Part shown: in pieces, positions 1-64,000 of the stretch
Layout: the number at the start of each line of letters is the position of its first letter
How positions within the stretch are numbered: the first letter of the stretch is position 1
IMG/VR virus record: IMGVR_UViG_3300009187_000021
Location: 24,947-88,946 of that record
Length of the DNA: 64,000 bases
Source of the DNA: a virus
Reading direction: 5' to 3' (one strand)
Program-made: the position numbers and the translations under genes
Notes under the pieces: generated by a model
Database searches by the model: none
Told to the model about the DNA's origin: nothing
The model's input: the letters and a program-made list of their open reading frames with translations, nothing else

Positions 1-3000
1 TCAACGCCATACCGACGTTAGCAGTATCATATCTGTTATTTGCGTAGTCGTAACCAACATCGATTACTGCCTTCCACTGTGCCTGACGAGTCCAGTAATT
101 TAAATCTTGATTGTATGTTTCAGTAACAGTTAACTTCTGACCATTTTTATTCACCATCGTTGGATATGGTGACTTAAAGTCTATGAAATCACTAGTGCCA
201 GCATATGTTGCACCGATTGGAGCATCTGGCATTTTCAAAGTCAGAACATAATCTGTGCCAAAACCTTGAGTATAAACTGTGGCACTATTTTGTGATGGCC
301 AAGATAGTTGATCACCATATGTGCCAGAATATGTTACGCCATATTGATCTGGTTTTAATAGAAGATTCTTCTTAGCGCCCAATCTACCATAATAAGCGCC
401 ACCGGAACCTACTCGTCCATCATATGCACCAGTGCCACCATATGCAACTCTTATACCTTTGGTTAATCCAGCAAGTTCTGTGATATTTGTGTTAACACCT
501 GCACCTGCAACACCAAGTGCATCAAGGAGATCGGCAGTATTTGTTACACCTGTGCCACCTCTATTGATTGGAATTACTGAAACATCAATTTGTGGATTAC
601 CATTTGCACCAGTTCCATTTGTTACAAATAAACCCGCTTGTGCATTTGCGGTAATTGTTCGTTGGACAACACTACCATCTTGAGTTTTAGTTAAAAGACC
701 AGCTGTGTTACTGAGATTGCTTATGGAAACACTATCGCGGCTGATTACTCTTTCCCACAATAATGGATCTGTATCAACAACAATTGGATCAAGAGTTTTT
801 AATATCCACACGGACTCTTGATATTGAATACCATCGGAGACTGCAACCATCGTACCACCAACTGTGTTAGAGTCGATGTTCATATCAGTTGATCTGATAT
901 AATTTTGTCCCTCACCTTGGAACACATAGATACCGTTGTTTATCGGACTATCTTGACCTGTGAATAGAACACGATCATATAGTTGTAGAACAACACCATC
1001 ATATACACTCAAATTCGATCCGTTATTTGCAACAGCAGATACAGAAGTGTTTGATGTTACAACCGATCTGACTGGTTGAAGAACTGCACCGAAAGGAACT
1101 TTGTCTGAGGTTGCAACAGCTCTTCTATCATTATCTTCAACAGTAATATAAAGTTGACCGCCATCAAACTCAAGATCACCATTTAGAGGATCAGTCTTTA
1201 GTGTACCTGCTGTAAACTTGAATGGAGAATCTGTCGTACTACCACGCCCAGGTCTAATCGTAGTATTGTTTGCCATGGATATATCACCATTGACAGTCAA
1301 TCTAGATCCTACATTAGCTTGTCCAGCAACAAATAATGTATTCGCAGAAATTCTATTTCTAGATGCAATACCACCATAGACAATTAGTGCGCCTGTTGTA
1401 ATTCCTTCAGATGTAGTATTATTTGTAATCTGAACAGGAATAAATGTCGATGCACCTTGTTCAGTGACCGATTGTAATGTGGGCGTTATGTTTGCCGTAG
1501 CGAATGCTGCATCAAGTCTTGTAGCAATATTAGTACCATCACTCAGCGTAATCGATCTCGCATTTACAGAGTTTGCTGATACGTTACCTGTGATGATAAC
1601 TGATTTACCAGTATTGGCACCTGAAGTGAAACGAACAATCTCACTGCTCTTGCCCATGCCGTTTGCGGAGATAACAACATCATTGTGATAAGATCCAATG
1701 ATTGTGTTACCACCACGAGTTGTGGTATTGCCGTGTGTGAATAAGTATCCGTCATTCTTTTGAATGATATCAAACTCTTCACCAACATAGTTGTAGTTGC
1801 TACTTGCAAGGCCTAAGTCTAGATATCCATCTGTTGGTGAACCATTGTCAGCAGTAATGAACACATCAAACGATGCATTAGCGCCAGAGTTAATATTTTG
1901 CATATTAAGTCCAGCATAACCATTATAGTTTGCAGACAACTGCTGAACCATCTGTGGTTCTACAAGATATCCTACTGGAATACCAGCATACAGTGCATTG
2001 AATCCGTTAGCAGTATAACCAAAGAATTGACCAGCGTTACCAGAAACAGTAACAGATGTTACGTTGCCGATGAAGTTGACGTTACCTAAAACACTCAGAT
2101 CATTTTGGATGATTACGTTGCCAGAAATTGTGCCGCCAGATAAAGATAACTTCGTATTCGCAGCATTAAACGCAGCTTGTGCCAGTACAGATCCTGAATT
2201 AGCCTGACCTGATCCAGAGTTAGCAACAGCAAAGGCTAGATTGGCAAGATTGTTTGCAGTAACTGCCTGTGCATATGCTAAATTTGCGATTGCATTTGCA
2301 GTATTAGCCTGTGCATATGCTGCATTTGCTGTAGTTGTATCAATGTTTGCAGTGCTTACATTTGAAATTCTACCATCAGTGCCAATCGTAATGATAGGAA
2401 TCTGATTGTTTGCACCATATGTTCCTGCATTAGATAGAATTCTTGACAACGAAAGATTTATTGTCTTTGTCGTTGTATTTGAAACAATTATAATACCATT
2501 TGCTACGTTAGCATTAATGTGTACCGTATCTGCATTCGAGGTTGCAGTAATCGCATTACCGTTTGCAACAATTCTATAGAATGCAAGTGATGCTTTCGAG
2601 TTTGCAATTTGTCTTGCAACTCTATCAATTGCACTTGGTGGTGCGGTACTGACAAGAAGATAAACGGTCTGACTCTTGTATTGTGGAACTGAATCCGAAA
2701 CTGTAATAACGTATGGTGAATTAACAGCAGTAACTGAAGATACACCACTAATCGTACCAGTAATCGTATCAAATATTAATCCTGTTGGCAGAGTACTTGG
2801 AGAAATTGCGTACTTGTATGTTCCAGTACCACCTGAACCAGCGACAGGTGTAACACTGGTGATATCTCCTTGATAAATGTCTACGTTTGAAACTTGCAGC
2901 ACTGCCTCTAGAGGAATAGGCATAGTTTCGGCAACAGTCATAAAGAATGTTGCTTGTGCAGTCTGATTTGCACTATCAGATATATTGACAGTATATAAAG

Positions 3001-6000
3001 TATTCGCTGTTGTGTAATCTGATTTTCCTGTAATTTCACCAGTTGAAGTGTTTAATTTCAGAATATCAGGTAAAGCAGGAGATATACTATATGTTAATGG
3101 ATCAAAACCACCAGTAGCTACAATCGGAGTAAATTCATCAACAAGTTTATATTTAACTACAGTCTTAGTTGGAGTGTTTACAGTTGCAGACAATAATGGA
3201 GCAGAAGCTGTAAGAAAGAATGTACTACTCGTACTATTATTTAAAATGTCTGTTGCTGTGATTGTGTAAGATGTATTTGTGCTGAGTGAGGTTGTCAGAC
3301 CAGTAATTGCACCGGTTGTTGCACTTAATTTTAATCCAGTTGGCAAACTTGGACCAATAGAATATCTTAGTGGTTGATATCCACCAGTTGCAACAACTGG
3401 AATAACTGATGTTAATGCTAGTGATGTTGTAACATTGACCGAAGGAACAACTGTATTTGCAACCAATGCTGGTGGAACTGTAACACCCATAATAAATGTA
3501 TTGGTGTTTACTTTTCCTTCAGAGTCAGTAATAGTAATTGTGTATGTTGTATTTCCAACTATACTTGCTGAGTTACCAGTAATAAGACCACTGTTACTAT
3601 TGATCTCAACATACTCTGGCAAAGTAGGCGAAACAGAATATGTGTATGGTGTAAATCCACCTTTGGCTTCTACTGGTGTAAATGGTGTTAATACCAAATA
3701 TCGGTACAACTGAGTGTTGCCGGTCGTTGTTCTGTTTGCCAATAATGGTTGATTGATCGACGTTAGATAGAATGAACTATTACTGTTTTGACTTATAGCA
3801 TCAGTAGCAGTAACAACATACAAAGCGTTCGCGGATTTCTCAGACGATAGACCAGATATTACACCATTGTTTTTATCGAATATTAAACCAGTAGGTAATG
3901 TTGGTGTTATTGAGAATGTAAGTGTTCCAAATCCACCAGTTGCTGTGACTGGAGTGAACGGTGTATCATCTACTAACTTGATGACAGTCTTGACTGGAAT
4001 TACAGTAGTTGTCGCCAATACAGGAGGAACTTCAACCGTCAATACAAATGATTTAGATCCAGATTTGCCAGATGAATCTGTTACTGTTATAGTATGAGTA
4101 GTTGGACCAACAGAAAATGTTGCAGTTCCAGTAATTTTACCAGTCGTTGCAGATAGTGACAGTCCTGCTGTTAGTGCAGGAGAAACTGAGAATGTATATA
4201 CTCCAGATCCACCTGTCGCAGTGACAGGAGCAAACTCTGTTGTTGCAACGCCTCTAAATATTGATTGTGTTGGTATTGCTTGTTTTACTACTAGAGTTGG
4301 ACTATCGATTGTGAGTGAGAATGTACTGTTACTAATTTGTTGTGCTTGATCACGAACGGTAACAATATAATTATTAGCATTTGCAAAAGATGCAGCAGTT
4401 CCAGAAATCGCACCAGTGGCAGCATTGATTGCTAATCCAGATGGTAAAGTTGGAGTAGTGCTCCAAGATAATGTGCCATAACCACCAGTTGCAGTAACTG
4501 GAGAAAATGCAGTTGCCGGTTCGCCTGCCACAACATTCTGCGAAGGAATTACTGTGGTTGTAACAAGTGGAGTTGGTGCATTAACGGTTAGATAGAATGT
4601 CTTATTAACACTGGTTGGTGTTTGATCTGTTGCCGTAATTACATATGTTGTATTCGAATGTACTGCATTGGCTGTACCATCAATCTCACCAGTTGTTGTT
4701 GAGAAAGTTAATAGTGGATGTAATGCAGGCGAAATAGAATATGTAATCGTACCTGTTCCACCCGTTGCCGTCACTGGAATGAAAGCATTTACTTCCACAT
4801 TTGAAGTAATAATTTTTGATGGAATTTCTAGAGTAGAAGATAGTGCTGTTGCCGCAACAGAAAGTGAAAATGTTTTACTACTAGTTTGTGATGCTTGATC
4901 CGTGACTGTAACAGTATATGTTGTTACAGAACTGGTTGCAGTTGGAGTTCCAGATATTGCACCATTCGTTGTAGAGAATGTCAGTCCTGTAGGCAGTGCT
5001 GGTGAAATAGCATATGCTAGTGTTCCAAATCCACCGGATGCGGTGACTGGTGTAAACGTTGGTGCTAAAATATTCTTAGTTAATGTAGTAGTTGGAACTA
5101 CTTGTGTTGTTGTTAATGCAAGTAGTGCATCAACTACAAGCGTGAAGGTAGCAGTCGCTGTTAATGGTACTGCACCCGCATCTTTAATTGTAACCGTATA
5201 CAGTGTTGAAGAACTTGGTACAGTTGCAGTACCAGTAATTGCACCAAGTGAAGAGAAAGTTAATCCAGCAGGCAGTGCTGGTAAAACTGTAAATGTTAAT
5301 ACTCCTGTACCGCCTGTTGCGGTCACTGGAGTGAACGATGTTGTTGCAATGTTCTGTTGTAACGTCTTAGTTGGAATAACAGTCTTTGCAATCAAAGGAA
5401 TGGATTCAACTGATAGTGAGAATGTTTCAGATTTAGATTGAGGAGGAGATCCAGAATCTGTAACTGTTACTGTGTATGTCGTTGCAGGCGATGCGGTAGC
5501 ACTAGTACCTGTGATTTCACCAGTAGATGTGTTGAGTGTGAATCCAGTAGGCAACGGTGGAGCGATTGCGAATGTTATTGCACCGGATCCACCAGATGCA
5601 ACAACTGGAGTATATCCCGATTCGGCAACACCAACCGTTTCAGTCTTAGTTGGAACTGATTGAGTTAATGCTAAAATAGATGCAGTTGCTGTACTTAAAC
5701 TAAATGAAATTGATCCAGATAAACCAGAAGAATCTGTTACTGTGACTTTATAAGAAGTTAGAGGTGTTGCTGCTGACGCTGCACCTGTGATCGACAATTT
5801 AATACTATTATAAAGTGATCCATTAACTGTGATTGTCGAGAATACTTTATTTAAAGTTAGTCCAGCAGGCAGTGCAGGAGAAATGCTATAGTTTAATCCA
5901 ACAAATGTACCAGATGTGCTATACGAAGTTGCAATTGCGCCACCGCCATAGACTGTTCCAATATCAAAGTCAACAGTTTGTGATAAATTTAAATTCTTAG

Positions 6001-6205
6001 TTGTTATTAATGCAGAAGAAACTAATGGAGGAACAGAAGTTGGAACAACTGGATTTGTTCCAGTATACTTACTCCATAATTTGATAACAGCAGGTTTTGT
6101 TAAAACAACCGGAGCACCATTGACTACAAAGTAATCACCAATAGAATATTGAGGTAGATTCGTTGAAGGTTGTGTTGCTGGATACGGAGAATAAAAAATT
6201 GCCAT
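1..6205 (-). CDS. Giant tail-fibre/adhesin protein (>2060 aa, 3'-truncated by the window) with about 12 putative-Ig (He_PIG-like) repeats
   Basis: ATG at 6205 (MAIFYSPYPATQ...). The same frame reads as protein at the window start (...DVGYDYANNRYDTANVGMAL); frame spot-checked, not every codon translated. About 12 repeats of type FTPVTATGG...ISPALPxGL...GxIxG at about 275-bp spacing (about 2700-5990), then ANAAYAQAN coiled-coil repeats and fibre-like domains. Its absence from the ORF track fits an ORF with no stop inside the window. Confidence 0.85.
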   Translation of the reverse strand, partial: MAIFYSPYPATQPSTNLPQYSIGDYFVVNGAPVVLTKPAVIKLWSKYTGTNPVVPTSVPPLVSSALITTKNLNLSQTVDFDIGTVYGGGAIATSYSTSGTFVGLNYSISPALPAGLTLNKVFSTITVNGSLYNSIKLSITGAASAATPLTSYKVTVTDSSGLSGSISFSLSTATASILALTQSVPTKTETVGVAESGYTPVVASGGSGAITFAIAPPLPTGFTLNTSTGEITGTSATASPATTYTVTVTDSGSPPQSKSETFSLSVESIPLIAKTVIPTKTLQQNIATTSFTPVTATGGTGVLTFTVLPALPAGLTFSSLGAITGTATVPSSSTLYTVTIKDAGAVPLTATATFTLVVDALLALTTTQVVPTTTLTKNILAPTFTPVTASGGFGTLAYAISPALPTGLTFSTTNGAISGTPTATSSVTTYTVTVTDQASQTSSKTFSLSVAATALSSTLEIPSKIITSNVEVNAFIPVTATGGTGTITYSISPALHPLLTFSTTTGEIDGTANAVHSNTTYVITATDQTPTSVNKTFYLTVNAPTPLVTTTVIPSQNVVAGEPATAFSPVTATGGYGTLSWSTTPTLPSGLAINAATGAISGTAASFANANNYIVTVRDQAQQISNSTFSLTIDSPTLVVKQAIPTQSIFRGVATTEFAPVTATGGSGVYTFSVSPALTAGLSLSATTGKITGTATFSVGPTTHTITVTDSSGKSGSKSFVLTVEVPPVLATTTVIPVKTVIKLVDDTPFTPVTATGGFGTLTFSITPTLPTGLIFDKNNGVISGLSSEKSANALYVVTATDAISQNSNSSFYLTSINQPLLANRTTTGNTQLYRYLVLTPFTPVEAKGGFTPYTYSVSPTLPEYVEINSNSGLITGNSASIVGNTTYTITITDSEGKVNTNTFIMGVTVPPALVANTVVPSVNVTTSLALTSVIPVVATGGYQPLRYSIGPSLPTGLKLSATTGAITGLTTSLSTNTSYTITATDILNNSTSSTFFLTASAPLLSATVNTPTKTVVKYKLVDEFTPIVATGGFDPLTYSISPALPDILKLNTSTGEITGKSDYTTANTLYTVNISDSANQTAQATFFMTVAETMPIPLEAVLQVSNVDIYQGDITSVTPVAGSGGTGTYKYAISPSTLPTGLIFDTITGTISGVSSVTAVNSPYVITVSDSVPQYKSQTVYLLVSTAPPSAIDRVARQIANSKASLAFYRIVANGNAITATSNADTVHINANVANGIIIVSNTTTKTINLSLSRILSNAGTYGANNQIPIITIGTDGRISNVSTANIDTTTANAAYAQANTANAIANLAYAQAVTANNLANLAFAVANSGSGQANSGSVLAQAAFNAANTKLSLSGGTISGNVIIQNDLSVLGNVNFIGNVTSVTVSGNAGQFFGYTANGFNALYAGIPVGYLVEPQMVQQLSANYNGYAGLNMQNINSGANASFDVFITADNGSPTDGYLDLGLASSNYNYVGEEFDIIQKNDGYLFTHGNTTTRGGNTIIGSYHNDVVISANGMGKSSEIVRFTSGANTGKSVIITGNVSANSVNARSITLSDGTNIATRLDAAFATANITPTLQSVTEQGASTFIPVQITNNTTSEGITTGALIVYGGIASRNRISANTLFVAGQANVGSRLTVNGDISMANNTTIRPGRGSTTDSPFKFTAGTLKTDPLNGDLEFDGGQLYITVEDNDRRAVATSDKVPFGAVLQPVRSVVTSNTSVSAVANNGSNLSVYDGVVLQLYDRVLFTGQDSPINNGIYVFQGEGQNYIRSTDMNIDSNTVGGTMVAVSDGIQYQESVWILKTLDPIVVDTDPLLWERVISRDSVSISNLSNTAGLLTKTQDGSVVQRTITANAQAGLFVTNGTGANGNPQIDVSVIPINRGGTGVTNTADLLDALGVAGAGVNTNITELAGLTKGIRVAYGGTGAYDGRVGSGGAYYGRLGAKKNLLLKPDQYGVTYSGTYGDQLSWPSQNSATVYTQGFGTDYVLTLKMPDAPIGATYAGTSDFIDFKSPYPTMVNKNGQKLTVTETYNQDLNYWTRQAQWKAVIDVGYDYANNRYDTANVGMAL
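2700..5990 (-). repeat. About 12 tandem degenerate putative-Ig domain repeats (about 90 aa each)
   Basis: Recurring (S/T)P(A/T)LPxGL motif near 5876, 5550, 5270, 4985, 4715, 4435, 4160, 3885, 3615, 3335, 3060 and 2780. Confidence 0.85.
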
Positions 6206-6214
6206 ATTTTTCTA

Positions 6215-7138
6215 TTAAAACCTAACTGTTAAGTCTTTGAAATCATTATATGTAGTGAAGTCAGTATAGATGTAGATGCTATCTGTTGTGTCATCATAAT
6301 AGAAGTCACCAGGTATCAAAGTATTTATATCTAGATTTGCAGCCCAGTCAACGTTCGTTATGAATCTCGCCGCACGATTACTTTGTGCCCATGTGTTGCT
6401 GCCAAAAAATATTGAGCCACCAATATTAATTGATACATTAGCGAAAGCAACATTACCTGAAATGATATTATTTGCAAAAGCGAATGCTGCATCTGCATTA
6501 ATTGTTGCAATATTTGCCTGACGGTATGCAGCATTCGCAACAATGAATGCTATGTTTGCATTTGCAGTAGCACTATTAGCCTGACGGTATGCAGCATTAG
6601 CAATCGTTAACGCATTATTTGCATCGGTGGTTGCAATATTTGCTTGTGCGTATGCCGCATTCGCAACAGTAAATGCAATGTTTGCGTTTGCCGTCGCACT
6701 ATTCGCCTGTAGATATGCAGAGTTGGCTATTGTGAGTGCGTTGTTTGCATCTCTTGTTGCAGTATTTGCCTGAGTATACCCACTATTTGCAATTGTCAGA
6801 GCATTGTTTGCATCTCTTGTTGCAGTATTCGCCTGTTCATAAGACGCATTAGCAATTGTTCCAGCATTATTTGCATCTTTTGTTGCAGTATTCGCCTGAT
6901 TATACGCAGAATTGGCAATTACAATTACGCTATTTACAACACCAAATACAGTATTGATTGTTTCTAATACTGATTTACCACCAATTTCAATAATAAAAGA
7001 TCCATTAGTGGTAGTGTTCGAACCGATGTAAAGAGTATTCGATACGAACGAGTATGCTAACTGACCATCTAGAAGATTATTTGGTGTCGTATTGGCATAC
7101 GATCTTAATATTTGAACTGATGAGTTATTTGCTGCCAT
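6215..7138 (-). CDS. Fibre-like virion protein: Mtd-N-like N-terminal domain plus 21-aa Ala-Asn coiled-coil repeats
   Basis: N-terminus QILRS...LLDGQLAYSFVSNTLYIG resembles the major-tropism-determinant N-terminal domain; seven 21-aa repeats of type ANxAYxQANxATxxANxAxxI. Confidence 0.7.
   Translation of the reverse strand: MAANNSSVQILRSYANTTPNNLLDGQLAYSFVSNTLYIGSNTTTNGSFIIEIGGKSVLETINTVFGVVNSVIVIANSAYNQANTATKDANNAGTIANASYEQANTATRDANNALTIANSGYTQANTATRDANNALTIANSAYLQANSATANANIAFTVANAAYAQANIATTDANNALTIANAAYRQANSATANANIAFIVANAAYRQANIATINADAAFAFANNIISGNVAFANVSINIGGSIFFGSNTWAQSNRAARFITNVDWAANLDINTLIPGDFYYDDTTDSIYIYTDFTTYNDFKDLTVRF
6480..6915 (-). repeat. Seven degenerate 63-bp (21-aa) tandem repeats
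   Basis: ANSAYNQANTATKDANNAGTI / ANASYEQANTATRDANNALTI / ANSGYTQANTATRDANNALTI and so on. Confidence 0.85.
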
Positions 7139-7356
7139 TAAAAATATCCATCATCGATTACGTATGGACTAAAAACAAAAGTATTAGTATTCGCTTGATA
7201 TACTAGAACATAACCATCTTGAATGCCAGTAATACTAACATCAGATAGATTTTTTAGTTGCGATACACCACCACCACCGGCAGTACCGATTGTAACTCTA
7301 GCAGTCTCTGGTCTTTGTGATCTAACAGAAATTGTACCGATCGTTTGAGTTGCCAT
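7138..7356 (-). CDS. Small virion-associated hypothetical protein
   Basis: LxxLSDV...DGYVLVY...IDDGYF motif typical of fibre-associated proteins; stop overlaps the next start. Confidence 0.7.
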   Translation of the reverse strand: MATQTIGTISVRSQRPETARVTIGTAGGGGVSQLKNLSDVSITGIQDGYVLVYQANTNTFVFSPYVIDDGYF

Positions 7357-7362
7357 CTTTGT

Positions 7363-7698
7363 TTACCTAGTTACGTTAGGAGAAACTTCAGCAATACCCT
7401 CAAGAATTCTACTCTTATTTCCAGTGCCATCATTGATTAAAAGATCATAAACATACCGACCGGGTGCAATATTAGATGTGGTATTAGCATCTAAAGTTAA
7501 TGTTATTGATCCAGTGGAAGTATTTATTGCAGTCGTAAAAGTTGCAGTCGTGTTTGCAGAGTAGTAAGATTTTCTAATCTGACTAGACGCAGAAAAATTC
7601 ATTAGATTATATGATGCACCATAAGTGTCATCTAATGTCACACTTGTTGAGAAAGAAGAACCTTTCTCAATATACAGGTAATAATAAGAAGCACCCAT
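7363..7698 (-). CDS. Conserved virion protein (BppU-like beta-sandwich)
   Basis: IEKGSSF...GRYVYDL...RILEGIAEVSPNVTR pattern common in T4-like fibre clusters; late promoter upstream. Confidence 0.7.
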   Translation of the reverse strand: MGASYYYLYIEKGSSFSTSVTLDDTYGASYNLMNFSASSQIRKSYYSANTTATFTTAINTSTGSITLTLDANTTSNIAPGRYVYDLLINDGTGNKSRILEGIAEVSPNVTR

Positions 7699-7722
7699 TC
7701 GAATCCCCTCTTCTTTAAATGA

Positions 7723-7730
7723 TATTTATG
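7723..7730 (-). promoter_or_regulatory. T4-type late promoter (CATAAATA)
   Basis: One mismatch to TATAAATA; intergenic, followed by a GAGGGG RBS. Confidence 0.6.
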
Positions 7731-9614
7731 TCAAGAGGGATTCTTTAATTTCTCTATTTCTTCTTTTAAAGATGTTACCTGAGAATTTAATTCTTTGATG
7801 GATTCAATCAATAATCCTACCATGTTTCCATATGCGACAGTATACATGCCACTGTGAGTTGTAGACACAGCTTCTGGTAGAACATTAATCAATTCTTGTG
7901 CAATCACACCAGTCTGAGAACCAACATCAATATCAGTTCTTTCAAAAGTATATCCAGATATCTTATTCACTTTTTCTAGAGCATTTTCAATAACTTTGAT
8001 ATTTTTTTTCAGTCTCGCGTCAGAGTATGCAGTTACGTTGCCGCCGCAAGTTAAGTCTGTTCCATTATAAGTTAGTCCAGAACCAGTTGCTAGTGCTGAT
8101 CCAGAAGATGCATACACAACACCACCAGAAGTAAATGAACTTAGTCCAGTACCACCTTGGTTTGTCGGTACTGTTCCAGAAGATGTTAACTTCTTGTTTC
8201 CATCCGTGAATACTGGTTTGGTTGCAGTGAGTGTTGCAGCAGTAATATCACCGGTGATTACTGCCTCAGATCCAACATATAGTTTTTTAATAATGCCAAC
8301 GCCACCACCAACAACTAATGCACCAGTGCTAGTTGAAGATGAATCTGTTGCAGAGAAAATTGTTGCATTAGCACCAACGTTTATAAAACTGTCAGTAGAG
8401 ATGCTTCCGTTTGAATATATTCTCTTAGCAACGCCAAGACCGCCTTTTACTACTACTGCACCAACAATTGGACTTGCTGCATCTGTAGTATTATTTGCAT
8501 AAATAACACCGTTTGATGAGATGCTTCCAGTAACATTCAATCTCAGTGCAACTCCAAGACCGCCCTTAGTCTGTATAGCACCAGTAGAATCACTGAAAGA
8601 TTCTGCTGCATAATTTACATAGAGTGGACCGGAAGAACTTATAGATCCATCTGAATGTATACTAGTACCTGCAATTAAATTAGCAACACCAAGACCACCA
8701 GCAACTACTGCTGCACCATTATTGTATGAAGTTGATTCTGTTGTGTCATTTACCTTGAATATGCCGCCAACATTCAACCTTTTAGTAATACCAACTCCAC
8801 CAGCAGTTACTATTGCACCCGTTGATACAGATGTTGATTCATTTGTGTTAGCAAAATATGCTGAACCAGTTACTGCTAAATTTGCACCAAGTGTTGTGTT
8901 GCCAGAAACAGTTAATCTTTGACCAATATCTACGTTTGCAGAAACTATCATCGAGTTTGAGATGTTAACTTTACCGCCAAGTTGAATCTCAGCAGTTGAT
9001 TGTACCTTCATAGTGCCACCAATATAGATATCACCACCGATACCCATACCACCAGTGACAACAAATGCACCAGAACTAATTGATGTCGAATCTCTACTGT
9101 TAGGAATTACAACTGTACCAGATGCATCAAGATAAATGTCATCACTTGTGTCGTTAGTAACTTGAATGTGTAACTTTCTTGCATCACCAGCAGTCGCATA
9201 GTACTTAATGTTTGCAGAATCGCCAGTCGTTCCGCCCAGAAATGAAATACCATTTGATCCAGATCCAAAAGTTGGCATAATCATACCGCCAACTAGAAGA
9301 TTACCAAGAATGTTTGCAGTACCATTAGCTAAGAAACTAGTTCCTGTATTCGAAAGATAAAGTTGTCTTTGTACAGTTAAATCATTCTGAACTGTTGCAG
9401 ATGATCCAGAACCGGCAACAGTTAAGACACCCTGTACGATTGCATCATTCTTGACCAGTAGACCCGTGCCAGAACTATTAATTGTGAACGTGCCAGAATC
9501 TTTGATGTAGTTGTTCGCACCAATATCATTGGTTTCTGCCAGAACTTTGTTCGTCGTGACAACCCAATCACCAAAAGTATTGGCATATCCTAATGGTACT
9601 ACTTGATTAGACAT
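7731..9614 (-). CDS. Tail fibre protein with C-terminal intramolecular chaperone (peptidase S74) domain
   Basis: Repeats of STSxSTGAxVVxGGxGI; C-terminal YSDARLKKNI...GVIAQE...YGNMVGLLIESIKEL is the S74 auto-cleaving chaperone signature. Confidence 0.85.
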   Translation of the reverse strand: MSNQVVPLGYANTFGDWVVTTNKVLAETNDIGANNYIKDSGTFTINSSGTGLLVKNDAIVQGVLTVAGSGSSATVQNDLTVQRQLYLSNTGTSFLANGTANILGNLLVGGMIMPTFGSGSNGISFLGGTTGDSANIKYYATAGDARKLHIQVTNDTSDDIYLDASGTVVIPNSRDSTSISSGAFVVTGGMGIGGDIYIGGTMKVQSTAEIQLGGKVNISNSMIVSANVDIGQRLTVSGNTTLGANLAVTGSAYFANTNESTSVSTGAIVTAGGVGITKRLNVGGIFKVNDTTESTSYNNGAAVVAGGLGVANLIAGTSIHSDGSISSSGPLYVNYAAESFSDSTGAIQTKGGLGVALRLNVTGSISSNGVIYANNTTDAASPIVGAVVVKGGLGVAKRIYSNGSISTDSFINVGANATIFSATDSSSTSTGALVVGGGVGIIKKLYVGSEAVITGDITAATLTATKPVFTDGNKKLTSSGTVPTNQGGTGLSSFTSGGVVYASSGSALATGSGLTYNGTDLTCGGNVTAYSDARLKKNIKVIENALEKVNKISGYTFERTDIDVGSQTGVIAQELINVLPEAVSTTHSGMYTVAYGNMVGLLIESIKELNSQVTSLKEEIEKLKNPS

Positions 9615-9840
9615 TTTTATCCTTGATTAATTCTGCTAGTAATTGTTTAATCTCTGACATATCACTCTTGATCGTTGAAAGTTCATCATTTAATTTATTT
9701 ATTTCTTGTTTCTGAGTCTTCAACAATCTGACCTTCAAGTAGTATTCATTTCTTTCCGTATAGTCAGTGCTTGAGAGTTGCATTGTTCTAATGTCTCTGA
9801 CAAAATTAGCACCCTCAATCTTGACTAAGTTTTCAGACAT
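9607..9840 (-). CDS. Conserved small coiled-coil hypothetical protein downstream of the DUF4815 gene
   Basis: Start re-assigned to MSENLVKIEG; VRD motif plus C-terminal coiled coil. Confidence 0.7.
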   Translation of the reverse strand: MSENLVKIEGANFVRDIRTMQLSSTDYTERNEYYLKVRLLKTQKQEINKLNDELSTIKSDMSEIKQLLAELIKDKNV

Positions 9841-9841
9841 A

Positions 9842-11500
9842 TCAGATATCACCCGTAGGTAATGCAATAACTCTCAAATCTTTGACAAATGGTGAGAAAG
9901 TCGAATCTGCCGATGCCATTACAATTTTAATGGCATATTTGTAGAAGTCATTAAATATTAATCCAGTCTTTGGATTAGTATATGATACATAGTTTTGTGA
10001 AACACCAGCAGTACCTGGTGCCAATTCAAATTCAATCAAATCGTCTCTTGTTGCAGAATATCTAATAGATTTACTAATCGAAGTCATTTGTTGCCAATTC
10101 GCTTCTTCAATAATCAGAGTATCATCTCTCGAAATAATCTTATAGTAAACAAAGATCTTTGTATTCGTTGGGCGATATGCAGTAAGGAATACACGTAGAT
10201 CACCAGAATCATTACCGGCAGCGAGAGTGACTGGATATGTTTGATATCTAACTAGTCCATTACCACCAGAGACTGATGTTTCACCATATACTACTACGTT
10301 TGCAGGAGTAGTGTTTGCGGCAGAGATCGAGATTGTTGGATTCTTAGAGTATCCAGAACCAGGAGTAGTGACATACACACTAGTTAATACACCTGATGTA
10401 ATATAACCCTCAACGATTGCCTGAACACCATCTGCTTCGTTTGGCGCCGACACAGTGATATTGCCCGATATCTTTCCGTTAGCGCCGCTTAAATATCCTC
10501 CACCTCCACCAGTAATAGTAATTATATTATTTGATATAGGCATATTATTAATAATGTTCTTGATCACAAAGATATTAGTGCCATCATCAGAAATAACCGG
10601 TGAAACTCTTTCATCTTCAGTTGTTAATTTTGCATTTAAATAAAAAGAATTTCTTGTATCGTTAAGAGTAAGAACTCGTTTGCCGTTGTTATCATTCAAG
10701 TAGATGTTATTGACAGCTCGAGTTGCATAATCACCAGGATTTACAATCTTAGAAGCTTCAAGTAAGAATGTAGTATTCAACATTGTTTGCGATGTGTATA
10801 CAATATTTGTTTTCTCTGGTTTATGGTGTGATGTTGAAAGATTGTATTGATCGTATACAACATTGGCTGAATACTTTTTGTTCGCACTCGATTCAACGAT
10901 GTTAGTTTTTTGTAATCCATCAGAAACAATAAACTTTAATGTTGGTGAAACAGAGGTATCAAAACTACATCTGTTGATTACAAACATTAAGTCTCTTGTT
11001 TGATCCGCATCATAGTTAATACCATTCTGAGATTCAAACAATGTTCCAATGTAAGGACTTTTTGCAATCTTAGATAGTGTTGTTGGTGTAGGATCTGTCG
11101 ATAAATCTTTGACAGAAGATGCCAATGGTGTATCATTCTGTTGGGCGCACCACAAATTATAACCAGATGAATTGGTTCTTAGAACGAATGCATACAATTC
11201 ACCAGATTTCACATACACTGGTGCTGGGAATTTAAATTCCGTGTATGTCGTTGAGTCGATATACTGTGGTGAAGTTGAAACCTTAATGTCAACTGGATAT
11301 AAAACAACCTCAGAAAAGTCCAACATCTTTGCAGTTGGATATGCACTTTGAGTTGTTACGATAGCAAGATGCACTGGAATCTGAACAGTTGGTTTCGTTT
11401 TGAAGAACAATCGAATAGAACTTAGAAATACACCGTACGGATAAGATGCATCATCAATAATAAATGATTGTGCTAACGGATCTAAGATAGTTATTGCCAT
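9842..11500 (-). CDS. DUF4815/VrlC-like virion protein, C-terminal fragment
   Basis: Begins with DPLAQSF; contains GTLFESQNG, DLMFVINRC and ends PFVKDLRVIAL, matching the C-terminal part of VrlC-like T4-type proteins. Confidence 0.75.
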   Translation of the reverse strand: MAITILDPLAQSFIIDDASYPYGVFLSSIRLFFKTKPTVQIPVHLAIVTTQSAYPTAKMLDFSEVVLYPVDIKVSTSPQYIDSTTYTEFKFPAPVYVKSGELYAFVLRTNSSGYNLWCAQQNDTPLASSVKDLSTDPTPTTLSKIAKSPYIGTLFESQNGINYDADQTRDLMFVINRCSFDTSVSPTLKFIVSDGLQKTNIVESSANKKYSANVVYDQYNLSTSHHKPEKTNIVYTSQTMLNTTFLLEASKIVNPGDYATRAVNNIYLNDNNGKRVLTLNDTRNSFYLNAKLTTEDERVSPVISDDGTNIFVIKNIINNMPISNNIITITGGGGGYLSGANGKISGNITVSAPNEADGVQAIVEGYITSGVLTSVYVTTPGSGYSKNPTISISAANTTPANVVVYGETSVSGGNGLVRYQTYPVTLAAGNDSGDLRVFLTAYRPTNTKIFVYYKIISRDDTLIIEEANWQQMTSISKSIRYSATRDDLIEFELAPGTAGVSQNYVSYTNPKTGLIFNDFYKYAIKIVMASADSTFSPFVKDLRVIALPTGDI

Positions 11501-13021
11501 TTAAAATAGTTCCATATTCGTTCGTTCTGTTGACTTAACATTGTGTGAAATCAATCCTTCTGTGATATATGTATGCGCTTGATCAATCTCAAATTTAATG
11601 ACTTCACCGTCACCAATGTCTGTAATAGAAACAATTTCTTTACTACTCAGATCATAAATTACATCATAGTTCATTCCCATTACAGATTCACCAACGGAAA
11701 TATCACACACTTTTTTCCAAGAATCATCAGACATTAAAAATTTATGCGTAGAAGAGACTTTAAGTTTTTTACCATTAGCAAATTCAATTTCAACTTTAGG
11801 TTGAATCATTCTTTCTGCTTCTAGAATCTTGAATGTTCCAGGTTCTCTTGAGTGTTCGTGAATCGTTATAACTTTATCGCCAACATTTAAATCGCCGGCA
11901 CGAACCCAATGTGAATCTTCACAGAAAATTAGTGTGTCTGGATCTGGACAACCACCACCATATGAAACATCGTTAATAGGAACTAATGTACCATTAGTGA
12001 TAGCATCGAGTGCACCATCTGATTGACGATATATTTCAGTTGCTGACGTGGTTGTTCCTCGACTTGTTGTTGTCGTAGAAGCACCAGTACCAGCAGAGAA
12101 TTGTGAATCAGCAGCCTTATCAAATGTACCAGAAGCAAAATAAGTTGCCTGTGCATATGTTGTTTCAGATCCTAATTGATTCACATAATTACCGGTGGTT
12201 GGATCAGTGCCAACATATCTGTTATCAAGTCTAAAGATTCTGTTACCTGTTGGGAAAATACCACCACGAAGATAGAATACACCGGAACATTTACCGATTT
12301 CATTACTTGATGGTTTTCCAATAGAATATGTACTCTGACCAGCAATAAAAGATAGTCCACCTGCACTTAATGTTGCAACTTTTGTTGTTCCATTATATGC
12401 AGTAATTGTTCTGACAGGATAATCCGCAACAACTTCATCTGTGTATGTGGTGTCGGATGAAGTATTTGTTGAAACAGTAATGATGTTAAACGTATTACCA
12501 TTGTAGTAATTATTTACAGAAGATGCTCTGCCATTCAGTGTAACGTATTGTGTAGATGTATTTGATACAGCAACTTTACCAGATAGATGACCGAAAGCAG
12601 AAATAGTACCAGAATCGGTAGAGTTTACATATACACCATATGAATCATAGTATGCATTATAAAGAGTACCACCCACAACTAAATCGGTAGGAATATTATC
12701 AAAGTCATCAATGATGTAAAGTCTCATATCAACTATAGTACCAGAACCTTTCTTATATACGTCAATAATTGTTCCGGTCTTGATAAAACTAGAATTTGTT
12801 GGTTTGTATCCAACGACATCGCCGACTTTAAAATTACCAGATGTGTTTGTAACATCGATGGTATTTGGTCTTCTGATTAATCGTGTGACGCGATACTCAT
12901 CAAACCATGCATCAAGTTCTGTGTCAGAAAGTAAATTCGACACATTAAAAGTGATTTGTTTCTCACGGCAGTATGGAACTACTGGTGGTATTGTTGCAGT
13001 TGTCGTTATAGTTGTTGCCAT
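11501..13021 (-). CDS. DUF4815/VrlC-like virion protein, middle fragment, with C-terminal Hint domain
   Basis: PYCREKQITFNVSNL...WFD and FPTGNRIFRL...AQATYFASG match the middle region of VrlC-like proteins; Hint domain at the C-terminus. Confidence 0.75.
   Translation of the reverse strand: MATTITTTATIPPVVPYCREKQITFNVSNLLSDTELDAWFDEYRVTRLIRRPNTIDVTNTSGNFKVGDVVGYKPTNSSFIKTGTIIDVYKKGSGTIVDMRLYIIDDFDNIPTDLVVGGTLYNAYYDSYGVYVNSTDSGTISAFGHLSGKVAVSNTSTQYVTLNGRASSVNNYYNGNTFNIITVSTNTSSDTTYTDEVVADYPVRTITAYNGTTKVATLSAGGLSFIAGQSTYSIGKPSSNEIGKCSGVFYLRGGIFPTGNRIFRLDNRYVGTDPTTGNYVNQLGSETTYAQATYFASGTFDKAADSQFSAGTGASTTTTSRGTTTSATEIYRQSDGALDAITNGTLVPINDVSYGGGCPDPDTLIFCEDSHWVRAGDLNVGDKVITIHEHSREPGTFKILEAERMIQPKVEIEFANGKKLKVSSTHKFLMSDDSWKKVCDISVGESVMGMNYDVIYDLSSKEIVSITDIGDGEVIKFEIDQAHTYITEGLISHNVKSTERTNMELF
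11540..11950 (-). other. Hint (intein-like auto-processing) domain, 137 aa, no endonuclease
   Basis: GGG|CPDPDTLI...VRAGDLNVGDKV (block A), KVSSTHKFL (block B), FEIDQAHTYITEGLISHN|V (blocks F/G). Confidence 0.88.
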
Positions 13022-13031
13022 TTTTTATCTC

Positions 13032-16000
13032 TTAAAAATCAATTACTTGTTCAAATTGGACATACATAACATCACCGTAGTATGCAATTCTAAGTGCCAT
13101 ACATCCTATATCAAGTGTGTTTGTTGCGTCATAATACAATGTGTGATTGCCAGCTGTAACATATATAGAGGTCGCGTATACATTAGAAGGTGCATACACC
13201 GGTGTGTTGAAACCGTTAGTTGTTGTTACACCACCAGCATAAGCCATTCCAGATGAACCAAAAACATTAGTGCCATCTAGTGTTACGGTTCCAGTATCAT
13301 CAACTGAACCTTCAAATAGATAGTATCCAGATTTAGTAAATGTGACGGTATATGTTCTGTTGAATGTTTTATTTGTTCTACCTAAATCTGCATATCCCCA
13401 AACACCAAATTCATTTCTAAATTGACCAGCATCTCCCTGTTGTGAAGTGTATACCGCAGCACTTCCAGTTGGTGGATTATTGCTCGTGAATATTGCATTA
13501 ATTGATGTGCCAGGAATGGGACCAACCTTGATATACTCAGGTGGAGGTATATCTTTAGTCACAGGACCTTGACTTGATGGAGGAGTATATACATCTATCC
13601 AGTTATCAATAGCTGGAGAAATTGTCATCAGACCTTCGACGTTTCTGGTAGTGAAAGAGTTGATGTTAACTTCGCGTGATGCTAATTTCTGAACAACCAA
13701 TTCTTTCTGTGTGTATGGTAGAGTGAAAACGTTTGTTGTTCCAACTTTGTGTGGTTGATAGAACAACTCAGAAACTGCCTGTTCAACTGAAATAGGTTTA
13801 GCAACAACAGGATCATAATCTTTATTGTAAAGATCGAAAGATTCTGTTGTAGTTGCAGGAGATAAAGTTCCGTTTGTCGTATCAATTTGTGCAAAGTAAC
13901 TATTATTATAAGTATCTGCGACAGAGAAAGTTGTGAAGTTGTCAACAAGAATACCATTCTTGAATCGATTCAAACCAAAGTTATCTTGGATTTGTAAAGA
14001 AGTTGCAGACTGTTCAAGAAGATTTAATGATGTGTAATACTCTAGGTTCTCAATTCTTTCATTCAGTCCAGAGATATCTTTCATCAACCATGTCCTATGT
14101 GTGATAGGAATGATCGATAGATTTGGAATAACACCAGGATACTCGCCAGGAATGTATGCTGTGTATGGATCATACACCAGTTTTGCAAGTATAAGACTAT
14201 TCGATTCTTCTGGTGGATATGCAGGTGTCAACGATGGTACACCTTGAACCAATTTGATAACAGAATCTTTAGTGAGAACTAATAGATCTTTTCTACCCAA
14301 ATAGTAGTAGTAATCTGAAGTAAACGAAGACTCATCTTCTGGTAACAATGAACCATAGAAATTACTTGTCGTAGGAGTTACAGAATATTTAAATAAGTTT
14401 ATATCAGATTGAACATTCCTAACTTGTGGTCTGAAATCAATACAATCTCTTAATTGATATGTTGTGCCGCCAGAAGATGTGAATGTTCCAATCTCTGCAT
14501 AATTTTCATTTGAATATGAATTAATATTAAAGTATCCGTCACCGCCAGAATGTTCATAGTAATCAAATAGAATCCACAATCTAGTTGGAACTGGATAACC
14601 AGGTTTCAATGAAATCGATGCGTGACCATAGTATGTGTCACGTTGACCATTATCAAACGAGAAGTTATTAGTGACATCTTTATTAGTATCAGTCAACATC
14701 GATAGTGTCGGTGTTGCTGCACCAGGATCAACAATCTTGACGATTTTCTTAACGTCAGACACATAAAGAGATTGTGGAAGTCCAGATGTGACGATTGCAG
14801 AACTACTGTTAACGTAGATTTGACCCTTAGATAAATCTATTAATGTGTTAGTGTTAACAATCCCAGAAGCACCAACGATACCTAATCCATAGGTATTTGC
14901 AGTAGCTAAAGTCTTAGTCTTTCTGACATAACTTGTGTTGTCAGCACCAATAATATTCATGCGTGAGTAAATCGATGCAGTAAATGGTAACAAATCTGGT
15001 GCAGAGAATGTTGCTGTAGTCTTCTGTGAATTGACAACAACAGTTCTATTAAGTCCTGCGATTGCATTTCCAACAAAAGGAATAATCTGACCATTAGTCA
15101 AGTTTGCATTCGACTGTTTATCAGTACATACGACAATAAAGTTTTGTTTAATCGAATCGATGCTTTCAGCAGAACCAGTTCTAATAAAGTTCAATACAGA
15201 TTGTGCAGCAACATCAATCGTAAGTGCTTTGTAAACACCTGTAGTAGTTGTTGTGAATGCTTGACCTCGATAAACTTGTGTAGAAACATATGATGCATCT
15301 GATACAGAAGATACATATGGATTACCAAGTTGAAAAACTAATTCTGCATCGCCCGCGTCTGCAACAAATGTATCACCAGTCGAAAGAGAACCAACCTTAC
15401 TTCTGTTGTCGATCTGTGCAGAACCATAAACAGTAAATGGTGCAGATCCACCAACTTTTGCAAAACTTTCAATGTCTTTTACTGCACTCTTGATAGAGAA
15501 TTTTGAAGCGTTTGTTGGCAATACAGTAAAGACTGGTGAAACTTTCAATATTTTAATTGTTGAGTTTGCAAAATATGTTTCAATAGTTCTAGTTTGCCCA
15601 GCACCAGGACCGCTATCGATAGATAGAATCATGCCACCATATAAGTTTGCCACACGGGTGCTAAATGTTGCGAGTGTATTATTATTAACAGAAACAGTGT
15701 TCGCATTAGCAAACTCAACATTTCCAGATAAAGATTTAACCGTTAAATCTGATATGTGTGCTTTGTACACATAAGATGTTGTATCAGAATCAGTTCCGCT
15801 GGTATTATAACGAAGATAACGTAATCGACCAGTCGCAGCAAGAGTTGAATTATATGTCATCGTATTCGTAGTTGTAACCATTGCTGTATTACAAATATGA
15901 AAATCGATTGCTTGTGATGTTGTCGTATCAATGTAGTCGCCGTTGGCGCCTGCAAGTGTATTCACATAGAAGTAATTACCATATGCAGGAGTAACAATAT

Positions 16001-17108
16001 TGTTATTAATGTTTGCAGTTGTTCTTGCTCTATCGGCATCTAGTTTTAGAGTGCTTTGATTTTCTGTTCTGTAACCATGAACATACGCAAGACCAGGGCC
16101 AACATTAAGAATATACTTGTCAGTTCCTGAAGTGAAAGTATTCTTCGAAGGAATTATACTAAAATTCTTGACAACAAAGTCACCATTAGTTTCAAATGTT
16201 CTCTTTGCAAAGTAGTCATCAATCTGTGAATATGACGTAGAATTAACTTGACGAATGATTTCACCAGACTCAACTCGTGCCAATTCAATAAAGTTCGAAT
16301 CAGCACCTGCACCATCAGTTGACTTCTTAGTTGTCAGAGTTAAATTGATTGTATATCTGTCTGCGCCTGGTCCTTGAAAGTTCGATGAACCTAATGCTGG
16401 ATCCAACAATGTTGAATCTGTAACATAGTCTGTGACATACTCAACAATATCTAGACCAATTCTAGCGTTTGGAGTATTATCATACTTGTTTAGAATGATT
16501 GTCTGTGGTAACACATCGACAAAGTTACCAATGGAATACTTGTTGTATGTACCATCATCATTTTCTTTAGACGATGTTGAGTAACCATTGACAACATAAA
16601 ATATGCCATTTGCAACTGACGCAATCGAAGATTTACCATTTGCATTTGATGTAACAGTTGTTGCAACAGTACCATTCTCTATTGTGTCTAGTATTAAAAC
16701 ATTAGCACTGTTTGTAAACTTAGTCGAAGAAGAATATGTTAGAATTAGAGTAGGAGGATCGCCATCAGCTACACCCTCTTCAGTTGCAACAACATAAGCT
16801 ATAACTTTACCTGTAGCGTCCGTGATATATTGATTTTTAAAATCAGATGCAACGATTTCTGAACCAGCATACTCATAGTTTAGTTTTAGATATTCGACAT
16901 TAGTGTCAATCGTTAACTTACCGCCTTTGATTGGCGTGTTCTGTGTGAAGAAGTGATCCGCAAAATTAGAGATTTGATTCTGAAGAATCGTCTGCGCCTG
17001 AGTTAACTCTCTTGCTTGAACTGCACGACCTGGTCTAAAAAGAATCTTGTGATAATTATTACTTGGATCAAAATCGTCATAATAGGGATCCACATTAAAA
17101 TTTAACAT
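13032..17108 (-). CDS. DUF4815/VrlC-like virion protein, N-terminal fragment, with C-terminal PA14-like domain
   Basis: NFNVDPYYDDFD...ILFRPGRAVQARELTQ, PGADRY, LEYYTSLNLLE and NRFKNGILVDNF are hallmark motifs; the C-terminal YLFEGSVDDTGTVTLDG...GNHTL is PA14-like. Confidence 0.85.
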   Translation of the reverse strand: MLNFNVDPYYDDFDPSNNYHKILFRPGRAVQARELTQAQTILQNQISNFADHFFTQNTPIKGGKLTIDTNVEYLKLNYEYAGSEIVASDFKNQYITDATGKVIAYVVATEEGVADGDPPTLILTYSSSTKFTNSANVLILDTIENGTVATTVTSNANGKSSIASVANGIFYVVNGYSTSSKENDDGTYNKYSIGNFVDVLPQTIILNKYDNTPNARIGLDIVEYVTDYVTDSTLLDPALGSSNFQGPGADRYTINLTLTTKKSTDGAGADSNFIELARVESGEIIRQVNSTSYSQIDDYFAKRTFETNGDFVVKNFSIIPSKNTFTSGTDKYILNVGPGLAYVHGYRTENQSTLKLDADRARTTANINNNIVTPAYGNYFYVNTLAGANGDYIDTTTSQAIDFHICNTAMVTTTNTMTYNSTLAATGRLRYLRYNTSGTDSDTTSYVYKAHISDLTVKSLSGNVEFANANTVSVNNNTLATFSTRVANLYGGMILSIDSGPGAGQTRTIETYFANSTIKILKVSPVFTVLPTNASKFSIKSAVKDIESFAKVGGSAPFTVYGSAQIDNRSKVGSLSTGDTFVADAGDAELVFQLGNPYVSSVSDASYVSTQVYRGQAFTTTTTGVYKALTIDVAAQSVLNFIRTGSAESIDSIKQNFIVVCTDKQSNANLTNGQIIPFVGNAIAGLNRTVVVNSQKTTATFSAPDLLPFTASIYSRMNIIGADNTSYVRKTKTLATANTYGLGIVGASGIVNTNTLIDLSKGQIYVNSSSAIVTSGLPQSLYVSDVKKIVKIVDPGAATPTLSMLTDTNKDVTNNFSFDNGQRDTYYGHASISLKPGYPVPTRLWILFDYYEHSGGDGYFNINSYSNENYAEIGTFTSSGGTTYQLRDCIDFRPQVRNVQSDINLFKYSVTPTTSNFYGSLLPEDESSFTSDYYYYLGRKDLLVLTKDSVIKLVQGVPSLTPAYPPEESNSLILAKLVYDPYTAYIPGEYPGVIPNLSIIPITHRTWLMKDISGLNERIENLEYYTSLNLLEQSATSLQIQDNFGLNRFKNGILVDNFTTFSVADTYNNSYFAQIDTTNGTLSPATTTESFDLYNKDYDPVVAKPISVEQAVSELFYQPHKVGTTNVFTLPYTQKELVVQKLASREVNINSFTTRNVEGLMTISPAIDNWIDVYTPPSSQGPVTKDIPPPEYIKVGPIPGTSINAIFTSNNPPTGSAAVYTSQQGDAGQFRNEFGVWGYADLGRTNKTFNRTYTVTFTKSGYYLFEGSVDDTGTVTLDGTNVFGSSGMAYAGGVTTTNGFNTPVYAPSNVYATSIYVTAGNHTLYYDATNTLDIGCMALRIAYYGDVMYVQFEQVIDF

Positions 17109-17112
17109 TCTT

Positions 17113-18492
17113 CTAATATCCTAAAACTAGTTTAAATTGTTCAGATCCATCCGCACTTCTTGTGACAGCTTGTCTATTTTCAACGTACATCAAATATCCA
17201 GAGAATGGAACAAAGAGTGTATCATTCTTTTGTAGTGCGACTCTTGCTGTTTTAGAAGAATCACCATAAAATATTTGATTTAAGTTTGCAGTACCTTGAT
17301 TATTTAGTAACTTTAATTGATTCGTTGATGTGTCGAAACTTAATGTCGTTGCAGTAAAGTATGCAGTGGCCAGTAATCCGTTGTTAGATTGAAACACAGT
17401 TTCATCTTGATTATATGTTCCAGATCCAGTCGAAACCAGATAGTCGGTTGATAGTCTGTATGTCGTTGAGTTTGCGATTATCTTATCTGATCCAAAGTAA
17501 ACATACGGATTTGAGATTAGACCGATTTGTCTAAAGTCAATGTCTGTTGGTATGGCACCAGATTCAGACTTATCAAAAGATGCAGTCACCATAATGTGTC
17601 TGCAACCTAATTCAGAAATTGGATTGAATCCATGTCCACCAATAGAAGAAGGATACACTACGGCAGTTGCATTAGATCCATTTGCAGATGAGATTGTGAC
17701 GTTAGCAAAAGTATAGTTCGAACCAGTATTCGAAACTGTAATATCTGTAACTACACCGAGAGAGATTGTTGCATTTCCAGAAGCATATTTTCCATCACCC
17801 GTGATAGTTACAAAGACATCAACGTTTGCTGGATCATATCCAGAACCACCATTAGTCACGTTAATAACATCAATCGAACCAGATCCAGCAAAAGTGTCAA
17901 CTGCATTCGGAACTGACTGTGGTAAAGGAACTGGCATCCATGTGTCATCTAGAAACTTAATCTTGTTAGCATATGTAATCGTGTACATATACTTCCATTT
18001 GTATCCGTCACTACTTTGAAAGACATTGTTTGTATTAAATGTACCGGGTTCGAAGTATGGTTCTTTTGAAGTGATACCACCATTATTATTCCACAGGCAC
18101 TTGAATACTTGATCAAATTTATTCTTGGCATAGAATCTTTTCGTAATAGTTCCGTTTGGATCACGTTGAAACATGTCAATATCATCACGATAGTAATCGT
18201 ATACTTCACCTAAATTCCAATCGATTCTCTCTACAACCGGTACCATGTCATTTGAAGTAATCTTCTTCGCAATGAACATGTTTTTGTAAAGATCTTTGAT
18301 GTATTTCTGTGTCTGCAATGGTGCAGGTGGATTAGTCTCAGTTGTCCACGTTTGCACCCTAGAAAGAAAACAATACATTGAATTCAAATACTCACCAGTC
18401 GAAGGAAGAATCACCGACGATGAATAATACGTTGACGTAGAATGAAATACGCCAGAGTTGTATGTTAAAAGACCTACGTTTGCTGATGCCAT
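17113..18492 (-). CDS. gp8: Baseplate wedge subunit gp8
   Basis: VFKCLWN, DGYKWKYMYTI, GGHG, DFRQIGLISNP, SGYLMYVENR motifs; synteny. Confidence 0.9.
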   Translation of the reverse strand: MASANVGLLTYNSGVFHSTSTYYSSSVILPSTGEYLNSMYCFLSRVQTWTTETNPPAPLQTQKYIKDLYKNMFIAKKITSNDMVPVVERIDWNLGEVYDYYRDDIDMFQRDPNGTITKRFYAKNKFDQVFKCLWNNNGGITSKEPYFEPGTFNTNNVFQSSDGYKWKYMYTITYANKIKFLDDTWMPVPLPQSVPNAVDTFAGSGSIDVINVTNGGSGYDPANVDVFVTITGDGKYASGNATISLGVVTDITVSNTGSNYTFANVTISSANGSNATAVVYPSSIGGHGFNPISELGCRHIMVTASFDKSESGAIPTDIDFRQIGLISNPYVYFGSDKIIANSTTYRLSTDYLVSTGSGTYNQDETVFQSNNGLLATAYFTATTLSFDTSTNQLKLLNNQGTANLNQIFYGDSSKTARVALQKNDTLFVPFSGYLMYVENRQAVTRSADGSEQFKLVLGY

Positions 18493-18505
18493 GTTTTAAT
18501 ACCGA

Positions 18506-20392
18506 TTAAGAATATGATACTGAACAATATGTATTTGCAAGATCGCCAGCAAATGAATAATATTTAATTCTCGCTGTTGTTAGACTACCCAGTGTGAATG
18601 TTGTTGCACCGACTGTAGAGTTAACAGCAGAACAACCGTGTGTGATTGTTTTATTTGAACCACCACCGGTAGCATAATTAGTGATGAATAAAGTGATATC
18701 AGAACCTGTTTTAAAATTAGACAACGTAACTGCCATATTCGCAACAACGTTACAACGAACCCATGTGTCTGTTCCAAAATCTAATGTAATCGCTGTTTGA
18801 TTTCCTGCGTAACTTCTTGTATTGAAAATTAATCCATTTGGAACATATATGGTAGAATTTGCATCGTCAATGATCGCTGTATTACTTGCTTGAATTAGAT
18901 TGTTGTTTGCAAAGAGAATAGCGCCGTTTGGTTTACCATACGCTTGCCGGGCCGCAATATCAATTTGAATTTTGCCATTTGCAGTTCCGTTTGATAGAAT
19001 CTTTGCCACTTGATATACGGCATTTGCTCCAGTCGGTGCTACGTTTGTTGCTTGACCAGGAGTAGTAGACAAGAAGATTATCTGTCCATTGTTGCCAAAA
19101 GAAGATGCGTCCATGTCAGACACGATTCCCTTTGTATACACAAATCCATATGCACCATTTGCAATACCAACTTTAACAAATCCTTCGACTGTTGCGTTTG
19201 CAGCAGATCCTGCATCAGCAAGAACAACATAAGGAACAGCATTCTGAGTTACTACACCAGCTAATCGTACCCATGAGTTTGAAGCAATTGCAGAACCAGT
19301 ACCGTTATATATACGTTCAAATAAAACTTTCGAGATGGCTGGTCTATCACCAGTTACGTCAGTGTCTTGTACTAAAGAGATTGTATTTGCAGAGTACCAA
19401 ACTTGACCAGACGTTTGTGTTGGTGAAATTAATTGTGGAAACCACTGAATAGAATTCGAAGTAGACGTTGAAGAAATAATATTAGAGAAGAACACATTAC
19501 CATACAAAGTATTACATGTTAATGTACCAGTAATATTTATATCTTTCGTAAACTGAGCAGTGTTTGCTCTAAACGTATCAACGAAAATACCTTGATTGGG
19601 AGAGTTCGCAACCAGATTACCAGATAGACGAAGTTCTTGTAGTTGAATGCTCGCAGTGTTTTGAACTGCCGTGTTTGATAGATTGAATGCAGCGTTTGCA
19701 TGTGTGAATGTATTATTTGCTTTATCGAATGCTGCCTGAGAAGATAACGCTGATCCACTGGCAGCAGTGGTTTGTGTAGTACCATCGGAGAACACAAAAG
19801 AACCAGTGGTCCTAACATTACTAGCCGTTAAGTTACCAGTCACACTCAATGGTTTCAAAAAATCAAAAGCAGAGTTGCTGACTCTACCAACAATGTTGTC
19901 TGAACTTAATCCACCAACCATGAAAATAATATTTGCACGAGTGGATGCTGTACCGATTATTAGATTACCTTGTGCGCTTGTCGTGGATGGACCGTAGACG
20001 TAGACATAACCATCATATGCTTTAAATGCGCTATAGTTTAATGGATCAGAGAATGTTTTGCCACTGATACCAAAGTCAATGTAACTATTTGAGTTGTCAC
20101 TATCACTCGTTGATGCAACAAAGTCAGAAGATCCATTTGAATTAAAATTCTGAAGATTAATTTGTAAGAATGTGTTACTGCTTGATGCAAACTGTCCGAT
20201 TACGTTTTGATAAAGAATTGAATTATTGCCTACGTTCAGAACTTCATTAGAGAATAAACCTCTGGCTAAAACATTAGCAGTAATTCTTCCAGTGATATTC
20301 GTGGGTAAATCCACACCCACAAATATTGTATTTGATGTATTACTTTGGATTGCTGCAATTACTGGCAGTTCAGAGATTTTTACTAATGACAT
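18506..20392 (-). CDS. Baseplate-associated fibre/structural protein
   Basis: VKISELP N-terminus typical of fibre proteins; internal domain (LQNxNS...D...YIDFGI...DGY...GNLIIG) paralogous to one in the 1..6205 protein. Confidence 0.7.
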   Translation of the reverse strand: MSLVKISELPVIAAIQSNTSNTIFVGVDLPTNITGRITANVLARGLFSNEVLNVGNNSILYQNVIGQFASSSNTFLQINLQNFNSNGSSDFVASTSDSDNSNSYIDFGISGKTFSDPLNYSAFKAYDGYVYVYGPSTTSAQGNLIIGTASTRANIIFMVGGLSSDNIVGRVSNSAFDFLKPLSVTGNLTASNVRTTGSFVFSDGTTQTTAASGSALSSQAAFDKANNTFTHANAAFNLSNTAVQNTASIQLQELRLSGNLVANSPNQGIFVDTFRANTAQFTKDINITGTLTCNTLYGNVFFSNIISSTSTSNSIQWFPQLISPTQTSGQVWYSANTISLVQDTDVTGDRPAISKVLFERIYNGTGSAIASNSWVRLAGVVTQNAVPYVVLADAGSAANATVEGFVKVGIANGAYGFVYTKGIVSDMDASSFGNNGQIIFLSTTPGQATNVAPTGANAVYQVAKILSNGTANGKIQIDIAARQAYGKPNGAILFANNNLIQASNTAIIDDANSTIYVPNGLIFNTRSYAGNQTAITLDFGTDTWVRCNVVANMAVTLSNFKTGSDITLFITNYATGGGSNKTITHGCSAVNSTVGATTFTLGSLTTARIKYYSFAGDLANTYCSVSYS

Positions 20393-20395
20393 TTT

Positions 20396-23365
20396 TTATC
20401 CTAAAATTAGTCGTGTTCCGTTTTGTGTTGTAATCGTGTCTCCTACCTCAGTAGTCAATTCTGGATAGAAAACAGTACCCAATGAATTATATATGAACAC
20501 ATCATCCGACTGAATATCTCTTCCTGTAGAAATTAAAAGAGAATTGGCAGTGTTGGTAGCGATGTTAACAGATGGAGTAACAAAAAGAACGTTGTTCGAA
20601 TAACTGACATAAGTTACCGTTCCTTGATAAAAGATATTTGCACTATTGCCAACACGAATCTTATCTCCAGCACAGAAGATGTCTCTTACCTTAGTCAAAG
20701 GATACTTGTACTCTCCATTATTTATCAGATCATATCGTCCGGTTAGACTTGGAAGTGTAATCTTCGAAGACGAGTTAACTAAGTTTGCATATGCAACGTT
20801 TGCAAATCTGAGATATACATTATCTTTGATTACCGCAGTATTACTGGCATCACTAACAGATACGATTTCAGAGTACACATTTGGACCAAATTCATTATAT
20901 GTAAATGAAATTCTTGCACCAACTTTTGCAATATTAGAAAGAATTGCACCAGACAAATTAGAGAACTTAATTATATTGTTACTTGGATTTTCAAACGTCG
21001 CATACATCGCTGCATTAGATGCTGTCGTTCCAGTGTAGTACGACAATGCTTGACTATTTGAAACAAACGATTCACGGTGTACAATAATCTCTTGTGTGTT
21101 TGCTTTAATGGTTGTAATTGGTTTGACTTTTGTTCCTGCTGGATGCAGAAGTCTATACAACACAGTCCTATATGCTTCAAATGATTTTTGTACTTTGAGT
21201 TGATATGTAAAACTGTTGAAATCTTCACTCTCCAATACTTGAAACGAAGAAGGAAATCCATCTTCATTTAAATACTGCCCATTACCAATAATGATACCGC
21301 CAAGAAACTTTGCAGTTGCTTCTGCTAGTCCATTACCATATGTTCTAATACCATTCTTAAATACATATTCACCTTCCGAATCAACAGTCGTATATGACGT
21401 ATCAACATTCATATAAAGATTTGCAGAGTTACTTCTCGTTATAACTAAATGTCTATCTGTCTTAGTATTCGATGTGTAATTGTACACTCTGAGAAGATAC
21501 TTATCGTTTGTTCTTATTTCACCGCCTGATTGTATCAATTTGATCGAATCAACATTTGCTTTGAAGACACTAGTGTTTACATTAGCACCTTGGAATACAA
21601 TCTCACCTGTACGAGCGATCTTACTTCTATCTTCAATATTTGATACGATAATGTCACGAACTTTAAGTGATACTTTTGGTTGAGAGATGTAGTCTTCACC
21701 ATAATTTTCAATTCTAAATGAAATGATCTGACCGATACCTCTGGCATCCATGATTGGATTAATCTGTGCGCCTTCACCTAGAACAGTAGACACATATATG
21801 TTAGCGCGAACACCGTTCGCCGTTGCAACATTTAAAGTTGGCAACTTATTCTGAATGTATCCTAATCCACCTTTTGGATATCTAATCTGTGGATTTGTAT
21901 TTGCATAATTATAATCAATAGAAATGATTGTGCCAGATGCATTAACAGTAACAGATGCATTTGCACCAACTCCACCACTATAATCATTATTGGTGAATGT
22001 TACAAACTGACCATTAGCATATCCTGTACCACCATCACGAATCTTAATAGGTCCAAGTATACCTAGATTACCCAGAATACCTTTTGTCGTAGTCGAAGAA
22101 GTTGTATCGTATAATGATAATGGTTTAACCGTTGGCAATCTCTTGTATCCACTACCACCAGATTTCATCAATACGCCGCCGATCGGATACGTAGCGAAAC
22201 CTGTGAATGTGAATGCATTAGCAAGTGTACATGAAACTCTTGCACCACTATTTGCTGGGAATATGTTATATGCAGAACCAATAACTTGGTTACGGACAGT
22301 ATTGCTCAGATAGTCTTGTGGAATCCATGTGGTGCGAACTAATCCAGCAGGATCAATTGTTACTACGTTTGCTGCAGCACCTCTACCTCCACCACCTGTG
22401 ATGGAAATAAAAGTATTTGGATCCATTCTATATCCATATGATCCGTTGATCATATCAAGACGATCTAATGAACCAAGTGTAGTCTCATGTACATATGCAT
22501 TAGCAGAAATTGGATTTGCAGTATTAGGATTTAATCCACCATAGAATACAACAGGATCACCAGGATAACCAGATGATTGGCCAAGATAAAGTAGTCCGCG
22601 TCTATTTGGATTAACTTTGAGTGATGAGATTGAACCTAATACTTTTGCTCTCAACAGAGTTGCACCAGAAGTTCCTTCTGCAACGATTGCACCATTCTTA
22701 AAATAAAGATTCTGATTATTGTTGTCTACGACACGAATGAATTCACCAGATTGAAAGACACGTTCCACGGTCGAGATGTACACTTCGATGTTATCATCAA
22801 CTCTTCTCGATCTTTCGACTACTGCAAAAGACTTAGATGTTTCACCAAACAGTTTTAAATTATCTATTCCAAGAAACTGTCCGTCATTCGTATCAATCTT
22901 TAAACTTTTAGAGATGTACCATTTACCATCCGATGCACGAAGAACTGCTTCACCCGTAGGAAACAATTCAACATCAGAGTTATAGATTGCTCTAAAGATG
23001 AACTTGTATGCAGCAGAAGTACCTTTAGTGGAATAGAACTGCTTACCAATTTTAATTAACTTTGCTTTATCTGTCAAGCATTCTGTTGGAAAACTAGGCA
23101 GAAAATTATTAAAGAAGTAATCAATAAATCTATTGAAACTTGTTGGATCTTCTGAGAAATCTACGTCATTATAGTTGAGTAGATTCTGAGATCCATAGAT
23201 AGCACCCTCAGAGTTTGCAGAATCTTTTATATCACTTTGTTCTGCCCACTCGTAGTATGCTTTAAGAAAAGCGATAAACGTCTGATAGTTATTATCTATC
23301 CGAAGGAATTCAGGTAACTGAAACGGTACCTTAATCGATGGTTTGTTATTAAGATAAGTTGCCAT
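20396..23365 (-). CDS. gp7: Baseplate wedge initiator gp7-like protein
   Basis: QLPEF...FIAFLKAYYEW, FYSTKGT, LRASDGKW, LLHPAGTK motifs; directly downstream of gp6. Confidence 0.85.
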   Translation of the reverse strand: MATYLNNKPSIKVPFQLPEFLRIDNNYQTFIAFLKAYYEWAEQSDIKDSANSEGAIYGSQNLLNYNDVDFSEDPTSFNRFIDYFFNNFLPSFPTECLTDKAKLIKIGKQFYSTKGTSAAYKFIFRAIYNSDVELFPTGEAVLRASDGKWYISKSLKIDTNDGQFLGIDNLKLFGETSKSFAVVERSRRVDDNIEVYISTVERVFQSGEFIRVVDNNNQNLYFKNGAIVAEGTSGATLLRAKVLGSISSLKVNPNRRGLLYLGQSSGYPGDPVVFYGGLNPNTANPISANAYVHETTLGSLDRLDMINGSYGYRMDPNTFISITGGGGRGAAANVVTIDPAGLVRTTWIPQDYLSNTVRNQVIGSAYNIFPANSGARVSCTLANAFTFTGFATYPIGGVLMKSGGSGYKRLPTVKPLSLYDTTSSTTTKGILGNLGILGPIKIRDGGTGYANGQFVTFTNNDYSGGVGANASVTVNASGTIISIDYNYANTNPQIRYPKGGLGYIQNKLPTLNVATANGVRANIYVSTVLGEGAQINPIMDARGIGQIISFRIENYGEDYISQPKVSLKVRDIIVSNIEDRSKIARTGEIVFQGANVNTSVFKANVDSIKLIQSGGEIRTNDKYLLRVYNYTSNTKTDRHLVITRSNSANLYMNVDTSYTTVDSEGEYVFKNGIRTYGNGLAEATAKFLGGIIIGNGQYLNEDGFPSSFQVLESEDFNSFTYQLKVQKSFEAYRTVLYRLLHPAGTKVKPITTIKANTQEIIVHRESFVSNSQALSYYTGTTASNAAMYATFENPSNNIIKFSNLSGAILSNIAKVGARISFTYNEFGPNVYSEIVSVSDASNTAVIKDNVYLRFANVAYANLVNSSSKITLPSLTGRYDLINNGEYKYPLTKVRDIFCAGDKIRVGNSANIFYQGTVTYVSYSNNVLFVTPSVNIATNTANSLLISTGRDIQSDDVFIYNSLGTVFYPELTTEVGDTITTQNGTRLILG

Positions 23366-25473
23366 TATCTTTGAATTGCAGTAACAGTTACTTCTACAGA
23401 GGTTGGATCAAACTCATCGATTGTTAATATTCTATTATATTCTGATGTGAGAATAGTTGATGCAGGAACAGCAGATAACTTTAGATATCCAAATTCATTA
23501 TTAATTGCAGATGCAGAGAAATCTTTGAGTGTTACAATTCCATCATTGTAACTAATAGTTCCTGCGTTAGCGTTGATAGTTTCAGCAATCGCACCCTTAT
23601 AATAAAATGTTTCAAGATTACCAGTTGCAGAATCAAGTGTTGCGGTGGCCGATGCTAATTGTCCTGTCTTATCACTAATTGATGGTTTTATAGTAACTAC
23701 CGCATAGGTATAACCTAATCCTCCACTTGTAACATCAATTCTGATTACTCTACCATTTGCGAGAACTGCTGTTGCTTCGGCAAAGTCACCATCACCTTCA
23801 ATCGTAACAGTTGGTGTTTTGGTGTAATTAAAACCTTGATTAGTAACATTGATTGCCGTGACACTACCTACGATTTTACCATTAATTGGTGGAATCTCTC
23901 TGTAATATACACCAGTTCTTGTGACTGGTGCAATTAAAGCATTAGAACTATCGACTACAGTAATATCTGGCTCAGTATAAAAAGAAGACTGAACCATAAC
24001 ATCAGAATAATTACGTTTAAGTGGGAATCCAAACTTTGCTTGATATGTTGCATTAGAATTCAACACAGGATATAGTTTCTTCTCAACTCTAAGTTCTGTT
24101 TCGTTTGTTAAAATTGAAAGATCACAGTATTGAATTGCTGTGATTAATTGTGGCAATCTTAACGTAGCATTAAATGTGTTCAGAGTTGTCGTAGAGAAGT
24201 TTCTAATTACAGAGATAACCAATTGTTTAAGTTGTCCAGGTGTCAAAGTTGTCTTCTTTGGATCATATAACACAGTAGTTCTTAACTTGACGTATGTGTA
24301 ATCCGGATCAACAATCGTTGGCAATACTGTCATCACCGAAACTGGTTTGATAACATCGACAATCAACTTCTGTTTTTGTGATTCAGTTAATGAATATCCA
24401 CCAGAAGGTTTAATCGAACAGAATACTCTACCATATACTGGAGGATCATTCTCTTCACCACCCCAAACAGTAACCGATTGGATAGGTAATGCAGTTGAAT
24501 TCTTCTGAATCAAATACATATAGTCTTCTTTGGTAACCGCTCTACCTTGTGCAGAGTATGCTTTGGGTGCAGTATACTTGACAGAATTAATTGATTCTTT
24601 ATCTTTGCCTTCAGTTGCAGCAGAAACAGAAGATACTGATACGTTAGAATAACCACCCACTCTAGACATTATTGAGAAACTATTGGCACCAAATGAAACA
24701 GTACCGTCTGTTGCAACGTATGTGATATTGACAACATTATCATCTTTAAGTGCGTAGCCTAAAATTCCATCGCCGAAATAGATTTGATACTTTCCGTTTA
24801 GTCCTTCTTGTAAGAAGTAAACTTTAGTCGAAGGACCTAGTGCCAAGTAATCTGAAACTTGTGTGTATGTCTCAAATGTCAAATTAGTAGAAGACTCTTG
24901 TACATTAACAACAATCGTCGATGTATCGATTGTGGAATCTGGAATATCAAATGTCAACTTTGGATTCGTAGTCTTATTGACTGTGAAACTATATGATGCA
25001 GAAGTTCCTTGAATGATACTAACATCATCAAAGATTGCAGTATTCGCAGTTACATTAGTTGTATATGCATCTGTCGTAACAAAAGTATAGTTAACAGAAT
25101 CAATTGCTTCAGAAATGAATGGTGTAAATTTAGGTAATGTCAGAGACGCATCGGATACACCATTAACCGTAATCTTAACAGTTGCACGTGGTGCAGATGC
25201 AGAAGATGGCATATAGTTCAACAACTTCGCATGAGAAATTACAGAGTTTCTTTGTACAGCAGAATCGAGAAACATCTCATTTGCAACCATATTTAAATAG
25301 TATGCATTATATTGAGTGTTGTATGCAAGAAGATCGATTAGAACGGATAGTGCAGATGCATCATAGTTATAGTCTTTAAGTTTATCCTGTTGTTGCAGAA
25401 ACGTCTTAAAACTATCTTTAATAGAATTAAAGTCTAGATTGGTAATTTGAAGACCAGAGTTTGCTGATGCCAT
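23365..25473 (-). CDS. gp6: Baseplate wedge subunit gp6
   Basis: LDFNSIK, LLAYNTQYNAYY, EMFLDSA, IYFGDG, QGRAVTKEDY, VWGGEENDPPVYG. Confidence 0.95.
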   Translation of the reverse strand: MASANSGLQITNLDFNSIKDSFKTFLQQQDKLKDYNYDASALSVLIDLLAYNTQYNAYYLNMVANEMFLDSAVQRNSVISHAKLLNYMPSSASAPRATVKITVNGVSDASLTLPKFTPFISEAIDSVNYTFVTTDAYTTNVTANTAIFDDVSIIQGTSASYSFTVNKTTNPKLTFDIPDSTIDTSTIVVNVQESSTNLTFETYTQVSDYLALGPSTKVYFLQEGLNGKYQIYFGDGILGYALKDDNVVNITYVATDGTVSFGANSFSIMSRVGGYSNVSVSSVSAATEGKDKESINSVKYTAPKAYSAQGRAVTKEDYMYLIQKNSTALPIQSVTVWGGEENDPPVYGRVFCSIKPSGGYSLTESQKQKLIVDVIKPVSVMTVLPTIVDPDYTYVKLRTTVLYDPKKTTLTPGQLKQLVISVIRNFSTTTLNTFNATLRLPQLITAIQYCDLSILTNETELRVEKKLYPVLNSNATYQAKFGFPLKRNYSDVMVQSSFYTEPDITVVDSSNALIAPVTRTGVYYREIPPINGKIVGSVTAINVTNQGFNYTKTPTVTIEGDGDFAEATAVLANGRVIRIDVTSGGLGYTYAVVTIKPSISDKTGQLASATATLDSATGNLETFYYKGAIAETINANAGTISYNDGIVTLKDFSASAINNEFGYLKLSAVPASTILTSEYNRILTIDEFDPTSVEVTVTAIQR

Positions 25474-25868
25474 TATCGTGTTCGCTCTAAGATAAGATTG
25501 ACTGATGTTGTTTGTACATTATTACCAATATAGAATTCAATCGTTATTGAATATGCATTTCTATCTATGTCTTCGTCAATAGTAACCTGAACGAGACTTA
25601 CTCTTGGTTCATGGTTTGTTATAACTGATTCTATCTCAGTCTTTAATGTTGCCGCGGTGATTGGACTAATTGGTTCAAATAATAATTGTTCAATACCAGA
25701 TCCCAAATTTGGTTGAAATGGTCTCTCATAGTGTTTAGTCAGAAGTAAATAACGGACAGCCCGTACCACAGCCATGTCATCATAACTGAGTGCAATGTCA
25801 TTCCGACCAGGGGTTTTAGTAAAACTAAAGTCCAAATCAGAGTAAAGTTTTGTTAGTGTGGTTGCCAT
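25473..25868 (-). CDS. gp25: Baseplate wedge subunit gp25
   Basis: YSDLD, ERPFQPNLGS, LLFEP, EPRV, LERTR. Confidence 0.95.
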   Translation of the reverse strand: MATTLTKLYSDLDFSFTKTPGRNDIALSYDDMAVVRAVRYLLLTKHYERPFQPNLGSGIEQLLFEPISPITAATLKTEIESVITNHEPRVSLVQVTIDEDIDRNAYSITIEFYIGNNVQTTSVNLILERTR

Positions 25869-25872
25869 CTTT

Positions 25873-25880
25873 TATTTATA
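25873..25880 (-). promoter_or_regulatory. T4 late promoter TATAAATA
   Basis: Exact consensus immediately upstream of gp25. Confidence 0.8.
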
Positions 25881-25881
25881 C

Positions 25882-28800
25882 TTACCATTGTATTGGTCCA
25901 GAACCACCATAAAATCTATACACTCTATAACCTGGTCTTCCACCTGGAGTATCATAAGATAGTCCAGGACTGATTGATGATAGTGCAGTAAATGCTGTCG
26001 GATATGCAATAATTACAACTCCAGGTCCTCCTGCGCCAGCAGTACCTCCAGTACCATTTCCACCTCCACCACTTCCTGTATATGAAGCACCAGGATTTTG
26101 TCCACCACCAGAACCGCCTATACCTGATCCTCCTGAACCTTGAGTGCCTGGATCAATCTGACCACCTCCACCACCAGCGTAAAATATACCCGGTCCTGCT
26201 ATGCCTGGTGCAAGACCAGGTCCGCCAGGTCCGCCAAATGTAGTGTTTCCTCCTGTTCCTGCTCCACCAGCTCCTCCACCTCCACCTGATCCGAAGTTTG
26301 GATTAGTTATTCCTGGACCGCCTGGATAACCTTGACCTCCTATTCCTGGTCCACCGGAACCATCATAGTGTCCACCGCCTCCAGATCCTCCTGGTAATCC
26401 TGGTCCTGTGCCGCCGCCATCATTACCTGCTCCGCCACCACCACCAGTTGATGTTATATTAAAGAATGTTGATGGATTACCAGGACTACCTCTACCGTTC
26501 ACGCCATTTGATCCACCACCGCCACCTCCGACAGTAATACTATATGGAGTTCCAGCAGAAACTGATACTGTGGATGTTAACAATCCACCAGCACCACCAC
26601 CACCTCCTCTACCTCCTGATGCACCACCACCTCCTGCACCTCCAGCGACAACTAGATATTCAACAGAACTAGGTGCGGATTGTGATGTTGTTATACTATT
26701 GCTTGCAGAACTAGATGAACTATTACCGGCAGCATTAGTCGCATATACTGTGAATGTGTAGGAAGTACCCGCAGTTAATCCACTCACAGAAATAGTACCA
26801 GATCCTGCTTGAGATAGTGTTCCTGTTACACCGCCTGGAGAAGATACTGCCGTGTAAGATGTAATCGTTGAACCGCCATCTGACGCAGGAGCAGTAAAGG
26901 CAACCGTTGCAGTTGTTTGTCCAGTTGATGTTGCAGTGCCAATCGTAGGCGTACCTGGAACTGTATAAGGTGTTGCAGAATTACTAGCAGAACTTGCAGA
27001 ACTTGTACCCGCAGCATTCGTTGCAGTCATAGTAAACGTATAGGCAGTTCCATTAGTCAAACCAGATACTGTGATTGGACTTGTAGATCCTGTTCCTGTA
27101 ATATTACCGGGAGAAGATGTAGCAGTATATCCAGTGATTGTATTGCCACCTGTGCTTGCTGGTGCAGTAAATGTAACTTGTACAGCTCCACTGCCAGATC
27201 TTGTTGCAGTACCTATAGTTGGTGCACCAGGTACTGTGTATGGTGTTGCAGAATTACTGGCAGAACTTGCGGAACTTGTACCCGCAGCATTCGTTGCAGT
27301 TACAGTAAATGTATAGGCAGTTCCGTTAGTTAATCCAGTCACAGTAATTGGACTTGTAGATCCTGTTCCTGTTATACTACCAGGAGAAGATGTAACAGTA
27401 TATCCAGTAATTGCACTACCACCTCCGTCAGGATAAGAGAACGTGACTTGTACACTTTGACTTGCCGATCTTGTTGCAGTACCAATAGTAGGCGCTGCGG
27501 GTACTGTATAAGGTGTTGCTGAGTTACTTGCAGAACTTGCAGAACTCGTACCAGCATCATTTGTTGCGGTGATAGTAAAAGTGTAAGCAGTTCCGTTAGT
27601 TAATCCAGTCACAGTAATTGGACTCGTAGTTCCCGCCGCAATAATATTACCTGGTGAAGATGTGACAGTATAAATAGTGATTGTATTGCCACCATTGTTC
27701 GGCGCAGTAAATTCTACGTTAACTGCTTGGCTTGCATACCTTGTTGCGGCACCAATAGTTGGTGCAGATGGTAATGTATACGGCGTGGCAGAATTACTTG
27801 CAAAACTGGCAGAACTTGTTCCAACTGAGTTTGTCGCAGTCACAGTAAATGTATATGCAGTTCCATTTGTCAGACCAGATACTGTGATTGGACTTGTGGA
27901 TCCTGTCGCAGTAATATTACCGGGTGAAGAAGTAACGGTGTAACCAGTGATTGCGCTACCACCTGTGTTTGTTGGTGCAGTAAACGCAACTTGAATTGTT
28001 TGGCTACCAGTTCTTGTCGCTGTGCCTATAGTTGGTATACCAGGTACTGTAGTGGTTATATCTCCACCACCTGTAGTAGTACCCGCGATTCTTTGTTTTA
28101 GTTTATCTGTTCCAATTAAAGTGTTAACTAGATATTTTTCTGTTTCACCCATACCAGAGAATTTCTGTCCGGCATTTACTTCAGCAACAATAGATTTAGA
28201 TTGATTGAAGAAATTGACATCCGATGCCTCTTTTCCGGACATATATGTGTTTATTGTATTTAGATTTGTAGTAATCGTGGTAACTAAACCGGCAGAAAGA
28301 TTACTCTTTTTTAACATAATCTGTGGATCTGCTACATCAGGTTCATAATAAATTGTGTTTGCTATGACATTTGGATAAGTTCTAATAACAGTATAGTAAT
28401 CCGCAAGATTGTTCGCGGTATAAAGACTACTAAAGTTCCCAATCATAGGTGCATTATTTGTCACACCGTCACTTTGAAAGCACACATACGATAAAGTTCT
28501 ACCAATAGCTATAGCCGTTGAAAGATGAGGTAATGATCCAGTATCAGCATTAGGTTCAACCATTCCAGATATTCTATTGGTGTGTGCAATAAAATTATTG
28601 GCAGTATTAACTAGATTGTTTGAAGCATTAGCAACTGATGTTATACCAATAGTACCACTACTGTTTGCAAACACTTGTGTTGAGATGGATAAAATTAAAT
28701 TAGCAGAATTCGCAACTGGATTTTGATAGTATGCACCAGTATTACTACTAGCAATGTCTGAATATTGCCAATCACTCAATAATTTTGGAATAGCATTCAT

Positions 28801-28884
28801 GTGTTTAATCGTTGAGTTTGAGTACGATATTGTACTATTACTCAAATCAGTAGGAAAAGATAATCTACCAAAAATACTTGCCAT
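25882..28884 (-). CDS. Modular virion protein: about 270-aa N-terminal domain, five fibronectin type III domains and a Gly-rich C-terminal domain
   Basis: Repeats PxAPTIG...FTAP...GGxxITGYTVTSSPG...GLTNGTAYTFTVTATN; C-terminal VEYLVVAGG...GVVIIAYP Gly-rich domain. Confidence 0.8.
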   Translation of the reverse strand: MASIFGRLSFPTDLSNSTISYSNSTIKHMNAIPKLLSDWQYSDIASSNTGAYYQNPVANSANLILSISTQVFANSSGTIGITSVANASNNLVNTANNFIAHTNRISGMVEPNADTGSLPHLSTAIAIGRTLSYVCFQSDGVTNNAPMIGNFSSLYTANNLADYYTVIRTYPNVIANTIYYEPDVADPQIMLKKSNLSAGLVTTITTNLNTINTYMSGKEASDVNFFNQSKSIVAEVNAGQKFSGMGETEKYLVNTLIGTDKLKQRIAGTTTGGGDITTTVPGIPTIGTATRTGSQTIQVAFTAPTNTGGSAITGYTVTSSPGNITATGSTSPITVSGLTNGTAYTFTVTATNSVGTSSASFASNSATPYTLPSAPTIGAATRYASQAVNVEFTAPNNGGNTITIYTVTSSPGNIIAAGTTSPITVTGLTNGTAYTFTITATNDAGTSSASSASNSATPYTVPAAPTIGTATRSASQSVQVTFSYPDGGGSAITGYTVTSSPGSITGTGSTSPITVTGLTNGTAYTFTVTATNAAGTSSASSASNSATPYTVPGAPTIGTATRSGSGAVQVTFTAPASTGGNTITGYTATSSPGNITGTGSTSPITVSGLTNGTAYTFTMTATNAAGTSSASSASNSATPYTVPGTPTIGTATSTGQTTATVAFTAPASDGGSTITSYTAVSSPGGVTGTLSQAGSGTISVSGLTAGTSYTFTVYATNAAGNSSSSSASNSITTSQSAPSSVEYLVVAGGAGGGGASGGRGGGGGAGGLLTSTVSVSAGTPYSITVGGGGGGSNGVNGRGSPGNPSTFFNITSTGGGGGAGNDGGGTGPGLPGGSGGGGHYDGSGGPGIGGQGYPGGPGITNPNFGSGGGGGAGGAGTGGNTTFGGPGGPGLAPGIAGPGIFYAGGGGGQIDPGTQGSGGSGIGGSGGGQNPGASYTGSGGGGNGTGGTAGAGGPGVVIIAYPTAFTALSSISPGLSYDTPGGRPGYRVYRFYGGSGPIQW

Positions 28885-28894
28885 AATTTATTCC

Positions 28895-29731
28895 TTAAAC
28901 CATCGATGGAATAGGTGGACCTGTTGGTCCTTTAGGTGATATATGTATATGCGAGTCATAAAGTGTTGTATTAACTATGTCTGTCATCATAACTGCTGAC
29001 ATTGTACCAAAGTTTGCTAATGGTGCATTTACTGATGTTACAGCATTAAGAGATATACCTGCGTTTATCATACCAATACAATTTATCTGTGTAGGAATTG
29101 CAACAGGTATACCAATCGCCAAACCACCAGTTACTGATACAAAACCTAAAGGACCTGCACTAACTCCTGCCAATGCATCAATTCTTCCACTTGATGTAAT
29201 CTTGTCTGCCGTTATTTCACCATCGACGTTCAAATCACCTCTGAGTGAGATAACATCACCCGCGGTTAATTTAAGTGATCCTAATAGTGTTGCACCGGCA
29301 CGAATCTCCATATCATTCTTTGCAGTAATGTTTGCAATACCATTAACTAATTTAGAATAATTGCCACCAACTTTTAAATCATAATTACCCTCAACATACT
29401 CTGTCTTATCACCTTTGACATGAATATTAACATCACCCTCAACATTAATATTACATGATCCTTTAACTAAAACATTCTTATCTTGAATTGTAATTTCATA
29501 ACCATTACCATATACTTTATGCACTTCTGATCCATCAGGATGCATCTCAATAAAAGTACCTGTTCTATGTTCTATACGAACACGTTCTCTATTTGGAGTA
29601 TCATCCAATTGAATAGAATGACCAGATTCACCATTCCATGTCGCATTATATGGATACATTGGTGGGAATTCTTCACTCGCTGGCGATTCAGGTTCTGACC
29701 ATCCATCCCAAAAGTCTGGTTTATTTGCCAT
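28895..29731 (-). CDS. gp5: Baseplate spike gp5, C-terminal beta-helix fragment
   Basis: YPYN...ESGH..QLDDTP.RERV...HRTGTFIEMHPDG, VxGxxx beta-helix repeats, terminal HIH motif. Confidence 0.85.
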   Translation of the reverse strand: MANKPDFWDGWSEPESPASEEFPPMYPYNATWNGESGHSIQLDDTPNRERVRIEHRTGTFIEMHPDGSEVHKVYGNGYEITIQDKNVLVKGSCNINVEGDVNIHVKGDKTEYVEGNYDLKVGGNYSKLVNGIANITAKNDMEIRAGATLLGSLKLTAGDVISLRGDLNVDGEITADKITSSGRIDALAGVSAGPLGFVSVTGGLAIGIPVAIPTQINCIGMINAGISLNAVTSVNAPLANFGTMSAVMMTDIVNTTLYDSHIHISPKGPTGPPIPSMV

Positions 29732-29739
29732 TTACTTCC

Positions 29740-30687
29740 TCACGGTGGCGTAGTATTTGCTGAATCGAATCCAGCATTTAAACTAACATCTTGATTAACA
29801 TATGTGTCTGTGATATATGCTGATAAACTATCAACATTTGCAGTTGATGGTGAATTAACAACTGCAATTAAAGAAGCAGGAACATTGGCATCTGCAACCT
29901 TTTTGTTAATCACAGAGAGTGCTGCCTCTGATGCTAGGGCTATGGTTCCTACGACTCCAGACACCGTACTCGCCACTTCGTTTACTACGCTACCCACAAC
30001 CTGACTTGCTACTCCACCAACCGCTGCAGCAGTGGATGCGACCACTGCACCAGGTAGTGCAGCGACTTGTGCTGCTGCATTTTTAACACCATTTGTAAAA
30101 TTGACAAAACATTCTTGAATTAAAGCAAGAACTTTTGCCGGTAATGTTGTGATAAAGCTAATGATTTCTTGAATTTGAAATATCAAAGTCTCATACAATA
30201 TTGCTGCCGCTACATATTCAGCAACTTCTTTTAATTTTTCATTGATCAGTCTGATATATTTCTTTGCAACAGATACTGCTGATGATATTAATCCGGAAGG
30301 ATCAAAGTTTAGTGCTACGATAATTCCTTTGATTGATAGTCTAAATGCATCTATTGCCTGACCAATCAATGAACGAATAAGTGCGGCAGCAGCATTTCTA
30401 CTATCAGCAATCGATTTCTTTATCAGAGTTACTGGATTTTCAATTACACCTAGATTCAAATCTGTCGCTAGATTTATTGAAAACTTAAAGTCACATGAAT
30501 GTGCCAAATCACTATTAGTTTTTGCAATAACAGTACCACCCATGAATGATCTTGAGATTGGCGGTGTTGTCTGAGCACCAACTGCACTAAAAGATATACC
30601 ATCTGGTAAATATGGTATTAGAGTATTCCTAGTTTCAACTATTGTACTCTGAATTCCATTAATTGCACTGGCTAATGTTTGTGCCAT
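29740..30687 (-). CDS. Helical hypothetical protein between the two gp5 fragments
   Basis: Long ORF, amphipathic Ala/Ile-rich, co-oriented and closely abutting both neighbours. Confidence 0.75.
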   Translation of the reverse strand: MAQTLASAINGIQSTIVETRNTLIPYLPDGISFSAVGAQTTPPISRSFMGGTVIAKTNSDLAHSCDFKFSINLATDLNLGVIENPVTLIKKSIADSRNAAAALIRSLIGQAIDAFRLSIKGIIVALNFDPSGLISSAVSVAKKYIRLINEKLKEVAEYVAAAILYETLIFQIQEIISFITTLPAKVLALIQECFVNFTNGVKNAAAQVAALPGAVVASTAAAVGGVASQVVGSVVNEVASTVSGVVGTIALASEAALSVINKKVADANVPASLIAVVNSPSTANVDSLSAYITDTYVNQDVSLNAGFDSANTTPP

Positions 30688-30689
30688 AG

Positions 30690-31049
30690 TTAAGTTTCCT
30701 GAATAGTATCATTGAATTGCGGTGAGAAACCTTTAGATGAGTTAAAGTTCACCTTCAATCCTGGCAAACAACCCATTACAACAGGTGATTGCCCACCCAT
30801 ACCATCAGTAAAGAAACCAATAACCCATTCACCTAGAACTGGCGTTGAGAACATTTTAGTCCCACCGGTGACCGGATGCATAGGTAATGCCCACGGTAAA
30901 TCATTTGTCGGAATTAGATTTAAATCGTCGGTGTGCCATCCAAAGATTCTAACTTTCAGGCGACCTAGTTTAAGTGGATCATCTCGTCTTTCAACTACAC
31001 CCATCCACCATATAAATCCATCATGCCCCATTCTATTACTAAATGTCAT
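30690..31049 (-). CDS. gp5: Baseplate spike gp5, N-terminal OB-fold fragment
   Basis: WWMGVVE..DDPLKLGRLKVRIFGWH...LPWA...GEWVIGFFTDG...PVVMG. Confidence 0.92.
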   Translation of the reverse strand: MTFSNRMGHDGFIWWMGVVERRDDPLKLGRLKVRIFGWHTDDLNLIPTNDLPWALPMHPVTGGTKMFSTPVLGEWVIGFFTDGMGGQSPVVMGCLPGLKVNFNSSKGFSPQFNDTIQET

Positions 31050-32455
31050 TGATTTATCACCTTACTTATTGAGTTGTCATCATATGTTGATGCTGCTGCA
31101 CCAAACGAATCTTTTGCCACTTCTAACACCGTTTCATATTTATTGTTGACACCAATAATGTGTCTAACAGATGTTACTATATATGTACCAGAATGATACT
31201 CATCTTTTTCACCAGCATTGTTTCCTGATCCATCAGGTCCTCTTTGGGATGGCAGTATAACTTCAATCTTAGTTCCAACTGTCAGATTTGGATCACCTGA
31301 TAATAGAATTCTGACTCTTGAATAGTTAAGTAATGCGAGTTGTGCTGTTCTATTTGGCACCCACACTTCTGCCCTAACATCATTTGCAACGCCATGTTGA
31401 ATAGATTCATTGACAACAAGAGGAAGTTGTTTATGGTTGGTGTTTGTAGTTAACACTTTAAATACAGAATCATAATTTTCATTTGCTCTTTTACCTAATC
31501 TATTCTGTATATTACCGAGAACTGAACCTTCGTTTAGTGCAATTCCTTTTTTAAAGTAATTGTTATAATCAAATGTTGTCGCATTATACGTTCTCGCCAA
31601 AGGATCAATAGTTAATACTTTATTTGCAAAGACACCCATCGTTGTTCCATACAACGAATCAAAAGTATCAAGAATATTATACGACTTGATACCAATCAGT
31701 CCAATACCAAGTTCTTTAGATGCACCGTCATCACCAACGTTTCTTGGTGTGTACTTATACCTTGCGTATGTTTCCCGTTTGAATAGATTTTGAAGTGATA
31801 CGAAATTGAAACCTTCTGAGTTCTCAAAGAATACATAATCTGCACCCTCACCCTTGGCAGGTAATGCATAGTTTGCCAACCAATTAATTAACTCGAATGG
31901 TTTTCTATAACCTAAAACAAAATCATATAGACCTTTTGTTCTTCCAACAAGAACTTTTCTTTGTGATCCGTCACTAATCTGCATCATATCAGTTAAAATA
32001 TTATATACAATTGATGAGATTTCTTGACCAGTATAAGATTTACTAATCTTCATCTGTTCTGATAGAAACAATTCCTCTGAACAGAAATGTAGTGTGTAGT
32101 TTTCACTTAAATTGTTTTGAATAACCCTTTCACCGACACGATAAACTCTAAAGTATTTGTCAATCTCATATGCAGATTGTTGACCTTTTTTGAATTTGAG
32201 ATGAAGGAATTCTGATCCATTCATACCTAATCTGTCTATCATCGAGATGGAATCACTGATTAAAATCATACCAGTAATCGTACCGCGTGTGATATCTTCA
32301 AAGTATGACAGTTCTACCATCATAGATTTAAGACTAACAGTTTGTCTAGTTGCAATTAAATCTATAGATGTGAGTGAGTATTCATCAGGAACTGTAATAC
32401 CTGATGGTGCCTTGGCTGGTATTTCATTCGATACGCCAGTATCAGATATTGGCAT
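31046..32455 (-). CDS. Baseplate hub protein (gp27-like)
   Basis: Between gp53 and gp5; FFENSEGFNF, GDPNLTVG, SGTYIVTSVRH motifs of hub/late-control-D-like proteins. Confidence 0.7.
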   Translation of the reverse strand: MPISDTGVSNEIPAKAPSGITVPDEYSLTSIDLIATRQTVSLKSMMVELSYFEDITRGTITGMILISDSISMIDRLGMNGSEFLHLKFKKGQQSAYEIDKYFRVYRVGERVIQNNLSENYTLHFCSEELFLSEQMKISKSYTGQEISSIVYNILTDMMQISDGSQRKVLVGRTKGLYDFVLGYRKPFELINWLANYALPAKGEGADYVFFENSEGFNFVSLQNLFKRETYARYKYTPRNVGDDGASKELGIGLIGIKSYNILDTFDSLYGTTMGVFANKVLTIDPLARTYNATTFDYNNYFKKGIALNEGSVLGNIQNRLGKRANENYDSVFKVLTTNTNHKQLPLVVNESIQHGVANDVRAEVWVPNRTAQLALLNYSRVRILLSGDPNLTVGTKIEVILPSQRGPDGSGNNAGEKDEYHSGTYIVTSVRHIIGVNNKYETVLEVAKDSFGAAASTYDDNSISKVINQ

Positions 32456-33147
32456 TATGTTCTCATAAGAATTTTAAATTGTTCTTCCATATCACCAGCA
32501 AATGCTTGATTTAATAACTTAATCTCTCGTCTACTTTCATTCAAATCATTTTCATAGTCATATATGTATACGATGTTCTTAGATATTGCAACAGTAACTT
32601 GTGTGCCACCTGGAATATCATATGTCGTTGTAGATTCTGCCAGTGCATAGTAATCATCAAAGTCGATTGAGTTTTTTGTTACTGTAACAAGATCCGATTC
32701 TAAATCAGTTGTAGTGGTAATCTTTTCGTACCTATAAACCGTAGATTGGACATATGCGTAAACTAATTTATTCAACTCATCTTCAGTTAAATTTAAAGAT
32801 TCTATTGTAACAGGATAATTTGTTGAGTTATATAATCTAATAAACTCCGCTTGATACTTTGCAATCAAGTAATCAGTAAATGTCTGATAGTTCATCGGCC
32901 AATCCCACAATGGATCCATCAATTGATTCGAATACATAACGATCCAATACTTGTATGGATCTCCATAATACTTGTGTGCAACAGTTTCTGGTGTATCACC
33001 TTCCTGAATATTGTACTTATAAAATACAATTGCATTGTCTTGCAAATCTTCTAGAATTCTTGCTCTTGCTAAGAGATTTGTCAGAAGAATATAATTACCA
33101 TTCTGATCTTGATTTAAAACTTTAGGTAAGGTATCGAAGTATAACAT
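32455..33147 (-). CDS. gp53: Baseplate wedge subunit gp53
   Basis: YF..LP, GDTPETVAHKYYGDP...WIV..N...DP.WDWP, YE..LNE.RREIKLL. Confidence 0.92.
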   Translation of the reverse strand: MLYFDTLPKVLNQDQNGNYILLTNLLARARILEDLQDNAIVFYKYNIQEGDTPETVAHKYYGDPYKYWIVMYSNQLMDPLWDWPMNYQTFTDYLIAKYQAEFIRLYNSTNYPVTIESLNLTEDELNKLVYAYVQSTVYRYEKITTTTDLESDLVTVTKNSIDFDDYYALAESTTTYDIPGGTQVTVAISKNIVYIYDYENDLNESRREIKLLNQAFAGDMEEQFKILMRT

Positions 33148-34277
33148 TAGTAACCATCCTCGATTCTAGTCTTATCCACAATCTCAATTTCTCTAAACTG
33201 TAGGGAGAGTTTAGTCTGAACTGGTTCACCACCATCATATGTTGCCCAACCAATTGGTGCATAATCCACTGACATATTTTCTAACACACATTGTGTAATT
33301 CTATTTACTCTTCTGTTCTCTTCACCGTTGTAAAAGAATTTAATTTTGAACATATCAGGAACTTTAAAGAACATACCTTGTGTTCCGAACACACCATTTT
33401 TATTAATCTCTGGTGCTGATGCATATTTGAATTCGTATATAATTTTCTCAATAGCTAACGCTTCTTCTGCACTATATGGTGTTAATGTAAAATCGAATTG
33501 AAATGTTCTAAATCCAACGGATTGGAACAAGACTTGCAGTTGTGGATTAATAGCTTGTCCAATTCCTCGATTTAATAATTGTGATACTGCTTGACCATCT
33601 TTAACTAATCCTGCTTTTCCTAATAGAGTTCCTGCAAATTGACGAAGATATGGATCATTACCAGCTGCATTCAAAATATTTGCCACAGATGGTGTGCCAC
33701 CCGATGTCAGATTTCCAACAGCATTAATTACCGATGAACCAGCTTGTGCCAGAAAATATGGAGTGCCTAATGCGTCGGTCAAACTCTGTTCAGTATAAAA
33801 TGCACTATAATTAACTTGTACGGTATCAGGAACATAAAGATTGATGTACGTTCTTGGTCTACGCACCACATCAGCCTGTGCAATAGTTTGAATTGCAGCA
33901 GATGTACCACTACCTAAATTTTTAGCTACACTTAAAAAATCTCTACCTAACGTTCCCAAACCAGGAATAAAAGAATCGAGAGCAAGAGTTGCTGCATCAG
34001 CTGCAATTTTTGTTGCATCTTTCTCTAAATTATCAACTAATTGTTTGCCTGTTTTTTGAAGATTATTTCCAATTTCATTATTGTATTTTGGATCTGGTTC
34101 AAGAATTGTAAAGTTTATGTAATGTCTACGAGACGAATCTGTGCCGAGATTTCTTGGATATTGATAAGTTGCTCTCTGATATTTGTTTTTATATAATGAA
34201 CTTAATGGTCCACTAACTCCACCTGTTATGGAATCACCCGTTACAGAAGAAACAATGCTTTTTAAACTGAGATCCAT
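33147..34277 (-). CDS. gp48: Baseplate tail-tube cap gp48
   Basis: INLYVP, INPQLQVLFQSVGFRTFQFDFTLTP..EEA, LSLQFREIE. Confidence 0.9.
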   Translation of the reverse strand: MDLSLKSIVSSVTGDSITGGVSGPLSSLYKNKYQRATYQYPRNLGTDSSRRHYINFTILEPDPKYNNEIGNNLQKTGKQLVDNLEKDATKIAADAATLALDSFIPGLGTLGRDFLSVAKNLGSGTSAAIQTIAQADVVRRPRTYINLYVPDTVQVNYSAFYTEQSLTDALGTPYFLAQAGSSVINAVGNLTSGGTPSVANILNAAGNDPYLRQFAGTLLGKAGLVKDGQAVSQLLNRGIGQAINPQLQVLFQSVGFRTFQFDFTLTPYSAEEALAIEKIIYEFKYASAPEINKNGVFGTQGMFFKVPDMFKIKFFYNGEENRRVNRITQCVLENMSVDYAPIGWATYDGGEPVQTKLSLQFREIEIVDKTRIEDGY

Positions 34278-34307
34278 ATTTTTCCATATAGGGATTGATA
34301 TATATTA

Positions 34308-34315
34308 TATTTATA
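34308..34315 (-). promoter_or_regulatory. T4 late promoter TATAAATA for the gp48 operon
   Basis: Exact consensus about 30 bp upstream of gp48. Confidence 0.7.
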
Positions 34316-34752
34316 TGTCATACAAGGGCAAATTTACTCCTAGAAATCCACGCAAATATCGTGGCGATCCACATAATATTATCTACCGATCAACGTGGGA
34401 ATGCCGAGTTATGAGTTGGCTTGACACCAACGATAGTGTTATCGAATGGGCATCTGAGGAGTTATTCGTACCATATAAATCACCGATTGATGGTAAGATG
34501 CATCGGTACTTTCCAGACTTTCTAGTCAGATTCAAACAGAAAGATGGTACGACTAAAGTGATGATGATCGAAGTCAAACCAGAGAGACAAACAAAACCTC
34601 CAGTTAAGAAGTCTAGAGTGACAAAACAATACATTAACGAAGTTGTCACCTGGGGTACAAATGAAGCAAAGTGGAAAGCAGCATCTGAATACTGTCTTGA
34701 TCGCGGATGGACATTTAAGGTGTTAACGGAGTATGATCTTGGGATTAAATAA
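34315..34752 (+). CDS. gp4: Head completion nuclease gp4 (TnsA-like)
   Basis: Start re-assigned to MSYKGKFTPRNPRKYRGD; YRSTWE, WASEE, HRYFPDF, IEVKP, NEAKWKAA. Confidence 0.93.
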   Translation: MSYKGKFTPRNPRKYRGDPHNIIYRSTWECRVMSWLDTNDSVIEWASEELFVPYKSPIDGKMHRYFPDFLVRFKQKDGTTKVMMIEVKPERQTKPPVKKSRVTKQYINEVVTWGTNEAKWKAASEYCLDRGWTFKVLTEYDLGIK

Positions 34753-34756
34753 TCAA

Positions 34757-34764
34757 CATAAATA
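34757..34764 (+). promoter_or_regulatory. T4-type late promoter (CATAAATA)
   Basis: Intergenic, just upstream of gp2. Confidence 0.6.
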
Positions 34765-34769
34765 TATTC

Positions 34770-35372
34770 ATGAAAGCATCTACCCTAACAACATTAGCAC
34801 AACAAAAGACTGGACTAGAATTAGAATTTCTATCCAGAAAGTCGATTGCATGGTATAAAGATCAAATTCAAGGTATGAAAAATCCAACTAGACTTGCAAG
34901 AGAGATTGCAGTCGAACGGGATCGCCAGGGTAAAAGATTTCTAATGGGTGGACTGTATCATTACTATTATGATCCAAAGACTAAAGAAGAGTTGCCATAC
35001 TATGATATATTTCCACTTGTGATACCGTTGCAGAAGTATCCAGATGGATTTCTAGGACTCAATCTTCATTATCTACCAATCACAATGCGAGCAACATTCA
35101 TGGATAAACTCATGAACTTTGCAATTATGAACAAAGATGATGATCCGATGAGACTCAGAGTAACCTATGATATTTTGAATGCAACGAATCGATATAAAGA
35201 ATTCAGACCTTGTATTAAAAGATATTTGACATCACATATTGTTTCTAAAATTATGACTGTGAAACCTCATGAGTGGGAGACGGCACTCTTTCTACCAACT
35301 CATCAGTTCAAGAAAGCACCTGTGTCAAGAGTACATAAAGATTCACGAGATCAAATTAGAAGGACAACGTAA
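34770..35372 (+). CDS. gp2: DNA end protector protein gp2
   Basis: YDPKTKEELPYYDIFPLV, GFLGLNLHYLP, PCIKRYL, WETALFLP. Confidence 0.93.
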   Translation: MKASTLTTLAQQKTGLELEFLSRKSIAWYKDQIQGMKNPTRLAREIAVERDRQGKRFLMGGLYHYYYDPKTKEELPYYDIFPLVIPLQKYPDGFLGLNLHYLPITMRATFMDKLMNFAIMNKDDDPMRLRVTYDILNATNRYKEFRPCIKRYLTSHIVSKIMTVKPHEWETALFLPTHQFKKAPVSRVHKDSRDQIRRTT

Positions 35373-36019
35373 TGGCCGGATCTATTGCAGAATTCAAGGC
35401 TAGTTTTAGAACTGAATTAGCCAGACCTAATAAGTTTGACGTATTCATTCCAATTCCAGTTGGATTAGCACCGTATATTACTATATCCAAAGCACTCAAC
35501 TATCGATGTGAAAGTACCGATCTGCCTGGTAGATCGATTGCGACAACTACACAAAAGATTTATGGACCAGAAGAGAAGTTTCCATATCAGACTACTTTTA
35601 ATGATATCAGTCTGACGTTTATCTGTACCGATAAGATGGAAGAGAAGTTATTCTTTGACGCATGGTTAGAGTATATCAATCCATCTGTGACATATAACTT
35701 TAAGTATAAGAAGAGTTACGCAAGTAATATCAGAATTAATCAGTATGATGTTCGCAATAAAGTTTCATACTCTGTTGACTTAATCGAAGCATTTCCGATT
35801 GCAATGAACGAAATGTCACTAGATTGGTCTGCTGATGGATACCATAAGTTGACAATTACATTTGCATTTACAAAATGGAAAAACAATTCTATACAAGGTC
35901 TTGCGATGCAATTCCTTGAGACTGGGCAGATTTCTCCACTTGATTCTGTCATTAGAGGCGCAGCAGAAGGTGCAACAGGAATTTCAGTACCATCTATAGC
36001 TACAGCCGCGGGTTTTTAA
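35372..36019 (+). CDS. gp54: Baseplate tail-tube initiator gp54 (tube-protein fold)
   Basis: LARPNKF, CESTDLPG, FFDAW, EAFP, KLTITF; synteny gp2-gp54-gp26. Confidence 0.8.
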   Translation: MAGSIAEFKASFRTELARPNKFDVFIPIPVGLAPYITISKALNYRCESTDLPGRSIATTTQKIYGPEEKFPYQTTFNDISLTFICTDKMEEKLFFDAWLEYINPSVTYNFKYKKSYASNIRINQYDVRNKVSYSVDLIEAFPIAMNEMSLDWSADGYHKLTITFAFTKWKNNSIQGLAMQFLETGQISPLDSVIRGAAEGATGISVPSIATAAGF

Positions 36020-36035
36020 AATAAAGGAGTGAATT

Positions 36036-36761
36036 GTGGCATTACCGAAAATTGATACACCAATATATAATCTTACATTACCATTGAGTAAAAAAGAGAT
36101 TACGTTTAGACCATTTCTAGTAAAAGAACAGAAGAATCTTTTGATGGCAATGGAGTCAAATGACAAAGAGTCAATCGAAAGAAACATTCGACAAGTAATA
36201 TACAACTGCACACTCACGAAAGGTGTTGACATTGATCGATTACCCGTGATTGATGTTGAATTCTATTTTCTAAATCTTCGTGCCAGATCAGTTGGCGAAA
36301 TGGTAGAGAACAAATATCGATGTGATAATATCGTTGAGGAGAGTTCGTGTGGCAACATCATGGAATCTGAATTCAACATTCTAGACATTAAAGTAACCAA
36401 CATCAAAGATGGTGATGATGTTATTCAGATCACCGATAAAGTGTCGATGAAGTTAAAGTATCCAGAATACTCAATCGTATCTCGATTATCTAATCTTGAA
36501 AGTATTTCTGATATTGCATTTGAAATGATTGCAGACTCTGTTGATTACATTTACGATGGCGAACAGATGTATTATGCAAGAGAAACACCGAGAGAAGAAT
36601 TAGTTGAGTTCATCGAATCACTCAATACAAATCAATTCAAAAAGATTGAAGAATTCTTTTCTGATTTACCTAAGTTAGAAAAGAAGATTGAAATGCGCTG
36701 TATGAAATGTGGGTTTCAACACTCACTTGATGTACAAGGACTCGAAAGTTTTTTCGAATAA
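36036..36761 (+). CDS. gp26: Baseplate hub assembly chaperone gp26
   Basis: GTG start; ALPKI..P, RPFLVKEQK.LLMA, LRARSVGE, CxxC, GLESFF. Confidence 0.92.
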   Translation: MALPKIDTPIYNLTLPLSKKEITFRPFLVKEQKNLLMAMESNDKESIERNIRQVIYNCTLTKGVDIDRLPVIDVEFYFLNLRARSVGEMVENKYRCDNIVEESSCGNIMESEFNILDIKVTNIKDGDDVIQITDKVSMKLKYPEYSIVSRLSNLESISDIAFEMIADSVDYIYDGEQMYYARETPREELVEFIESLNTNQFKKIEEFFSDLPKLEKKIEMRCMKCGFQHSLDVQGLESFFE

Positions 36762-36955
36762 TATTTGGTCATGAGAATCTTAGAAACTATTATAAAACTA
36801 ATTTTTCTTTGATGCAACATCATAAGTATAGTCTAACTGAACTAGAGAATATGATGCCGTGGGAACGAGACATTTATGTTGGTATGTTAATTCAGTATAT
36901 TGAAGAGGAAAATCTAAAACTAAAACAGAAGTTAAACGAACGAAGAATTAGATGA
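36749..36955 (+). CDS. gp51: Baseplate hub assembly protein gp51 frame (probably reached by a -1 frameshift from gp26; first in-frame ATG only at 36812)
   Basis: Hand translation: ..IIFGHENLRNYYKTNFSLMQHHKYSLTELENMMPWERDIYVGMLIQYIEEEN..; absent from the ORF track. Confidence 0.85.
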   Translation, partial: FFRIIFGHENLRNYYKTNFSLMQHHKYSLTELENMMPWERDIYVGMLIQYIEEENLKLKQKLNERRIR

Positions 36956-38790
36956 ACTATCACGAGGCGGCAAGAACAAGAAAGACAGGACTATCGGCAT
37001 TAATTGTTAATAATTTAATGTCCGGTGGTTCTATTAAAGGTGCCATATCTGATAGGATGCAGGCGTCTATGGTGGGTCTTAAAGAGAAATTCGATCCGTT
37101 GAACATTGCATCTAAGTTAACTGGTGGATCAAAAATAGGTCCTGCATTACTTGGTAGAATGACTGGTCGAAGCAAAGAAGATATTGATTACTTTGCAAAT
37201 AGAAAAAGAATTCATCGATTTGATAATGTGATGAATCAAGGTCATGGATCTGGTGATTCTAGAAAAGCAACAGAGATACTAGAAAATATCTATTCTTTTA
37301 TGGTCAAGACTCGTGAGTCTCAGATCAAAGACAATCATTCTTCAATTAAGTTTGAGAATGAGAGACAACAAGCAAATCAAAGACGCCACGATGAAGTGAT
37401 GAATGTCTTTAATGAGGCGACAAAACGAAATAGACGAGCAGTTGCAGTAATTGCAAAACCAAAACCGGCAGAGAAAACACCAGAAGCGCAACCGCCAACA
37501 CCTCCTAAACCTGGTGTGTCACCGAAACCAGAACCTGCTAAACCAACTCCTGCTCCTGCTAAACCAGTAGAACCCACTAAACCTACTCCTGCTCCTGCTA
37601 AACCAGTAGAACCCACTAAACCTACTCCTGCTCCTGCTAAACCAGTAGAACCCACTAAACCTACTCCTGCTCCTGCTAAACCAGTAGAACCAGTTAAAGC
37701 GCCAGAACCAGTTAAACTTACTCCTGCTCCTGCTAAACCAGTAGAACCAGTTAAAGCGCCAGAAGTGGTTAAACCTCCACCGGAAGTTGTCAAACCGCCC
37801 GTTAAACCAGTAGAGACTGCTAAACGAGTTTCTAAACCTGAACCTGCGCCTCCTTCGGCTGCACCCGCACCACCACCTGTTACTAAGCCACCAACTGCAC
37901 AACCATCAGCTACAAAAATAATTACTGGTGCCGCCACTGCAACAGCCGTTCTTACTGGAAGAGAAGCCTTAGCAACCAATATTTCAAAATATGAAAGTGG
38001 AGGAAAAGGATATAATGCATATAATAGAGGAGATTTTTGGCTTGCTAAAAAAGATGAAGGTAAGTACCTTCAAAAAAATGATATAGATTTCAGTAAAATG
38101 ACAATTACTGATTATTTGAAAAGAACGAATAAAAAATTAAAGGCTGGAGGCTTGTTGGATGCATCCGATCCAAATGTATTATTTGCTGTTGGTAAATATC
38201 AACTTATTCCCGGCACAATGAAAGTTATGGCTGAAAAACTGGGCCTTGATCCAGATAAAACATATTTAAATAAAGACACGCAAGACATGTTGTTTGCTAA
38301 AGGTTTAACCACCAAAGGTAGTGGAGGTCGAGGTGCGGTTGATGATTATATTGGCGGAAAACAAGGAGCAACAAGAGATGCCGCTATACTAGCACTTGCA
38401 ATGGAATTTGCATCTGTTGGTGTTCCTTATGACATAAAAGCAAAAAGTTTATTTAAAAATACATTACCTAATGTTGATTTAAAAAAAGGAGAAACTTTTT
38501 ATAAAGCGCCAGGTGGATTTAACAAAGCACACAACTCTCCTGAAGAAGTTGGTGCGGCTCTAGACGCTGACCGAACATCAAAAACAAAATTACAAACAAA
38601 TAATACTACTGTTGGATCTTCATTAAATGATTCTTCTATGAACAATGCCGACATGAAAAAATCATTAGGTCAAGGATCTGGCGCACAACCAGTTGTCGTG
38701 AATAATACAACAAATGTTTTAAACAAAGAAACAACAGTTGCGTCAAGTTCAGACAGAGGTTCAGATAATCCACAATACAAGAGACAATAA
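36952..38790 (+). CDS. Tape-measure/hub-like protein with Pro-rich linker and lysozyme-like (muramidase) domain
   Basis: Follows gp26/51; ISKYESGGKGYNAYN...AVGKYQLIPGT...QD motifs of phage lysozyme-like domains; PAPAKPVEP repeats; VVNNTTN near the C-terminus. Confidence 0.7.
   Translation: MNYHEAARTRKTGLSALIVNNLMSGGSIKGAISDRMQASMVGLKEKFDPLNIASKLTGGSKIGPALLGRMTGRSKEDIDYFANRKRIHRFDNVMNQGHGSGDSRKATEILENIYSFMVKTRESQIKDNHSSIKFENERQQANQRRHDEVMNVFNEATKRNRRAVAVIAKPKPAEKTPEAQPPTPPKPGVSPKPEPAKPTPAPAKPVEPTKPTPAPAKPVEPTKPTPAPAKPVEPTKPTPAPAKPVEPVKAPEPVKLTPAPAKPVEPVKAPEVVKPPPEVVKPPVKPVETAKRVSKPEPAPPSAAPAPPPVTKPPTAQPSATKIITGAATATAVLTGREALATNISKYESGGKGYNAYNRGDFWLAKKDEGKYLQKNDIDFSKMTITDYLKRTNKKLKAGGLLDASDPNVLFAVGKYQLIPGTMKVMAEKLGLDPDKTYLNKDTQDMLFAKGLTTKGSGGRGAVDDYIGGKQGATRDAAILALAMEFASVGVPYDIKAKSLFKNTLPNVDLKKGETFYKAPGGFNKAHNSPEEVGAALDADRTSKTKLQTNNTTVGSSLNDSSMNNADMKKSLGQGSGAQPVVVNNTTNVLNKETTVASSSDRGSDNPQYKRQ
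37546..37765 (+). repeat. 39-bp tandem repeat (3 perfect copies plus partial and 57-bp-spaced variants) encoding TPAPAKPVEPTKP
   Basis: ACTCCTGCTCCTGCTAAACCAGTAGAACCCACTAAACCT at 37546, 37585, 37624; variants at 37663 and 37720. Confidence 0.95.
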
Positions 38791-40124
38791 TGGACTATTC
38801 AACAGCAAGTTCAATTAGAGGACAAAAACTATCATCATTGATCACTGGACGAATTATGTCCGGGCAAGGTGTTGGATCATCTATTAAAGGTGCAATATCA
38901 GATAGAATGAAAGCGAAAGCGATGGGTGCCAAAGAAAGATATGATCCATTGAACATTGCAAAGAAACTAACTGGTGGTAGTTCATTGGCGCCTGCATTGC
39001 TTGGTAGAATGATGGGTCGCAGTAAAGAAGATATTAGTTACTTTTCAGGTAAAGGTACTGCTACCGCATTAGGTAAAGAGACAGGCAACATTGGTGGTGG
39101 TTCTGTTGATGTTCTGAATAAAATTCTAGCATTTCTACAAAAGAGCCATGAAATTGATGTTAGAACTATGGAAGTTAAAAAGAACTTCCAAGAAGAGGCA
39201 ATGAATGAGGATGAAAGAAGACATCAACAATTTCTAAAAGCATTAAAATCATTTACTTCTTCCACTGGTACTGCAACTTTAGTTGGAGGTAAGACTGGTG
39301 GATCTAGTTTTCTTGATATGTTGATGAGTATGTTAGATGGTATTCCTTGGTTATCAACTATAAAGAAAATGATACCATTCTTTGGTCGATTAGTGACATT
39401 CTTTACTGGACCAGTAGGTATGGCAATTCTGGGAATAACTTCAGTATTAGCTTTCGCAAGCTGGTTATCGGATCAGATAAAATTAGTACCTGATATGAGT
39501 AAACTAACACCTAAAGATGCCGCTGCCGTGATTGCAAGTGGTGACGAGCGAATGATTATGAAATATGGTGGTATAGAATCATTAAAAAAATTAGCAGAAA
39601 GTGATGGTAGTGTTGCACCTGAACAAGGTGCATCTTCACTCGTAGGTGGTAATAATAATGCTAGACCAGGACATCCAAATCGTCCAGTGACTACGACTGG
39701 AAATAAATTAAAATTAGAACAAGAAAAATGGGATAAAGAGAAGAGTCCTTTTTATAATGAAGATGGAACTTTAAAATCTTCATCTCCAACTGCACAAGTA
39801 ATACCCAATAAATCATCATCACCTGGTGGTTCTGGATCTAGTATGTCACCTTCGGGATCATCATCTGGTGGTTCATCTGGTGCACCACCAATGACTCCTA
39901 TGCCAACATCATCTGGTGTATCTGAAACAACTAATCAAAATATTGATTTAAATATGGAACAATCATCAACATCAGGTGGTGGTTCATCTGGTCCTATTGT
40001 TACCAATACAACCAACAATATGGGTAATGAAAAGAGTGCTGCATCAACGACTGCATCACAAAGAGATAATACACCAGTATTGGTGCATATCTATGATTCA
40101 TTGAATCGCGCCGGATTTCTATAA
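38790..40124 (+). CDS. Tape-measure/hub-like protein, paralogue of the upstream gene
   Basis: N-terminal about 85 aa share SIKGAISDRM..DPLNIA.KLTGGS...PALLGRM.GRSKEDI.YF with 36952..38790; hydrophobic segment; Ser/Gly-rich tail. Confidence 0.7.
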   Translation: MDYSTASSIRGQKLSSLITGRIMSGQGVGSSIKGAISDRMKAKAMGAKERYDPLNIAKKLTGGSSLAPALLGRMMGRSKEDISYFSGKGTATALGKETGNIGGGSVDVLNKILAFLQKSHEIDVRTMEVKKNFQEEAMNEDERRHQQFLKALKSFTSSTGTATLVGGKTGGSSFLDMLMSMLDGIPWLSTIKKMIPFFGRLVTFFTGPVGMAILGITSVLAFASWLSDQIKLVPDMSKLTPKDAAAVIASGDERMIMKYGGIESLKKLAESDGSVAPEQGASSLVGGNNNARPGHPNRPVTTTGNKLKLEQEKWDKEKSPFYNEDGTLKSSSPTAQVIPNKSSSPGGSGSSMSPSGSSSGGSSGAPPMTPMPTSSGVSETTNQNIDLNMEQSSTSGGGSSGPIVTNTTNNMGNEKSAASTTASQRDNTPVLVHIYDSLNRAGFL

Positions 40125-40147
40125 AAAAGGGAGCCGAAGCTCCCTTT
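40123..40147. terminator. Rho-independent terminator between convergent genes (UUCG loop on the minus strand)
   Basis: AAAAAAGGGAGC-CGAA-GCTCCCTTT. Confidence 0.9.
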
Positions 40148-40167
40148 CAATTCAGTCAATAATTAAA

Positions 40168-41031
40168 TCATGCTTCTTCAGCGAGTTTGCTGAAGTAGTC
40201 CATGTCATCATCCTCATCAACAGTAGATGATTCAACACGTTTAGGTGCTGCCTTTGCCTGTTCAACCGTAGTCCGTGCAACAGGTGCACCACCATCCAAA
40301 CCTAATACTTTATTAAGTTTAGTTTTCAATTCATCATATGATTTAAAGTTAGATGGATCGAGATGCTCTTTCAAAGAGTGTTCCGATTTCCAAATCTGTT
40401 CAAGTTTGCCATCATCAGAAAGCAAAGGACCAGGTGCAGCAAACTCAGACTTATCATAATTCTGATAACCTTCGACTTTGCGAATCTTGAGTTTGAAATT
40501 GGCACCAGTCCAGAAGTCAAACGGATTCATTGCCTTCTCATCCTCAAATGCAGGATTCATTGCTTCATTGATCTTATCAAAGATCTTTGCACCAAACTTA
40601 AAGAGAAAGACTTTACCTTCATTATCTGGATTCTTAGAATCTTCAACAATGTAGACGTTAGAGATATACGAAAGGCGACGTTTTTGTTTACGAGCAATCT
40701 CTTTATTTGCTTCTACGCCAGAATTCCAAAGTTGAGTATTGTACTCAGAGACTGGATCTTTCTGATTAAGAGTAGTAAGAGAGTTCTCAATATACCAACC
40801 ACCAGGACCTTGAAAGCCGTGATTGAATACTTTAACCCATGGAAGACCTTCTTCTCCATCTACTTCAGGTGCGGGAAGAAACCGGATAACTGCGTATCCG
40901 TTACCTGCTTTGTCAACTTCTGGTTTCCAGAACTTGTCATCTTTAGATGCAGGTGTTGCATTGAGTTGTTCAATGGCTTTGGTAAGTTTGTCAAAGTTAC
41001 CAGATGATTTTTTAAGATTTGCGAAGTTCAT
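40168..41031 (-). CDS. gp32: Single-stranded DNA-binding protein gp32
   Basis: DKAGNGYAVIRFLP, HGFQGPGGWYIENSLTT, GANFKLKIRKVEGYQNYDKSEF, acidic tail. Confidence 0.97.
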   Translation of the reverse strand: MNFANLKKSSGNFDKLTKAIEQLNATPASKDDKFWKPEVDKAGNGYAVIRFLPAPEVDGEEGLPWVKVFNHGFQGPGGWYIENSLTTLNQKDPVSEYNTQLWNSGVEANKEIARKQKRRLSYISNVYIVEDSKNPDNEGKVFLFKFGAKIFDKINEAMNPAFEDEKAMNPFDFWTGANFKLKIRKVEGYQNYDKSEFAAPGPLLSDDGKLEQIWKSEHSLKEHLDPSNFKSYDELKTKLNKVLGLDGGAPVARTTVEQAKAAPKRVESSTVDEDDDMDYFSKLAEEA

Positions 41032-41065
41032 ATTAAATTCCTTATTAACGATATATTGCGATGTA

Positions 41066-41674
41066 TTAAACTACTGCACACATTTGTGACTTGAGTGCGT
41101 GTTTGTATTTAGTCACATCATAGTTCAAAAACGGTGCATATTTTGTGCATTTTTGAATAAAATCTGGAAAGATCAAATCATCATCAACCCTTTTGGTCCA
41201 CATAGGAAAGAAGTTTAGGAATTGATTCATGATCATCACCGTCTCAAGTTTGATTCTCGACTGCACATAGTTATTATACAACAAAGGATACTCTCCGTCA
41301 ACCACTTTCAGCAACTGTTGTGGAGAGTCTACACTTTCCATGAGAGTGGATAGATCTTGTTGGAAGATGTAGAAGAGAGACTGTTGTGTTTTTTGCCATA
41401 CCTTAAAGGTAGACTCAGCGTCCTCAGAGAGGAGATCACCAGACCATAGTTTTGGTTTCTCTAAAAGATTAGAAACAAAGAAACCAAACATATCATCTTT
41501 ATTGTATTTACGAGATAACTTATAGAAAGTAAACTTGTCCTTTCTAATCATAAAAGAGTCTTGTGTTACATTTGTTTTACCAGAGTATTTTACAAAATCA
41601 TACTTCGAAGTAAAATGTAACTTCAATGCATGGAATAGTGCATAACATTCAAATCCACTGGATTCAACATTCAT
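41066..41674 (-). CDS. gp59: Helicase loader gp59
   Basis: ALKLHFT..YDF.KY.GKT, RKDKF.F.KL; synteny gp33-gp59-gp32. Confidence 0.93.
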   Translation of the reverse strand: MNVESSGFECYALFHALKLHFTSKYDFVKYSGKTNVTQDSFMIRKDKFTFYKLSRKYNKDDMFGFFVSNLLEKPKLWSGDLLSEDAESTFKVWQKTQQSLFYIFQQDLSTLMESVDSPQQLLKVVDGEYPLLYNNYVQSRIKLETVMIMNQFLNFFPMWTKRVDDDLIFPDFIQKCTKYAPFLNYDVTKYKHALKSQMCAVV

Positions 41675-41895
41675 ATAGGTAGTCGATTAGTCTTTTTGAT
41701 TAGATTAAGTGATTCCGCTTCTTCGGTAATCTTTGCTTTGAGTGATGCAGTCAGTAGAGTTGCAGCCATTTCGACTTCAAATCCAGTATTCTTGCAATGT
41801 TCTACGATTGCATCAATGTAAGTAATATCTCTATTGTTCTGAACTAATTCTTCAATGATTGCAGAGAACACTCTACATTCTTCTTTAGTAGGCAT
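41671..41895 (-). CDS. gp33: Late-promoter transcription co-activator gp33
   Basis: FS..IE, YIDAIV..C, LK.KI..EA..LN. Confidence 0.9.
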   Translation of the reverse strand: MPTKEECRVFSAIIEELVQNNRDITYIDAIVEHCKNTGFEVEMAATLLTASLKAKITEEAESLNLIKKTNRLPI

Positions 41896-42485
41896 TATGA
41901 TTTCCTTAGTGAGAGTGCTTTACGACCATCATACCGATGTGTCTTGCCATATTTGCCTTTTGCATCAACATAGTGTGTGAAGATTTGGCGATGTTTTTGA
42001 CCCTCGTATGCATTACGCCAATGAGGCAGAATAATACCAGAGTAAACAATCATATCACCATGATTCAATTCGACTTCAATTGTTTCACCATCGAGATTCT
42101 CAAAGTAAATTGGCCATGGTGTTTCATCTTTTTGCAAACAGATTGTTGCAGAGATTTCACAACTTGGTCGATCTGTGTGTCTTGCCAATACTGCACCATT
42201 ATAATAAGTACGAACATAAGTGTATGACTCATTCAGTTCTTTACCTGTGATCTCTTCCATTAATGGCTTCAAATACACCATCAAAGACTCAGAGTAATTA
42301 GGTGAATAGTTGGCAAAACTATTCTTCACTTGTTCATCACCAAAAGGAAAGAAGTTCTTTAGTCCTTTCTTATACTCTGCCATATATGCAGACTCAAGAA
42401 TCTCTGCCGAGATCTGAATAAAACTAATCAAATCTTCGCTAATTGCATTCCGTACAACTTCATATTTGTCTTTCTGAAAAGACAT
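41895..42485 (-). CDS. 2OG-Fe(II) oxygenase-like protein
   Basis: YTYVR.Y, HTDRPSCEISAT (HxD), GDMIVYSG...HWR, HYVD. Confidence 0.8.
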   Translation of the reverse strand: MSFQKDKYEVVRNAISEDLISFIQISAEILESAYMAEYKKGLKNFFPFGDEQVKNSFANYSPNYSESLMVYLKPLMEEITGKELNESYTYVRTYYNGAVLARHTDRPSCEISATICLQKDETPWPIYFENLDGETIEVELNHGDMIVYSGIILPHWRNAYEGQKHRQIFTHYVDAKGKYGKTHRYDGRKALSLRKS

Positions 42486-42497
42486 GATTCACCTCCA

Positions 42498-42986
42498 TTA
42501 TGCATAAAATATGTGTTTACCTATTTTGGTAATCTTCCGTTTCTTCCAGTGCGGATCAACGTATGTAGCATGATAATACAACGCATCGTTGAGTTTTGTC
42601 AAGCGGTATCCGTCGAACAGAACCTTTTCTGCTGCCGCTTTAGAATCAAGATATTCTTTTGAGTTTGTTGGTATTTGACGTTTATACTTAATACACACCC
42701 ATGAGAATTGGCAAGTTTTGTTTGTCTTTTGATATACAGTTCTACAGATATTATTTTTGAATAGACCAGAATTAACTCTATTCAACGTGACCTGTGCAAC
42801 TGCTAATTTACCTTTAAAAGGTTCAGACTCTGCCTCATAAAAAATATTGTTTGTTAGACAATTTAACTCTTTCTGTATGTTAGGAACTAAAGAGTATGTT
42901 TCTCGCACATTTGCTATTGTTGTAGCGTTCATTAAACCAAAAATGAGAAATGTTCCTAACAAGACTTTGATAGTCTTGTGTAACAT
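42498..42986 (-). CDS. Cell-wall hydrolase, SleB/Hydrolase_2 family
   Basis: CL..NIFYEA..E...GKLAVAQVTLNRV, CQFSW, ALYYHATYV.P.W, IG.HIFY; N-terminal signal/TM segment. Confidence 0.9.
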   Translation of the reverse strand: MLHKTIKVLLGTFLIFGLMNATTIANVRETYSLVPNIQKELNCLTNNIFYEAESEPFKGKLAVAQVTLNRVNSGLFKNNICRTVYQKTNKTCQFSWVCIKYKRQIPTNSKEYLDSKAAAEKVLFDGYRLTKLNDALYYHATYVDPHWKKRKITKIGKHIFYA

Positions 42987-43009
42987 TCGTTTCCTTATCG
43001 AGTTTTGAA

Positions 43010-43310
43010 AGTGGTAGGTTATTCTGTTACGAGGAAACCTACCGAAACCCTAAGCAGTGTTTAGGCTGCTAATGCGTATTCGCTATCATTTGCGTTTACT
43101 TGATTTATTTTTAACGACTGATATGTCGAGTAGCCAATAATTGTACTTATTACTCCGTCGAATCTAGTCAGGCCCATCAGAAGCATACTGTTTGGAACTT
43201 TTATTATGAGCATTGTTATCTCATTCACCAGTAGACAATACACTTCTGGTGGACCTGGTGGGATTCGCACCCACGTCCGAAATACCTTTCTAAAAATCAG
43301 TTTACTACCA
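43010..43310 (-). ncRNA. ssrA: Two-piece (circularly permuted) tmRNA gene; tag (A)ANDSEYALAA
   Basis: Acceptor piece comes first: GAC-GTGGG-TGCGAAT-CCCAC-CAGGTCC-ACCA (CCA ends at 43247). Intervening segment 43246-43176. Coding piece starts GGGCCTG-ACTAGATTCGAC at 43175 and pairs with CAGGTCC, including the G3.U alanine determinant. Tag codons at 43093-43061. Outer ends approximate. Confidence 0.92.
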
Positions 43311-43318
43311 TTGAGAAG

Positions 43319-43352
43319 TATTTAGTATATCAGGACTTGGCGAAGTTGTCAA
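43319..43352 (-). promoter_or_regulatory. Overlapping sigma70 promoter (TTGACA-17-TATACT) and late-like ACTAAATA upstream of the tmRNA gene
   Basis: TTGACA 43352-43347, TATACT 43329-43324, ACTAAATA 43326-43319. Confidence 0.75.
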
Positions 43353-45757
43353 GCACCAGTTACTATTCTCAAATTAAATTCTTTAGAAATTTCCGACAAA
43401 GTTGTCTTGTTTCTGATATAAATTGTACCGCTTGCATTTCTAGTAATATCATCTTGCGTTACCGTGAAAGTAATATATAGACCAATTCCTACAGTATAGT
43501 AGGCTGATTGTCCTGAACCTCCTTTATTAACGCCGTTAATATTGAAAGTCGTTTGACTACCTATAGCACCACCAGAAACAGAAACTTCATAATTCGTTCC
43601 TATTCCAGGCGTCAAAGTGTTAACATATTGAGTTGAACCAGATAACTTAACTGTACCAGCTGCTGATGGATCGCCACTAAAATCTCCTGATCCATCAATT
43701 GATCCATCGCCTCCTATGTACCATTTTATAGATGTTGGTGATATATTACCCTGATCATTCAAATAACTAAATGCCGCATCACTATCAAATCCTAATGCTG
43801 GGCCCGCCGACGTTGTAGTTATTGAAGAACTGGCAGAACTAGGTGAACTATCACCAACGGCATTTGTTGCTTTAACAGTAAATGTGTATGTTGTTCCCGC
43901 AGTTAATCCAGTTACATTAAATGTACCACCACTTGCTTGTGATAGTGTTGCAGTGATACTACCAGGACTGGAAAGTATCGTGTATGATGTAATAGGTGAG
44001 TTACCATTAGATGCTGGTGCAGAAAATGATACATCCGCAGTCGTTTGTCCTGTTGCTGTTGCACCTGTAATCGTTGGTGCACCAGGTACTGTAGGTATAG
44101 CATTCGTTGTCATTGAACCACTATCTGCACTATAAGAACCATTTCCAACAGAGTTAGTTGCTCTAACCTTAAAAGTATAAGATGTGGATGCCGTTAGTCC
44201 GGATACTGTAATTGGAGAACTAGATCCTGTACCAGTTATGTTGCCTGGTGTCGAGATTGCAGTATAACTAGTAATTGCAGCACCGCCATCGGAAGATGGT
44301 GCAGTAAATGATACTGATGCAGTTGTTGTTCCAGTAGGAATAGCAGCGCCAATAGTTGGTGCACCAGGTACAGTTGCAGCAGATGTTGTCGTTATTGAAG
44401 AACTATCTGCACTATATGAACTGTCACCAACAGAGTTAGTTGCTTTTACCTTAAATGTGTATGAAGTACCAGCAGTTAGACCGGTGATATTAATTGTACC
44501 TGATCCCGATTGACTAATTGTTCCTGTAATATTACCTGGTGTAGATATGGCAGTATATGATGTAATTGCAGCACCACCATTAGATGCGGGTGCACTAAAT
44601 GCTACAGTTGCAGTTGTCTGTCCTGTTGCAATAACAGAACCAATCGTTGGTGCACCAGGTACTGTTGCTGCTGATCCAGTAGTTATAGAAGATGTTGAAG
44701 AACTATATGCGCTATCGCCAACTGAGTTAGTTGCTTTTACTTTAAACGTGTATGTTGTTGAAGGTGATAATCCTGTGACTGTAATTATACCATTTCCTGC
44801 CTGACTTAATGTTCCAGTTATATTTCCAGGTGTAGATATTGCAGTATATGATGTAATCCCAGCACCACCGTTATTTGCAGGTGCAGTATATGATACAGTC
44901 GCAGATGTTGAACCAGTTGATGTTGCAACACCAATAGTTGGTGCACCAGGTACTGTTGCAACAGCCGATGTTGTTATTTGATTACTTGACGCACTAGAAG
45001 AACTATTACCAACAGAGTTTGTTGCATATACTGTGAATGTATATGGCGTATTCGAAGTCAATCCATTAACAGTAATAGTACCAGATCCTGATTGACTTAG
45101 TGTACCTGTAATTCCTTCTGGCGAAGAAACTGCCGTATATGATGTAATCATTGCACCACCATTTGATGCAGGCGCCGTAAACGATACTGTTGCTGAAGTT
45201 GAACCAGTTGATGTTGCAACACCAATGGTTGGTGCACCAGGTACCGTTGCTGCCACTGATTGTGATGTATCTTCAATGGTGACTGTAACACTAGTGGCAA
45301 CTATAGATCCAGATGTAGATCCAGTTCTAATATTAATAGTAAATGTTTGTGAACCTTCAGTTGAACTGTCCGCGACTGGTAATACTAAAAAAGAACCTAT
45401 ATTATTGTTAATCGTAAACGATCCACTAACAGAAGAAAAGTCTGCATCAGAAGTGGTTATATGATTTATTGTCCAATATAGTGTAGTTCCAGTTCCGACA
45501 AGTGTGGTTGCAATATAATATGCTCCAGAACCACCTTCGTTTATTGTACTACTATACGTCTGGAAAGAATAAGTTGGAGTTGGAGCAGGCGCATTTGATT
45601 TACCATAGAAATCTGTGGGCATTATCTCAGTAGAACCTGGCGTTGTTTTACCAGATAGTGTACGGACAGCAGTATCATTCAGACTAATTGTTCCTGACTG
45701 AGTGAGTTCTGTTCTAATATCACTTAATGATATAGCACCAGACGATGGTAAAGCCAT
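43349..45757 (-). CDS. Fibre-like virion protein with Calx-beta-like domain and five FN3 domains
   Basis: MALPSSGAISLSDI fibre-type N-terminus; INEG...TLYWTI domain; five VPGAPTI...ITSYT...YTF.V.ATN.VG repeats. Confidence 0.8.
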   Translation of the reverse strand: MALPSSGAISLSDIRTELTQSGTISLNDTAVRTLSGKTTPGSTEIMPTDFYGKSNAPAPTPTYSFQTYSSTINEGGSGAYYIATTLVGTGTTLYWTINHITTSDADFSSVSGSFTINNNIGSFLVLPVADSSTEGSQTFTINIRTGSTSGSIVATSVTVTIEDTSQSVAATVPGAPTIGVATSTGSTSATVSFTAPASNGGAMITSYTAVSSPEGITGTLSQSGSGTITVNGLTSNTPYTFTVYATNSVGNSSSSASSNQITTSAVATVPGAPTIGVATSTGSTSATVSYTAPANNGGAGITSYTAISTPGNITGTLSQAGNGIITVTGLSPSTTYTFKVKATNSVGDSAYSSSTSSITTGSAATVPGAPTIGSVIATGQTTATVAFSAPASNGGAAITSYTAISTPGNITGTISQSGSGTINITGLTAGTSYTFKVKATNSVGDSSYSADSSSITTTSAATVPGAPTIGAAIPTGTTTASVSFTAPSSDGGAAITSYTAISTPGNITGTGSSSPITVSGLTASTSYTFKVRATNSVGNGSYSADSGSMTTNAIPTVPGAPTITGATATGQTTADVSFSAPASNGNSPITSYTILSSPGSITATLSQASGGTFNVTGLTAGTTYTFTVKATNAVGDSSPSSASSSITTTSAGPALGFDSDAAFSYLNDQGNISPTSIKWYIGGDGSIDGSGDFSGDPSAAGTVKLSGSTQYVNTLTPGIGTNYEVSVSGGAIGSQTTFNINGVNKGGSGQSAYYTVGIGLYITFTVTQDDITRNASGTIYIRNKTTLSEISKEFNLRIVTGA

Positions 45758-45780
45758 TATATATCCTTTAGAATTTTATT

Positions 45781-46440
45781 TTAATATTTATTTGATTTAT
45801 AAAATTCAATGTGTTCATATAACGTATCAACATAGTCTTTTGTTTCTTTCACAAAGATAAGTGGTTGTTCATTCTCAACTGCCATCAAAACTACAATCTG
45901 GTCGATAGGTGCACCAACACGTTCTTCATACATCATTGCATATGCAACACATTGTGCAAAGTAATCTTGAATCTTATCTTCTGTCTTGATACGTTTAGAA
46001 GTTTTAAAGTCGATAACCGATAGTTTACCTTCCCACTCTGCAATCAAGTCAACACGACCTGCAAGACCAATCTTCTCAGACCATAGTGCCTGTTCCATGT
46101 AATGGATATTATTGATCTTATCGAAGTGTGGTACAATCGATTGAAACATCTCGATTGCATCAGGCATCTCTTTCTTCCACTCAATCGATTCATTCATCAA
46201 ATGCTTTTCAGCAAGTGTATGTACTCGATTACCACGACCGGTTGCAAGTTTAGAAACTCGATTCGCTTCTGCTTCACCAACTCTACGGCGCCATGCCATG
46301 ATTTCTTTCTTCTTCATGGCACCAAGAACAGTAGTAACAGATGGTAATCGTTGACCAGATGGTGTTACATAGTATCGTTTGTCATCAACAGTTTCGGTGT
46401 TTAGATTCTCAATCACCATCGGTGGGCAATGTGTAAACAT
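45781..46440 (-). CDS. PD-(D/E)XK exonuclease (Cas4-like, T4-like phage type)
   Basis: PSVTTVL, RGNRVH, AGRVDLIA, IDFKTS, YF.Q..AYA.M. Confidence 0.9.
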   Translation of the reverse strand: MFTHCPPMVIENLNTETVDDKRYYVTPSGQRLPSVTTVLGAMKKKEIMAWRRRVGEAEANRVSKLATGRGNRVHTLAEKHLMNESIEWKKEMPDAIEMFQSIVPHFDKINNIHYMEQALWSEKIGLAGRVDLIAEWEGKLSVIDFKTSKRIKTEDKIQDYFAQCVAYAMMYEERVGAPIDQIVVLMAVENEQPLIFVKETKDYVDTLYEHIEFYKSNKY

Positions 46441-47144
46441 TATATTCCTAAGTTTTGTTTTTCAGTTAAATATCTACGCACGAACCCCGATCTGACAATA
46501 TCATCAATACCGAATTGAATGTGTGAAATATCCTCAATTTTATCTAAGATTCTGACTGCATCAATGAAGCCAGACTTCTCTTTTTTGTTGTTTAGATCAT
46601 TCTGTGCAAAGTCACCACAAAGAATGAATCTACAGTTTTCTCCGATTCTTGTCAAGACAGAATCGATTTCATGAAATGTTGCAGATTGAAACTCATCAAA
46701 GATAATAATACAATCTCTAAATGTCAATCCGCGTAGAAATGATGTAGTTTGAAATTCTAGAATTTCTTTGTTGTATAGAAAGTGCCATGCATCGCCACGA
46801 CCAACCAACTCGTTGACGATATTCATGTATGGTTCTTGATAGATCTTTGCTTTCTCTTCCAATGTACCAGGTACGAAACCTAAGTCTCTTGATGGTACTG
46901 CTGAACGAATGATAACAATTCGTTCGTAGTAAGAGCCTGTAGCAAGAACATCTTTAAGAGATAGGTACAACGCAAGAAATGATTTACCGGTACCAGCAGA
47001 TCCTGCAAGAACTAGATGATTACCTTTATCATATTCTTCAAATGTTTTTGTTTGATTCTTTGTTAAAGGCTGAACTTGTTTCAGGGAAAAATGTTGCGAT
47101 TGAGCCTGTGCGGCTGCTGTTTTTCTTCTAACTGTCTTAGCCAT
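46440..47144 (-). CDS. phoH: PhoH-like ATPase
   Basis: GSAGTGKS, LGFVPG, FLRGLT, DEFQ, GD..Q.DL, DIVRSG. Confidence 0.95.
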   Translation of the reverse strand: MAKTVRRKTAAAQAQSQHFSLKQVQPLTKNQTKTFEEYDKGNHLVLAGSAGTGKSFLALYLSLKDVLATGSYYERIVIIRSAVPSRDLGFVPGTLEEKAKIYQEPYMNIVNELVGRGDAWHFLYNKEILEFQTTSFLRGLTFRDCIIIFDEFQSATFHEIDSVLTRIGENCRFILCGDFAQNDLNNKKEKSGFIDAVRILDKIEDISHIQFGIDDIVRSGFVRRYLTEKQNLGI

Positions 47145-47171
47145 TTAGTTCCCTTAGTGATTGTTATGGGA

Positions 47172-47444
47172 TTACCACTCCCTAGGCATCTTTGTTTTAT
47201 GGGATAATCCAATGCTATTGCCAGGGACTGATTCTTTCATGCGCCCGATAACATATTTTTCGAATGTTGAATCGGGTTTTGCAACAGAATTTGACATACG
47301 CATTCCATCGCCAAATGGAACTGCTTCACCAATGTATGTTTCAAGGTGTGGATGTTCACGTTTGAATGCATCGAGTTCAGATATTCTCATAACTTTCTCG
47401 ACAACATCACCTGTCTTTCTATTCAAAAACGCATAAGTTGGCAT
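47172..47444 (-). CDS. FmdB-like small protein
   Basis: MPTY.F.N..TG...E..M.ISE pattern, usual neighbour of phoH in T4-like phages; start re-assigned. Confidence 0.7.
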   Translation of the reverse strand: MPTYAFLNRKTGDVVEKVMRISELDAFKREHPHLETYIGEAVPFGDGMRMSNSVAKPDSTFEKYVIGRMKESVPGNSIGLSHKTKMPREW

Positions 47445-47461
47445 AGTTCTAATCCTCATTA

Positions 47462-47728
47462 TTATTCAGCGGGCAAATAGATATCAAGTTTCTTTTTCTT
47501 AGCATCTAATGCATCTTCTAAATCTTCGTTGTCAATATTTATATCAGTCTCAGTTAGTAAAACTTCAATAACTGCAAGAACATCACCAAGTTCACGCACA
47601 AATGCTTGTTTATTAGTTACACCTTCCCATTCTGTATCGAGACCAAATCGGTAAATCTTAGAGATGGCCTGAATAACTTCTGCACATTCTTCCTGTAGAA
47701 TGAACATTACTTTTTCACGATTACGCAT
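47462..47728 (-). CDS. MazG-like NTP pyrophosphohydrolase domain protein
   Basis: EECAEVIQ...RELGDV (ExxE...ExxD); start re-assigned to MRNREK. Confidence 0.8.
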   Translation of the reverse strand: MRNREKVMFILQEECAEVIQAISKIYRFGLDTEWEGVTNKQAFVRELGDVLAVIEVLLTETDINIDNEDLEDALDAKKKKLDIYLPAE

Positions 47729-48239
47729 ATGATGCTCCATACCAAATTGGTTCTTCACGATGCTTCCATGCAGCAAGGTGTGTTTTATTCTTGTTGTAAT
47801 AGTTGCGATATGATGCAATAGAGTCACCAGGAACTTTAACATCATCTGGCATTGCAGGTGTTGGTTCAGACCAACCTTCTGTGCCAATATTCTTGGGTAC
47901 ATTCTTATACAGAACATAACAGAGTCCGTCACGTTGTACTTTATGTGTTTTCTCATACCGATAGGTATATTCTTCACATAGTTCAATCAGAAGATTACAT
48001 AACCAAATGTAATTCTCTTTTGATTTGCGACACCAAATGGCAGATGGATGATTCTTATGAGTTGCCTTATACATGATTGATTCATGTAACGGATCAGCAA
48101 GAACATTATCAACACCATCTAGTGTGCGATGTGCAGTAGATAGTAGTTGTGCATATTCAAGAATCATTTTAACGCAATGTTTATCATTGTGCATTTTAGC
48201 ACATTCAATAACATCATTATCAAGATAAAAAATATTCAC
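47721..48239 (-). CDS. Pyrimidine-dimer DNA glycosylase / DenV-like family protein
   Basis: MNIFYLD...DKHCVKMILEYAQLLSTAH, HKNHPSAIW, EYTYRY.K.H, AMPD. Confidence 0.85.
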   Translation of the reverse strand: MNIFYLDNDVIECAKMHNDKHCVKMILEYAQLLSTAHRTLDGVDNVLADPLHESIMYKATHKNHPSAIWCRKSKENYIWLCNLLIELCEEYTYRYEKTHKVQRDGLCYVLYKNVPKNIGTEGWSEPTPAMPDDVKVPGDSIASYRNYYNKNKTHLAAWKHREEPIWYGASYA

Positions 48240-48526
48240 AGAATCATCCTAATGAGTCCAGTAAGGTCAATGGTGACCAACAAAATGTAGTTAGTGAGCA
48301 TGCCAAATGAGCGCCTAGAATAAGCACACCAGGCATAGATAGAACAACCAGTAATCCAAGCGGGATAAAGAGCCATAAGTGGAGGGTCTGGTACTGTTCC
48401 AGCCATGACAATAGCACACCCAACAGAAATAGCCCAAGCAAATAACTCCATAACAAACCTAAAACGATTTGATTTGTAATCATTTTTGATCCATTGAAAT
48501 GTTGAAAACAACAGGTCGTTTTTCAT
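48236..48526 (-). CDS. Small membrane protein
   Basis: Three hydrophobic segments; overlaps both neighbours. Confidence 0.7.
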   Translation of the reverse strand: MKNDLLFSTFQWIKNDYKSNRFRFVMELFAWAISVGCAIVMAGTVPDPPLMALYPAWITGCSIYAWCAYSRRSFGMLTNYILLVTIDLTGLIRMIL

Positions 48527-48532
48527 GACACA

Positions 48533-48835
48533 TTACTCGTTGAATTCAACTCCAACTGATCCTGCACTTTGTGGTTTAATATTAACTGTTGATTTAGTTG
48601 CTTTGGGGAATTTCTTTGCAATGTCTTCGGCAGTAACAGTTTGCATAACGAATTGTTTGAATGCGGTATAGTCATCCGAAACAGTAATGGTGCGAGTGGT
48701 GCCTGCTTCTTGTGCATTAAAGAAGATGATACAACCACCAGCCATAAGTGGTGCAATCTCGATAATAGAATCAAGATTGATGATTAGTTTGCAGTTCTTG
48801 GGACGAACGGAGTTGACTTCGACGAAAAGTGACAT
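48533..48835 (-). CDS. Hypothetical protein
   Basis: GAGG RBS; sigma70 promoter upstream. Confidence 0.75.
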   Translation of the reverse strand: MSLFVEVNSVRPKNCKLIINLDSIIEIAPLMAGGCIIFFNAQEAGTTRTITVSDDYTAFKQFVMQTVTAEDIAKKFPKATKSTVNIKPQSAGSVGVEFNE

Positions 48836-48838
48836 AAT

Positions 48839-48976
48839 TTACCTCATTAAAAGATAGGTTAATAATAGTATACCACAAAAAAACGCCGATGTCAAGAGGT
48901 AGAATTTCTTGACTCGGCGTCTTGCAATTTCTTCGTATATCTTTATTTGTTCAAAATATAATTCATCATTATTCAT
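48839..48976 (-). CDS. Putative 45-aa membrane peptide (MNNDELYFEQ...GILLLTYLLMR)
   Basis: Hand-translated; late-like GATAAATA at 49018-49011 upstream; one C-terminal hydrophobic stretch. Confidence 0.45.
   Translation of the reverse strand: MNNDELYFEQIKIYEEIARRRVKKFYLLTSAFFCGILLLTYLLMR
48867..48920 (-). promoter_or_regulatory. Terminator-like hairpin overlapping a sigma70 promoter (TTGACA-17-TATACT)
   Basis: ACGCCGAGTCAAGA...TCTTGACATCGGCGT-TTTTTT; -35 at 48895-48890, -10 at 48872-48867. Confidence 0.7.
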
Positions 48977-49016
48977 AAAACTTCCAAAGGAAAAGAGATG
49001 CGGTATCTCCTATTTA

Positions 49017-49163
49017 TCAGTAATGTTTGTAGTATCCTCTGTCGAAGTTACGGATCAACGCTTCAACTTCTGCAGCGTTCGATGGTGATCTTGATGCAAT
49101 ATACGATTCAAGTAAGTCTGCATAAGATAGAGGACGGAAAAGATTTATTAATTTTTTAATCAT
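49017..49163 (-). CDS. 48-aa hypothetical protein (weak DUF3563-like resemblance)
   Basis: Hand-translated MIKKLINLFRPLSYADLLESYIASRSPSNAAEVEALIRNFDRGYYKHY; ATGA overlap with the upstream gene. Confidence 0.65.
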   Translation of the reverse strand: MIKKLINLFRPLSYADLLESYIASRSPSNAAEVEALIRNFDRGYYKHY

Positions 49164-49366
49164 GATTTTAACCAAGTTGTTGGTTTATAGAAAAAATTGT
49201 TTAAACTAGTCTGAATTTCTGTTAGTGATTTGACTAAAGATTTGCCAAATTGAGCTTCAGCGTCAACCAATTCCGTCAAGGATTTGTTGAGTTCCTTGTC
49301 TTTCACAAAAGAGTTAAGAAAAGTTGTTTTCACATGATGCACATTGTCAATAGTTTTTAAGTACAT
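49160..49366 (-). CDS. Small amphipathic helical protein (possibly phasin-like)
   Basis: AGGAG RBS; late-like TCTAAATA at 49403-49396. Confidence 0.6.
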   Translation of the reverse strand: MYLKTIDNVHHVKTTFLNSFVKDKELNKSLTELVDAEAQFGKSLVKSLTEIQTSLNNFFYKPTTWLKS

Positions 49367-49423
49367 GGAATTCTCCTGTTAGTGTTTGTACCACTTATTT
49401 AGACAATTCCATGTTGCAATGCG

Positions 49424-49663
49424 TCATTTCTTAATAGACTGTAACAATTTCTTTGCTTGAGAAAATGGCACTTCACATAGTGCTTCTTGAATCATCAGAT
49501 TGTATTCGATCAATAGTTCTACCGCATACTCTAAATCATCATCATCGGCCTGTGCTTGCCATTCTCTATATCCTTCAACAGAAACAGTCAATAGAAACTC
49601 TAGATTATGGAAATCATTGTCATCTAATGAATCCGACAATTCCCTGAGTTTCTTAGACTTCAC
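49424..49663 (-). CDS. Hypothetical protein
   Basis: Coupled ORF in the minus-strand operon. Confidence 0.7.
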   Translation of the reverse strand: MKSKKLRELSDSLDDNDFHNLEFLLTVSVEGYREWQAQADDDDLEYAVELLIEYNLMIQEALCEVPFSQAKKLLQSIKK

Positions 49664-49941
49664 GAGTCGTACTCGATTACATTGATAAATTTATCACGTT
49701 TGGATTGCAGAGTCCAATCTTTAAGATAATCATTGTCTTTATCAAAGAGTGGTTCAAACTCTTCATTTTTGATTTCACGAATAGAAGTGATACACTCATC
49801 AACATGATGTTGTGAAAACTCTTTGAAGTCGGAATCAGTCATATTGTATACAACTTCATCAGCAGCGTGTTCTTCTTTTTTCGCATCTACGACATACCGA
49901 TGGCGAAAGATAGATACAGTTTCAACTAGATATAGTGGCAT
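49660..49941 (-). CDS. Conserved T4-like hypothetical protein
   Basis: YLVETVS.FR.RYVV...EFSQ.H...FD.DN.YL..W. Confidence 0.75.
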   Translation of the reverse strand: MPLYLVETVSIFRHRYVVDAKKEEHAADEVVYNMTDSDFKEFSQHHVDECITSIREIKNEEFEPLFDKDNDYLKDWTLQSKRDKFINVIEYDS

Positions 49942-50210
49942 TATACACTCCCTTCTTTAACAAGTTTATTCAATCGATGGATATCCCAACCACCAATCCA
50001 TGAATCAGGTACTTGTGCTTCTTCGCGCCATTTGAAATAATTCTCATATGTCATATAAAAACTCATCATAGTTACGATGGCACGTTTAAGTTCTTCTGCA
50101 TCTTCTAGTTCATCACCGATTGTTTCATAGTCACTCTTAAGGCGAGCAAGAACAACACCATCGATCCATTCATCATTAATATCCAATTTCATTTCCATAT
50201 TATACTCCAA
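49941..50210 (-). CDS. Hypothetical protein
   Basis: GGAG RBS; coupled ORF. Confidence 0.7.
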   Translation of the reverse strand: MEYNMEMKLDINDEWIDGVVLARLKSDYETIGDELEDAEELKRAIVTMMSFYMTYENYFKWREEAQVPDSWIGGWDIHRLNKLVKEGSV

Positions 50211-50213
50211 AAA

Positions 50214-50396
50214 TTATTTACTAAACTGATCTTTAATATACTGATCCACACGATTTGCATCTTCTGCAAACATTTCAAGTGGTGTTTTCATATCAAATGC
50301 TTTGTTCTTAGAAACCCACCACCGTTCGACCAACGATTCTTTGCCTAACAAAGGCATTAACAATCTGTTGTATTTCTCCTTCATTTCAGATTTCAT
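50214..50396 (-). CDS. Stand-alone antitoxin Xre/MbcA/ParS C-terminal-like domain protein
   Basis: LVERWW.S.NKAFDMKTPLEM...RV..YI resembles the W..PN.AL...P motif of DUF2384. Confidence 0.6.
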   Translation of the reverse strand: MKSEMKEKYNRLLMPLLGKESLVERWWVSKNKAFDMKTPLEMFAEDANRVDQYIKDQFSK

Positions 50397-50719
50397 CTGT
50401 TATACTCCAAAATAAACTTTGCTAAAGGAATATCTCTAATCTCTGCCGAATTAGCCCACCGATCAAAATCAGCAACTGGTTCTGATACATCAACAACCCA
50501 AAGACCACCTGGTCCATTATTGCGAAGGCGATAGTACCGACCATTTCTGATAAAACAACCAGAACCATACTTCAATACTGTACGCCAACTTTCCTTATAC
50601 ATCAATCTAAATCCGTTCATCTTGAACCAAGTTTTCATGTCACTTTTGGACATTTTACTTACTATCATTTGCTGAACCTCTAATTCGTTGTTCAGTATAT
50701 ATTCATTGTCAGATTTCAT
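50393..50719 (-). CDS. Hypothetical protein
   Basis: Coupled ORF. Confidence 0.7.
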   Translation of the reverse strand: MKSDNEYILNNELEVQQMIVSKMSKSDMKTWFKMNGFRLMYKESWRTVLKYGSGCFIRNGRYYRLRNNGPGGLWVVDVSEPVADFDRWANSAEIRDIPLAKFILEYNR

Positions 50720-50964
50720 TCTTCAATTTCAAATCTATACTTGATCATTTCAATACACTTAGAAACAGTCCATGAAATATCACCATGATCATCATTCTCA
50801 AAATTTGAAATACCAACCATTGCAATTTGTGAGAGACAATCTTGTATAATCAACTCAGCGAATTCCCTATCCCTAATCTCTTGCAAAATTATTTGATCGG
50901 CTACATCCAGTGTGTCTGCATATGAAGTAGCATCATCAGCAAGTTTTTTAATTCGTTCATTCAT
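50716..50964 (-). CDS. Hypothetical protein, MNERIK..LA / FAELI..C family
   Basis: Paralogous to 60981..61154 and 57878..58087. Confidence 0.7.
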   Translation of the reverse strand: MNERIKKLADDATSYADTLDVADQIILQEIRDREFAELIIQDCLSQIAMVGISNFENDDHGDISWTVSKCIEMIKYRFEIEE

Positions 50965-51185
50965 TTAATTTGTTCCCATGTCAATCGAAATGCTTTATAA
51001 CAGAGCCACCGTTGGAATCGATTAGGTGGATTCTCAAGATATACATTGTAATGAATATTGTTTTTGATGCTATCGCCGAAATAGAATTTCCAATTCGGTT
51101 CTGGTGGAAGTTCAAATCTATGAGATTTGATACCCATAGATTGTATTTTAGCCAAATCAACAACTACATCATTTTCTTTATCCAT
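50961..51185 (-). CDS. Hypothetical protein
   Basis: Coupled ORF; PNRFQRW motif. Confidence 0.65.
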   Translation of the reverse strand: MDKENDVVVDLAKIQSMGIKSHRFELPPEPNWKFYFGDSIKNNIHYNVYLENPPNRFQRWLCYKAFRLTWEQIK

Positions 51186-51188
51186 GAT

Positions 51189-51818
51189 TCAATCCCACAA
51201 TGCACCGTAGTATTTACCGAACAACCGCATACCGTTGTCAATTTTTCGTTGGTGTGCTTCCATACCTTCACGATCAATCTTAAATGTATCATTTGGTCCA
51301 CGTTGCATTTCTTTGCAATCAGGATGATCTTTAGACTGTACCCAAATGAGGTCATGCACACCAGACTCGTATTGTTTTTCCCATTCATTATCTGGATGCA
51401 ATTGTTGAAAAGACCAAATGATTTGATTTAGAACCCATTCCCACCGTGATTCTGCCATGGCGTCCATGTCATATTCATTCTCTTTCGGTGGTGCATTAGT
51501 AGACCGAATCGATTCAGGAACATCCTCATCATCAACGAGTGCATACCCATGCTTACATTCTTTTAACTTAATAAGCATAGGCAATGCAATCATTGCAAGC
51601 GTATCATTCATGTTCCATACATCAAAGTTATCGATATGAATCGAAACTTTACGCTTACGCTTTGAATGGATCCACTCACATAGATCATTCAATTTAGTAT
51701 GAGAAAGATATTCACCGATTGATTCGCACCGTTTTTCAGATACGCCAACCTTTTGTAGAAGATCGGCAATCTGATACGGACCCCACCACTTAATGAATGG
51801 ACCAATATAGACTTTCAT
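51189..51818 (-). CDS. Conserved phage hypothetical protein
   Basis: MKVYIGP, DVWNMNDTLA..ALPML, RWEWVL..IIWSF, GMRLFGKYY.ALWD. Confidence 0.8.
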   Translation of the reverse strand: MKVYIGPFIKWWGPYQIADLLQKVGVSEKRCESIGEYLSHTKLNDLCEWIHSKRKRKVSIHIDNFDVWNMNDTLAMIALPMLIKLKECKHGYALVDDEDVPESIRSTNAPPKENEYDMDAMAESRWEWVLNQIIWSFQQLHPDNEWEKQYESGVHDLIWVQSKDHPDCKEMQRGPNDTFKIDREGMEAHQRKIDNGMRLFGKYYGALWD

Positions 51819-51892
51819 TATATTCTCCTATTTAAGATGAAACCTTTAGTATAGGCTAGAAGTGCTTTCGCACACCTAACCATTTGTGTAAG

Positions 51893-51938
51893 ATAATACT
51901 TACGATATGTTGTCATAATACTTACGATATGTTGTCAT
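51893..51938. repeat. Perfect 22-bp tandem duplication
   Basis: ATAATACTTACGATATGTTGTC x2, followed by AT. Confidence 0.95.
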
Positions 51939-53119
51939 TAAAAGGGAATATCATTATCTTCAGTTTGAACCACTGAAGGTGTTGTATTTGCAGTCATTTC
52001 GACTTTAGCATCAACTTTGGAGTATAGATCAAGAAATGCATTCTTAGTTTCTTCATCAAATCGATTCACACACATTTTAATTGCTTTAGTACGATCACCA
52101 AAGATTGCATATGCATGAGCAATATGGACTAGACGGCGAGTCGAGATGATCTCATCAACACCACCCTCAGCAAATGTCTTGCGAATAACATCTGCCCACT
52201 TAATAAGATTCTCTGCAAACTCATCATCATTCATCAAAGGCTTTAGAATCTTAGTCTCAACGGATGCAGACGGATACTCTTGTTCTACTGTAATAGGAAA
52301 ACGCTCAAGGAATGCATCATCAAGAATCTTTGCAAGAAAGCGACCCTCTTCAGATCCACGACCTTTAGTGTTTGCAGTTGCAACGATTTGAAAACCAGGT
52401 GCAGGTTTAATGTATTCACCAGATTTCTTGTTGAAATAAGACTTACCCTCTAGAATACCTTGCAGACACAATAGTTTCTCAGAACCACGATCCACTTCAT
52501 CGATAAGTAATACAGCACCACGTTTCATTGCAGTAATGACTGGACCATCACGATACACCACATTACCATCAACAAGTGTATTAGAACCAATCAAATCTGA
52601 TTCATCAGTTTCAATCGAGATATTGACACGGATACATTCACGTTGAAGTGCAGCACATACCTGTTCGACCATCATTGTTTTGCCATTACCAGAAAGACCA
52701 GTAATAAAAACAGGATAGAATTGTTTAGACTTAACGATTTGCATCAAGTCTTTATAGAAACCAAATGGAACATAGTTCTCATATTTCTCAGGAATTGCAG
52801 TATCAGCATCATCCTGTAGTTTCTTTTGTTTAAGAACCGTAACAGTAGCAACCATTTCAGGTGCCATTACGAAATTGCCTGGCACAGACACTACTTTAGG
52901 TGCATTGAATATGGGTTTGTCTTTATGCATAGCACCAAAAATAGTAGGGACACGGTATTGCCCACGACCGGCGCGATACTCTTGTCGTTGTACAATCCAG
53001 AAAGGATATGGAACATTCTTTTCATCAACAACACGTTGAATCTCATCCCGAGTGAGAATAGCATTCTCACCAAAGATTTCATTAGCAGCAATAATAAACG
53101 CTTTAGTATTCTGTTTCAT
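51938..53119 (-). CDS. MoxR/CobS-like AAA+ ATPase
   Basis: GLSGNGKT (Walker A), LLIDEVD (Walker B), ATANTKGRG, AFLERF, ISTRRL. Confidence 0.9.
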   Translation of the reverse strand: MKQNTKAFIIAANEIFGENAILTRDEIQRVVDEKNVPYPFWIVQRQEYRAGRGQYRVPTIFGAMHKDKPIFNAPKVVSVPGNFVMAPEMVATVTVLKQKKLQDDADTAIPEKYENYVPFGFYKDLMQIVKSKQFYPVFITGLSGNGKTMMVEQVCAALQRECIRVNISIETDESDLIGSNTLVDGNVVYRDGPVITAMKRGAVLLIDEVDRGSEKLLCLQGILEGKSYFNKKSGEYIKPAPGFQIVATANTKGRGSEEGRFLAKILDDAFLERFPITVEQEYPSASVETKILKPLMNDDEFAENLIKWADVIRKTFAEGGVDEIISTRRLVHIAHAYAIFGDRTKAIKMCVNRFDEETKNAFLDLYSKVDAKVEMTANTTPSVVQTEDNDIPF

Positions 53120-53140
53120 ATATAACCTATTTATTAAGTA

Positions 53141-53230
53141 TTAAGCATTTCCAGTGAGAATCAAAACAATTACAGCAACCCAACCAATGATGATGGTTGC
53201 AAGCACATAACTATCTGGTAACCTACGCAT
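53141..53230 (-). CDS. 29-aa single-TM peptide
   Basis: MRRLPDSYVLATIIIGWVAVIVLILTGNA directly after a cassette promoter and AAGGA RBS. Confidence 0.6.
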   Translation of the reverse strand: MRRLPDSYVLATIIIGWVAVIVLILTGNA

Positions 53231-53314
53231 ACAATTTCCTTCTGTTTTCTCAGTCGATAGAACCATTATACACACGGTCTTGTCAAGTGTCAATCGTGTT
53301 GTTTTCACACAACA
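53231..53314 (-). promoter_or_regulatory. Early promoter cassette 1 (single palindrome)
   Basis: TGTTGTGTGAAAACAACA-CGA-TTGACA-17-TATAAT...GAGAAAACAGAAGGAAA. Confidence 0.85.
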
Positions 53315-53340
53315 GTCGAAAAAAAAAGATAACCCTCTTT

Positions 53341-53348
53341 TATAAATA
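53341..53348 (+). promoter_or_regulatory. T4 late promoter TATAAATA
   Basis: Exact consensus upstream of 53377. Confidence 0.75.
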
Positions 53349-53376
53349 AAAGATAACCCATCATCCGAGGACGCAT

Positions 53377-54096
53377 ATGTTATCATTTAAGTCTTTTCTA
53401 ACAGAAGGTCTACATGACCCAGCCAAGTTAAAAGCGATCTTCTTGGCAGGTGGTCCTGGATCGGGTAAGTCCCATGTCGTTAATAAAGTAAGAGGTGACT
53501 TAGGATTTAAGATGGTCAATTCAGATGACCTATTTGAAAAGGGTATTAAAAAACATGGGTTAGATCCTAAAATGCCTGAATCTGAAACTGAAAAACGAGA
53601 TGTTGTTCGTAAAAGGGCAAAAGAGTTAACCGCTAAAAAATCTCACCTATATCAACATGGTCGATTAGGAATGGTTATTGACGGTACCGGTAAAGACTTT
53701 GAAGAAATACATAAAAAGTCTGAACATCTAAAAACATTGGGTTATGATACTCATATGTTATTCGTCAATACATCATTAGCCGTTGCACATAAACGCAATT
53801 TAAAACGTGATCGATCTGTACCTGCACACATTGTCGATAATGCATGGCATAAAGTGCAAGACAATATGGGTAAGTTTCAATCTCATTTTGGTCGCGACAA
53901 TTTTACCGTTGTTGACAATTCTAATGACGGTGATGAATCTGGTGCATTAGATAACTTGCATAAACACATTCGCCGTATTGCAACAATGGATGTAAAGAAT
54001 CCCGTAGGTAGGGATTGGATTCGCCGTAAAGAAAAGACCATTAAACGAGGCGAACACATACCAACCAATATGCCACAAAAACGCAAGGTTGTCTAG
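53377..54096 (+). CDS. Zeta-toxin-like P-loop kinase with a putative capsid-targeting N-terminus
   Basis: KAIFLAGGPGSGKS, NSDD, VIDGTG, RN..R.R; N-terminal MLSFKSFLTE. Confidence 0.8.
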   Translation: MLSFKSFLTEGLHDPAKLKAIFLAGGPGSGKSHVVNKVRGDLGFKMVNSDDLFEKGIKKHGLDPKMPESETEKRDVVRKRAKELTAKKSHLYQHGRLGMVIDGTGKDFEEIHKKSEHLKTLGYDTHMLFVNTSLAVAHKRNLKRDRSVPAHIVDNAWHKVQDNMGKFQSHFGRDNFTVVDNSNDGDESGALDNLHKHIRRIATMDVKNPVGRDWIRRKEKTIKRGEHIPTNMPQKRKVV

Positions 54097-54098
54097 CC

Positions 54099-54200
54099 TG
54101 TTGTAACCATACAACGAGTGTTGTTTTTACACAACACGCTTGACTTTTCTTCGGACCAGAGTAGAATGGTACCTGTTGTGACGAAAACCGACAGGAAAAT
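54099..54200 (+). promoter_or_regulatory. Early promoter cassette 2 (two palindromes)
   Basis: TGTTGTAACCATACAACG-AG-TGTTGTTTTTACACAACA-CGC-TTGACT-16-TAGAAT. Confidence 0.85.
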
Positions 54201-54398
54201 ATGAATCTCACCGAAGCCAAAAGAATTCTGGATGTTGCTATTGTCAACCTCAATGTTGATCCTAATATCTCTATGTGGGATGCAATGGATAAATTGGTTG
54301 CTGTCGGTAAAAACAATTTGCGAGCGGATGTATATACCGCATATTGTATTGTAATGGATGAAATGTCATCCCAACGTGGTTTTAATGGTGGATATTGA
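54201..54398 (+). CDS. Hypothetical protein
   Basis: First ORF after cassette 2; AGGA RBS. Confidence 0.7.
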   Translation: MNLTEAKRILDVAIVNLNVDPNISMWDAMDKLVAVGKNNLRADVYTAYCIVMDEMSSQRGFNGGY

Positions 54399-54399
54399 A

Positions 54400-54636
54400 A
54401 TGGGTTTCGAAAAAAACATATTGAATAAGATTGCACCAATCCTAGAATCTGGTGATCATGCCGACTTTTTTAATGGTACTCTTTTTGTATCATGTAATGA
54501 TGTTAAGGCTAAATTGATTGCTCGCCAACTACAAGAGCAATGTTATGCTCGGATTGGTATTTCTAAAATAGAACCTGGCCAATACGCTTTTGATTTTCAA
54601 GCGTCAAATAAGAATGCCAAATTCAATTATGTATAA
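54400..54636 (+). CDS. Hypothetical protein
   Basis: Start re-assigned to MGFEK; FFNGTLFV...YAFDF. Confidence 0.7.
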   Translation: MGFEKNILNKIAPILESGDHADFFNGTLFVSCNDVKAKLIARQLQEQCYARIGISKIEPGQYAFDFQASNKNAKFNYV

Positions 54637-54859
54637 ACTACCCATGGGTATATGCCCTGCTTGCAATGGCGATAAAACAGATTGCCACAATTGTGGTGGA
54701 CAATATATGTACGGTACGCCAAAAGGCGAAGTACCATTGCGTCTCGATGGCACACCTTGTTTGCATGACTATGCTCATTCATTGTTGAATAGGCGCACCC
54801 TCCACAAATATACCTGTGAGTATTGTTTTGATTCTTTCACTATTGATTCGGGTGATTGA
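54629..54859 (+). CDS. Small zinc-binding (CxxC) protein
   Basis: CPACNG, CHNCGG, CxH...CxxC...IDSGD. Confidence 0.7.
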   Translation: MYKLPMGICPACNGDKTDCHNCGGQYMYGTPKGEVPLRLDGTPCLHDYAHSLLNRRTLHKYTCEYCFDSFTIDSGD

Positions 54860-54860
54860 C

Positions 54861-54916
54861 CGTTGCGTGAAAACAACACGCTTGACACCCGACGGAATCC
54901 GTGTAGAATGGATTAC
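54861..54916 (+). promoter_or_regulatory. Early promoter cassette 3 (single palindrome)
   Basis: CGTTGCGTGAAAACAACA-CGC-TTGACA-16-TAGAAT. Confidence 0.85.
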
Positions 54917-55057
54917 ATGATGAAGACACACACCAAACCACTGATCGGCCACGTGCCGAGACCGCATTGTCGGACACCGATCAAACCTGGTGTGCGGCAT
55001 TCTATTAAAACAAAATACAATCGTAAACCTAAACATAAGGAAGTTTATTGTGGGTAA
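54917..55057 (+). CDS. 46-aa basic protein, probably leaderless (weak ArfA-like motif)
   Basis: ATG 7 nt after the -10 box; ...KTKYNRKPKHK. Confidence 0.55.
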   Translation: MMKTHTKPLIGHVPRPHCRTPIKPGVRHSIKTKYNRKPKHKEVYCG

Positions 55058-55058
55058 A

Positions 55059-55289
55059 ATGTCTGCATTGGCATTGGATATTGAAGAGTCACTATGTGCT
55101 GGTGATGATATTGGCGATATTGCAATTCGTTATGGCGTCACCGTTAATGATGTTCTTAATATTAAAGAGCATATGATGGATTCTATTGATGATTATAATG
55201 ATTCAATGGATGGTGATTTTGATACTGCCATGGCCTCTGCTGGTTATGGTACCGATGAAGATTATGGTTGTTATGGCGATGATTATTAA
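55059..55289 (+). CDS. Acidic hypothetical protein
   Basis: Start re-assigned to MSALAL; DGDFDTAMASAGYGTDEDYG. Confidence 0.7.
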   Translation: MSALALDIEESLCAGDDIGDIAIRYGVTVNDVLNIKEHMMDSIDDYNDSMDGDFDTAMASAGYGTDEDYGCYGDDY

Positions 55290-55493
55290 ATGAAGTATTG
55301 TTGGCCTAAGAAACTATATTATGTCCGATGCCGTTGGATTGATTATCCCAACGGTGGTGGTCGAAACTTTATTGCCACTCCGCACCTGGGTCGTGCTCGT
55401 TACTATGCCAAACGATTGCCTTTAAAAATACGGCAAATTGATGTCCGTATTCGTGGTAAAAAACCGTATGTACTAAAAAATAGTTGGTTATAA
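55290..55493 (+). CDS. Basic hypothetical protein
   Basis: Abuts the upstream stop codon. Confidence 0.6.
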   Translation: MKYCWPKKLYYVRCRWIDYPNGGGRNFIATPHLGRARYYAKRLPLKIRQIDVRIRGKKPYVLKNSWL

Positions 55494-55531
55494 AATGAAA
55501 AAGTCTTTTATTAAATAAGAGAGTATAATAT

Positions 55532-57091
55532 ATGAAGATAGTTATTGTCGGCGGCGGTACCGCTGGTTGGATTGCAGCACTAATGATCAGTAAAAGGCAT
55601 CCATATCACGAAGTTGCTGTAATAGAATCTAGTAAAATAGGCATTATCGGTGTGGGTGAAAGTACCACAGGCCGAATGACGGATATTCTAGTAAATTTTG
55701 TTCAAGATTTCGGTTGCAATCATGATGAATTTATTGTTGAAACCGGTTCAACATTGAAATATGGCATTCGCCATAAGGGCTGGACAAACAATATCAATCG
55801 ATCATATTTTGGACCTATTGATGGATCTGATACGAGAAATTCTGTTCCTGACCCATTATTTTCATGGGGATTAAACAGATTAAACAACAATGATCTTAAC
55901 ACTATTTCCAAATGCGGTTATTGGGTAAACAACGGTCTTTCTAATTTTAACAAAAATTCAGGCAAATTTAATTCATACTGGCATGCTTTGCACGTTGATG
56001 CTTTCCTCGTGGGCAAATATCTCAAAAAGATTACCCTAAAAAGTAAAAGCGTTTCTCATATCGATGATGAGGTTGTCAATGTATCATTAAACAGTTCCAA
56101 TGGTTGCATAAAATCAGTAACATTAAAAAGTGGTCAAGTAGTTGATGGTGATTTTTTTATAGATTGTTCAGGTTTTCATAAAGTTTTAATGAAACATTTA
56201 TCCAATAATTGGATTAGTTATCAAAAAAACTTGCCGTTGAATACGGGTATGCCATTTCAAATAAAATATAAACGAAATGAAATGCCAGAACCATACACTA
56301 CTGCGTGGGCTCAAAAGAATGGATGGATGTGGCAGACTCCTCTAATGGATCGAAAAGGATGTGGATATGTATTTTCTGATGCGTACACTACAGCTGATAA
56401 AGCACAGGAAGAAATAGAAACTATCTTAGGCCATAAGATCGATCCTATTAAAGTTATTAAATTTGATGCAGGACGGCAAGAGAGTGCTTGGATTAAAAAT
56501 TGTCTAGTTATTGGATTAAGTAGTGCTCTACTAGAGCCACTAGAAGCCACTAGTATTCACTCCACTATTGTTCAATCGCAAAACTTTGTCTTTGAATATT
56601 TAAAGAGTAATATAGAAGATACAATGAATGAAGGGTCAAGACTTATTTACAATAAACGTACCGCAACATTGTATGATGATCTTAAAGATTTCTTAGTAAT
56701 GCATTACATGGGAGGTAGACAAGATAGTGAATTTTGGCAAATGATTAACACTGGTATAACTAAAACTCCATACGTTGAAGAATTGTTGTTAATGTCAAAA
56801 TCTAAAGTACCTAGTGTAAATGATTTTCCTAGTTATCCAGGAAGTGCAGGATGGCCATTGTATAGTTTTGTTATGGCAGGTTTAAATTTGATTAATCCTA
56901 AATGTGGTGAAAAAGACTTAGATATGGTATTACCTGGTAATCGAATAATGAGAGATTTAGCTCATAATCATTATTACGACTTACAAAGTCAATGGGCTAA
57001 TGAAGGACGCCAGTCTATGACATATAATGAGTTTATCTCCTACTTTAGGAATTTGCGACACAAGAACGGATTCTCAGATTTCAAGTATTGA
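55532..57091 (+). CDS. Flavin-dependent (tryptophan) halogenase family protein
   Basis: GGGTAGW, IGVGES, TLKYGI, FFIDCSGF, GWMWQTP, EPLEATSIH. Confidence 0.92.
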   Translation: MKIVIVGGGTAGWIAALMISKRHPYHEVAVIESSKIGIIGVGESTTGRMTDILVNFVQDFGCNHDEFIVETGSTLKYGIRHKGWTNNINRSYFGPIDGSDTRNSVPDPLFSWGLNRLNNNDLNTISKCGYWVNNGLSNFNKNSGKFNSYWHALHVDAFLVGKYLKKITLKSKSVSHIDDEVVNVSLNSSNGCIKSVTLKSGQVVDGDFFIDCSGFHKVLMKHLSNNWISYQKNLPLNTGMPFQIKYKRNEMPEPYTTAWAQKNGWMWQTPLMDRKGCGYVFSDAYTTADKAQEEIETILGHKIDPIKVIKFDAGRQESAWIKNCLVIGLSSALLEPLEATSIHSTIVQSQNFVFEYLKSNIEDTMNEGSRLIYNKRTATLYDDLKDFLVMHYMGGRQDSEFWQMINTGITKTPYVEELLLMSKSKVPSVNDFPSYPGSAGWPLYSFVMAGLNLINPKCGEKDLDMVLPGNRIMRDLAHNHYYDLQSQWANEGRQSMTYNEFISYFRNLRHKNGFSDFKY

Positions 57092-57106
57092 AATAGGTAA
57101 TATTAA

Positions 57107-57559
57107 ATGAAAAAAGCATTCATTAAACAAGTTCGTGATCTAGCGGATCAGAAGTTTAGCATTACAACGATTGCCAATAAACTTGGCAAACCTGTATTGG
57201 AAGTTTGTGAAGCAATTATGTTGCTCGACACGTTGCCTGCACCAAAGGTAAAACCACCGAAACCCGTAAAGGTTAAAGTCGTAAAACAAAAGTCTTATGT
57301 GCCAGTACCGCGCAAAGTTAAGAAAACAATTAGAGATGTTTTTACACCTAATATTTCTGAACAATCAAAGGCCACTCGGTTCATTGCAAAACCATACAAT
57401 GAGAATTTTCTTAAATCTGTTACCTTTGCCTCAATCGAAGAGGCAGTTAAATATTTGAATGAATTCACCGAGACTAAAATGCCTGCAAAAGACTGGTCAT
57501 TGGTCAATAAATTGTTTTTTGTAAAATCTAATGGTACCGTTGGTACGGTTGTATTATGA
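57107..57559 (+). CDS. Basic hypothetical protein with a possible N-terminal HTH
   Basis: SITTIANKLG segment; Lys/Pro-rich linker. Confidence 0.65.
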   Translation: MKKAFIKQVRDLADQKFSITTIANKLGKPVLEVCEAIMLLDTLPAPKVKPPKPVKVKVVKQKSYVPVPRKVKKTIRDVFTPNISEQSKATRFIAKPYNENFLKSVTFASIEEAVKYLNEFTETKMPAKDWSLVNKLFFVKSNGTVGTVVL

Positions 57560-57891
57560 CAATACCTGAAAGATGGATTATGGTTAAGATAACCATGGTT
57601 GAGGATGATGAAATCTTATATAAGATCTTTGCATCTTGGAATGGTGGTTTCTTGGGTAGTAGTTCTTGGAGGATGAATTCAGGTGTAACCAAAGTTACTG
57701 AGGACGATAAGTTCTTTTATTTTGAGGGTCATTCCGGTTCACTTTATCAATGTGATAAACAATCATATGGATCCAATCCGTTTTGTCTTGATGTATTGAA
57801 AGATTACATTGATCGCAGTAAACACCTTGCAGATATGCAGATTCTTCCTGATAATACTAATTTTATGGAGATAAACTATGGTAGCATTTAA
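57556..57891 (+). CDS. Conserved T4-like hypothetical protein
   Basis: YKIFASW.GG..GS.SWRMNSG...F.G.SGS.Y.C. Confidence 0.75.
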   Translation: MTIPERWIMVKITMVEDDEILYKIFASWNGGFLGSSSWRMNSGVTKVTEDDKFFYFEGHSGSLYQCDKQSYGSNPFCLDVLKDYIDRSKHLADMQILPDNTNFMEINYGSI

Positions 57892-58087
57892 ATTGCCAGA
57901 CCAAGAATGGTTAGGATATGATCCAGAACGAGGTAATCTTCACGGTTATACTTTTGACCAGATGCATGAATTTGCAAAAGAAATAATCGAACAATGCATC
58001 CGAATATGTGAATCGGGTAATGGAACTCAAATGACAAGCAATGGCGTGGCCGATGCAATTCGACAAAGATTTAAATCTGTTGCGTAA
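57878..58087 (+). CDS. Hypothetical protein (FA..I...C family)
   Basis: EFAKEIIEQC...AIRQRF. Confidence 0.65.
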   Translation: MVAFKLPDQEWLGYDPERGNLHGYTFDQMHEFAKEIIEQCIRICESGNGTQMTSNGVADAIRQRFKSVA

Positions 58088-58180
58088 AAACAACAAGTGT
58101 TGTTCGCCAGCAACACGCTTGACGGTCGGCAGGACCAGTGTAGAATAGTATCTGTGGTCGAGCGGTGGTACCCGCTCCGT
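58078..58180 (+). promoter_or_regulatory. Early promoter cassette 4 (two palindromes; leader hairpin)
   Basis: TGTTGCGTAAAAACAACA-AG-TGTTGTTCGCCAGCAACA-CGC-TTGACG-16-TAGAAT...TCTGTGGTCGAGCGG..CCGCTC. Confidence 0.85.
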
Positions 58181-58218
58181 CGTTTTATTATATTATTGTT
58201 TTATTGAGAGAATATAAA

Positions 58219-59049
58219 ATGCCCCGTGGAATTCCCGCTGCTGGTTTTCGTAATACCAAAAACAAACTTAATGCTATCAATACGCAATTGATGCAAATGG
58301 CTGAATCGTCCTTTTCAATCAATGAGCGATTCGGTTTCGTTTCTGATATGGTGACAATGCTCTCAAATGGTCATCAAGCGTCGGTTATTGTATCTGGTCC
58401 TGGTGGACTTGGTAAATCGTTTACTGTAATGGATGCACTCCGCAAGTCTGGATTGCAGGACGTTACTCTATTGGACGAGGCTGATGTTGGTTCCTCAATC
58501 AATACGGCAAAGACCTTCCGTGTTATCAAGGGTTACTCTACTCCTAAAGGTCTGTATCGTATCCTTTACGAGAACCGTAATTCGGTTATTGTTTTTGATG
58601 ATTGCGATTCGGTTCTTAAAGATCCAGTCTCATTGAACCTTCTTAAAGGTGCTCTCGATTCTTATTCGCGTCGTGTTATCTCTTGGCGCGCTGACTTTAA
58701 AGACGAGGATCTTCCTAATGTCTTTGAATTCAAAGGTCGTGTAGTGTTTATTTCCAATCTGCCATCCCATGCAATGGATCAGGCAGTTATTACTCGCTCA
58801 ATGGCCGTTGATCTTACAATGACCAATGCACAAAAGGTCGAGCGTATGCATCACCTGCTTGAGTTTGCCGATGACTTTTTGCCAGAGTTTGAAATGGAAC
58901 ATAAAGTCGATGCCGTGCTTCTTATTGAGAAATTGGTAGATCGTGTCAAAGAATTGTCGCTTCGGACTCTAATTCAAGTGACCAATATTCGCAAAGCGAA
59001 TCCAAATGGCAATTGGAAGAAATTGGCAGAGTATTGTATCGCAAACTAA
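58219..59049 (+). CDS. AAA+ type P-loop ATPase
   Basis: GPGGLGKS, VIVFDDCD, LLKGALDS, VFISN, SLR; start re-assigned to MPRG. Confidence 0.85.
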   Translation: MPRGIPAAGFRNTKNKLNAINTQLMQMAESSFSINERFGFVSDMVTMLSNGHQASVIVSGPGGLGKSFTVMDALRKSGLQDVTLLDEADVGSSINTAKTFRVIKGYSTPKGLYRILYENRNSVIVFDDCDSVLKDPVSLNLLKGALDSYSRRVISWRADFKDEDLPNVFEFKGRVVFISNLPSHAMDQAVITRSMAVDLTMTNAQKVERMHHLLEFADDFLPEFEMEHKVDAVLLIEKLVDRVKELSLRTLIQVTNIRKANPNGNWKKLAEYCIAN

Positions 59050-59063
59050 TCGGTACCGACGGT

Positions 59064-59167
59064 TGTTGCTGGCATACGACACTTCCGTTGCTTGCCAGCA
59101 ACACGTTGACAACCGACGGAACCAGAGTATAATAGATTCTGTGGTCGAGAAAAACGAAGGAAAAAAC
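59064..59167 (+). promoter_or_regulatory. Early promoter cassette 5 (two palindromes)
   Basis: TGTTGCTGGCATACGACA-CTTC-CGTTGCTTGCCAGCAACA-CG-TTGACA-16-TATAAT-AGATTCTGTGGTCGAGAAAA. Confidence 0.85.
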
Positions 59168-59371
59168 GTGTCGAAAGTAGATTATACTGTGTTCTGTTCC
59201 GATGTTGCGGATGCCTTTGATAGTGGTTGGTCGCCCGAGGATGTTGCATCATTGTTTAAACTTCCATTGAAGGATGTCTTGTCCTTTTATGAGGATTACA
59301 TTGATGCATATATGGTGGCTGTTGCCAATGATCCAGAAGTTGTGTTTGGTTTTGATAATTACCGGGAGTAA
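59168..59371 (+). CDS. Acidic hypothetical protein
   Basis: GTG start after the AAGGA RBS of cassette 5. Confidence 0.65.
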   Translation: MSKVDYTVFCSDVADAFDSGWSPEDVASLFKLPLKDVLSFYEDYIDAYMVAVANDPEVVFGFDNYRE

Positions 59372-59377
59372 TTGAGA

Positions 59378-59593
59378 ATGTTTGCGAAAACTGAAATTGA
59401 TCTTTTGATTGAAGTCGTGGTTAAACGTGAAAAGGCTAAAGGTTATTCCGATACCGAAGCTCGTATTTTTGCGTTGGGTTACTTGTCTTCTTTTTGTCAA
59501 AAGCACTTTATTGATGCTGCACCGAAAGCAAGACAAAAACACATCCGAATGGATGTCCTTGAGCGTATTGCTTGTGTCGCAGGAGACCTATAA
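59378..59593 (+). CDS. Hypothetical protein
   Basis: GGAG RBS; FALGYLSS motif. Confidence 0.65.
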   Translation: MFAKTEIDLLIEVVVKREKAKGYSDTEARIFALGYLSSFCQKHFIDAAPKARQKHIRMDVLERIACVAGDL

Positions 59594-59742
59594 TGATTGA
59601 TGATACTAAACAAAAATTGATTGACCGTGTTATTGGTCAAATCGAATTGGATTTAGAAAATCGTGATGTAACGGCAATTATTGAATTGTTGGATAAATTG
59701 TCTGTTTCTGTATTAGAATCCTATCTTCCTGAGGTTGAATAA
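59593..59742 (+). CDS. 49-aa hypothetical protein
   Basis: Hand-translated MIDDTKQKLIDRVIGQIELD...YLPEVE; AGGAG RBS. Confidence 0.65.
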   Translation: MIDDTKQKLIDRVIGQIELDLENRDVTAIIELLDKLSVSVLESYLPEVE

Positions 59743-59744
59743 TA

Positions 59745-60164
59745 ATGGCTACTCGCTCTGCAATTGCAATTGAAACTGGTCTGCCTGAAATGGGCCCATG
59801 CGTTATCCATGCCGTATATTGTCATTGGGATGGGTATGTTGAAAACAATGGTGCATTGCTTCTAAAGTATTTCGATTCTTTGCCTTCGGCGGTTGAATTG
59901 ATCAAGGGTGGTTCCATTTCATCCCTTGGTGAAGGTACTGATAATACTAAATTCTATTGCCGCGATATGGATCGTGAAATGGAACCCGCATCCGAATATG
60001 GGACTAGGGAAGAGTTTATTGAGGACTCTAATGGTCTTGAATATCTTTATATTCTAAATCAGAATGACGTTTGGGAAGTATTCAATATGAATAAACCATG
60101 GCGTGGATGGCAACCAGTCAAAGATGCATTGGAGTATGCATTGAAGTTTGCAAAGGCAGCGTAA
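59745..60164 (+). CDS. Conserved phage hypothetical protein (YCHWDGY family)
   Basis: M.TRS.I...VYCHWDGY...G..L...G.ISSL...EY.Y. Confidence 0.8.
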   Translation: MATRSAIAIETGLPEMGPCVIHAVYCHWDGYVENNGALLLKYFDSLPSAVELIKGGSISSLGEGTDNTKFYCRDMDREMEPASEYGTREEFIEDSNGLEYLYILNQNDVWEVFNMNKPWRGWQPVKDALEYALKFAKAA

Positions 60165-60359
60165 ATGCTGACGCAATCCGAGATTAATGCATTGATTGAA
60201 TTCGGTAATGCACCTCGCATGGTCCAAATGCAGGTGCTTTTAAATGCTGTATTGAATCCTGCCGTATCCCATGAGTTGGTGGCATATTACCGAGAGGCGA
60301 TGGAAATGTCAAGTGTTGCGTCGGAACAACAATCTGTTGCACAGGAACAACAGGGTTGA
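60165..60359 (+). CDS. Hypothetical protein (3' end runs through cassette 6)
   Basis: Abuts the upstream stop codon. Confidence 0.5.
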   Translation: MLTQSEINALIEFGNAPRMVQMQVLLNAVLNPAVSHELVAYYREAMEMSSVASEQQSVAQEQQG

Positions 60360-60418
60360 CCTCCGGACGGACCAGTGTATAATTGATTCTGAAGTCGAGA
60401 AAACACAAGGAAACGAAA
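60314..60418 (+). promoter_or_regulatory. Early promoter cassette 6 (two palindromes)
   Basis: TGTTGCGTCGGAACAACA-ATC-TGTTGCACAGGAACAACA-GGG-TTGACC-16-TATAAT-TGATTCTGAAGTCGAGAAAA. Confidence 0.85.
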
Positions 60419-60826
60419 ATGACACAAGCCAATCAAACCACCGCTGCGACCGAATACAAGTACACCCCATGGGATGAATTGTCCCGCCGTGACCAATTGG
60501 CCTGTATCTATTCGGATGCATATAAGGATGCATATAATTTCCGTCCTCGTGGTGTGGATACGTCCAATTGGACTGAGGCAATGTTTGAGTCTGAATTGGC
60601 TTATTTGCAAACCGTTATTGAGCGGAATGAGAATGTTCGCCTTGAGGATGAGGCATTGGCCGCAATTCGGTTGGAAGAAACCATCGATAAAATGATGGAA
60701 TCCGGTTGTCGTAATCGTGAAATGGCAATTCGTTGGTTGCATGATATCTATGAAACCCATGGTGATACCGAATACCTTGAGTATAATCTCGGTGTCAATT
60801 ATGGTTATTTTTCTGGTAAAAAGTAA
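60419..60826 (+). CDS. Conserved phage hypothetical protein
   Basis: YSDAYKDAYNFRPRG motif; start re-assigned to MTQAN. Confidence 0.8.
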   Translation: MTQANQTTAATEYKYTPWDELSRRDQLACIYSDAYKDAYNFRPRGVDTSNWTEAMFESELAYLQTVIERNENVRLEDEALAAIRLEETIDKMMESGCRNREMAIRWLHDIYETHGDTEYLEYNLGVNYGYFSGKK

Positions 60827-60984
60827 TGAGTTTTTATATTAATTGTGCCGAATGCCAGAACCGGCATTTGGTTGATGAAGTCGAATTCGTTGATGTCGAA
60901 GAGGATTACATTGGTCGGGACATTATGCATTTTGTATGTCCTGAAACTAAAATGTATTCCAAATCATTGGTGTATAAAGAATGA
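60826..60984 (+). CDS. 52-aa CxxC hypothetical protein
   Basis: Hand-translated MSFYINCAEC...VEEDYIGRDIMHFVCP. Confidence 0.65.
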   Translation: MSFYINCAECQNRHLVDEVEFVDVEEDYIGRDIMHFVCPETKMYSKSLVYKE

Positions 60985-61154
60985 ACGAACGAATTAAAGA
61001 ACTTGCCGAACAAGTATATGGTTCAGCACACTATGATGATTTCAAGTTTGCCGAGTTGATTGTAAATGAATGTTGCCGAATGATGGTAGATTTGGAAATT
61101 CAATACCCTGCCAATCTTACGGTACTGGAGATTAAAAAGCATTTTGGAGTATAA
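60981..61154 (+). CDS. 57-aa hypothetical protein, MNERIK family
   Basis: Hand-translated MNERIKELAEQ...KFAELIVNEC...IKKHFGV. Confidence 0.7.
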   Translation: MNERIKELAEQVYGSAHYDDFKFAELIVNECCRMMVDLEIQYPANLTVLEIKKHFGV

Positions 61155-61157
61155 TAT

Positions 61158-61352
61158 ATGAAAGTATGGGTTGATCCACCTAGTGGATGGCGATATGGAT
61201 TCCCTAAAGTATGGGATCAAGCATTGAATTCGGATTTTAATGCATGGCTTATTGCAGAAGGTTATCCGTGGAATGTAAAAGAATCTTATGGACAATATTT
61301 TTATTGCAGGCAATGGCCAGTAGAAGATGATAATCAATTATTGAATGGATGA
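61158..61352 (+). CDS. Conserved phage hypothetical protein
   Basis: VDPPSGWRYGFPK...WLI..GYP. Confidence 0.75.
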   Translation: MKVWVDPPSGWRYGFPKVWDQALNSDFNAWLIAEGYPWNVKESYGQYFYCRQWPVEDDNQLLNG

Positions 61353-61358
61353 CAATAC

Positions 61359-61438
61359 TGTTGTTTTTATACAACGTATTGACTTTCCACCGGACCAGCG
61401 TATAATGGATTCTGTGGTCGAGAAAAACAGAGGATTTT
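61359..61438 (+). promoter_or_regulatory. Early promoter cassette 7 (single palindrome)
   Basis: TGTTGTTTTTATACAACG-TA-TTGACT-16-TATAAT-GGATTCTGTGGTCGAGAAAA. Confidence 0.85.
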
Positions 61439-61672
61439 ATGATTGAATACGTTTTGATTGATAAAGAGATGGTCAATTACCATTTTTCTAAAAAAGAATT
61501 GCTTGATATTGCAAAATACCATGACGATTGGGCTTTTGGTCCACGCCATGCCTATGCATATTATATCGGTCGCAATCCCGAGGATACTGCCGATTTGAAT
61601 ACCTCCGATGTCGAGGATTTCATCATCCAATTCTATACCCAATTCAATGCCGAGTTTGGATTGACCTATTGA
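61439..61672 (+). CDS. Hypothetical protein
   Basis: Single ORF bracketed by cassettes 7 and 8; GAGG RBS. Confidence 0.7.
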   Translation: MIEYVLIDKEMVNYHFSKKELLDIAKYHDDWAFGPRHAYAYYIGRNPEDTADLNTSDVEDFIIQFYTQFNAEFGLTY

Positions 61673-61673
61673 T

Positions 61674-61779
61674 TGTTGCGTGAAAACAACGGAGGTGTCT
61701 CATCCATGCAACATCTTGACACCTCCCAGGATCCGAGTAGAATAGATTCTGTGGTCGAGAAAACAACAGGAAATTTGGA
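61674..61779 (+). promoter_or_regulatory. Early promoter cassette 8 (one intact and one degenerate palindrome)
   Basis: TGTTGCGTGAAAACAACG-GAGG-TGTCTCATCCATGCAACA-TC-TTGACA-16-TAGAAT-AGATTCTGTGGTCGAGAAAA. Confidence 0.85.
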
Positions 61780-62538
61780 ATGAAACTGCTAACTGCTCCA
61801 GTCGGTAACCCTAAGGTTGCAAAAGGTCTTGCATCAAACTATGCAACATATATCTTGCACCTTGCACCCGCAAATTTGTCGGGTTATGAGGTTTGTGCTA
61901 AACGAACCATCGGTTGCACCGATGCTTGTTTAAACCTTGCTGGTCGTGGTGGTATGTTTAAACGTGGTGAAACCACCAATGTAATCCAACAGGCACGTAT
62001 CCGCAAGACCAAATTGTTTTTCGAGGATCGTGTTGAGTTTATGCGGTTGTTGGTTGCTGATATTGAATTGGCAATTAAACAGGCGGCCAAGAAAGGTTTT
62101 ACACCTGTGTTCCGTCTTAATGGTACCTCTGATATTGCATGGGAAAAGTATTCGGTGGTTCGCAATGGCGTTGCCTTTATGAATATCTTCCATGCATTCT
62201 CGGATTGCATTTTTTATGATTACACCAAGATTCTTGGTCGTAAGATTCATGCCGCTTCCAATTACAGTCTGACCTTTTCTGCCGCTGATGGCAATGATGC
62301 CGACGTGACCAAAGCAATTGCTCAGGGTTATAATGTTGCGGTTGTTTTCGGTATCAAAAAAGGTACCGCATTCCCTGGTTCATATCTTGGTCGGTCTGTA
62401 TTCAATGGTGATGATTCCGACTTGCGGTTTCTTGATCCTAAGAATGTTATTGTCGGTCTTTATGCCAAGGGTAAGGCAAAGGCTGATACCACCGGTTTTG
62501 TAAAGTACCCAACAATCAATCTTAAACTTGCGGCTTAA
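61780..62538 (+). CDS. Gene product 88-like protein (Cys-cluster, radical-SAM-like)
   Basis: CAKRTIGCTDACL (Cx6Cx3C), RLNGTSDI, FYDYTK, LTFS, GDDSDLRFLD. Confidence 0.8.
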   Translation: MKLLTAPVGNPKVAKGLASNYATYILHLAPANLSGYEVCAKRTIGCTDACLNLAGRGGMFKRGETTNVIQQARIRKTKLFFEDRVEFMRLLVADIELAIKQAAKKGFTPVFRLNGTSDIAWEKYSVVRNGVAFMNIFHAFSDCIFYDYTKILGRKIHAASNYSLTFSAADGNDADVTKAIAQGYNVAVVFGIKKGTAFPGSYLGRSVFNGDDSDLRFLDPKNVIVGLYAKGKAKADTTGFVKYPTINLKLAA

Positions 62539-62550
62539 TAGGAATATATC

Positions 62551-63072
62551 ATGCCAAATTGGAATTCAAACCTTTTAACCGTCACTTCGGATGATCCTGA
62601 ATTGATGGCAAAGATTAAAGATGCAGCCGAGAAATCGGCCGAATCAGATTCGTTTTTTAATTTATTAGTACCTCGTCCTGAATCGGAAGAGGGTGATTGG
62701 TATTCGTGGAACGTCAACAATTGGGGTACCAAATGGGATACCAATGTTAATATCATCGACCAATCCGACAATGAAATTGTATTGTCTTTTGATACTGCGT
62801 GGTCACCACCAATTGGTTTCTATGCTGCATTAGAGGAAATGGGTTTCGAGGTTGATGCATTTTATTATGAACCCGGTATGTGTTTTGCTGGTCGGTACAT
62901 GGATGGTACCGATGATTATTACGAGTATTCAGGAATGAATTCAGAGGAAGTAAAAGAATTGCTTCCAATGGAATTAGATGAATGCTTTTGCATTTCAGAA
63001 TCAATGGCTGATTGGGAAGATGAGAATCAGGAAATAGAATTGGAAGACTATAATACAGAAGAGGAAGGGTGA
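62551..63072 (+). CDS. Api92/YubB-like ferredoxin-fold protein (DUF1281-like)
   Basis: MPNW..N, WY.W...NWGTKWD, FDTAWSPP, YYEPGMCFAG. Confidence 0.85.
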   Translation: MPNWNSNLLTVTSDDPELMAKIKDAAEKSAESDSFFNLLVPRPESEEGDWYSWNVNNWGTKWDTNVNIIDQSDNEIVLSFDTAWSPPIGFYAALEEMGFEVDAFYYEPGMCFAGRYMDGTDDYYEYSGMNSEEVKELLPMELDECFCISESMADWEDENQEIELEDYNTEEEG

Positions 63073-63081
63073 AGCAAGAGG

Positions 63082-63182
63082 TGTTGTGTCAAAACAACAC
63101 CTTTGTTGCTTTCCAGCAACGTATTGACACCTCCCAGGACCAGTGTATAATAGATTCTGTGGTCAAGAAAACAGGAAATTTG
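63082..63182 (+). promoter_or_regulatory. Early promoter cassette 9 (two palindromes)
   Basis: TGTTGTGTCAAAACAACA-CCTT-TGTTGCTTTCCAGCAACG-TA-TTGACA-16-TATAAT-AGATTCTGTGGTCAAGAAAA. Confidence 0.85.
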
Positions 63183-63329
63183 ATGAAATACGTTGTTGTT
63201 GCGGTTGGTTCTTCGGTGTTCGGTGCATACTTCCATGAGACCGTCCTTGCGGTTTCGGCTGAGTCGGTTTCGATGCTCCATTCGATTACCGTATCGCTTG
63301 CGCGGTCGATTGTTTCGGTCCTGTCTTAA
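63183..63329 (+). CDS. 48-aa hydrophobic peptide
   Basis: First ORF after cassette 9; AGGA RBS. Confidence 0.55.
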   Translation: MKYVVVAVGSSVFGAYFHETVLAVSAESVSMLHSITVSLARSIVSVLS

Positions 63330-63345
63330 TTCTAGGGTTAATATC

Positions 63346-63591
63346 ATGCTTTGTAGTAATAAAGTGGTTTTTGCTAAGGTTGTTATGCTTCGTGAGGCAT
63401 ATGGTTCAATTGAGCGAATTGATCCTTCCAATGAAGGATACAAAGCGTTGGTCCAGTTCCTTAATCGCCAATCGATGGATACGTTGGTAGAATTAGAACG
63501 TGCCAAGATTAAATGGGTTTCTGGTCTTGCCCGGAATCGCATTAACCGCATGAATTTTGCTCTGAAAAACCTCTCCGAAATGCCTGCTTAA
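63346..63591 (+). CDS. Hypothetical protein
   Basis: Start re-assigned to MLCSN; IKWVS.LA.N motif. Confidence 0.7.
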   Translation: MLCSNKVVFAKVVMLREAYGSIERIDPSNEGYKALVQFLNRQSMDTLVELERAKIKWVSGLARNRINRMNFALKNLSEMPA

Positions 63592-63603
63592 TTGGTGATT
63601 ATA

Positions 63604-63741
63604 ATGGATGATTTTGATTATTTTCCGTTTGTTTCTGGTGGTGATTTGGAAGCGAGTGATGCATGGTTTGAAAATGGTTGTCCTATTGACGATATAGACA
63701 ATGACGATTGGTACGATGACCAATATGAGATTGGAGAGTAA
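63604..63741 (+). CDS. 45-aa very acidic peptide
   Basis: Hand-translated MDDFDYFPFVSGGDLEASDAWFENGCPIDDIDNDDWYDDQYEIGE. Confidence 0.6.
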   Translation: MDDFDYFPFVSGGDLEASDAWFENGCPIDDIDNDDWYDDQYEIGE

Positions 63742-63745
63742 TGCA

Positions 63746-63916
63746 ATGGATTTTTTGATTCGTGCTCAACGGTATACTGAAGCGCGTGGTGATGATAATT
63801 TCTTTTGTCATTATTATGTTATGTACCGTGAACATTTTTCTGTAAGGGAAAGCGTACGGAAAACAATTGCGTGGTTGTATGATGATGATGTTGCCGACTT
63901 GTTGGAGTTTCAATAA
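63746..63916 (+). CDS. Hypothetical protein
   Basis: GGAG RBS; start MDFLIR. Confidence 0.6.
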   Translation: MDFLIRAQRYTEARGDDNFFCHYYVMYREHFSVRESVRKTIAWLYDDDVADLLEFQ

Positions 63917-64000
63917 TGGATAAAGTGATTCGTGATGGTAAAGTGGCGGTATTGTATTCGCCTGGATATGGTGCTGGTTGGTATACTTGGCATGATGAAG
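63916..64000 (+). CDS. Conserved phage hypothetical protein (truncated by the window end)
   Basis: MDKVIRDGKVAVLYSPGYGAGWYTW. Confidence 0.75.
   Translation, partial: MDKVIRDGKVAVLYSPGYGAGWYTWHDE

Follow-up and report, generated by a model that had tools for sequence, protein, structure and literature searches.

In an uncultured T4-like marine phage, a predicted non-splicing Hint domain caps the middle fragment of the split baseplate protein VrlC/DUF4815

The stretch of DNA analyzed here (the window) comprises 64,000 nt, positions 24,947 to 88,946 of IMG/VR record IMGVR_UViG_3300009187_000021, and comes from an uncultured T4-like, pelagimyophage-like marine phage in which the VrlC/DUF4815 baseplate protein is encoded in three pieces on the minus strand. 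Fragment 1 (13032-17108; 1358 aa) matches PF16075 (DUF4815, E = 2e-53) and positions 5-1115 of phrog_358, and, in the fused protein of Ochrobactrum phage OC (1942 aa), aligns with residues 14-1123. The open reading frame of fragment 2 (11501-13021; 506 aa) begins with a host domain (aa 1-300, 12122-13021) representing the central VrlC region with its PY.R..I.F block, which aligns weakly by BLASTP with residues 1214-1320 of the OC protein and is 40-50% identical to the corresponding stretch of metagenomic VrlC proteins that are fused or half-fused. Alignment of homologues delimits a variable Ser/Thr-rich linker behind it (aa 301-357, 11951-12121), which is mosaic across homologues (mean pairwise identity, 0.57) and ends in an invariant G355-G356-G357 (11959-11951). 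Fragment 3 (9842-11500; 552 aa), starting MAITILDPLAQSF, is the C-terminal VrlC module, matching phrog_358 at positions 1421-1584 and onward and OC residues 1384-1541 and 1798-1940. Genes in the neighborhood match gp25/gp6/gp7/gp8-type baseplate wedge PHROGs, and the gene order around the split gene is identical in phage OC. The DUF4815 N-terminal part, central PY.R block, DPLAQSF C-terminal module and gp6/gp7/gp8-like neighbors together identify the host gene as VrlC/DUF4815. No enzyme was found among the genes adjoining split VrlC, nor did any gene of the 88.9-kb record (~53% complete) match PF00583 or PF13302, as a dedicated acetyltransferase partner would.

Read on the minus strand, fragment 2 runs ...NDVSYGGG|CPDPDTLIF...KVSSTHKF...ITEGLISHN|VKSTERTNMELF*, and homology, fold and invariant catalytic residues place a 137-aa Hint domain at aa 358-494 (11540-11950). 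Its translation includes Cys358 in block A (CPDPDTLI; 11950-11948), Thr425-His426 in block B (SSTH; 11749-11744) and His493-Asn494 in block G (11545-11540), while Lys476 occupies the position in block F where Asp is expected. The Cys358 codon, TGT, is a single change away from TGA. The +1 residue, Val495 (11539-11537), opens the C-flank tail VKSTERTNMELF (aa 495-506, 11504-11539), in which only Lys496 (+2) is conserved and AF2 pLDDT stays below 60. No curated Pfam or NCBIfam model, PF14890, TIGR01445 and TIGR01443 included, attains its own cut-off on this domain; PF14890 is a borderline miss (E = 1.7e-8, 34.9 bits versus a cut-off of 35.8) with homology nonetheless present, TIGR01445 scores 13.9 versus 24.5, and PT-HINT (PF07591) has no match in fragment 2 and only sub-threshold matches in relatives. 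Direct comparisons gave matches to terminase mini-inteins (tblastn, E = 8e-9) and to the NpuDnaB mini-intein 4o1r (phmmer, E = 2.8e-5), and a family profile matched the gp41-1 intein 6qaz (E = 1.8e-12), the C. thermocellum BIL 2lwy (E = 4e-8) and BIL2 6y75 (E = 1e-5). The AF2 model of the Hint core (pLDDT ~96) retrieved dozens of inteins, BILs and Hedgehog domains with Foldseek, among them 4o1r (E = 2.4e-11, TM 0.87), 6y75 (E = 8e-10), 2lwy (E = 6.7e-8) and the Hedgehog structure 1at0 (E = 2.8e-7). With the β-fold, N-terminal Cys nucleophile and block-B His of the Hint superfamily all present, the domain is a genuine mini-intein-type Hint fold, an assignment far above chance. Thus, the initial annotation, which had placed a Hint domain with these residues after GGG at the fragment 2/3 junction, is borne out by translation, homology and structure prediction. 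No further Hint copy was found in the same ~53% complete genome record.

Judged by its sequence signature, CPDP...SHN-(x)K, the fragment 2 Hint belongs to a large metagenomic family that appears to be confined to phages. Across 149 cluster representatives (<50% identity), the block-B His is retained in ~98%, and Cys1 and the terminal His-Asn in nearly all. Lys occupies +1 or +2 in 136/144 members, while Cys, Ser or Thr stands at +1 in just 6, leaving 138 of the 144 without a +1 nucleophile. Gly precedes Cys1 in 71/138 members, and the domain often closes the protein after a poly-Gly stretch; tails are ≤15 aa long in 49/146, and C-terminal caps make up about one third of the family. A literature search returned no description of a large phage-specific Hint branch in which Lys replaces the +1 nucleophile.

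The two genes meet at 11498-11503 on the minus strand, where the TAA of fragment 2 (11503-11501) abuts the in-frame ATG of fragment 3 (11500-11498). This arrangement, pointed out in the initial annotation, holds here and in a locus of 93% identity (L006) and is not generally conserved, as in a locus of 70% identity (L002) the genes are set apart by 18 nt, in frame, that include another TAA. With the fragment 2 frame ending 12 codons past Asn494 and a separate ATG opening fragment 3, there is no in-frame C-extein. Read-through or recoding of the stop into a fragment 2-3 fusion is rejected in view of the two in-frame TAAs in L002 and the retention of the stop in all ~28 homologues of ~500 aa; nor would the fused product possess a nucleophile at +1. 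Translational bypass of the T4 gene 60 type also appears unlikely: no matching take-off and landing codons were seen, and the tail sequence is unconstrained. Separately encoded homologues of fragment 3 form at least 66 clusters and start M(A/S)xTxL-DPLAQSF; those in all 11 Hint-clade clusters begin MA(I/L)T, so that removal of Met would expose an N-terminal Ala, which offers no side-chain nucleophile, and the first Lys of fragment 3 lies at position 34.

Homologues in which VrlC is fused show what else occupies this junction. The OC protein reads ...GGG-PDPVAQTF, fused homologues at loci L003 and L004 read ...GGDGGGDGGA-DPLAQTF, and another (P0213) reads ...PPPQQNR-DPLAQSF. By these alignments, GGG is best read as the remnant of the Gly-rich linker that fused VrlC/DUF4815 homologues carry immediately ahead of DPLAQSF, and not as the ubiquitin-like tail evolved for ligation that had been proposed. 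Two fused VrlC proteins (P0214 and P0234) carry an unrelated Hint in frame at the same junction, with Lys at +1 (HN|K), and further lineages have a third Hint type or CFI-box caps that look non-catalytic. Comparison of P0214 with P0213 suggests that the Gly-rich leader and Lys flank accompany the Hint module. The fragment 2 Hint probably arrived as a mobile module consisting of Gly-rich leader, Hint and Lys, at the point where the linker of an ancestrally continuous VrlC passed into DPLAQSF. The tail of P0044 (...SHN|AKVIDPLA) resembles the same Hint type running into DPLAQSF; the related loci L010 and L011 encode different virion proteins. Fission between fragments 2 and 3 also occurs in lineages whose fragment 2 ends in a non-Hint cap, indicating that re-joining to fragment 3, as had been suggested, is not needed for function; the nucleophile-free start of fragment 3 also speaks against it.

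Close homologues (n = 17, 70-99% identity) retain GGG|C, the Thr/Ser-His of block B (Thr being conservatively replaced) and His-Asn without exception. Their +1 residue is Val in 13, Gln in 3 and Lys in 1, never Cys, Ser or Thr, and Lys is present at +1 or +2 in every one; the Hint alignment yielded one confirmed locus in a metagenome scan and one in a further viral scan. Within fragment 2, conservation peaks in the Hint, with a mean identity of 0.86 versus 0.78 for the host domain and 0.35 for the tail, which outside its Lys evolves freely (dN ~0.9). Based on three DNA sequences with saturating dS (Hint, 1.3-1.4; host domain, 1.0), dN/dS is 0.06 for the Hint and 0.22 for the host domain. Since Hint dS equals or exceeds that of the host domain, recent horizontal spread is ruled out as the cause of Hint conservation for the compared pair.

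These data bear directly on whether the domain is a formerly ordinary intein, now decaying after loss of its C-extein nucleophile and left behind inactive when a mutation broke the frame between fragments 2 and 3. Such an origin would fit its position at a conserved motif boundary, typical of inteins, the in-frame stop and downstream ATG expected from point changes in a once-continuous frame, and the presence of true phage inteins such as gp41-1 among its closest sequence relatives. Nevertheless, decay is very improbable and already largely refuted, given invariant catalytic residues and a dN/dS of 0.06 at dS >1. Moreover, no homologue at any distance has Cys, Ser or Thr at +1 of this site, the in-frame Hints of fused VrlC also have Lys there, and the wider family mostly lacks a +1 nucleophile. 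The initial description of a catalytically intact Hint that is unable to splice canonically is therefore supported by the retained residues and the homologues at this site, and the decayed-intein test proposed with it did not refute it.

An alternative is a Hint that is never cleaved off and serves the baseplate in a structural or binding role, with catalytic residues kept for fold stability only. A constrained surface would fit the conservation of all 137 residues, which extends beyond blocks A, B, F and G, and CFI-box caps take the same spot in other lineages. The invariance of Cys1, block-B His and His-Asn within the clade and their near-universal retention across the family are, however, the signature of retained chemistry, and characterized BILs and inteins with the same residue set do cleave, making a purely structural role improbable.

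Among known systems, class 1 mini-inteins (gp41-1, 6qaz; Npu and Ssp DnaB, 4o1r and 1mi8) are the best sequence and structure matches, sharing blocks A, B, F and G, a length of ~137 aa without endonuclease, and insertion exactly at a conserved motif boundary. They differ from the phage Hint in having Cys, Ser or Thr instead of Val, Gln or Lys at +1, Asp instead of Lys in block F, and a C-extein. In Hedgehog/Hog proteins, a cargo domain is likewise joined through Gly|Cys to a C-terminal Hint in which the thioester falls to some nucleophile that is not a +1 residue; in contrast, the phage domain has no sterol-recognition region (12 residues follow it) and retains the terminal His-Asn that Hog lacks. 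A neighboring tail gene (7731-9614) encodes a Peptidase_S74 intramolecular chaperone, a self-cleaving C-terminal module of a phage tail protein that is removed after assembly and offers a functional parallel to the proposed Hint cap. Peptidase_S74 is a Ser-Lys dyad protease, unrelated in fold and chemistry to the Cys thioester Hint. A-type BILs (Amitai 2003; Dassa 2004), as described in PMC4031507 and PMC7765530, have Cys1 and a C-terminal His-Asn and lack a +1 nucleophile. The fragment 2 Hint shares all of these features and the block-B His and, like A-type BILs, sits in a variable region instead of a catalytic core, with N- and C-terminal cleavage as the main expected outcome. Unlike BILs, which occur in secreted bacterial proteins, it is part of a virion protein of an uncultured phage. 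In sequence, its family is closer to gp41-1 and the DnaB mini-inteins than to 2lwy. The family is marked by an initial CPDP, a Lys in position 4 of block F and another at +1/+2, and very often it caps a C-terminus after poly-Gly.

On balance, it appears rather probable that fragment 2 is capped by a non-splicing, BIL-type Hint that most likely removes itself, after which fragments 2 and 3 assemble non-covalently. The observed fold, catalytic residues, position, conservation and selection suggest the following chemistry. Cys358 would attack the carbonyl of Gly357, producing a thioester by N-S acyl shift; this thioester would be resolved intramolecularly, with water or the conserved Lys496 in the tail of the Hint itself as the attacking group; and cyclization of Asn494 would release the tail. 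The Hint would then be gone, and mature fragment 2 would consist of aa 1-357, its C-terminal Gly bearing either no tail or a short branched one. Fragment 3, translated from its own start codon, would join it non-covalently in the baseplate; because a separate fragment 3 is widespread, also behind non-Hint caps, no covalent link is required. Cleavage agrees with the behavior of BILs, which lack a +1 nucleophile and yield mainly cleavage products (PMC4031507; PMC7664689). At the same time, a Hint that should be easy to lose and yet is under strong purifying selection, in a family of which about one third are C-terminal caps, hints at a role beyond its own removal.

One such role would be intermolecular ligation, in which the Gly357 thioester is passed to a Lys side chain of another virion protein or to the N-terminal amine of fragment 3, which would cross-link the baseplate covalently with no enzyme involved. 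Transfer to an external amine, as envisaged in the initial annotation, has a precedent in Tetrahymena BUBL1 BIL2, which, according to PMC8616854, links the C-terminus of its N-extein to Lys ε-amines of several substrates as an isopeptide without ATP. BIL2 (6y75/6tmm; Chiarini 2021, cited in that source) shares with the phage domain the Hint fold, Cys1, the terminal Asn and a Gly-ended N-extein, and is among its closest structures; its Lys acceptor, giving an isopeptide instead of a peptide bond, has a putative counterpart in the conserved Lys at +1/+2 of the phage family. The near-universal Lys after His-Asn, together with the Gly-rich leader, resembles a Gly-to-Lys transfer device of the BUBL BIL2 kind. 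Strong purifying selection on an easily lost C-terminal cap, as well as a Gly-rich leader and Lys flank that seem to move with the Hint, would also suit ligation. Nonetheless, the phage N-extein is a baseplate domain plus linker, without a ubiquitin-like Pfam match (the AF2 model of full-length fragment 2, built from 17 sequences, reaches a pLDDT of only 36), its C-flank is the unconserved 12-aa tail and not a ubl domain, and identity to BIL2 is 13-14%. Fragment 3 has no N-terminal Ser, Thr or Cys in any of the 11 Hint-clade clusters and has its first Lys at position 34, and non-Hint caps tolerate the same fission. Finally, the conserved Lys lies in cis, within the Hint's own tail, favoring an intramolecular reaction. 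Ligation to another protein is accordingly regarded as unlikely.

It is similarly doubtful, though conceivable by analogy, that (Gly)n-Cys...His-Asn-(x)Lys constitutes a self-contained isopeptide-forming element, a viral counterpart of BUBL BIL2. Carrying both its own acceptor Lys and its Gly donor, such an element could colonize any flexible linker. If so, it would re-join the halves of fused VrlC (P0214 and P0234) through a Gly-Lys isopeptide, whereas as a C-terminal cap it would pass the Gly357 thioester to Lys496 or to a Lys of a neighboring baseplate protein, providing enzyme-free, ATP-free covalent maturation or cross-linking in phage virions.

To our knowledge, no protein modules besides inteins, BILs and Hedgehog domains are known to form thioesters in a self-contained manner. 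Judging by the literature search, the phage family described here is an unstudied branch of the Hint superfamily, in which a conserved Lys replaces the +1 nucleophile and the domain often caps virion proteins at their C-terminus. VrlC itself offers a natural experiment, since one core baseplate protein occurs with no insert, with an in-frame Hint followed by +1 Lys, with a Hint cap and fission, and with non-Hint caps. Should ligation prove true, the family would provide an enzyme-free protein-conjugation tool and a new mechanism of virion maturation; if cleavage is the only outcome, it would show intein-like elements driving gene fission in phage structural genes.

Fragments 1, 2, and 3 are consecutive minus-strand ORFs (13032-17108, 1358 aa; 11501-13021, 506 aa; and 9842-11500, 552 aa, respectively) that are assigned by homology as pieces of one VrlC/DUF4815-like baseplate protein, with fragment 1 covering positions 5-1115 of phrog_358 and fragment 3 covering 1421 onward. 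Genes upstream match gp25/gp6/gp7/gp8-type baseplate wedge families, and Ochrobactrum phage OC (Kyanoviridae) is annotated with the same gp7-gp8-VrlC order, its VrlC being a single 1942-aa chain. VrlC is a core pelagimyophage gene (PMC7029224); this role, together with composition and relatives whose contigs reach 164 kb, points to a pelagimyophage-like T4-type phage as the source of the 88.9-kb, ~53% complete virus record. A 10-nt gap (13022-13031) lies between fragments 1 and 2, which are in different frames. Their counterparts are fused (about 1670-1880 aa) in most relatives, indicating that the first split is specific to the window's clade, whereas the second is widespread.

ORF reading confirmed every element that the initial annotation had listed from the sequence alone, together with its coordinates. 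Fragment 2 ends ...NDVSYGGG/C358PDPDTLIF...KVSSTH426KF...ITEGLISH493N494/VKSTERTNMELF* (slashes mark domain borders), and its TAA (11503-11501) abuts, in the same frame, the ATG of fragment 3 (11500-11498). The C-terminal domain of fragment 2 is a genuine Hint/mini-intein fold. It matched Pfam Intein_splicing at E 1.7e-8, slightly below the model cut-off, terminase mini-inteins of Corynebacterium phages (tblastn, E 8e-9), and, by phmmer, the NpuDnaB mini-intein 4o1r (E 2.8e-5) as well as a DnaX mini-intein. A 45-sequence family profile matched the cyanophage-like gp41-1 intein (1.8e-12), the C. thermocellum BIL (bacterial intein-like) domain 2lwy (4e-8), and BIL2 of Tetrahymena BUBL1 (1e-5). 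The AF2 model has a core pLDDT of about 96 and a disordered tail, and its Foldseek neighbours include DnaB mini-inteins (E 2.4e-11, TM 0.87), BUBL1 BIL2 (8e-10), gp41-1, 2lwy, and Hedgehog 1at0. Whereas block F of DnaB inteins reads VFDLTV, with Asp, the aligned window sequence is VIKFEI, with Lys476 at the Asp position. Three genes downstream, a tail fibre gene (7731-9614, minus strand) carries a C-terminal Peptidase_S74 intramolecular-chaperone domain (E 1.2e-14); thus, two tail proteins of the locus end in different predicted self-cleaving modules.

Where the homologues are fused, the DPLAQSF motif directly follows a linker rich in Gly or Pro, as in phage OC (...ERGGG-PDPVAQTF), related viral loci L003/L004 (...DLGGGTGGDGGGDGGA-DPLAQTF), and the insert-free metagenomic protein P0213 (...TPPPQQNR-DPLAQSF). 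The matching elements in the window, ...SYGGG and MAITIL-DPLAQSF, are split apart by the Hint and its 12-aa tail, followed by a stop codon and a start codon. GGG, previously proposed to be a ubiquitin-like tail, is therefore better explained as the terminal part of the inter-domain linker of VrlC, which would place the Hint exactly at a module boundary. The linker preceding GGG (aa 301-357; 12122-11951, minus strand) is a mosaic among close relatives: identity is 0.81 in the host domain vs 0.96 in the linker for P0006, and 0.92 vs 0.56 for P0003, which suggests recombination inside the fragment 2 gene.

The fragment 2 architecture recurs in some 28 metagenomic proteins, roughly 500 aa in length and 70-99% identical. 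An alignment of 17 representatives shows no variation at G355-G356-G357-C358, T425-H426, or S492-H493-N494; the +1 residue, following Asn494, is V in 13, Q in 3, and K in 1. GGG/C is conserved in all 17 homologues, C/S/T is lacking at +1, and Lys occupies +1 or +2 in 17/17. Mean pairwise identity is 0.86 in the Hint, 0.78 in the host domain, 0.57 in the linker, and 0.35 in the tail. Between the window and related viral locus L002, Nei-Gojobori dN/dS is 0.06 for the Hint (dS 1.4) and 0.22 for the host domain (dS 1.0), with a tail dN of about 0.9, estimates that rest on three DNA sequences with dS near saturation. Together, these values indicate that the Hint has been present in these lineages for as long as the gene and is under stronger purifying selection than the host domain, in disagreement with a decayed ordinary intein. 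An inert intein remnant and an uncleaved structural domain both fit poorly with this selection and with the invariant catalytic set.

VrlC homologues are for the most part insert-free fused proteins about 2080-2150 aa long. However, in the fused proteins P0214 (2255 aa) and P0234 (2244 aa), a Hint of roughly 150 aa lies in frame at the linker/DPLAQSF junction (residues ~1530-1700), reading ...GGFGIGTGTG/CCFVAGTKI...NLVVHN/KGNP-DPLAQSF, with Lys at +1. Neither the Hint nor the Gly-rich leader or Lys flank is present in P0213, suggesting that leader and flank are both part of the inserted module. The P0214/P0234 Hint is distant kin to the window Hint (BLASTP similarity in block G only) and shares 31% identity with further Hint-like domains that make up a third set (P0192, with P0187/P0194 and L009 more distant). 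The domains of this third set terminate fusions of fragments 1+2, about 1875-1880 aa in length, and extend C-terminally by about 100 aa. In viral locus L009 (IMGVR_UViG_3300046009_015027, 3901-5309), the fused fragments 1+2 have a Hint-like end, GGGCG/CFIADTLID..., plus the ~100-aa extension, with weak matches to PF01079, PF05203, and PF14623, followed by an unannotated 186-aa gene and then fragment 3 (MAITGTSTVLLDPIAQSF). Fragment 2 or fragment 1+2 proteins, including P0029, P0190, and P0183-P0186, bear other caps at the same spot: either a CFI-box-CTERM domain (NF041770, E 1.6e-13) or a similar-looking one, GGGG/CCVVATALN..., with a hydrophobic C-terminal stretch. Cys is the first residue of every cap seen, and a Gly-rich linker precedes most. 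Fragment 3 proteins that have a gene of their own and start M(A/S)xTxL-DPLAQSF fall into at least 66 clusters and are found behind all of the above cap types. These comparisons indicate that fission at the fragment 2/3 junction is widespread and independent of the window-type Hint, that the junction is a hot spot for Cys-initiated C-terminal modules, and that at least two Hint lineages reached it independently.

Searching 1.84 billion representatives with the Hint by phmmer yielded 1112 matches at E <=1e-3 and 242 at <=1e-10. Nearly all of the top 149, mutually <50% identical, open with C-(P/V)-(D/T)-P-x-(T/V/M)-x-I and close with G-h-h-S-H-N. With denominators differing by feature, Lys is found at +1 or +2 in 136/144 and C/S/T at +1 in 6/144; Gly precedes the Cys in 71/138, and 80/138 have at least three Gly among the ten upstream residues. 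Tails are <=15 aa in 49/146 and >100 aa in 43/146. The cargo proteins are diverse and look adhesin-like or virion-protein-like; on two other viral contigs (L010, 293-4453, 1386 aa; L011, 383-4420, 1345 aa), the same cap sits on an unrelated virion-type protein ending GGGGG/CPDPMTPI...GLISHN/K..., and the tails there are 8-15 aa long. Curated Hint, intein, and PT-HINT models all stayed below threshold on family proteins, and no close member was found in cultured phages of the INPHARED set.

BIL domains have no +1 nucleophile, and cleavage is their main outcome; A-type BILs can also splice, through attack on the thioester by the alpha-amine that Asn cyclisation releases (PMC4031507; PMC7664689). 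Tetrahymena BUBL1 BIL2 makes a Lys(epsilon) isopeptide and, in an ATP-free reaction, attaches its N-extein to several substrates (PMC8616854). We infer every chemical step at the window Hint: a Gly357~Cys358 thioester would arise and be resolved by water or, in cis, by Lys496, Asn494 would cyclise, and the Hint would be lost, leaving mature fragment 2 to pair non-covalently with fragment 3. If the module already separated the halves, fission after its insertion would be expected to be neutral, and the stop and start, in frame with 0 or 18 nt between them, are loosely suggestive of point changes in a once-continuous ORF. Transfer of the Gly357 thioester to another protein, as the initial annotation proposed, seems rather unlikely, although a cap whose sole job is departure should be easily lost (the Cys358 codon TGT is one step from TGA), the Hint is under tighter constraint than its host domain, and a device for Gly-to-Lys transfer would require the Gly leader and Lys that the module carries. 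Against fragment 3 as the acceptor, MA(I/L)T opens every one of the 11 fragment 3 clusters in the Hint clade, which leaves Ala, whose side chain is not nucleophilic, at the N-terminus, and fission also works with non-Hint caps.

Cleavage is the favored reading, and P0214 and P0234 offer a natural test case for cutting vs lysine-mediated re-joining. Overall, what the initial annotation observed is borne out, whereas its interpretation has partial support. The window domain is a BIL-type Hint from a phage-borne, Lys-tailed family that is apparently undescribed so far, and its position in a core baseplate gene is informative.

Follow-up and report, generated by a model that had tools for sequence, protein, structure and literature searches.

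A Circularly Permuted, Beta-Type tmRNA Gene on the Genome of an Uncultured T4-like Freshwater Myophage

Introduction

The tmRNA is an RNA that frees stalled ribosomes. Two-piece tmRNA of the Caulobacter type was described by Keiler et al. (2000), and the two-piece lineage of betaproteobacteria by Sharkady and Williams (2004), both as cited in PMC9004378. Among phages, Buchholz et al. (2022) reported tmRNA of the two-piece kind in Melnitz, a Methylophilales (OM43) myophage, and also in Pelagibacter phages Mosig and HTVC008M (PMC9004378). The same work gave permuted calls for 53 unique phage tmRNA structures, most of which came from aquatic phages, and a permuted tmRNA was present in 17 out of 47 Melnitz-like contigs. 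Phages of Caulobacter, Synechococcus, Pelagibacter, Stenotrophomonas, Bordetella, Citrobacter, Cellulophaga, and others are designated as 'Permuted' in its Table S1. The tmRNA database paper of 2025 holds 79 phage tmRNAs (PMC11915505).

The gene described here is a complete circularly permuted tmRNA gene on the minus strand, at about 43352-43006 of the window, which is the whole stretch of 64,000 nucleotides of viral DNA that was analysed. With the betaproteobacterial two-piece tmRNA (Rfam RF01850) it shares the succession of promoter, acceptor piece, intervening segment, and coding piece, the style of the tag, the loop motif AACAGAA in the hairpin that follows the tag, and the position on the same side of the split from alpha-type genes. 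The bacterial beta genes are chromosomal, whereas the window gene is carried by a phage. Its intervening segment measures 71 nt, that of low-GC bacterial beta genes 30-35 nt, and its T-loop is UGCGAAU in place of UUCGAnU. The bacterial genes have a terminal helix and an intrinsic terminator; the window gene has neither, and a protein gene follows it directly.

Melnitz, Mosig, and HTVC008M resemble the carrier of the window gene in being T4-like aquatic myophages with a complete permuted ssrA, an early-type promoter, and no reported SmpB. The role proposed for the tmRNA of these phages, maintenance of hijacked translation or tagging of proteins (PMC9004378), is the same as the one considered here. 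The Melnitz gene was reported as alpha-type with a 3' glutamine riboswitch, whereas the window gene is beta-type, and the window gave no match to a riboswitch or to any other Rfam family. The habitat is also different, freshwater for the window phage and marine for the Melnitz group. The alphaproteobacterial type (RF01849, Caulobacter) has the permuted layout and the predicted maturation into two base-paired pieces in common with the window gene, but differs in model score, T-arm, tag, and position in the tree.

Source Record and Carrier Phage

The window corresponds to bases 24947-88946 of an IMG/VR virus record of 88,946 bp, the completeness of which is about 53% according to CheckV. The DNA of the record comes from freshwater and lake metagenomes of about a dozen studies. 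T4-like myophages are the nearest cultured phages, with about 25% protein identity. Phage genes surround the tmRNA gene, including homologues of gp59 and gp32, PhoH, an exonuclease, and baseplate and tail genes, and a gene for a fibre protein with FN3 repeats lies directly upstream. An integrase domain was found neither in the record nor in four relatives, and the record has no tRNA genes. The carrier is an uncultured T4-like freshwater myophage, apparently lytic.

No SmpB domain (PF01668) was detected in the window, in agreement with the initial annotation, nor in the whole 88.9-kb record, itself about 53% complete. Five related viral fragments also gave no match to PF01668, all records being 26-53% complete. 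The function of the tmRNA would therefore presumably depend on SmpB of the host.

Identification of the tmRNA Gene

ARAGORN called a permuted tmRNA (tmRNA*) at 42970-43339 with the tag ANDSEYALAA*. In the covariance-model search with Rfam release 15 and its curated cut-offs, model RF04321 (tmRNA_permuted) was matched over positions 1-213 of 213 with 125.7 bits (cut-off 47, E = 3.7e-24), and model RF01850 (beta_tmRNA) end to end over positions 1-331 with 113.3 bits (cut-off 84, E = 1e-33). The model score and the independent ARAGORN call both place the gene in the permuted two-piece form (RF04321), and matches of this strength lie far outside what chance would produce. These searches had been recommended in the initial annotation; besides the permuted call, they gave scores above the cut-offs of the beta and alpha models and below that of the cyano model.

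Structure of the Gene

All features are given on the minus strand. A sigma-70-type promoter is located at 43352-43324, with TTGACA at 43352-43347, a spacer of 17 nt, and a TG-extended TATACT at 43329-43324. It agrees with the consensus in 11 of 12 positions, is the only such site in 42800-43600, and overlaps the end of the fibre gene. The 5' region of the Rfam beta_tmRNA model aligns to this promoter. TTGACA is kept in relatives L006, L020, and L022, and the -35 element is weaker in L021, L023, and L024. The transcription start is predicted from the sequence near 43317. A late promoter was also considered, as the motif CTAAATA overlaps the -10 element at 43325-43319. With 6 occurrences in the window versus about 13 expected, however, CTAAATA is not enriched there, and the idea has no support.

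The acceptor piece extends over 43309-43247, as delimited by ARAGORN, Rfam, and pair counts. It begins with the 5' helix strand GGUAG (43309-43305) and continues with the helix 2a strand UAUUUCG (43284-43278), the T-arm GUGGG-UGCGAAU-CCCAC (43274-43258), the acceptor 3' strand CAGGUCC (43257-43251), and the discriminator A with encoded CCA (43250-43247). The T-arm has a stem of 5 bp and a loop of 7 nt, and is unvaried among the close group of relatives. The intervening segment of 71 nt (43246-43176) is closed by a perfect 12-bp stem GAAGUGUAUUGU/ACAGUAUGCUUC; a segment of this length folding back on itself and extending the acceptor stem had been noticed in the initial annotation.

The coding piece, at 43175-43006 according to the Rfam match and pair counts, starts with the acceptor 5' strand GGGCCUG (43175-43169). 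The CCA ends at 43247 and GGGCCUG starts at 43175, with the 71 nt between them, and thus the half with the T-arm, the acceptor 3' strand, and the encoded CCA precedes the 5' half, as first read from the sequence. GGGCCUG pairs with CAGGUCC, which is followed by ACCA, in a tRNA-Ala-like acceptor, and the G.U alanine determinant of the stem is present as G3.U70. The helix 2a strand CGGAGUA (43157-43151) pairs with UAUUUCG of the acceptor piece, so the helix 2a of the initial annotation was recovered. The coding piece continues with CUACU (43133-43129) and a hairpin CGAC-AUAUCA-GUCG (43128-43115).

The tag frame GCA AAU GAU AGC GAA UAC GCA UUA GCA GCC UAA (43093-43061) encodes ANDSEYALAA*, and the same tag was read in the initial annotation and in the ARAGORN call. 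It has GCA, an alanine codon, as the resume codon and a tail rich in A and L, and its stop codon is contained in the tag-stop hairpin AGCAG/CUGCU (43070-43053). The context UAAAC ahead of the resume codon is common to the window and the beta references. At the end of the RNA, the expected terminal hairpin was found at 43043-43013, with the stem GGUAGGUU/AACCUACC and the conserved loop UCCUCGUAACAGAAU. By analogy with the equivalent GGGGNN/NNCCUU pairing, which covaries in other members of the family, a pseudoknot of AGGG (43051-43048) with the first loop bases UCCU (43035-43032) is possible in the window. A PK1-like pairing between UAUCA in the hairpin loop and UGAUA in the tag was dropped, as it is not kept in the L025 variant.

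The T-loop UGCGAAU is present, as the initial annotation had it, but this variant is not unusual, being common in phage and bacterial tmRNAs. Many Acidobacteria, Elusimicrobia, and CPR bacteria have the same T-arm in their ordinary one-piece tmRNA, and the alpha-type gene of R. capsulatus has it too. Among the architecture matches listed from viral contigs, about 29% of 87 permuted tmRNAs carry G as the second nucleotide of the loop. Because UGCGAAU is common in ordinary tmRNAs, it is compatible with normal function.

A gene for a SleB-type cell-wall hydrolase of 162 aa (42986-42498; PF07486, 86.6 bits; endolysin PHROGs) follows the tmRNA gene. Its Shine-Dalgarno sequence AAGGAA (42996-42991) lies about 17 nt after the tmRNA hairpin, so that Shine-Dalgarno sequence and ATG are found at about 17-27 nt. 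The tmRNA-hydrolase junction with the start of the gene is conserved in L006, L021, L023, and L024. No terminator-like site was found between the tmRNA and the hydrolase gene; a G+C hairpin followed by a U-run is present at the end of bacterial beta genes and of several other phage members. As no terminator follows the tmRNA and the junction is conserved in relatives, read-through of the tmRNA transcript into the hydrolase gene is likely, judging from the sequence.

Relatives and Covariation

A scan with an exact pattern of T-arm and acceptor end identified at least 23 further viral contigs, all with permuted tmRNA, and relatives are also present on three short, phage-like contigs binned into Bacteroidota MAGs. 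In a wider scan of IMG/VR for the architecture, at least 120 viral contigs with the permuted tmRNA layout were found. When 50,697 deposited phage genomes were searched in blastn with the window gene and two divergent members, only T-arm-sized matches were obtained. A full-text literature search found no mention of the tags ANDSEYALAA, ANDESYALAA, and ANDENFALAA. The window gene is new and without a cultured representative, but phage two-piece tmRNA as such is already published and abundant: no deposited phage matches it beyond the size of the T-arm, and the kind is known from the phages cited above.

The close group consists of 12 sequences including the window, 85-95% identical and aligned in MAFFT, and eight helices with 53 pairs were mapped onto this alignment. 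Standard pairing was kept in 98.3% of cells (n = 12). Twelve pairs are changed on both sides, a number reached in 0 of 500 shuffles. In a slid control, in which the 3' partners were shifted by 1-3 columns, only 0-2 double-changed pairs and 34-47% pairing were observed. Such double changes are found in the acceptor stem and helix 2a, and likewise in the tag-stop hairpin and the intervening-segment stem. The acceptor stem CAGGUCC/GGGCCUG is replaced by CAAGUCC/GGGCUUG; the G3.U pair is unvaried in all 12 sequences, and its neighbouring pair covaries from G-C to A-U. Helix 2a changes from UAUUUCG/CGGAGUA to UGUUUUG/CAGGGCA. Two relatives, L022 and L023, have AGUGG/CCACU in place of AGCAG/CUGCU in the tag-stop hairpin, by which their tag is altered to ..RLVA; across the family, the tag frame follows AND..[Y/F][A/R]L[A/V]A. 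The stem of the 3' hairpin varies by G-U pairs and one double change. The tmRNA gene is evolutionarily maintained.

Five of the 12 pairs of the intervening-segment stem are changed on both sides. The interior of the segment is replaced or resized, its length being 60, 71, 72, and 86 nt in close relatives and up to 132 nt in distant ones. As the pairs of the closing stem covary while the interior is exchanged and resized, selection acts on the stem and not on the interior, which fits a processing signal. In the predicted fold, the 12-bp stem is stacked on the acceptor stem, and together they form an almost uninterrupted duplex of about 22 bp. By analogy with bacterial two-piece tmRNAs, the segment is predicted to be removed on maturation. 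The precursor fold has z = -3.0 relative to shuffles and recovers the intervening stem; the minimum-energy fold of the single sequence is without helix 2a, and the T-arm appears in the centroid only. Similarity in BLAST to more distant members and to one alpha reference is confined to the tRNA-like core and short segments.

Classification

A distinct permutation lineage had been considered in the initial annotation, but model scores, tree, tag type, and the motif of the 3' loop all point to the beta type. The window scored 87.4 bits on the alpha model RF01849, above its cut-off of 50, and 29.4 bits on the cyano model RF01851 (cut-off 70), where only positions 52-124 were matched; it is not a member of the cyano type. 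A true alpha gene, that of Rhodobacter capsulatus, has 216.9 bits on the alpha model. Bacterial beta genes score 155-296 bits on the beta model, versus 113.3 for the window, and 49-87 bits on the alpha model. The 46 alpha-type genes in a sample of 151 Pseudomonadota genomes score 35-72 bits on the beta model, and no beta-type gene was found in that sample; the bacterial beta references were found through the tag pattern, then through G538, and then through samples of order and family. Since 87.4 bits on the alpha model corresponds to the cross-scores of beta genes, the score profile of the window is that of a diverged beta-type gene.

In a maximum-likelihood tree of 61 permuted genes, 25 alpha genes are separated from 36 genes of phages, beta-type bacteria, and MAG contigs with 100/100 support; the tree was computed with no cyano outgroup, and the order within the beta-plus-phage side is not resolved in it. 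The split is not explained by base composition alone, because both high-GC and low-GC beta genes are on the side of the phages. Most sampled alpha genes have a reduced T-arm GGGGGCGGUACCC and longer tags beginning with ANDN. With its beta-like cross-score, different T-arm and tag, and separate position in the tree, the window gene does not belong to the alpha type.

The tag of the window has 10 residues of the form AND..YALAA, and low-GC bacterial beta references carry the tags ANDESYALAA and ANDENFALAA. The loop motif AACAGAA of the 3' hairpin is present in the window clade and in 6/6 low-GC bacterial beta references, and the motif UUACC(C)AA is common to other phage members and high-GC beta references. 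As each of the two motifs is common to phage and beta genes, these characters, though not a resolved tree, suggest repeated exchange between beta-type bacteria and phages. Score, grouping in the tree, and 3' hairpin loop agree with the beta type, and the terminal helix does not, as the window lacks the 9-bp helix with which the model ends. By these sequence characters, the window gene is of beta type, not a new lineage, but it has diverged from all bacterial genes sampled. In terms of the initial annotation, close identity to a host two-piece ssrA would have reduced it to a recent capture; none of the bacterial genes sampled is close to it.

Proposed Function and Alternatives

ARAGORN, Rfam, genome context, and covariation all uphold the core of the initial annotation, a phage-encoded two-piece tmRNA with an alanine-identity stem, an LAA tag of the ClpXP type, and no smpB in its vicinity; the resistance to RNase toxins of the host that was also raised there is a conjecture. 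Most probably, the gene is a functional beta-type two-piece ssrA of an uncultured, apparently lytic T4-like freshwater myophage. We infer transcription, processing, charging, and tagging of the window tmRNA, as well as its benefit, as follows. RNA polymerase of the host would start at the near-consensus sigma-70 promoter and produce a precursor of about 310 nt; without a terminator, the transcript probably continues into the cell-wall hydrolase gene. In the precursor, the covarying 12-bp intervening stem would lengthen the acceptor stem. RNase P would cut 5' of G1 (43175) and the 3' end would be trimmed to the encoded CCA (43247), the two cuts releasing a hairpin of 71 nt. The acceptor piece (about 63-70 nt) and the coding piece (about 170 nt) would then be joined by the acceptor stem, helix 2a, and a terminal helix. 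Alanyl-tRNA synthetase is expected to charge the RNA via G3.U70 and A73, and SmpB of the host to bring it to ribosomes stalled on broken mRNAs. Translation would resume at GCA, add ANDSEYALAA, and stop at UAA, by which the ribosome would be freed and the protein marked for ClpXP-type proteolysis. The phage would probably benefit from additional ribosome-rescue capacity at the time when it breaks down host mRNA and the RNA synthesis of the host falls off.

Alternatively, the RNA could mainly titrate SmpB of the host or redirect tagging, for example with host proteins destroyed or host trans-translation damped. The phage record is without SmpB, a TLD-only tmRNA of mycobacteriophage DS6A is cited as a precedent in PMC4131195, and selective tagging of host proteins was proposed as a possible role by the authors of the Melnitz study (PMC9004378). 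Also, the G at the second position of UGCGAAU gives the T-loop a chemistry unlike that of canonical UUCGA. This loop occurs, however, in ordinary bacterial tmRNAs and is compatible with normal function, and the tag frame, resume-codon context, and stop-codon hairpin are conserved and covarying, none of which is needed by a pure SmpB sponge; such a role is unlikely. It is quite unlikely, too, that a bacterial beta-type ssrA was captured as a passenger that is of no use to the phage and is in the course of decay. Phages classically integrate at tmRNA genes and often pick up fragments of them (PMC9004378, PMC4131195), and the terminal helix and terminator of bacterial beta genes are lost here. 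But at least 12 diverged contigs carry the gene undamaged, with compensatory substitutions and with its promoter preserved, none of the sampled bacterial genes is close, and the same architecture was found on at least 120 viral contigs.

The 3' ends of ssrA are common targets of phage integration, and an unexpressed attP or integration scar could mimic a part of the host gene. The window gene is complete with both halves, tag, and promoter, it is accompanied by a T4-like lytic gene set, integrase domains are missing in the record and four relatives, and a simple duplication of a 3' end cannot regenerate a permuted gene, all of which makes this origin extremely improbable. The probability is just as slight that the locus codes for a protein of 69 residues (43270-43061) ending in the tag sequence, instead of an RNA. 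Upstream of the resume codon, the tag frame of the window is indeed uninterrupted over 76 codons, with a GTG-started 69-aa ORF inside, but in L006, L007, L013, L020, and L025 only 4-6 codons are open upstream of the tag. Moreover, the intervening lengths of 60, 71, 72, and 86 nt differ by non-multiples of three, and the substitutions are compensatory at the level of RNA. The protein-coding reading was rejected because the open frame is not conserved in these five close relatives, and the region is therefore an RNA gene.

The window gene adds a well-supported freshwater beta-type case to the published phage two-piece tmRNAs, and the family of its relatives gives clean covariation support for the structure, also for the closing stem of the segment predicted to be discarded. 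It is of use for annotation and for the study of how phages keep translation running. SmpB and proteases of the host, co-transcription of the hydrolase, and transfer into hosts with one-piece tmRNA are modest questions, partly raised in the literature already. A more far-reaching view, which we regard as rather doubtful, is that the window clade is a phage-maintained beta-type sublineage apart from any bacterial gene. Its long, stem-closed intervening segment would have an exchangeable interior, the loss of the terminator would let the stable-RNA precursor double as the mRNA leader of a lysis gene, and the RNA would be used in hosts with a one-piece, differently tagged tmRNA. The part concerning hosts derives from the three relatives on phage-like contigs binned with Bacteroidota MAGs.

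Possible Hosts

The nearest matches in bacterial characters are small-genome (1.6-3.0 Mb), low-GC bacteria of one family in the order containing G538. The MAGs with the three relatives were assigned to Crocinitomicaceae, Haliscomenobacter, and uncultured Bacteroidetes, which is a weak hint of a Bacteroidota host for these relatives, weak because composition-based binning of low-GC phage contigs could explain it. Two of the three MAGs also carry a native one-piece tmRNA with the tag GESNYAMAA. One of the MAG-binned contigs has phage genes, including a gene of the same hydrolase family as the one downstream of the window tmRNA.

Variation of the Permuted tmRNA Gene

The intervening segment of the window tmRNA (43176-43246, 71 nt) was compared with those of phage relatives of 85-95% identity, namely L006:12697-13082, L007:3715-4100, L013:4138-4523, and L021:137-495. 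Its interior is replaced by unrelated sequence in L006, L007, and L013, where the segment has 86 nt, and the segment is shorter, with 60 nt, in L021. The 12-bp stem that closes it is retained and covaries among these relatives, and because the interior is thus replaced or resized while the closing stem is kept, the segment behaves like an exchangeable slot.

The tmRNA of another phage relative, L025 (4961-5330), looks like a mosaic. It matches the window almost exactly in T-arm, intervening segment, tag, and 3' hairpin, but its 5' leader and entire helix-2 domain differ in sequence, with partners that compensate each other (UGUUUUG/CAGGGCA and GCUGU/ACAGC). This combination suggests recombination within the RNA gene.

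In the hairpin that follows the tag, the loop sequence was compared between L008, L012, L015, L032, and L053 on one side and the window, L010, L011, and L042 on the other, and also in L169-L177. Two forms were found: AACAGAA, as in the window, is common to one set of phage genes and a set of low-GC bacterial beta-type genes, and UUACC(C)AA to another set of phage genes and a set of high-GC bacterial ones. As each form is common to a phage set and a bacterial set, the loops hint at repeated exchange of tmRNA between phages and bacteria with beta-type genes.

Occurrence of Permuted tmRNA Genes

The beta-type permuted tmRNA is rare even inside its own order, with four carriers among 151 sampled genomes in the order of bacterial genome G538. 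In the family of G615 it was found in 6 of 81 genomes, all six carriers having small genomes of 1.6-3.0 Mb.

Short contigs in three Bacteroidota MAGs, assigned to Crocinitomicaceae (L032), Haliscomenobacter (L042), and Bacteroidetes (L053), carry beta-type permuted tmRNAs with tags ANSEYALAA, ANDEQFALAA, and ANDDTFALAA. A native one-piece tmRNA with tag GESNYAMAA is also present in two of the three MAGs; G002:C93:36-425 and G003:C59:113116-113488 belong to this set of loci. The short contigs are probably binned phage contigs, and they give a weak hint to the phage host. The Haliscomenobacter MAG has a second tmRNA_permuted match of 67 bits (G002:C1:132926-133161, L117) beside tRNA-like matches, where ARAGORN called no tmRNA.

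Gene Surroundings

No terminator was found at 42986-43013, downstream of the window tmRNA. Directly behind the last tmRNA hairpin come the Shine-Dalgarno sequence AAGGAA (42996-42991) and the ATG start (42986) of the gene for a SleB-type cell-wall hydrolase. Given this arrangement, the hydrolase gene may also be expressed from the strong tmRNA promoter. A 69-codon open frame on the minus strand (43061-43270), in phase with the tag, spans the T-arm and intervening segment. Relatives do not conserve this frame, and it was rejected as a coding gene, being a chance open frame.

An identical phage permuted tmRNA with the alpha-like tag ANDNNASGFALAA is present in loci L005, L009, L014, L018, and L026. 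In all five, tRNA-Arg(tct) and tRNA-Ile(tat) directly follow it, and the 3' end of this tmRNA is probably set by tRNA processing.

What the first reader, a model, noticed from the sequence alone, without database searches (positions are those of the whole stretch)
53231..63182. Nine-copy palindrome-gated promoter cassette organising the early region
Seen: each copy has an 18-bp YGTTG-N8-CAACR box (degenerate in copy 8) ending 2-3 bp before TTGACN. Six copies have a second box 20-22 bp upstream, about two helical turns and so on the same DNA face. Eight of nine have a 16-bp spacer with a shared GGA(N)CC-type motif before TA(T/G)AAT. Most continue with a conserved leader GATTCTGTGGTCGAGAAAA...AGGA before the start codon. 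The N8 cores vary while the arms are conserved, the signature of a dimeric protein site rather than simple duplication. The two other sigma70 promoters found (43324-43352, 48867-48895) lack the box and have 17-bp spacers. Established: T4 early promoters use UP elements and middle promoters use a non-palindromic MotA box. Inference: an undescribed regulon in which a phage-encoded, virion-delivered or host dimeric factor (the box loosely resembles TGTTGT..ACAACA HexR-type sites) activates or silences the host-takeover genes together.
Basis: partly seen in the sequence, partly recalled or inferred. Interest (0 to 1): 0.82.

Follow-up and report, generated by a model that had tools for sequence, protein, structure and literature searches.

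The report
Host-type palindromic operator on phage promoters
Nine early-gene promoters of this uncultured freshwater T4-like phage each carry one or two copies of an 18-bp palindrome, and the same palindrome sits in front of outer-membrane porin genes of Betaproteobacteria, so the phage probably uses a still unidentified host regulator to control its early genes.

Summary
YGTTG-N8-CAACR occurs 13 times in the window (0.32 expected), only at 53297-63121. It is found nowhere else in the 89-kb record. Every copy lies just upstream of a near-consensus sigma70 promoter.

The unit (box, promoter, short conserved leader, ribosome site) has the build of a PeSL cassette, known from T4-like phages. As with PeSLs, rearrangement breakpoints against a close relative fall exactly at the cassettes.

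The box does not behave like the PeSL stem-loop terminator:
- its arms are invariant across about 250 copies in 80 related contigs;
- inner symmetric positions show no base-pair covariation;
- the hairpins are weak and lack U-runs;
- distances from box to -35 differ by about 10.5 and 21 bp within a phage.

This points to a dimeric DNA-binding protein.

In 30 genomes of a betaproteobacterial order, 11 have an exact box upstream of their best porin gene, about 37 bp before the -35. Control palindromes give none.

Best reading: a host factor's site, co-opted by the phage. The factor is unidentified, and whether it activates or represses is inferred only. This scan has noted the same box in other phage genomes.

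The parts
53297..53314 (-). Cassette 1 box (TGTTGTGTGAAAACAACA on the minus strand). It ends 3 bp before the -35.
53265..53293 (-). Cassette 1 promoter: TTGACA, 17-bp spacer, TATAAT. It drives a leftward 29-aa hydrophobic peptide (53231-53141) and the AAA_5 ATPase gene 53119-51938.
   Evidence: Pfam
54099..54136 (+). Cassette 2 tandem boxes (54099-54116 and 54119-54136).
54140..54167 (+). Cassette 2 promoter: TTGACT, 16-bp spacer, TAGAAT. Gene 54201-54398.
54861..54878 (+). Cassette 3 single box.
54882..54909 (+). Cassette 3 promoter: TTGACA, 16-bp spacer, TAGAAT. It drives a 46-aa basic protein (54917-55057) found in 10 box-bearing and 0 box-free related loci.
58078..58115 (+). Cassette 4 tandem boxes. 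The stop codon of the upstream gene lies inside the distal box.
58119..58146 (+). Cassette 4 promoter: TTGACG, 16-bp spacer, TAGAAT. A terminator-like hairpin in the leader (58160-58185) precedes gene 58219-59049 (phrog_1250).
59064..59103 (+). Cassette 5 tandem boxes. The distal box (59064-59081) has one mismatch; the proximal box (59086-59103) is exact.
59106..59133 (+). Cassette 5 promoter: TTGACA, 16-bp spacer, TATAAT. Conserved leader, then a GTG-start gene at 59168-59371.
60314..60352 (+). Cassette 6 tandem boxes. They lie inside the coding end of ORF 60165-60359, whose TGA stop overlaps the -35.
60356..60383 (+). Cassette 6 promoter: TTGACC, 16-bp spacer, TATAAT. Gene 60419-60826.
61359..61376 (+). 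Cassette 7 single box.
61379..61406 (+). Cassette 7 promoter: TTGACT, 16-bp spacer, TATAAT. Gene 61439-61672. In a related strain the whole cassette (61329-61438) is replaced by 31 nt.
61674..61713 (+). Cassette 8 boxes. The distal box (61674-61691) is exact. The proximal box (61696-61713) is degenerate in its left arm, and relatives keep the same variant (TGTCG or TGTCT).
61716..61743 (+). Cassette 8 promoter: TTGACA, 16-bp spacer, TAGAAT. It drives the GP88-family gene 61780-62538.
63082..63121 (+). Cassette 9 tandem boxes.
63124..63151 (+). Cassette 9 promoter: TTGACA, 16-bp spacer, TATAAT. Conserved leader, ATG at 63184.
41273..41333 (-). One-mismatch box at 41333-41316, a 14-bp gap, then TTGACG, 17-bp spacer, TATAAT and a leader with GTCGAGAA. 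It lies inside ORF 41066-41674, so its status is uncertain.

Best explanation
Each cassette is a PeSL-type early-gene module of a T4-like phage. It comprises one or two 18-bp palindromes (TGTTGY-N6-RCAACA), a near-consensus sigma70 promoter, a short conserved leader and a ribosome site.

The palindrome is the docking site of a dimeric DNA-binding protein. The protein is most likely a transcription factor of the presumed betaproteobacterial host. In host genomes that factor's site lies about 37 bp upstream of the -35 of porin and other outer-membrane protein promoters, centred near -81.

The phage places the same site at helically phased positions. In this genome the centres are near -46 and -67, in the zone where RNA polymerase alpha subunits and class I activators act. 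Host RNA polymerase together with the host factor would then fire the whole early gene set from the first minute, before any phage protein exists.

The repeated ~100-bp cassettes also act as recombination points that shuffle the small early genes.

Shown: the sites, their conservation, the phasing, the host counterpart and the breakpoints.
Inferred: that a protein binds, that it is the host's, and that it activates rather than represses.
For: 1. Enrichment and placement. 13 exact boxes against 0.32 expected, all directly upstream of promoters.

2. Conservation. GTTG-N8-CAAC occurs 254 times in 1.26 Mb of the window plus 80 related loci, against about 19 expected. Unselected preferences also appear: Y at position 6, R at position 13 and an A/T-rich core. 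Of 189 distinct boxes, 169 have a strong promoter within 60 bp on one side.

3. Not a selected hairpin. Symmetric inner positions show no covariation: 6/13 z=0.5, 7/12 z=-2.4, 8/11 z=-0.3, 9/10 z=-2.5. RNA hairpins are -2.7 to -8.5 kcal/mol for 11 of 12 boxes, and only a loose T-richness follows some of them.

4. Phasing. Offsets are discrete within each phage: here 2-3 and 23-24 (and 14 at the possible tenth site); L058 1 and 13; L056 and L070 6-7 and 15-16; L051 7, 17 and 27. Within-phage differences peak at 9-11 and 20-22 bp. Permutation gives p=0.0008 and 0.003.

5. Host counterpart. For the best Porin_4 gene of each of 30 genomes of a betaproteobacterial order, 11 have an exact box and 15 a box with at most one mismatch within 550 bp upstream. 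That is 11 exact boxes in 15.9 kb, against 1 in the other 94.9 kb of those loci and 0 for four control palindromes.
- The box ends 36-38 bp before the porin -35 in six inspected cases. That distance continues the phage series 6, 16, 27.
- In two genomes (G196, G197) the porin box is the only exact box in the whole genome.
- Other intergenic host boxes precede FadL-like and OmpA-like outer-membrane proteins and a cytochrome c. One of them is again 37 bp before a -35.

6. Host class. The phage carries a tmRNA gene that scores best with the betaproteobacterial tmRNA family. Its DNA is found in freshwater lake samples.

7. Cassette role. Against relative L040, two gene blocks are swapped, and every breakpoint lies at a cassette.

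8. Precedent. T4-like cyanophages carry 1-16 host NtcA sites (GTA-N8-TAC) per genome (PMC3037559).
Against: - No binding protein is identified, in host or phage.
- The host of this phage is not known. The tmRNA has no BLAST-level relative in 201 genomes of that order.
- This genome's offsets (2-3, 14, 23-24) are 3-5 bp out of phase with the series 6/16/27/37 that includes the host porin promoters. The geometry may therefore differ from the host's.
- The promoters already have near-consensus -35 and -10 elements, so they may not need an activator.
- The same tandem motif occurs in at least 118 other viral contigs of 28-61% GC, many clearly unrelated, and in genomes of Thaumarchaeota, Actinobacteria and others. 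More than one protein family may read this motif, and a phage-encoded reader is not excluded.
- The closest cultured relatives (Melnitz, HTVC008M) have no box.
- Copies and relatives share ancestry, so the counts are not independent events.
Confidence: 0.55

Rival explanations
1. The box is the operator of a phage-encoded or virion-delivered dimeric regulator. This could be an early-gene shut-off repressor or an activator made from one of the cassettes. The likeness to host porin sites would be mimicry or coincidence.
For: - The motif is very widespread in unrelated viral contigs, often as arrays of 3-8 copies.
- Box-free complete relatives exist (G006, G007).
- Several small early proteins occur only in box-bearing loci. 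One example is the 46-aa basic protein 54917-55057, found in 10 box-bearing and 0 box-free loci.
Against: - None of the box-specific proteins tested matches a DNA-binding family.
- No gene family recurs next to the tandem boxes across 116 viral loci; the top clusters appear in 9 loci.
- Promoters that fire first cannot depend on a protein that has not yet been made.
- The host sites show that a cellular reader of this motif must exist.
Confidence: 0.25
2. The palindrome acts as an RNA or DNA stem-loop that terminates or attenuates transcription coming from the upstream unit. This is the role proposed for the stem-loops of PeSLs.
For: - It has the same position as the PeSL stem-loops (PMC2839356, PMC4122927).
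- More distant relatives have true GC hairpins followed by T-runs at this place.
- All boxes can fold, and the one at 63077-63104 reaches -14 kcal/mol.
Against: - It is the arm sequence that is conserved, not the pairing.
- Stems are 5-6 bp with 6-8 nt loops and no U-run.
- Distances to the -35 are helically phased.
- The same box stands 37 bp upstream of host promoters.
- Contigs from RNA libraries run across cassettes 7, 8 and 9. This is weak evidence, because such libraries can hold DNA.
Confidence: 0.08
3. The cassettes are only recombination modules. The shared sequence, box included, is kept alike by gene conversion or spread of one mobile unit, and the box has no regulatory role.
For: - Breakpoints lie at the cassettes.
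- A related strain lacks cassette 7 exactly.
- PeSL mini-circles are documented (PMC2839356).
Against: - Homogenisation would keep the cores alike too, yet the cores differ while the arms do not.
- The box is kept across phages whose promoters, spacers and leaders have diverged.
- The box occurs at host genes.
Confidence: 0.06
4. The boxes are iterons of a replication origin, like the four phased 18-19 bp dyads of ori-lambda.
For: - The architecture is that of tandem phased 18-bp dyads with A-rich cores.
- DnaA boxes lie next to boxes in some contigs (L073, L296, L344).
Against: Here the boxes are dispersed over 10 kb, one or two per promoter, each tied to a -35. No local array of three or more exists in this genome.
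Confidence: 0.03

Closest known systems
PeSL (promoter-early stem-loop) cassettes of T4-like phages (Arbiol et al. 2010, PMC2839356; Comeau et al. 2014, PMC4122927)
   Same: - Both are found in T4-like myoviruses.
- Both are repeated ~100-bp intergenic modules: an inverted repeat just upstream of a sigma70-type early promoter, then a Shine-Dalgarno site and start codon.
- Both are concentrated among small genes of unknown function.
- In both, rearrangements and indels between close relatives fall at the modules.
   Different: - PeSL stem-loops are stable and differ in sequence between phage groups (polyG/polyC in RB49; A3-4G3...C3T3-4 in nt-1). They were shown or assumed to terminate transcription.
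- Here the repeat is a weak 5-bp-arm palindrome with a fixed arm sequence across a large clade and no pairing covariation.
- It is helically phased with respect to the -35 and has a counterpart at host promoters.
Host NtcA sites (GTA-N8-TAC) in T4-like cyanophage genomes (Sullivan et al. 2010, PMC3037559)
   Same: - A T4-like phage carries many copies of a host transcription-factor palindrome with an 8-bp spacer in front of its genes.
- This is read as exploiting a host regulon.
   Different: - NtcA and its signal are known; here the factor is unknown.
- NtcA sites typically replace the -35 (own knowledge). Here the -35 is intact and the site lies upstream.
- The half-sites differ (GTA versus GTTG).
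Class I activator sites such as CRP at -61.5, -71.5 and -82.5 (own knowledge of E. coli promoters)
   Same: - A palindromic dimer site lies upstream of the -35.
- It works only at helically phased distances.
- The host porin box near -81 and the phage series near -50, -60 and -71 fit that pattern.
   Different: - The arm sequence and spacer differ (TGTGA-N6-TCACA for CRP).
- This genome's sites near -46 and -67 are out of phase with the CRP positions.
- Activation is not shown.
T4 early promoters with A/T-rich UP elements, and MotA boxes of middle promoters (PMC2988021; own knowledge)
   Same: Strong sigma70 promoters are used at once by host polymerase, with an added element in the -40 to -60 zone.
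   Different: - UP elements are not palindromic and are read by the alpha subunit itself.
- The MotA box replaces the -35 and is read by a phage protein.
- I did not test whether this clade has MotA or AsiA.
Ori-lambda iterons (own knowledge)
   Same: 18-19 bp dyad repeats with A-tracts, spaced about two helical turns apart and bound by dimers.
   Different: The lambda iterons form one array inside the O gene at the origin. They are not units attached to many promoters.

Membership tests
PeSL cassette | Found in a T4-like myovirus genome | tested here: met
   A gp6-like baseplate wedge protein (23365-25473) matches T4-like phages. The best matches are pelagimyophage HTVC008M and Methylophilales phage Melnitz, at 39-40% aa identity.
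PeSL cassette | Composite of an inverted repeat, a sigma70-like early promoter, a Shine-Dalgarno site and a start codon, repeated many times | tested here: met
   Nine cassettes with this order of parts.
PeSL cassette | Concentrated in a variable region of small genes without known function | tested here: met
   Most genes between the cassettes have no Pfam or PHROG function. Gene content differs from relatives.
PeSL cassette | Indels and rearrangements between close relatives fall at the cassettes | tested here: met
   The block swap against L040 has breakpoints at 59105, 60304-60312, 61668-61674 and 63065-63104. A related strain lacks cassette 7 exactly.
PeSL cassette | The stem-loop is a stable structure that terminates transcription | tested here: inconclusive
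   Hairpins are mostly -2.7 to -8.5 kcal/mol with no U-runs and no pairing covariation. Termination itself cannot be measured here.
PeSL cassette | Recombination between cassettes yields mini-circles | not testable with these tools
   This needs inverse PCR or long reads from a lysate.
Operator of a dimeric DNA-binding protein | Dyad symmetry with conserved half-sites that vary independently of each other | tested here: met
   GTTG and CAAC were fixed by the search. Beyond them, the unselected flanking and inner positions are biased: T at position 1 in 182 of 221 copies, A at position 18 in 169 of 221, Y at position 6 and R at position 13. Positions 6 and 13 do not covary.
Operator of a dimeric DNA-binding protein | Fixed or helically phased position relative to the promoter | tested here: met
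   Offsets are discrete within each phage. Differences peak at 9-11 and 20-22 bp, with p=0.0008 and 0.003.
Operator of a dimeric DNA-binding protein | A protein binds it | not testable with these tools
   No candidate was found by neighbourhood, profile or family searches.
Host regulon site co-opted by a phage | The same motif lies at a consistent promoter position in genomes of the host group | tested here: met
   Exact box upstream of the best porin gene in 11 of 30 genomes (15 of 30 with at most one mismatch), 36-38 bp before the -35 in six inspected cases. Control palindromes give 0. One of the 30 genomes (G184, no box) is unpublished; without it the count is 11 of 29.
Host regulon site co-opted by a phage | The phage infects that host group | tested here: inconclusive
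   The only evidence is a phage tmRNA that scores best with the beta_tmRNA family (113 bits) and a freshwater origin. There is no DNA-level match to 201 genomes of the order.
Intrinsic terminator | G+C-rich stem followed by a U-run | tested here: not met
   Stems are A/T-rich and 5-6 bp long. The next 12 bases are the following box or the -35, not a T-run. The loose scan flags only three box hairpins on the transcribed strand or its complement.
   No HexR model or regulon data were used. The host contexts found were outer-membrane proteins, not sugar catabolism.

The most novel reading that the evidence does not exclude
The phage uses the host's outer-membrane-protein activator in two ways. 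A few sites per genome fire the early genes at once. Later, hundreds of replicated phage genomes, each with a dozen or more high-affinity sites, draw the factor away from the host's very few sites; in two sampled genomes the porin site is the only exact box. This would switch off synthesis of porins, which are common phage receptors. The result would be receptor shut-down, and a self-limiting early phase, without any dedicated phage protein.
Probability: 0.07. Interest if true: 0.85.

Novelty: new variant of a known kind. Interest (0 to 1): 0.62.

Why it matters
Early transcription in the very large group of environmental T4-like phages that resemble cyanophages and pelagiphages is poorly understood. 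This element marks a defined, testable regulon:
- a fixed 18-bp site;
- dozens of natural variants in spacing and copy number;
- a counterpart at the most strongly expressed envelope genes of freshwater Betaproteobacteria.

Finding the protein would name an unknown regulator of porin genes in a major bacterial group. It would also show how phages plug into that regulator.

The box also gives a sequence-only hint of host class for uncultured phages. And it shows that at least some 'stem-loops' of PeSL cassettes may be protein sites rather than terminators.

Tried and rejected
- A viral scan with a spacer pattern one base too long (N9 instead of N8) returned only chance hits, L017-L038.
- Near-identity and protein searches of the cultured-phage collection found no close relative.
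- Gene profiling (present in box-bearing G004 and G005, absent from box-free G006 and G007) gave 24 candidates. Those tested by Pfam were a glycosyltransferase, an epimerase and proteins without a family; none was a DNA binder.
- Clustering of genes next to tandem boxes in 116 other viral loci gave no dominant family.
- The one scan of bacterial genomes for tandem boxes returned at least 120 stretches. They were dominated by a repeat family in one Parabacteroides genome, by a site at the start of a winged-helix gene in Thaumarchaeota, and by small-gene operators in Actinobacteria and Chloroflexota. This says nothing about this phage's host.
- A class-wide count in 151 genomes showed a rough 2:1 excess over the control by my reading of the table. 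Most hits in the richest genomes lie inside genes. That sample includes one unpublished genome, G123 (1 box, 0 control), and nothing rests on it.
- No regulator gene lies next to the porin genes; the upstream neighbour is often a conserved enzyme gene.
- Literature searches for the motif found nothing useful.
- The tmRNA gave no host by BLAST.
- Contigs from RNA libraries cannot show transcript starts. Parts without cover are not evidence.
- Melnitz and HTVC008M have no box.

Full report
**What is in the sequence.** The window is the last 64 kb of an 88,946-bp viral record that CheckV puts at 53% complete. A gp6-like baseplate wedge protein places the phage among T4-like myoviruses. Its nearest cultured relatives are pelagimyophage HTVC008M and Methylophilales phage Melnitz, at 39-40% aa identity. 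Its DNA is held by freshwater lake metagenomes.

The pattern YGTTG-N8-CAACR occurs 13 times, against 0.32 expected. All copies lie between 53297 and 63121, and none lies elsewhere in the record. Anchoring on TTGAC gives nine cassettes: one on the minus strand at 53293 and eight on the plus strand.
- the proximal box ends 2-3 bp before the -35;
- six cassettes have a second box 20-22 bp upstream;
- eight have a 16-bp spacer with a GGACC-type motif;
- copies 5-9 share the leader GATTCTGTGGTCGAGAAAA.

A possible tenth site at 41301-41273(-) has a one-mismatch box 14 bp upstream, but it lies inside an ORF.

**Relatives.** The GP88-family early protein (61780-62538) retrieved 80 related viral loci at 93-49% identity, several from complete genomes of 160-172 kb. 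GTTG-N8-CAAC occurs 254 times in this 1.26 Mb, against about 19 expected. Positions that I did not select are also biased: Y at 6, R at 13, and an A/T-rich core. Of 189 distinct boxes, 169 have a strong promoter within 60 bp on one side.

The box persists in phages whose promoters differ, for example TTGCCA...TGTAGAAT in L058 and L073, and whose spacers and leaders have diverged. More distant relatives lack it. At the same place they have ordinary GC hairpins with T-runs (L084, L091, L100), A/T-rich upstream tracts (L066) or other repeats (L085). In complete relatives only some promoters carry a box: 5 of 23 in G004 and 1 of 11 in G005. In this genome 8 of 11 by the same filter do.

**Known kind.** The unit is built like the PeSL cassettes of T4-like phages: an inverted repeat, a sigma70 early promoter, and a ribosome site. 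PeSLs sit among small variable genes and act as recombination points (PMC2839356, PMC4122927). That role is visible here. Against L040, blocks 59105-60164 and 60312-61668 are swapped, and all breakpoints lie at cassettes. The 1.8-kb block holding a tryptophan-halogenase gene is absent from L040 and L039. A related strain in a lake RNA library lacks cassette 7 exactly.

**Hairpin or protein site.** Four results argue against the stem-loop terminator reading given for PeSLs:
1. Across 132 distinct boxes, the symmetric inner positions do not covary. For 6/13 there are 67 complementary pairs against 64.5 expected; 7/12 and 9/10 have fewer than expected. So only the fixed 5-bp arms can pair, and the two halves vary independently.
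2. The RNA hairpins are weak (-2.7 to -8.5 kcal/mol for 11 of 12) and are not followed by U-runs.
3. Distances from box to -35 fall into discrete classes within each phage. Differences between cassettes of one phage peak at 9-11 bp and 20-22 bp. After dropping near-duplicate loci, the 10.5-bp periodicity beats 5000 uniform draws (p=0.0008) and 5000 permutations among loci (p=0.003).
4. The same box stands upstream of host promoters (next section).

Relatedness of copies and phages inflates all these counts, so they are not independent events.

**Host counterpart.** I treated this as a lead and tested it. A tandem-box hit happened to lie in a betaproteobacterial MAG, and I used that genome as a centre. 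I took the best Porin_4 gene in each of 30 genomes of its order.
- An exact TGTTG-N8-CAACA lies within 550 bp upstream in 11 genomes, and a copy with at most one mismatch in 15.
- That is 11 exact boxes in 15.9 kb of upstream windows, against 1 in the other 94.9 kb of those loci. Four control palindromes gave none.
- One of the 30 genomes (G184) is unpublished and has no box; without it the count is 11 of 29.
- In six inspected cases the box ends 36-38 bp before a weak -35 (TTGTCA, TTGCCC, TTGCTC...), with TGGCAGAAT-type -10 regions. This puts its centre near -81.
- In two genomes this is the only exact box in the whole genome.
- Other intergenic boxes precede FadL-like and OmpA-like outer-membrane proteins and a cytochrome c, once again 37 bp before a -35.

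A cellular protein must therefore read this motif at envelope-protein promoters. The distance of 37 bp continues the phage series 6, 16, 27.

**Which protein.** It is unknown. No regulator gene lies beside the porin genes. Phage genes found only in box-bearing genomes include no recognisable DNA binder.

The tandem motif is also common in unrelated viral contigs of 28-61% GC, often in arrays of 3-8, sometimes next to DnaA boxes. It also occurs in distant bacteria and archaea. More than one protein family may read it, so a phage-encoded reader cannot be excluded.

**Mechanism proposed.** Host RNA polymerase, together with a host dimer bound at the box, fires the early cassettes at once. The tandem box two turns upstream would allow cooperative binding.

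The host sites are shown. That the phage infects this host group rests only on a phage tmRNA that scores best with the betaproteobacterial family and on the lake origin; BLAST gave no kin.

Activation is inferred from two things: the upstream, phased position, and the weak -35 of the host promoters. Repression, or sensing of host envelope state, is equally open.

One point remains unexplained. This genome's offsets (2-3, 14, 23-24) and those of L058 (1, 13) are 3-5 bp out of phase with the series 6/16/27/37.

**Novelty.** PeSL cassettes are described, and so is the use of host factor sites by T4-like phages (NtcA in cyanophages, PMC3037559). I found no paper on this box. This scan has noted the box before in other phage genomes. 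I rate it a new variant of a known kind.

Noticed in passing
window 43006-43366 (-): A phage-borne tmRNA gene. Rfam beta_tmRNA scores 113 bits and the permuted tmRNA model 126 bits. ARAGORN gives the tag peptide ANDSEYALAA. A box-less sigma70 promoter stands at 43352-43324. No BLAST-level relative was found in 201 genomes of a betaproteobacterial order.
   Followed up: partly
window 55286-57106: A 1.8-kb block holds a 67-aa ORF and a flavin-dependent tryptophan-halogenase gene (55532-57091; Pfam E=6e-90). The block is absent from close relatives L040 and L039, where the flanking genes abut. It looks like an insertion without its own cassette.
   Followed up: partly
window 60165-60359: This 64-aa ORF carries both boxes of cassette 6 inside its coding end (...SVASEQQSVAQEQQG). 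Its TGA stop overlaps the -35 TTGACC. The site is therefore kept within coding sequence.
   Followed up: no
window 58160-58185: A terminator-like hairpin (GAGCGGTGGTACCCGCTC followed by a T-rich tail) lies in the leader, right after the cassette 4 promoter and before gene 58219-59049. It may be an attenuator.
   Followed up: no
window 53377-54096 and 51938-53119: The genes flanking the divergent cassette 1 are a zeta-toxin/AAA_33-type kinase-like protein (plus strand) and an AAA_5 (MoxR/CbbQ-type) ATPase (minus strand). A 29-aa hydrophobic peptide gene (53231-53141) precedes the ATPase gene.
   Followed up: no
L058 8130-8200 and 8750-8830; L073 9130-9200; L106 (same as L058): In the GC-richer relatives, a conserved ~40-nt element (…CATAGCACTGGCGCACCGAGGCTCTAATCCGCCCCTGC…) directly follows several box-bearing promoters in place of a protein gene. 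It may be a small RNA or a tRNA-like piece.
   Followed up: no
L073 9500-9555; L296 about 9040-9100; L344 about 590-660: DnaA-box-like sequences (TTATCCACA / TGTGGATAA) lie next to TGTTG-N8-CAACA boxes in some contigs. This hints at an origin-linked use of the motif in some phages.
   Followed up: no
window 61329-61438, 59590-59741 and 60999-61140 (run X19): A related strain in a lake RNA library has cassette 7 replaced by 31 other letters. It also has two further clean deletions of 152 and 142 bp, so the population varies at and between cassettes.
   Followed up: partly
window 43349-45757 (-): An 802-aa protein with five fibronectin type III repeats (Pfam E=3e-50) lies next to the tmRNA gene. 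It is probably a virion surface or fibre protein.
   Followed up: no
L155, L180, L196 and others (Parabacteroides sp. PF5-6): One Parabacteroides genome holds dozens of arrays of 3-4 tandem 22-bp units, TGTTGATAATTATCAACA plus 4 bp. This is a separate repeat family that shares the arm sequence.
   Followed up: no
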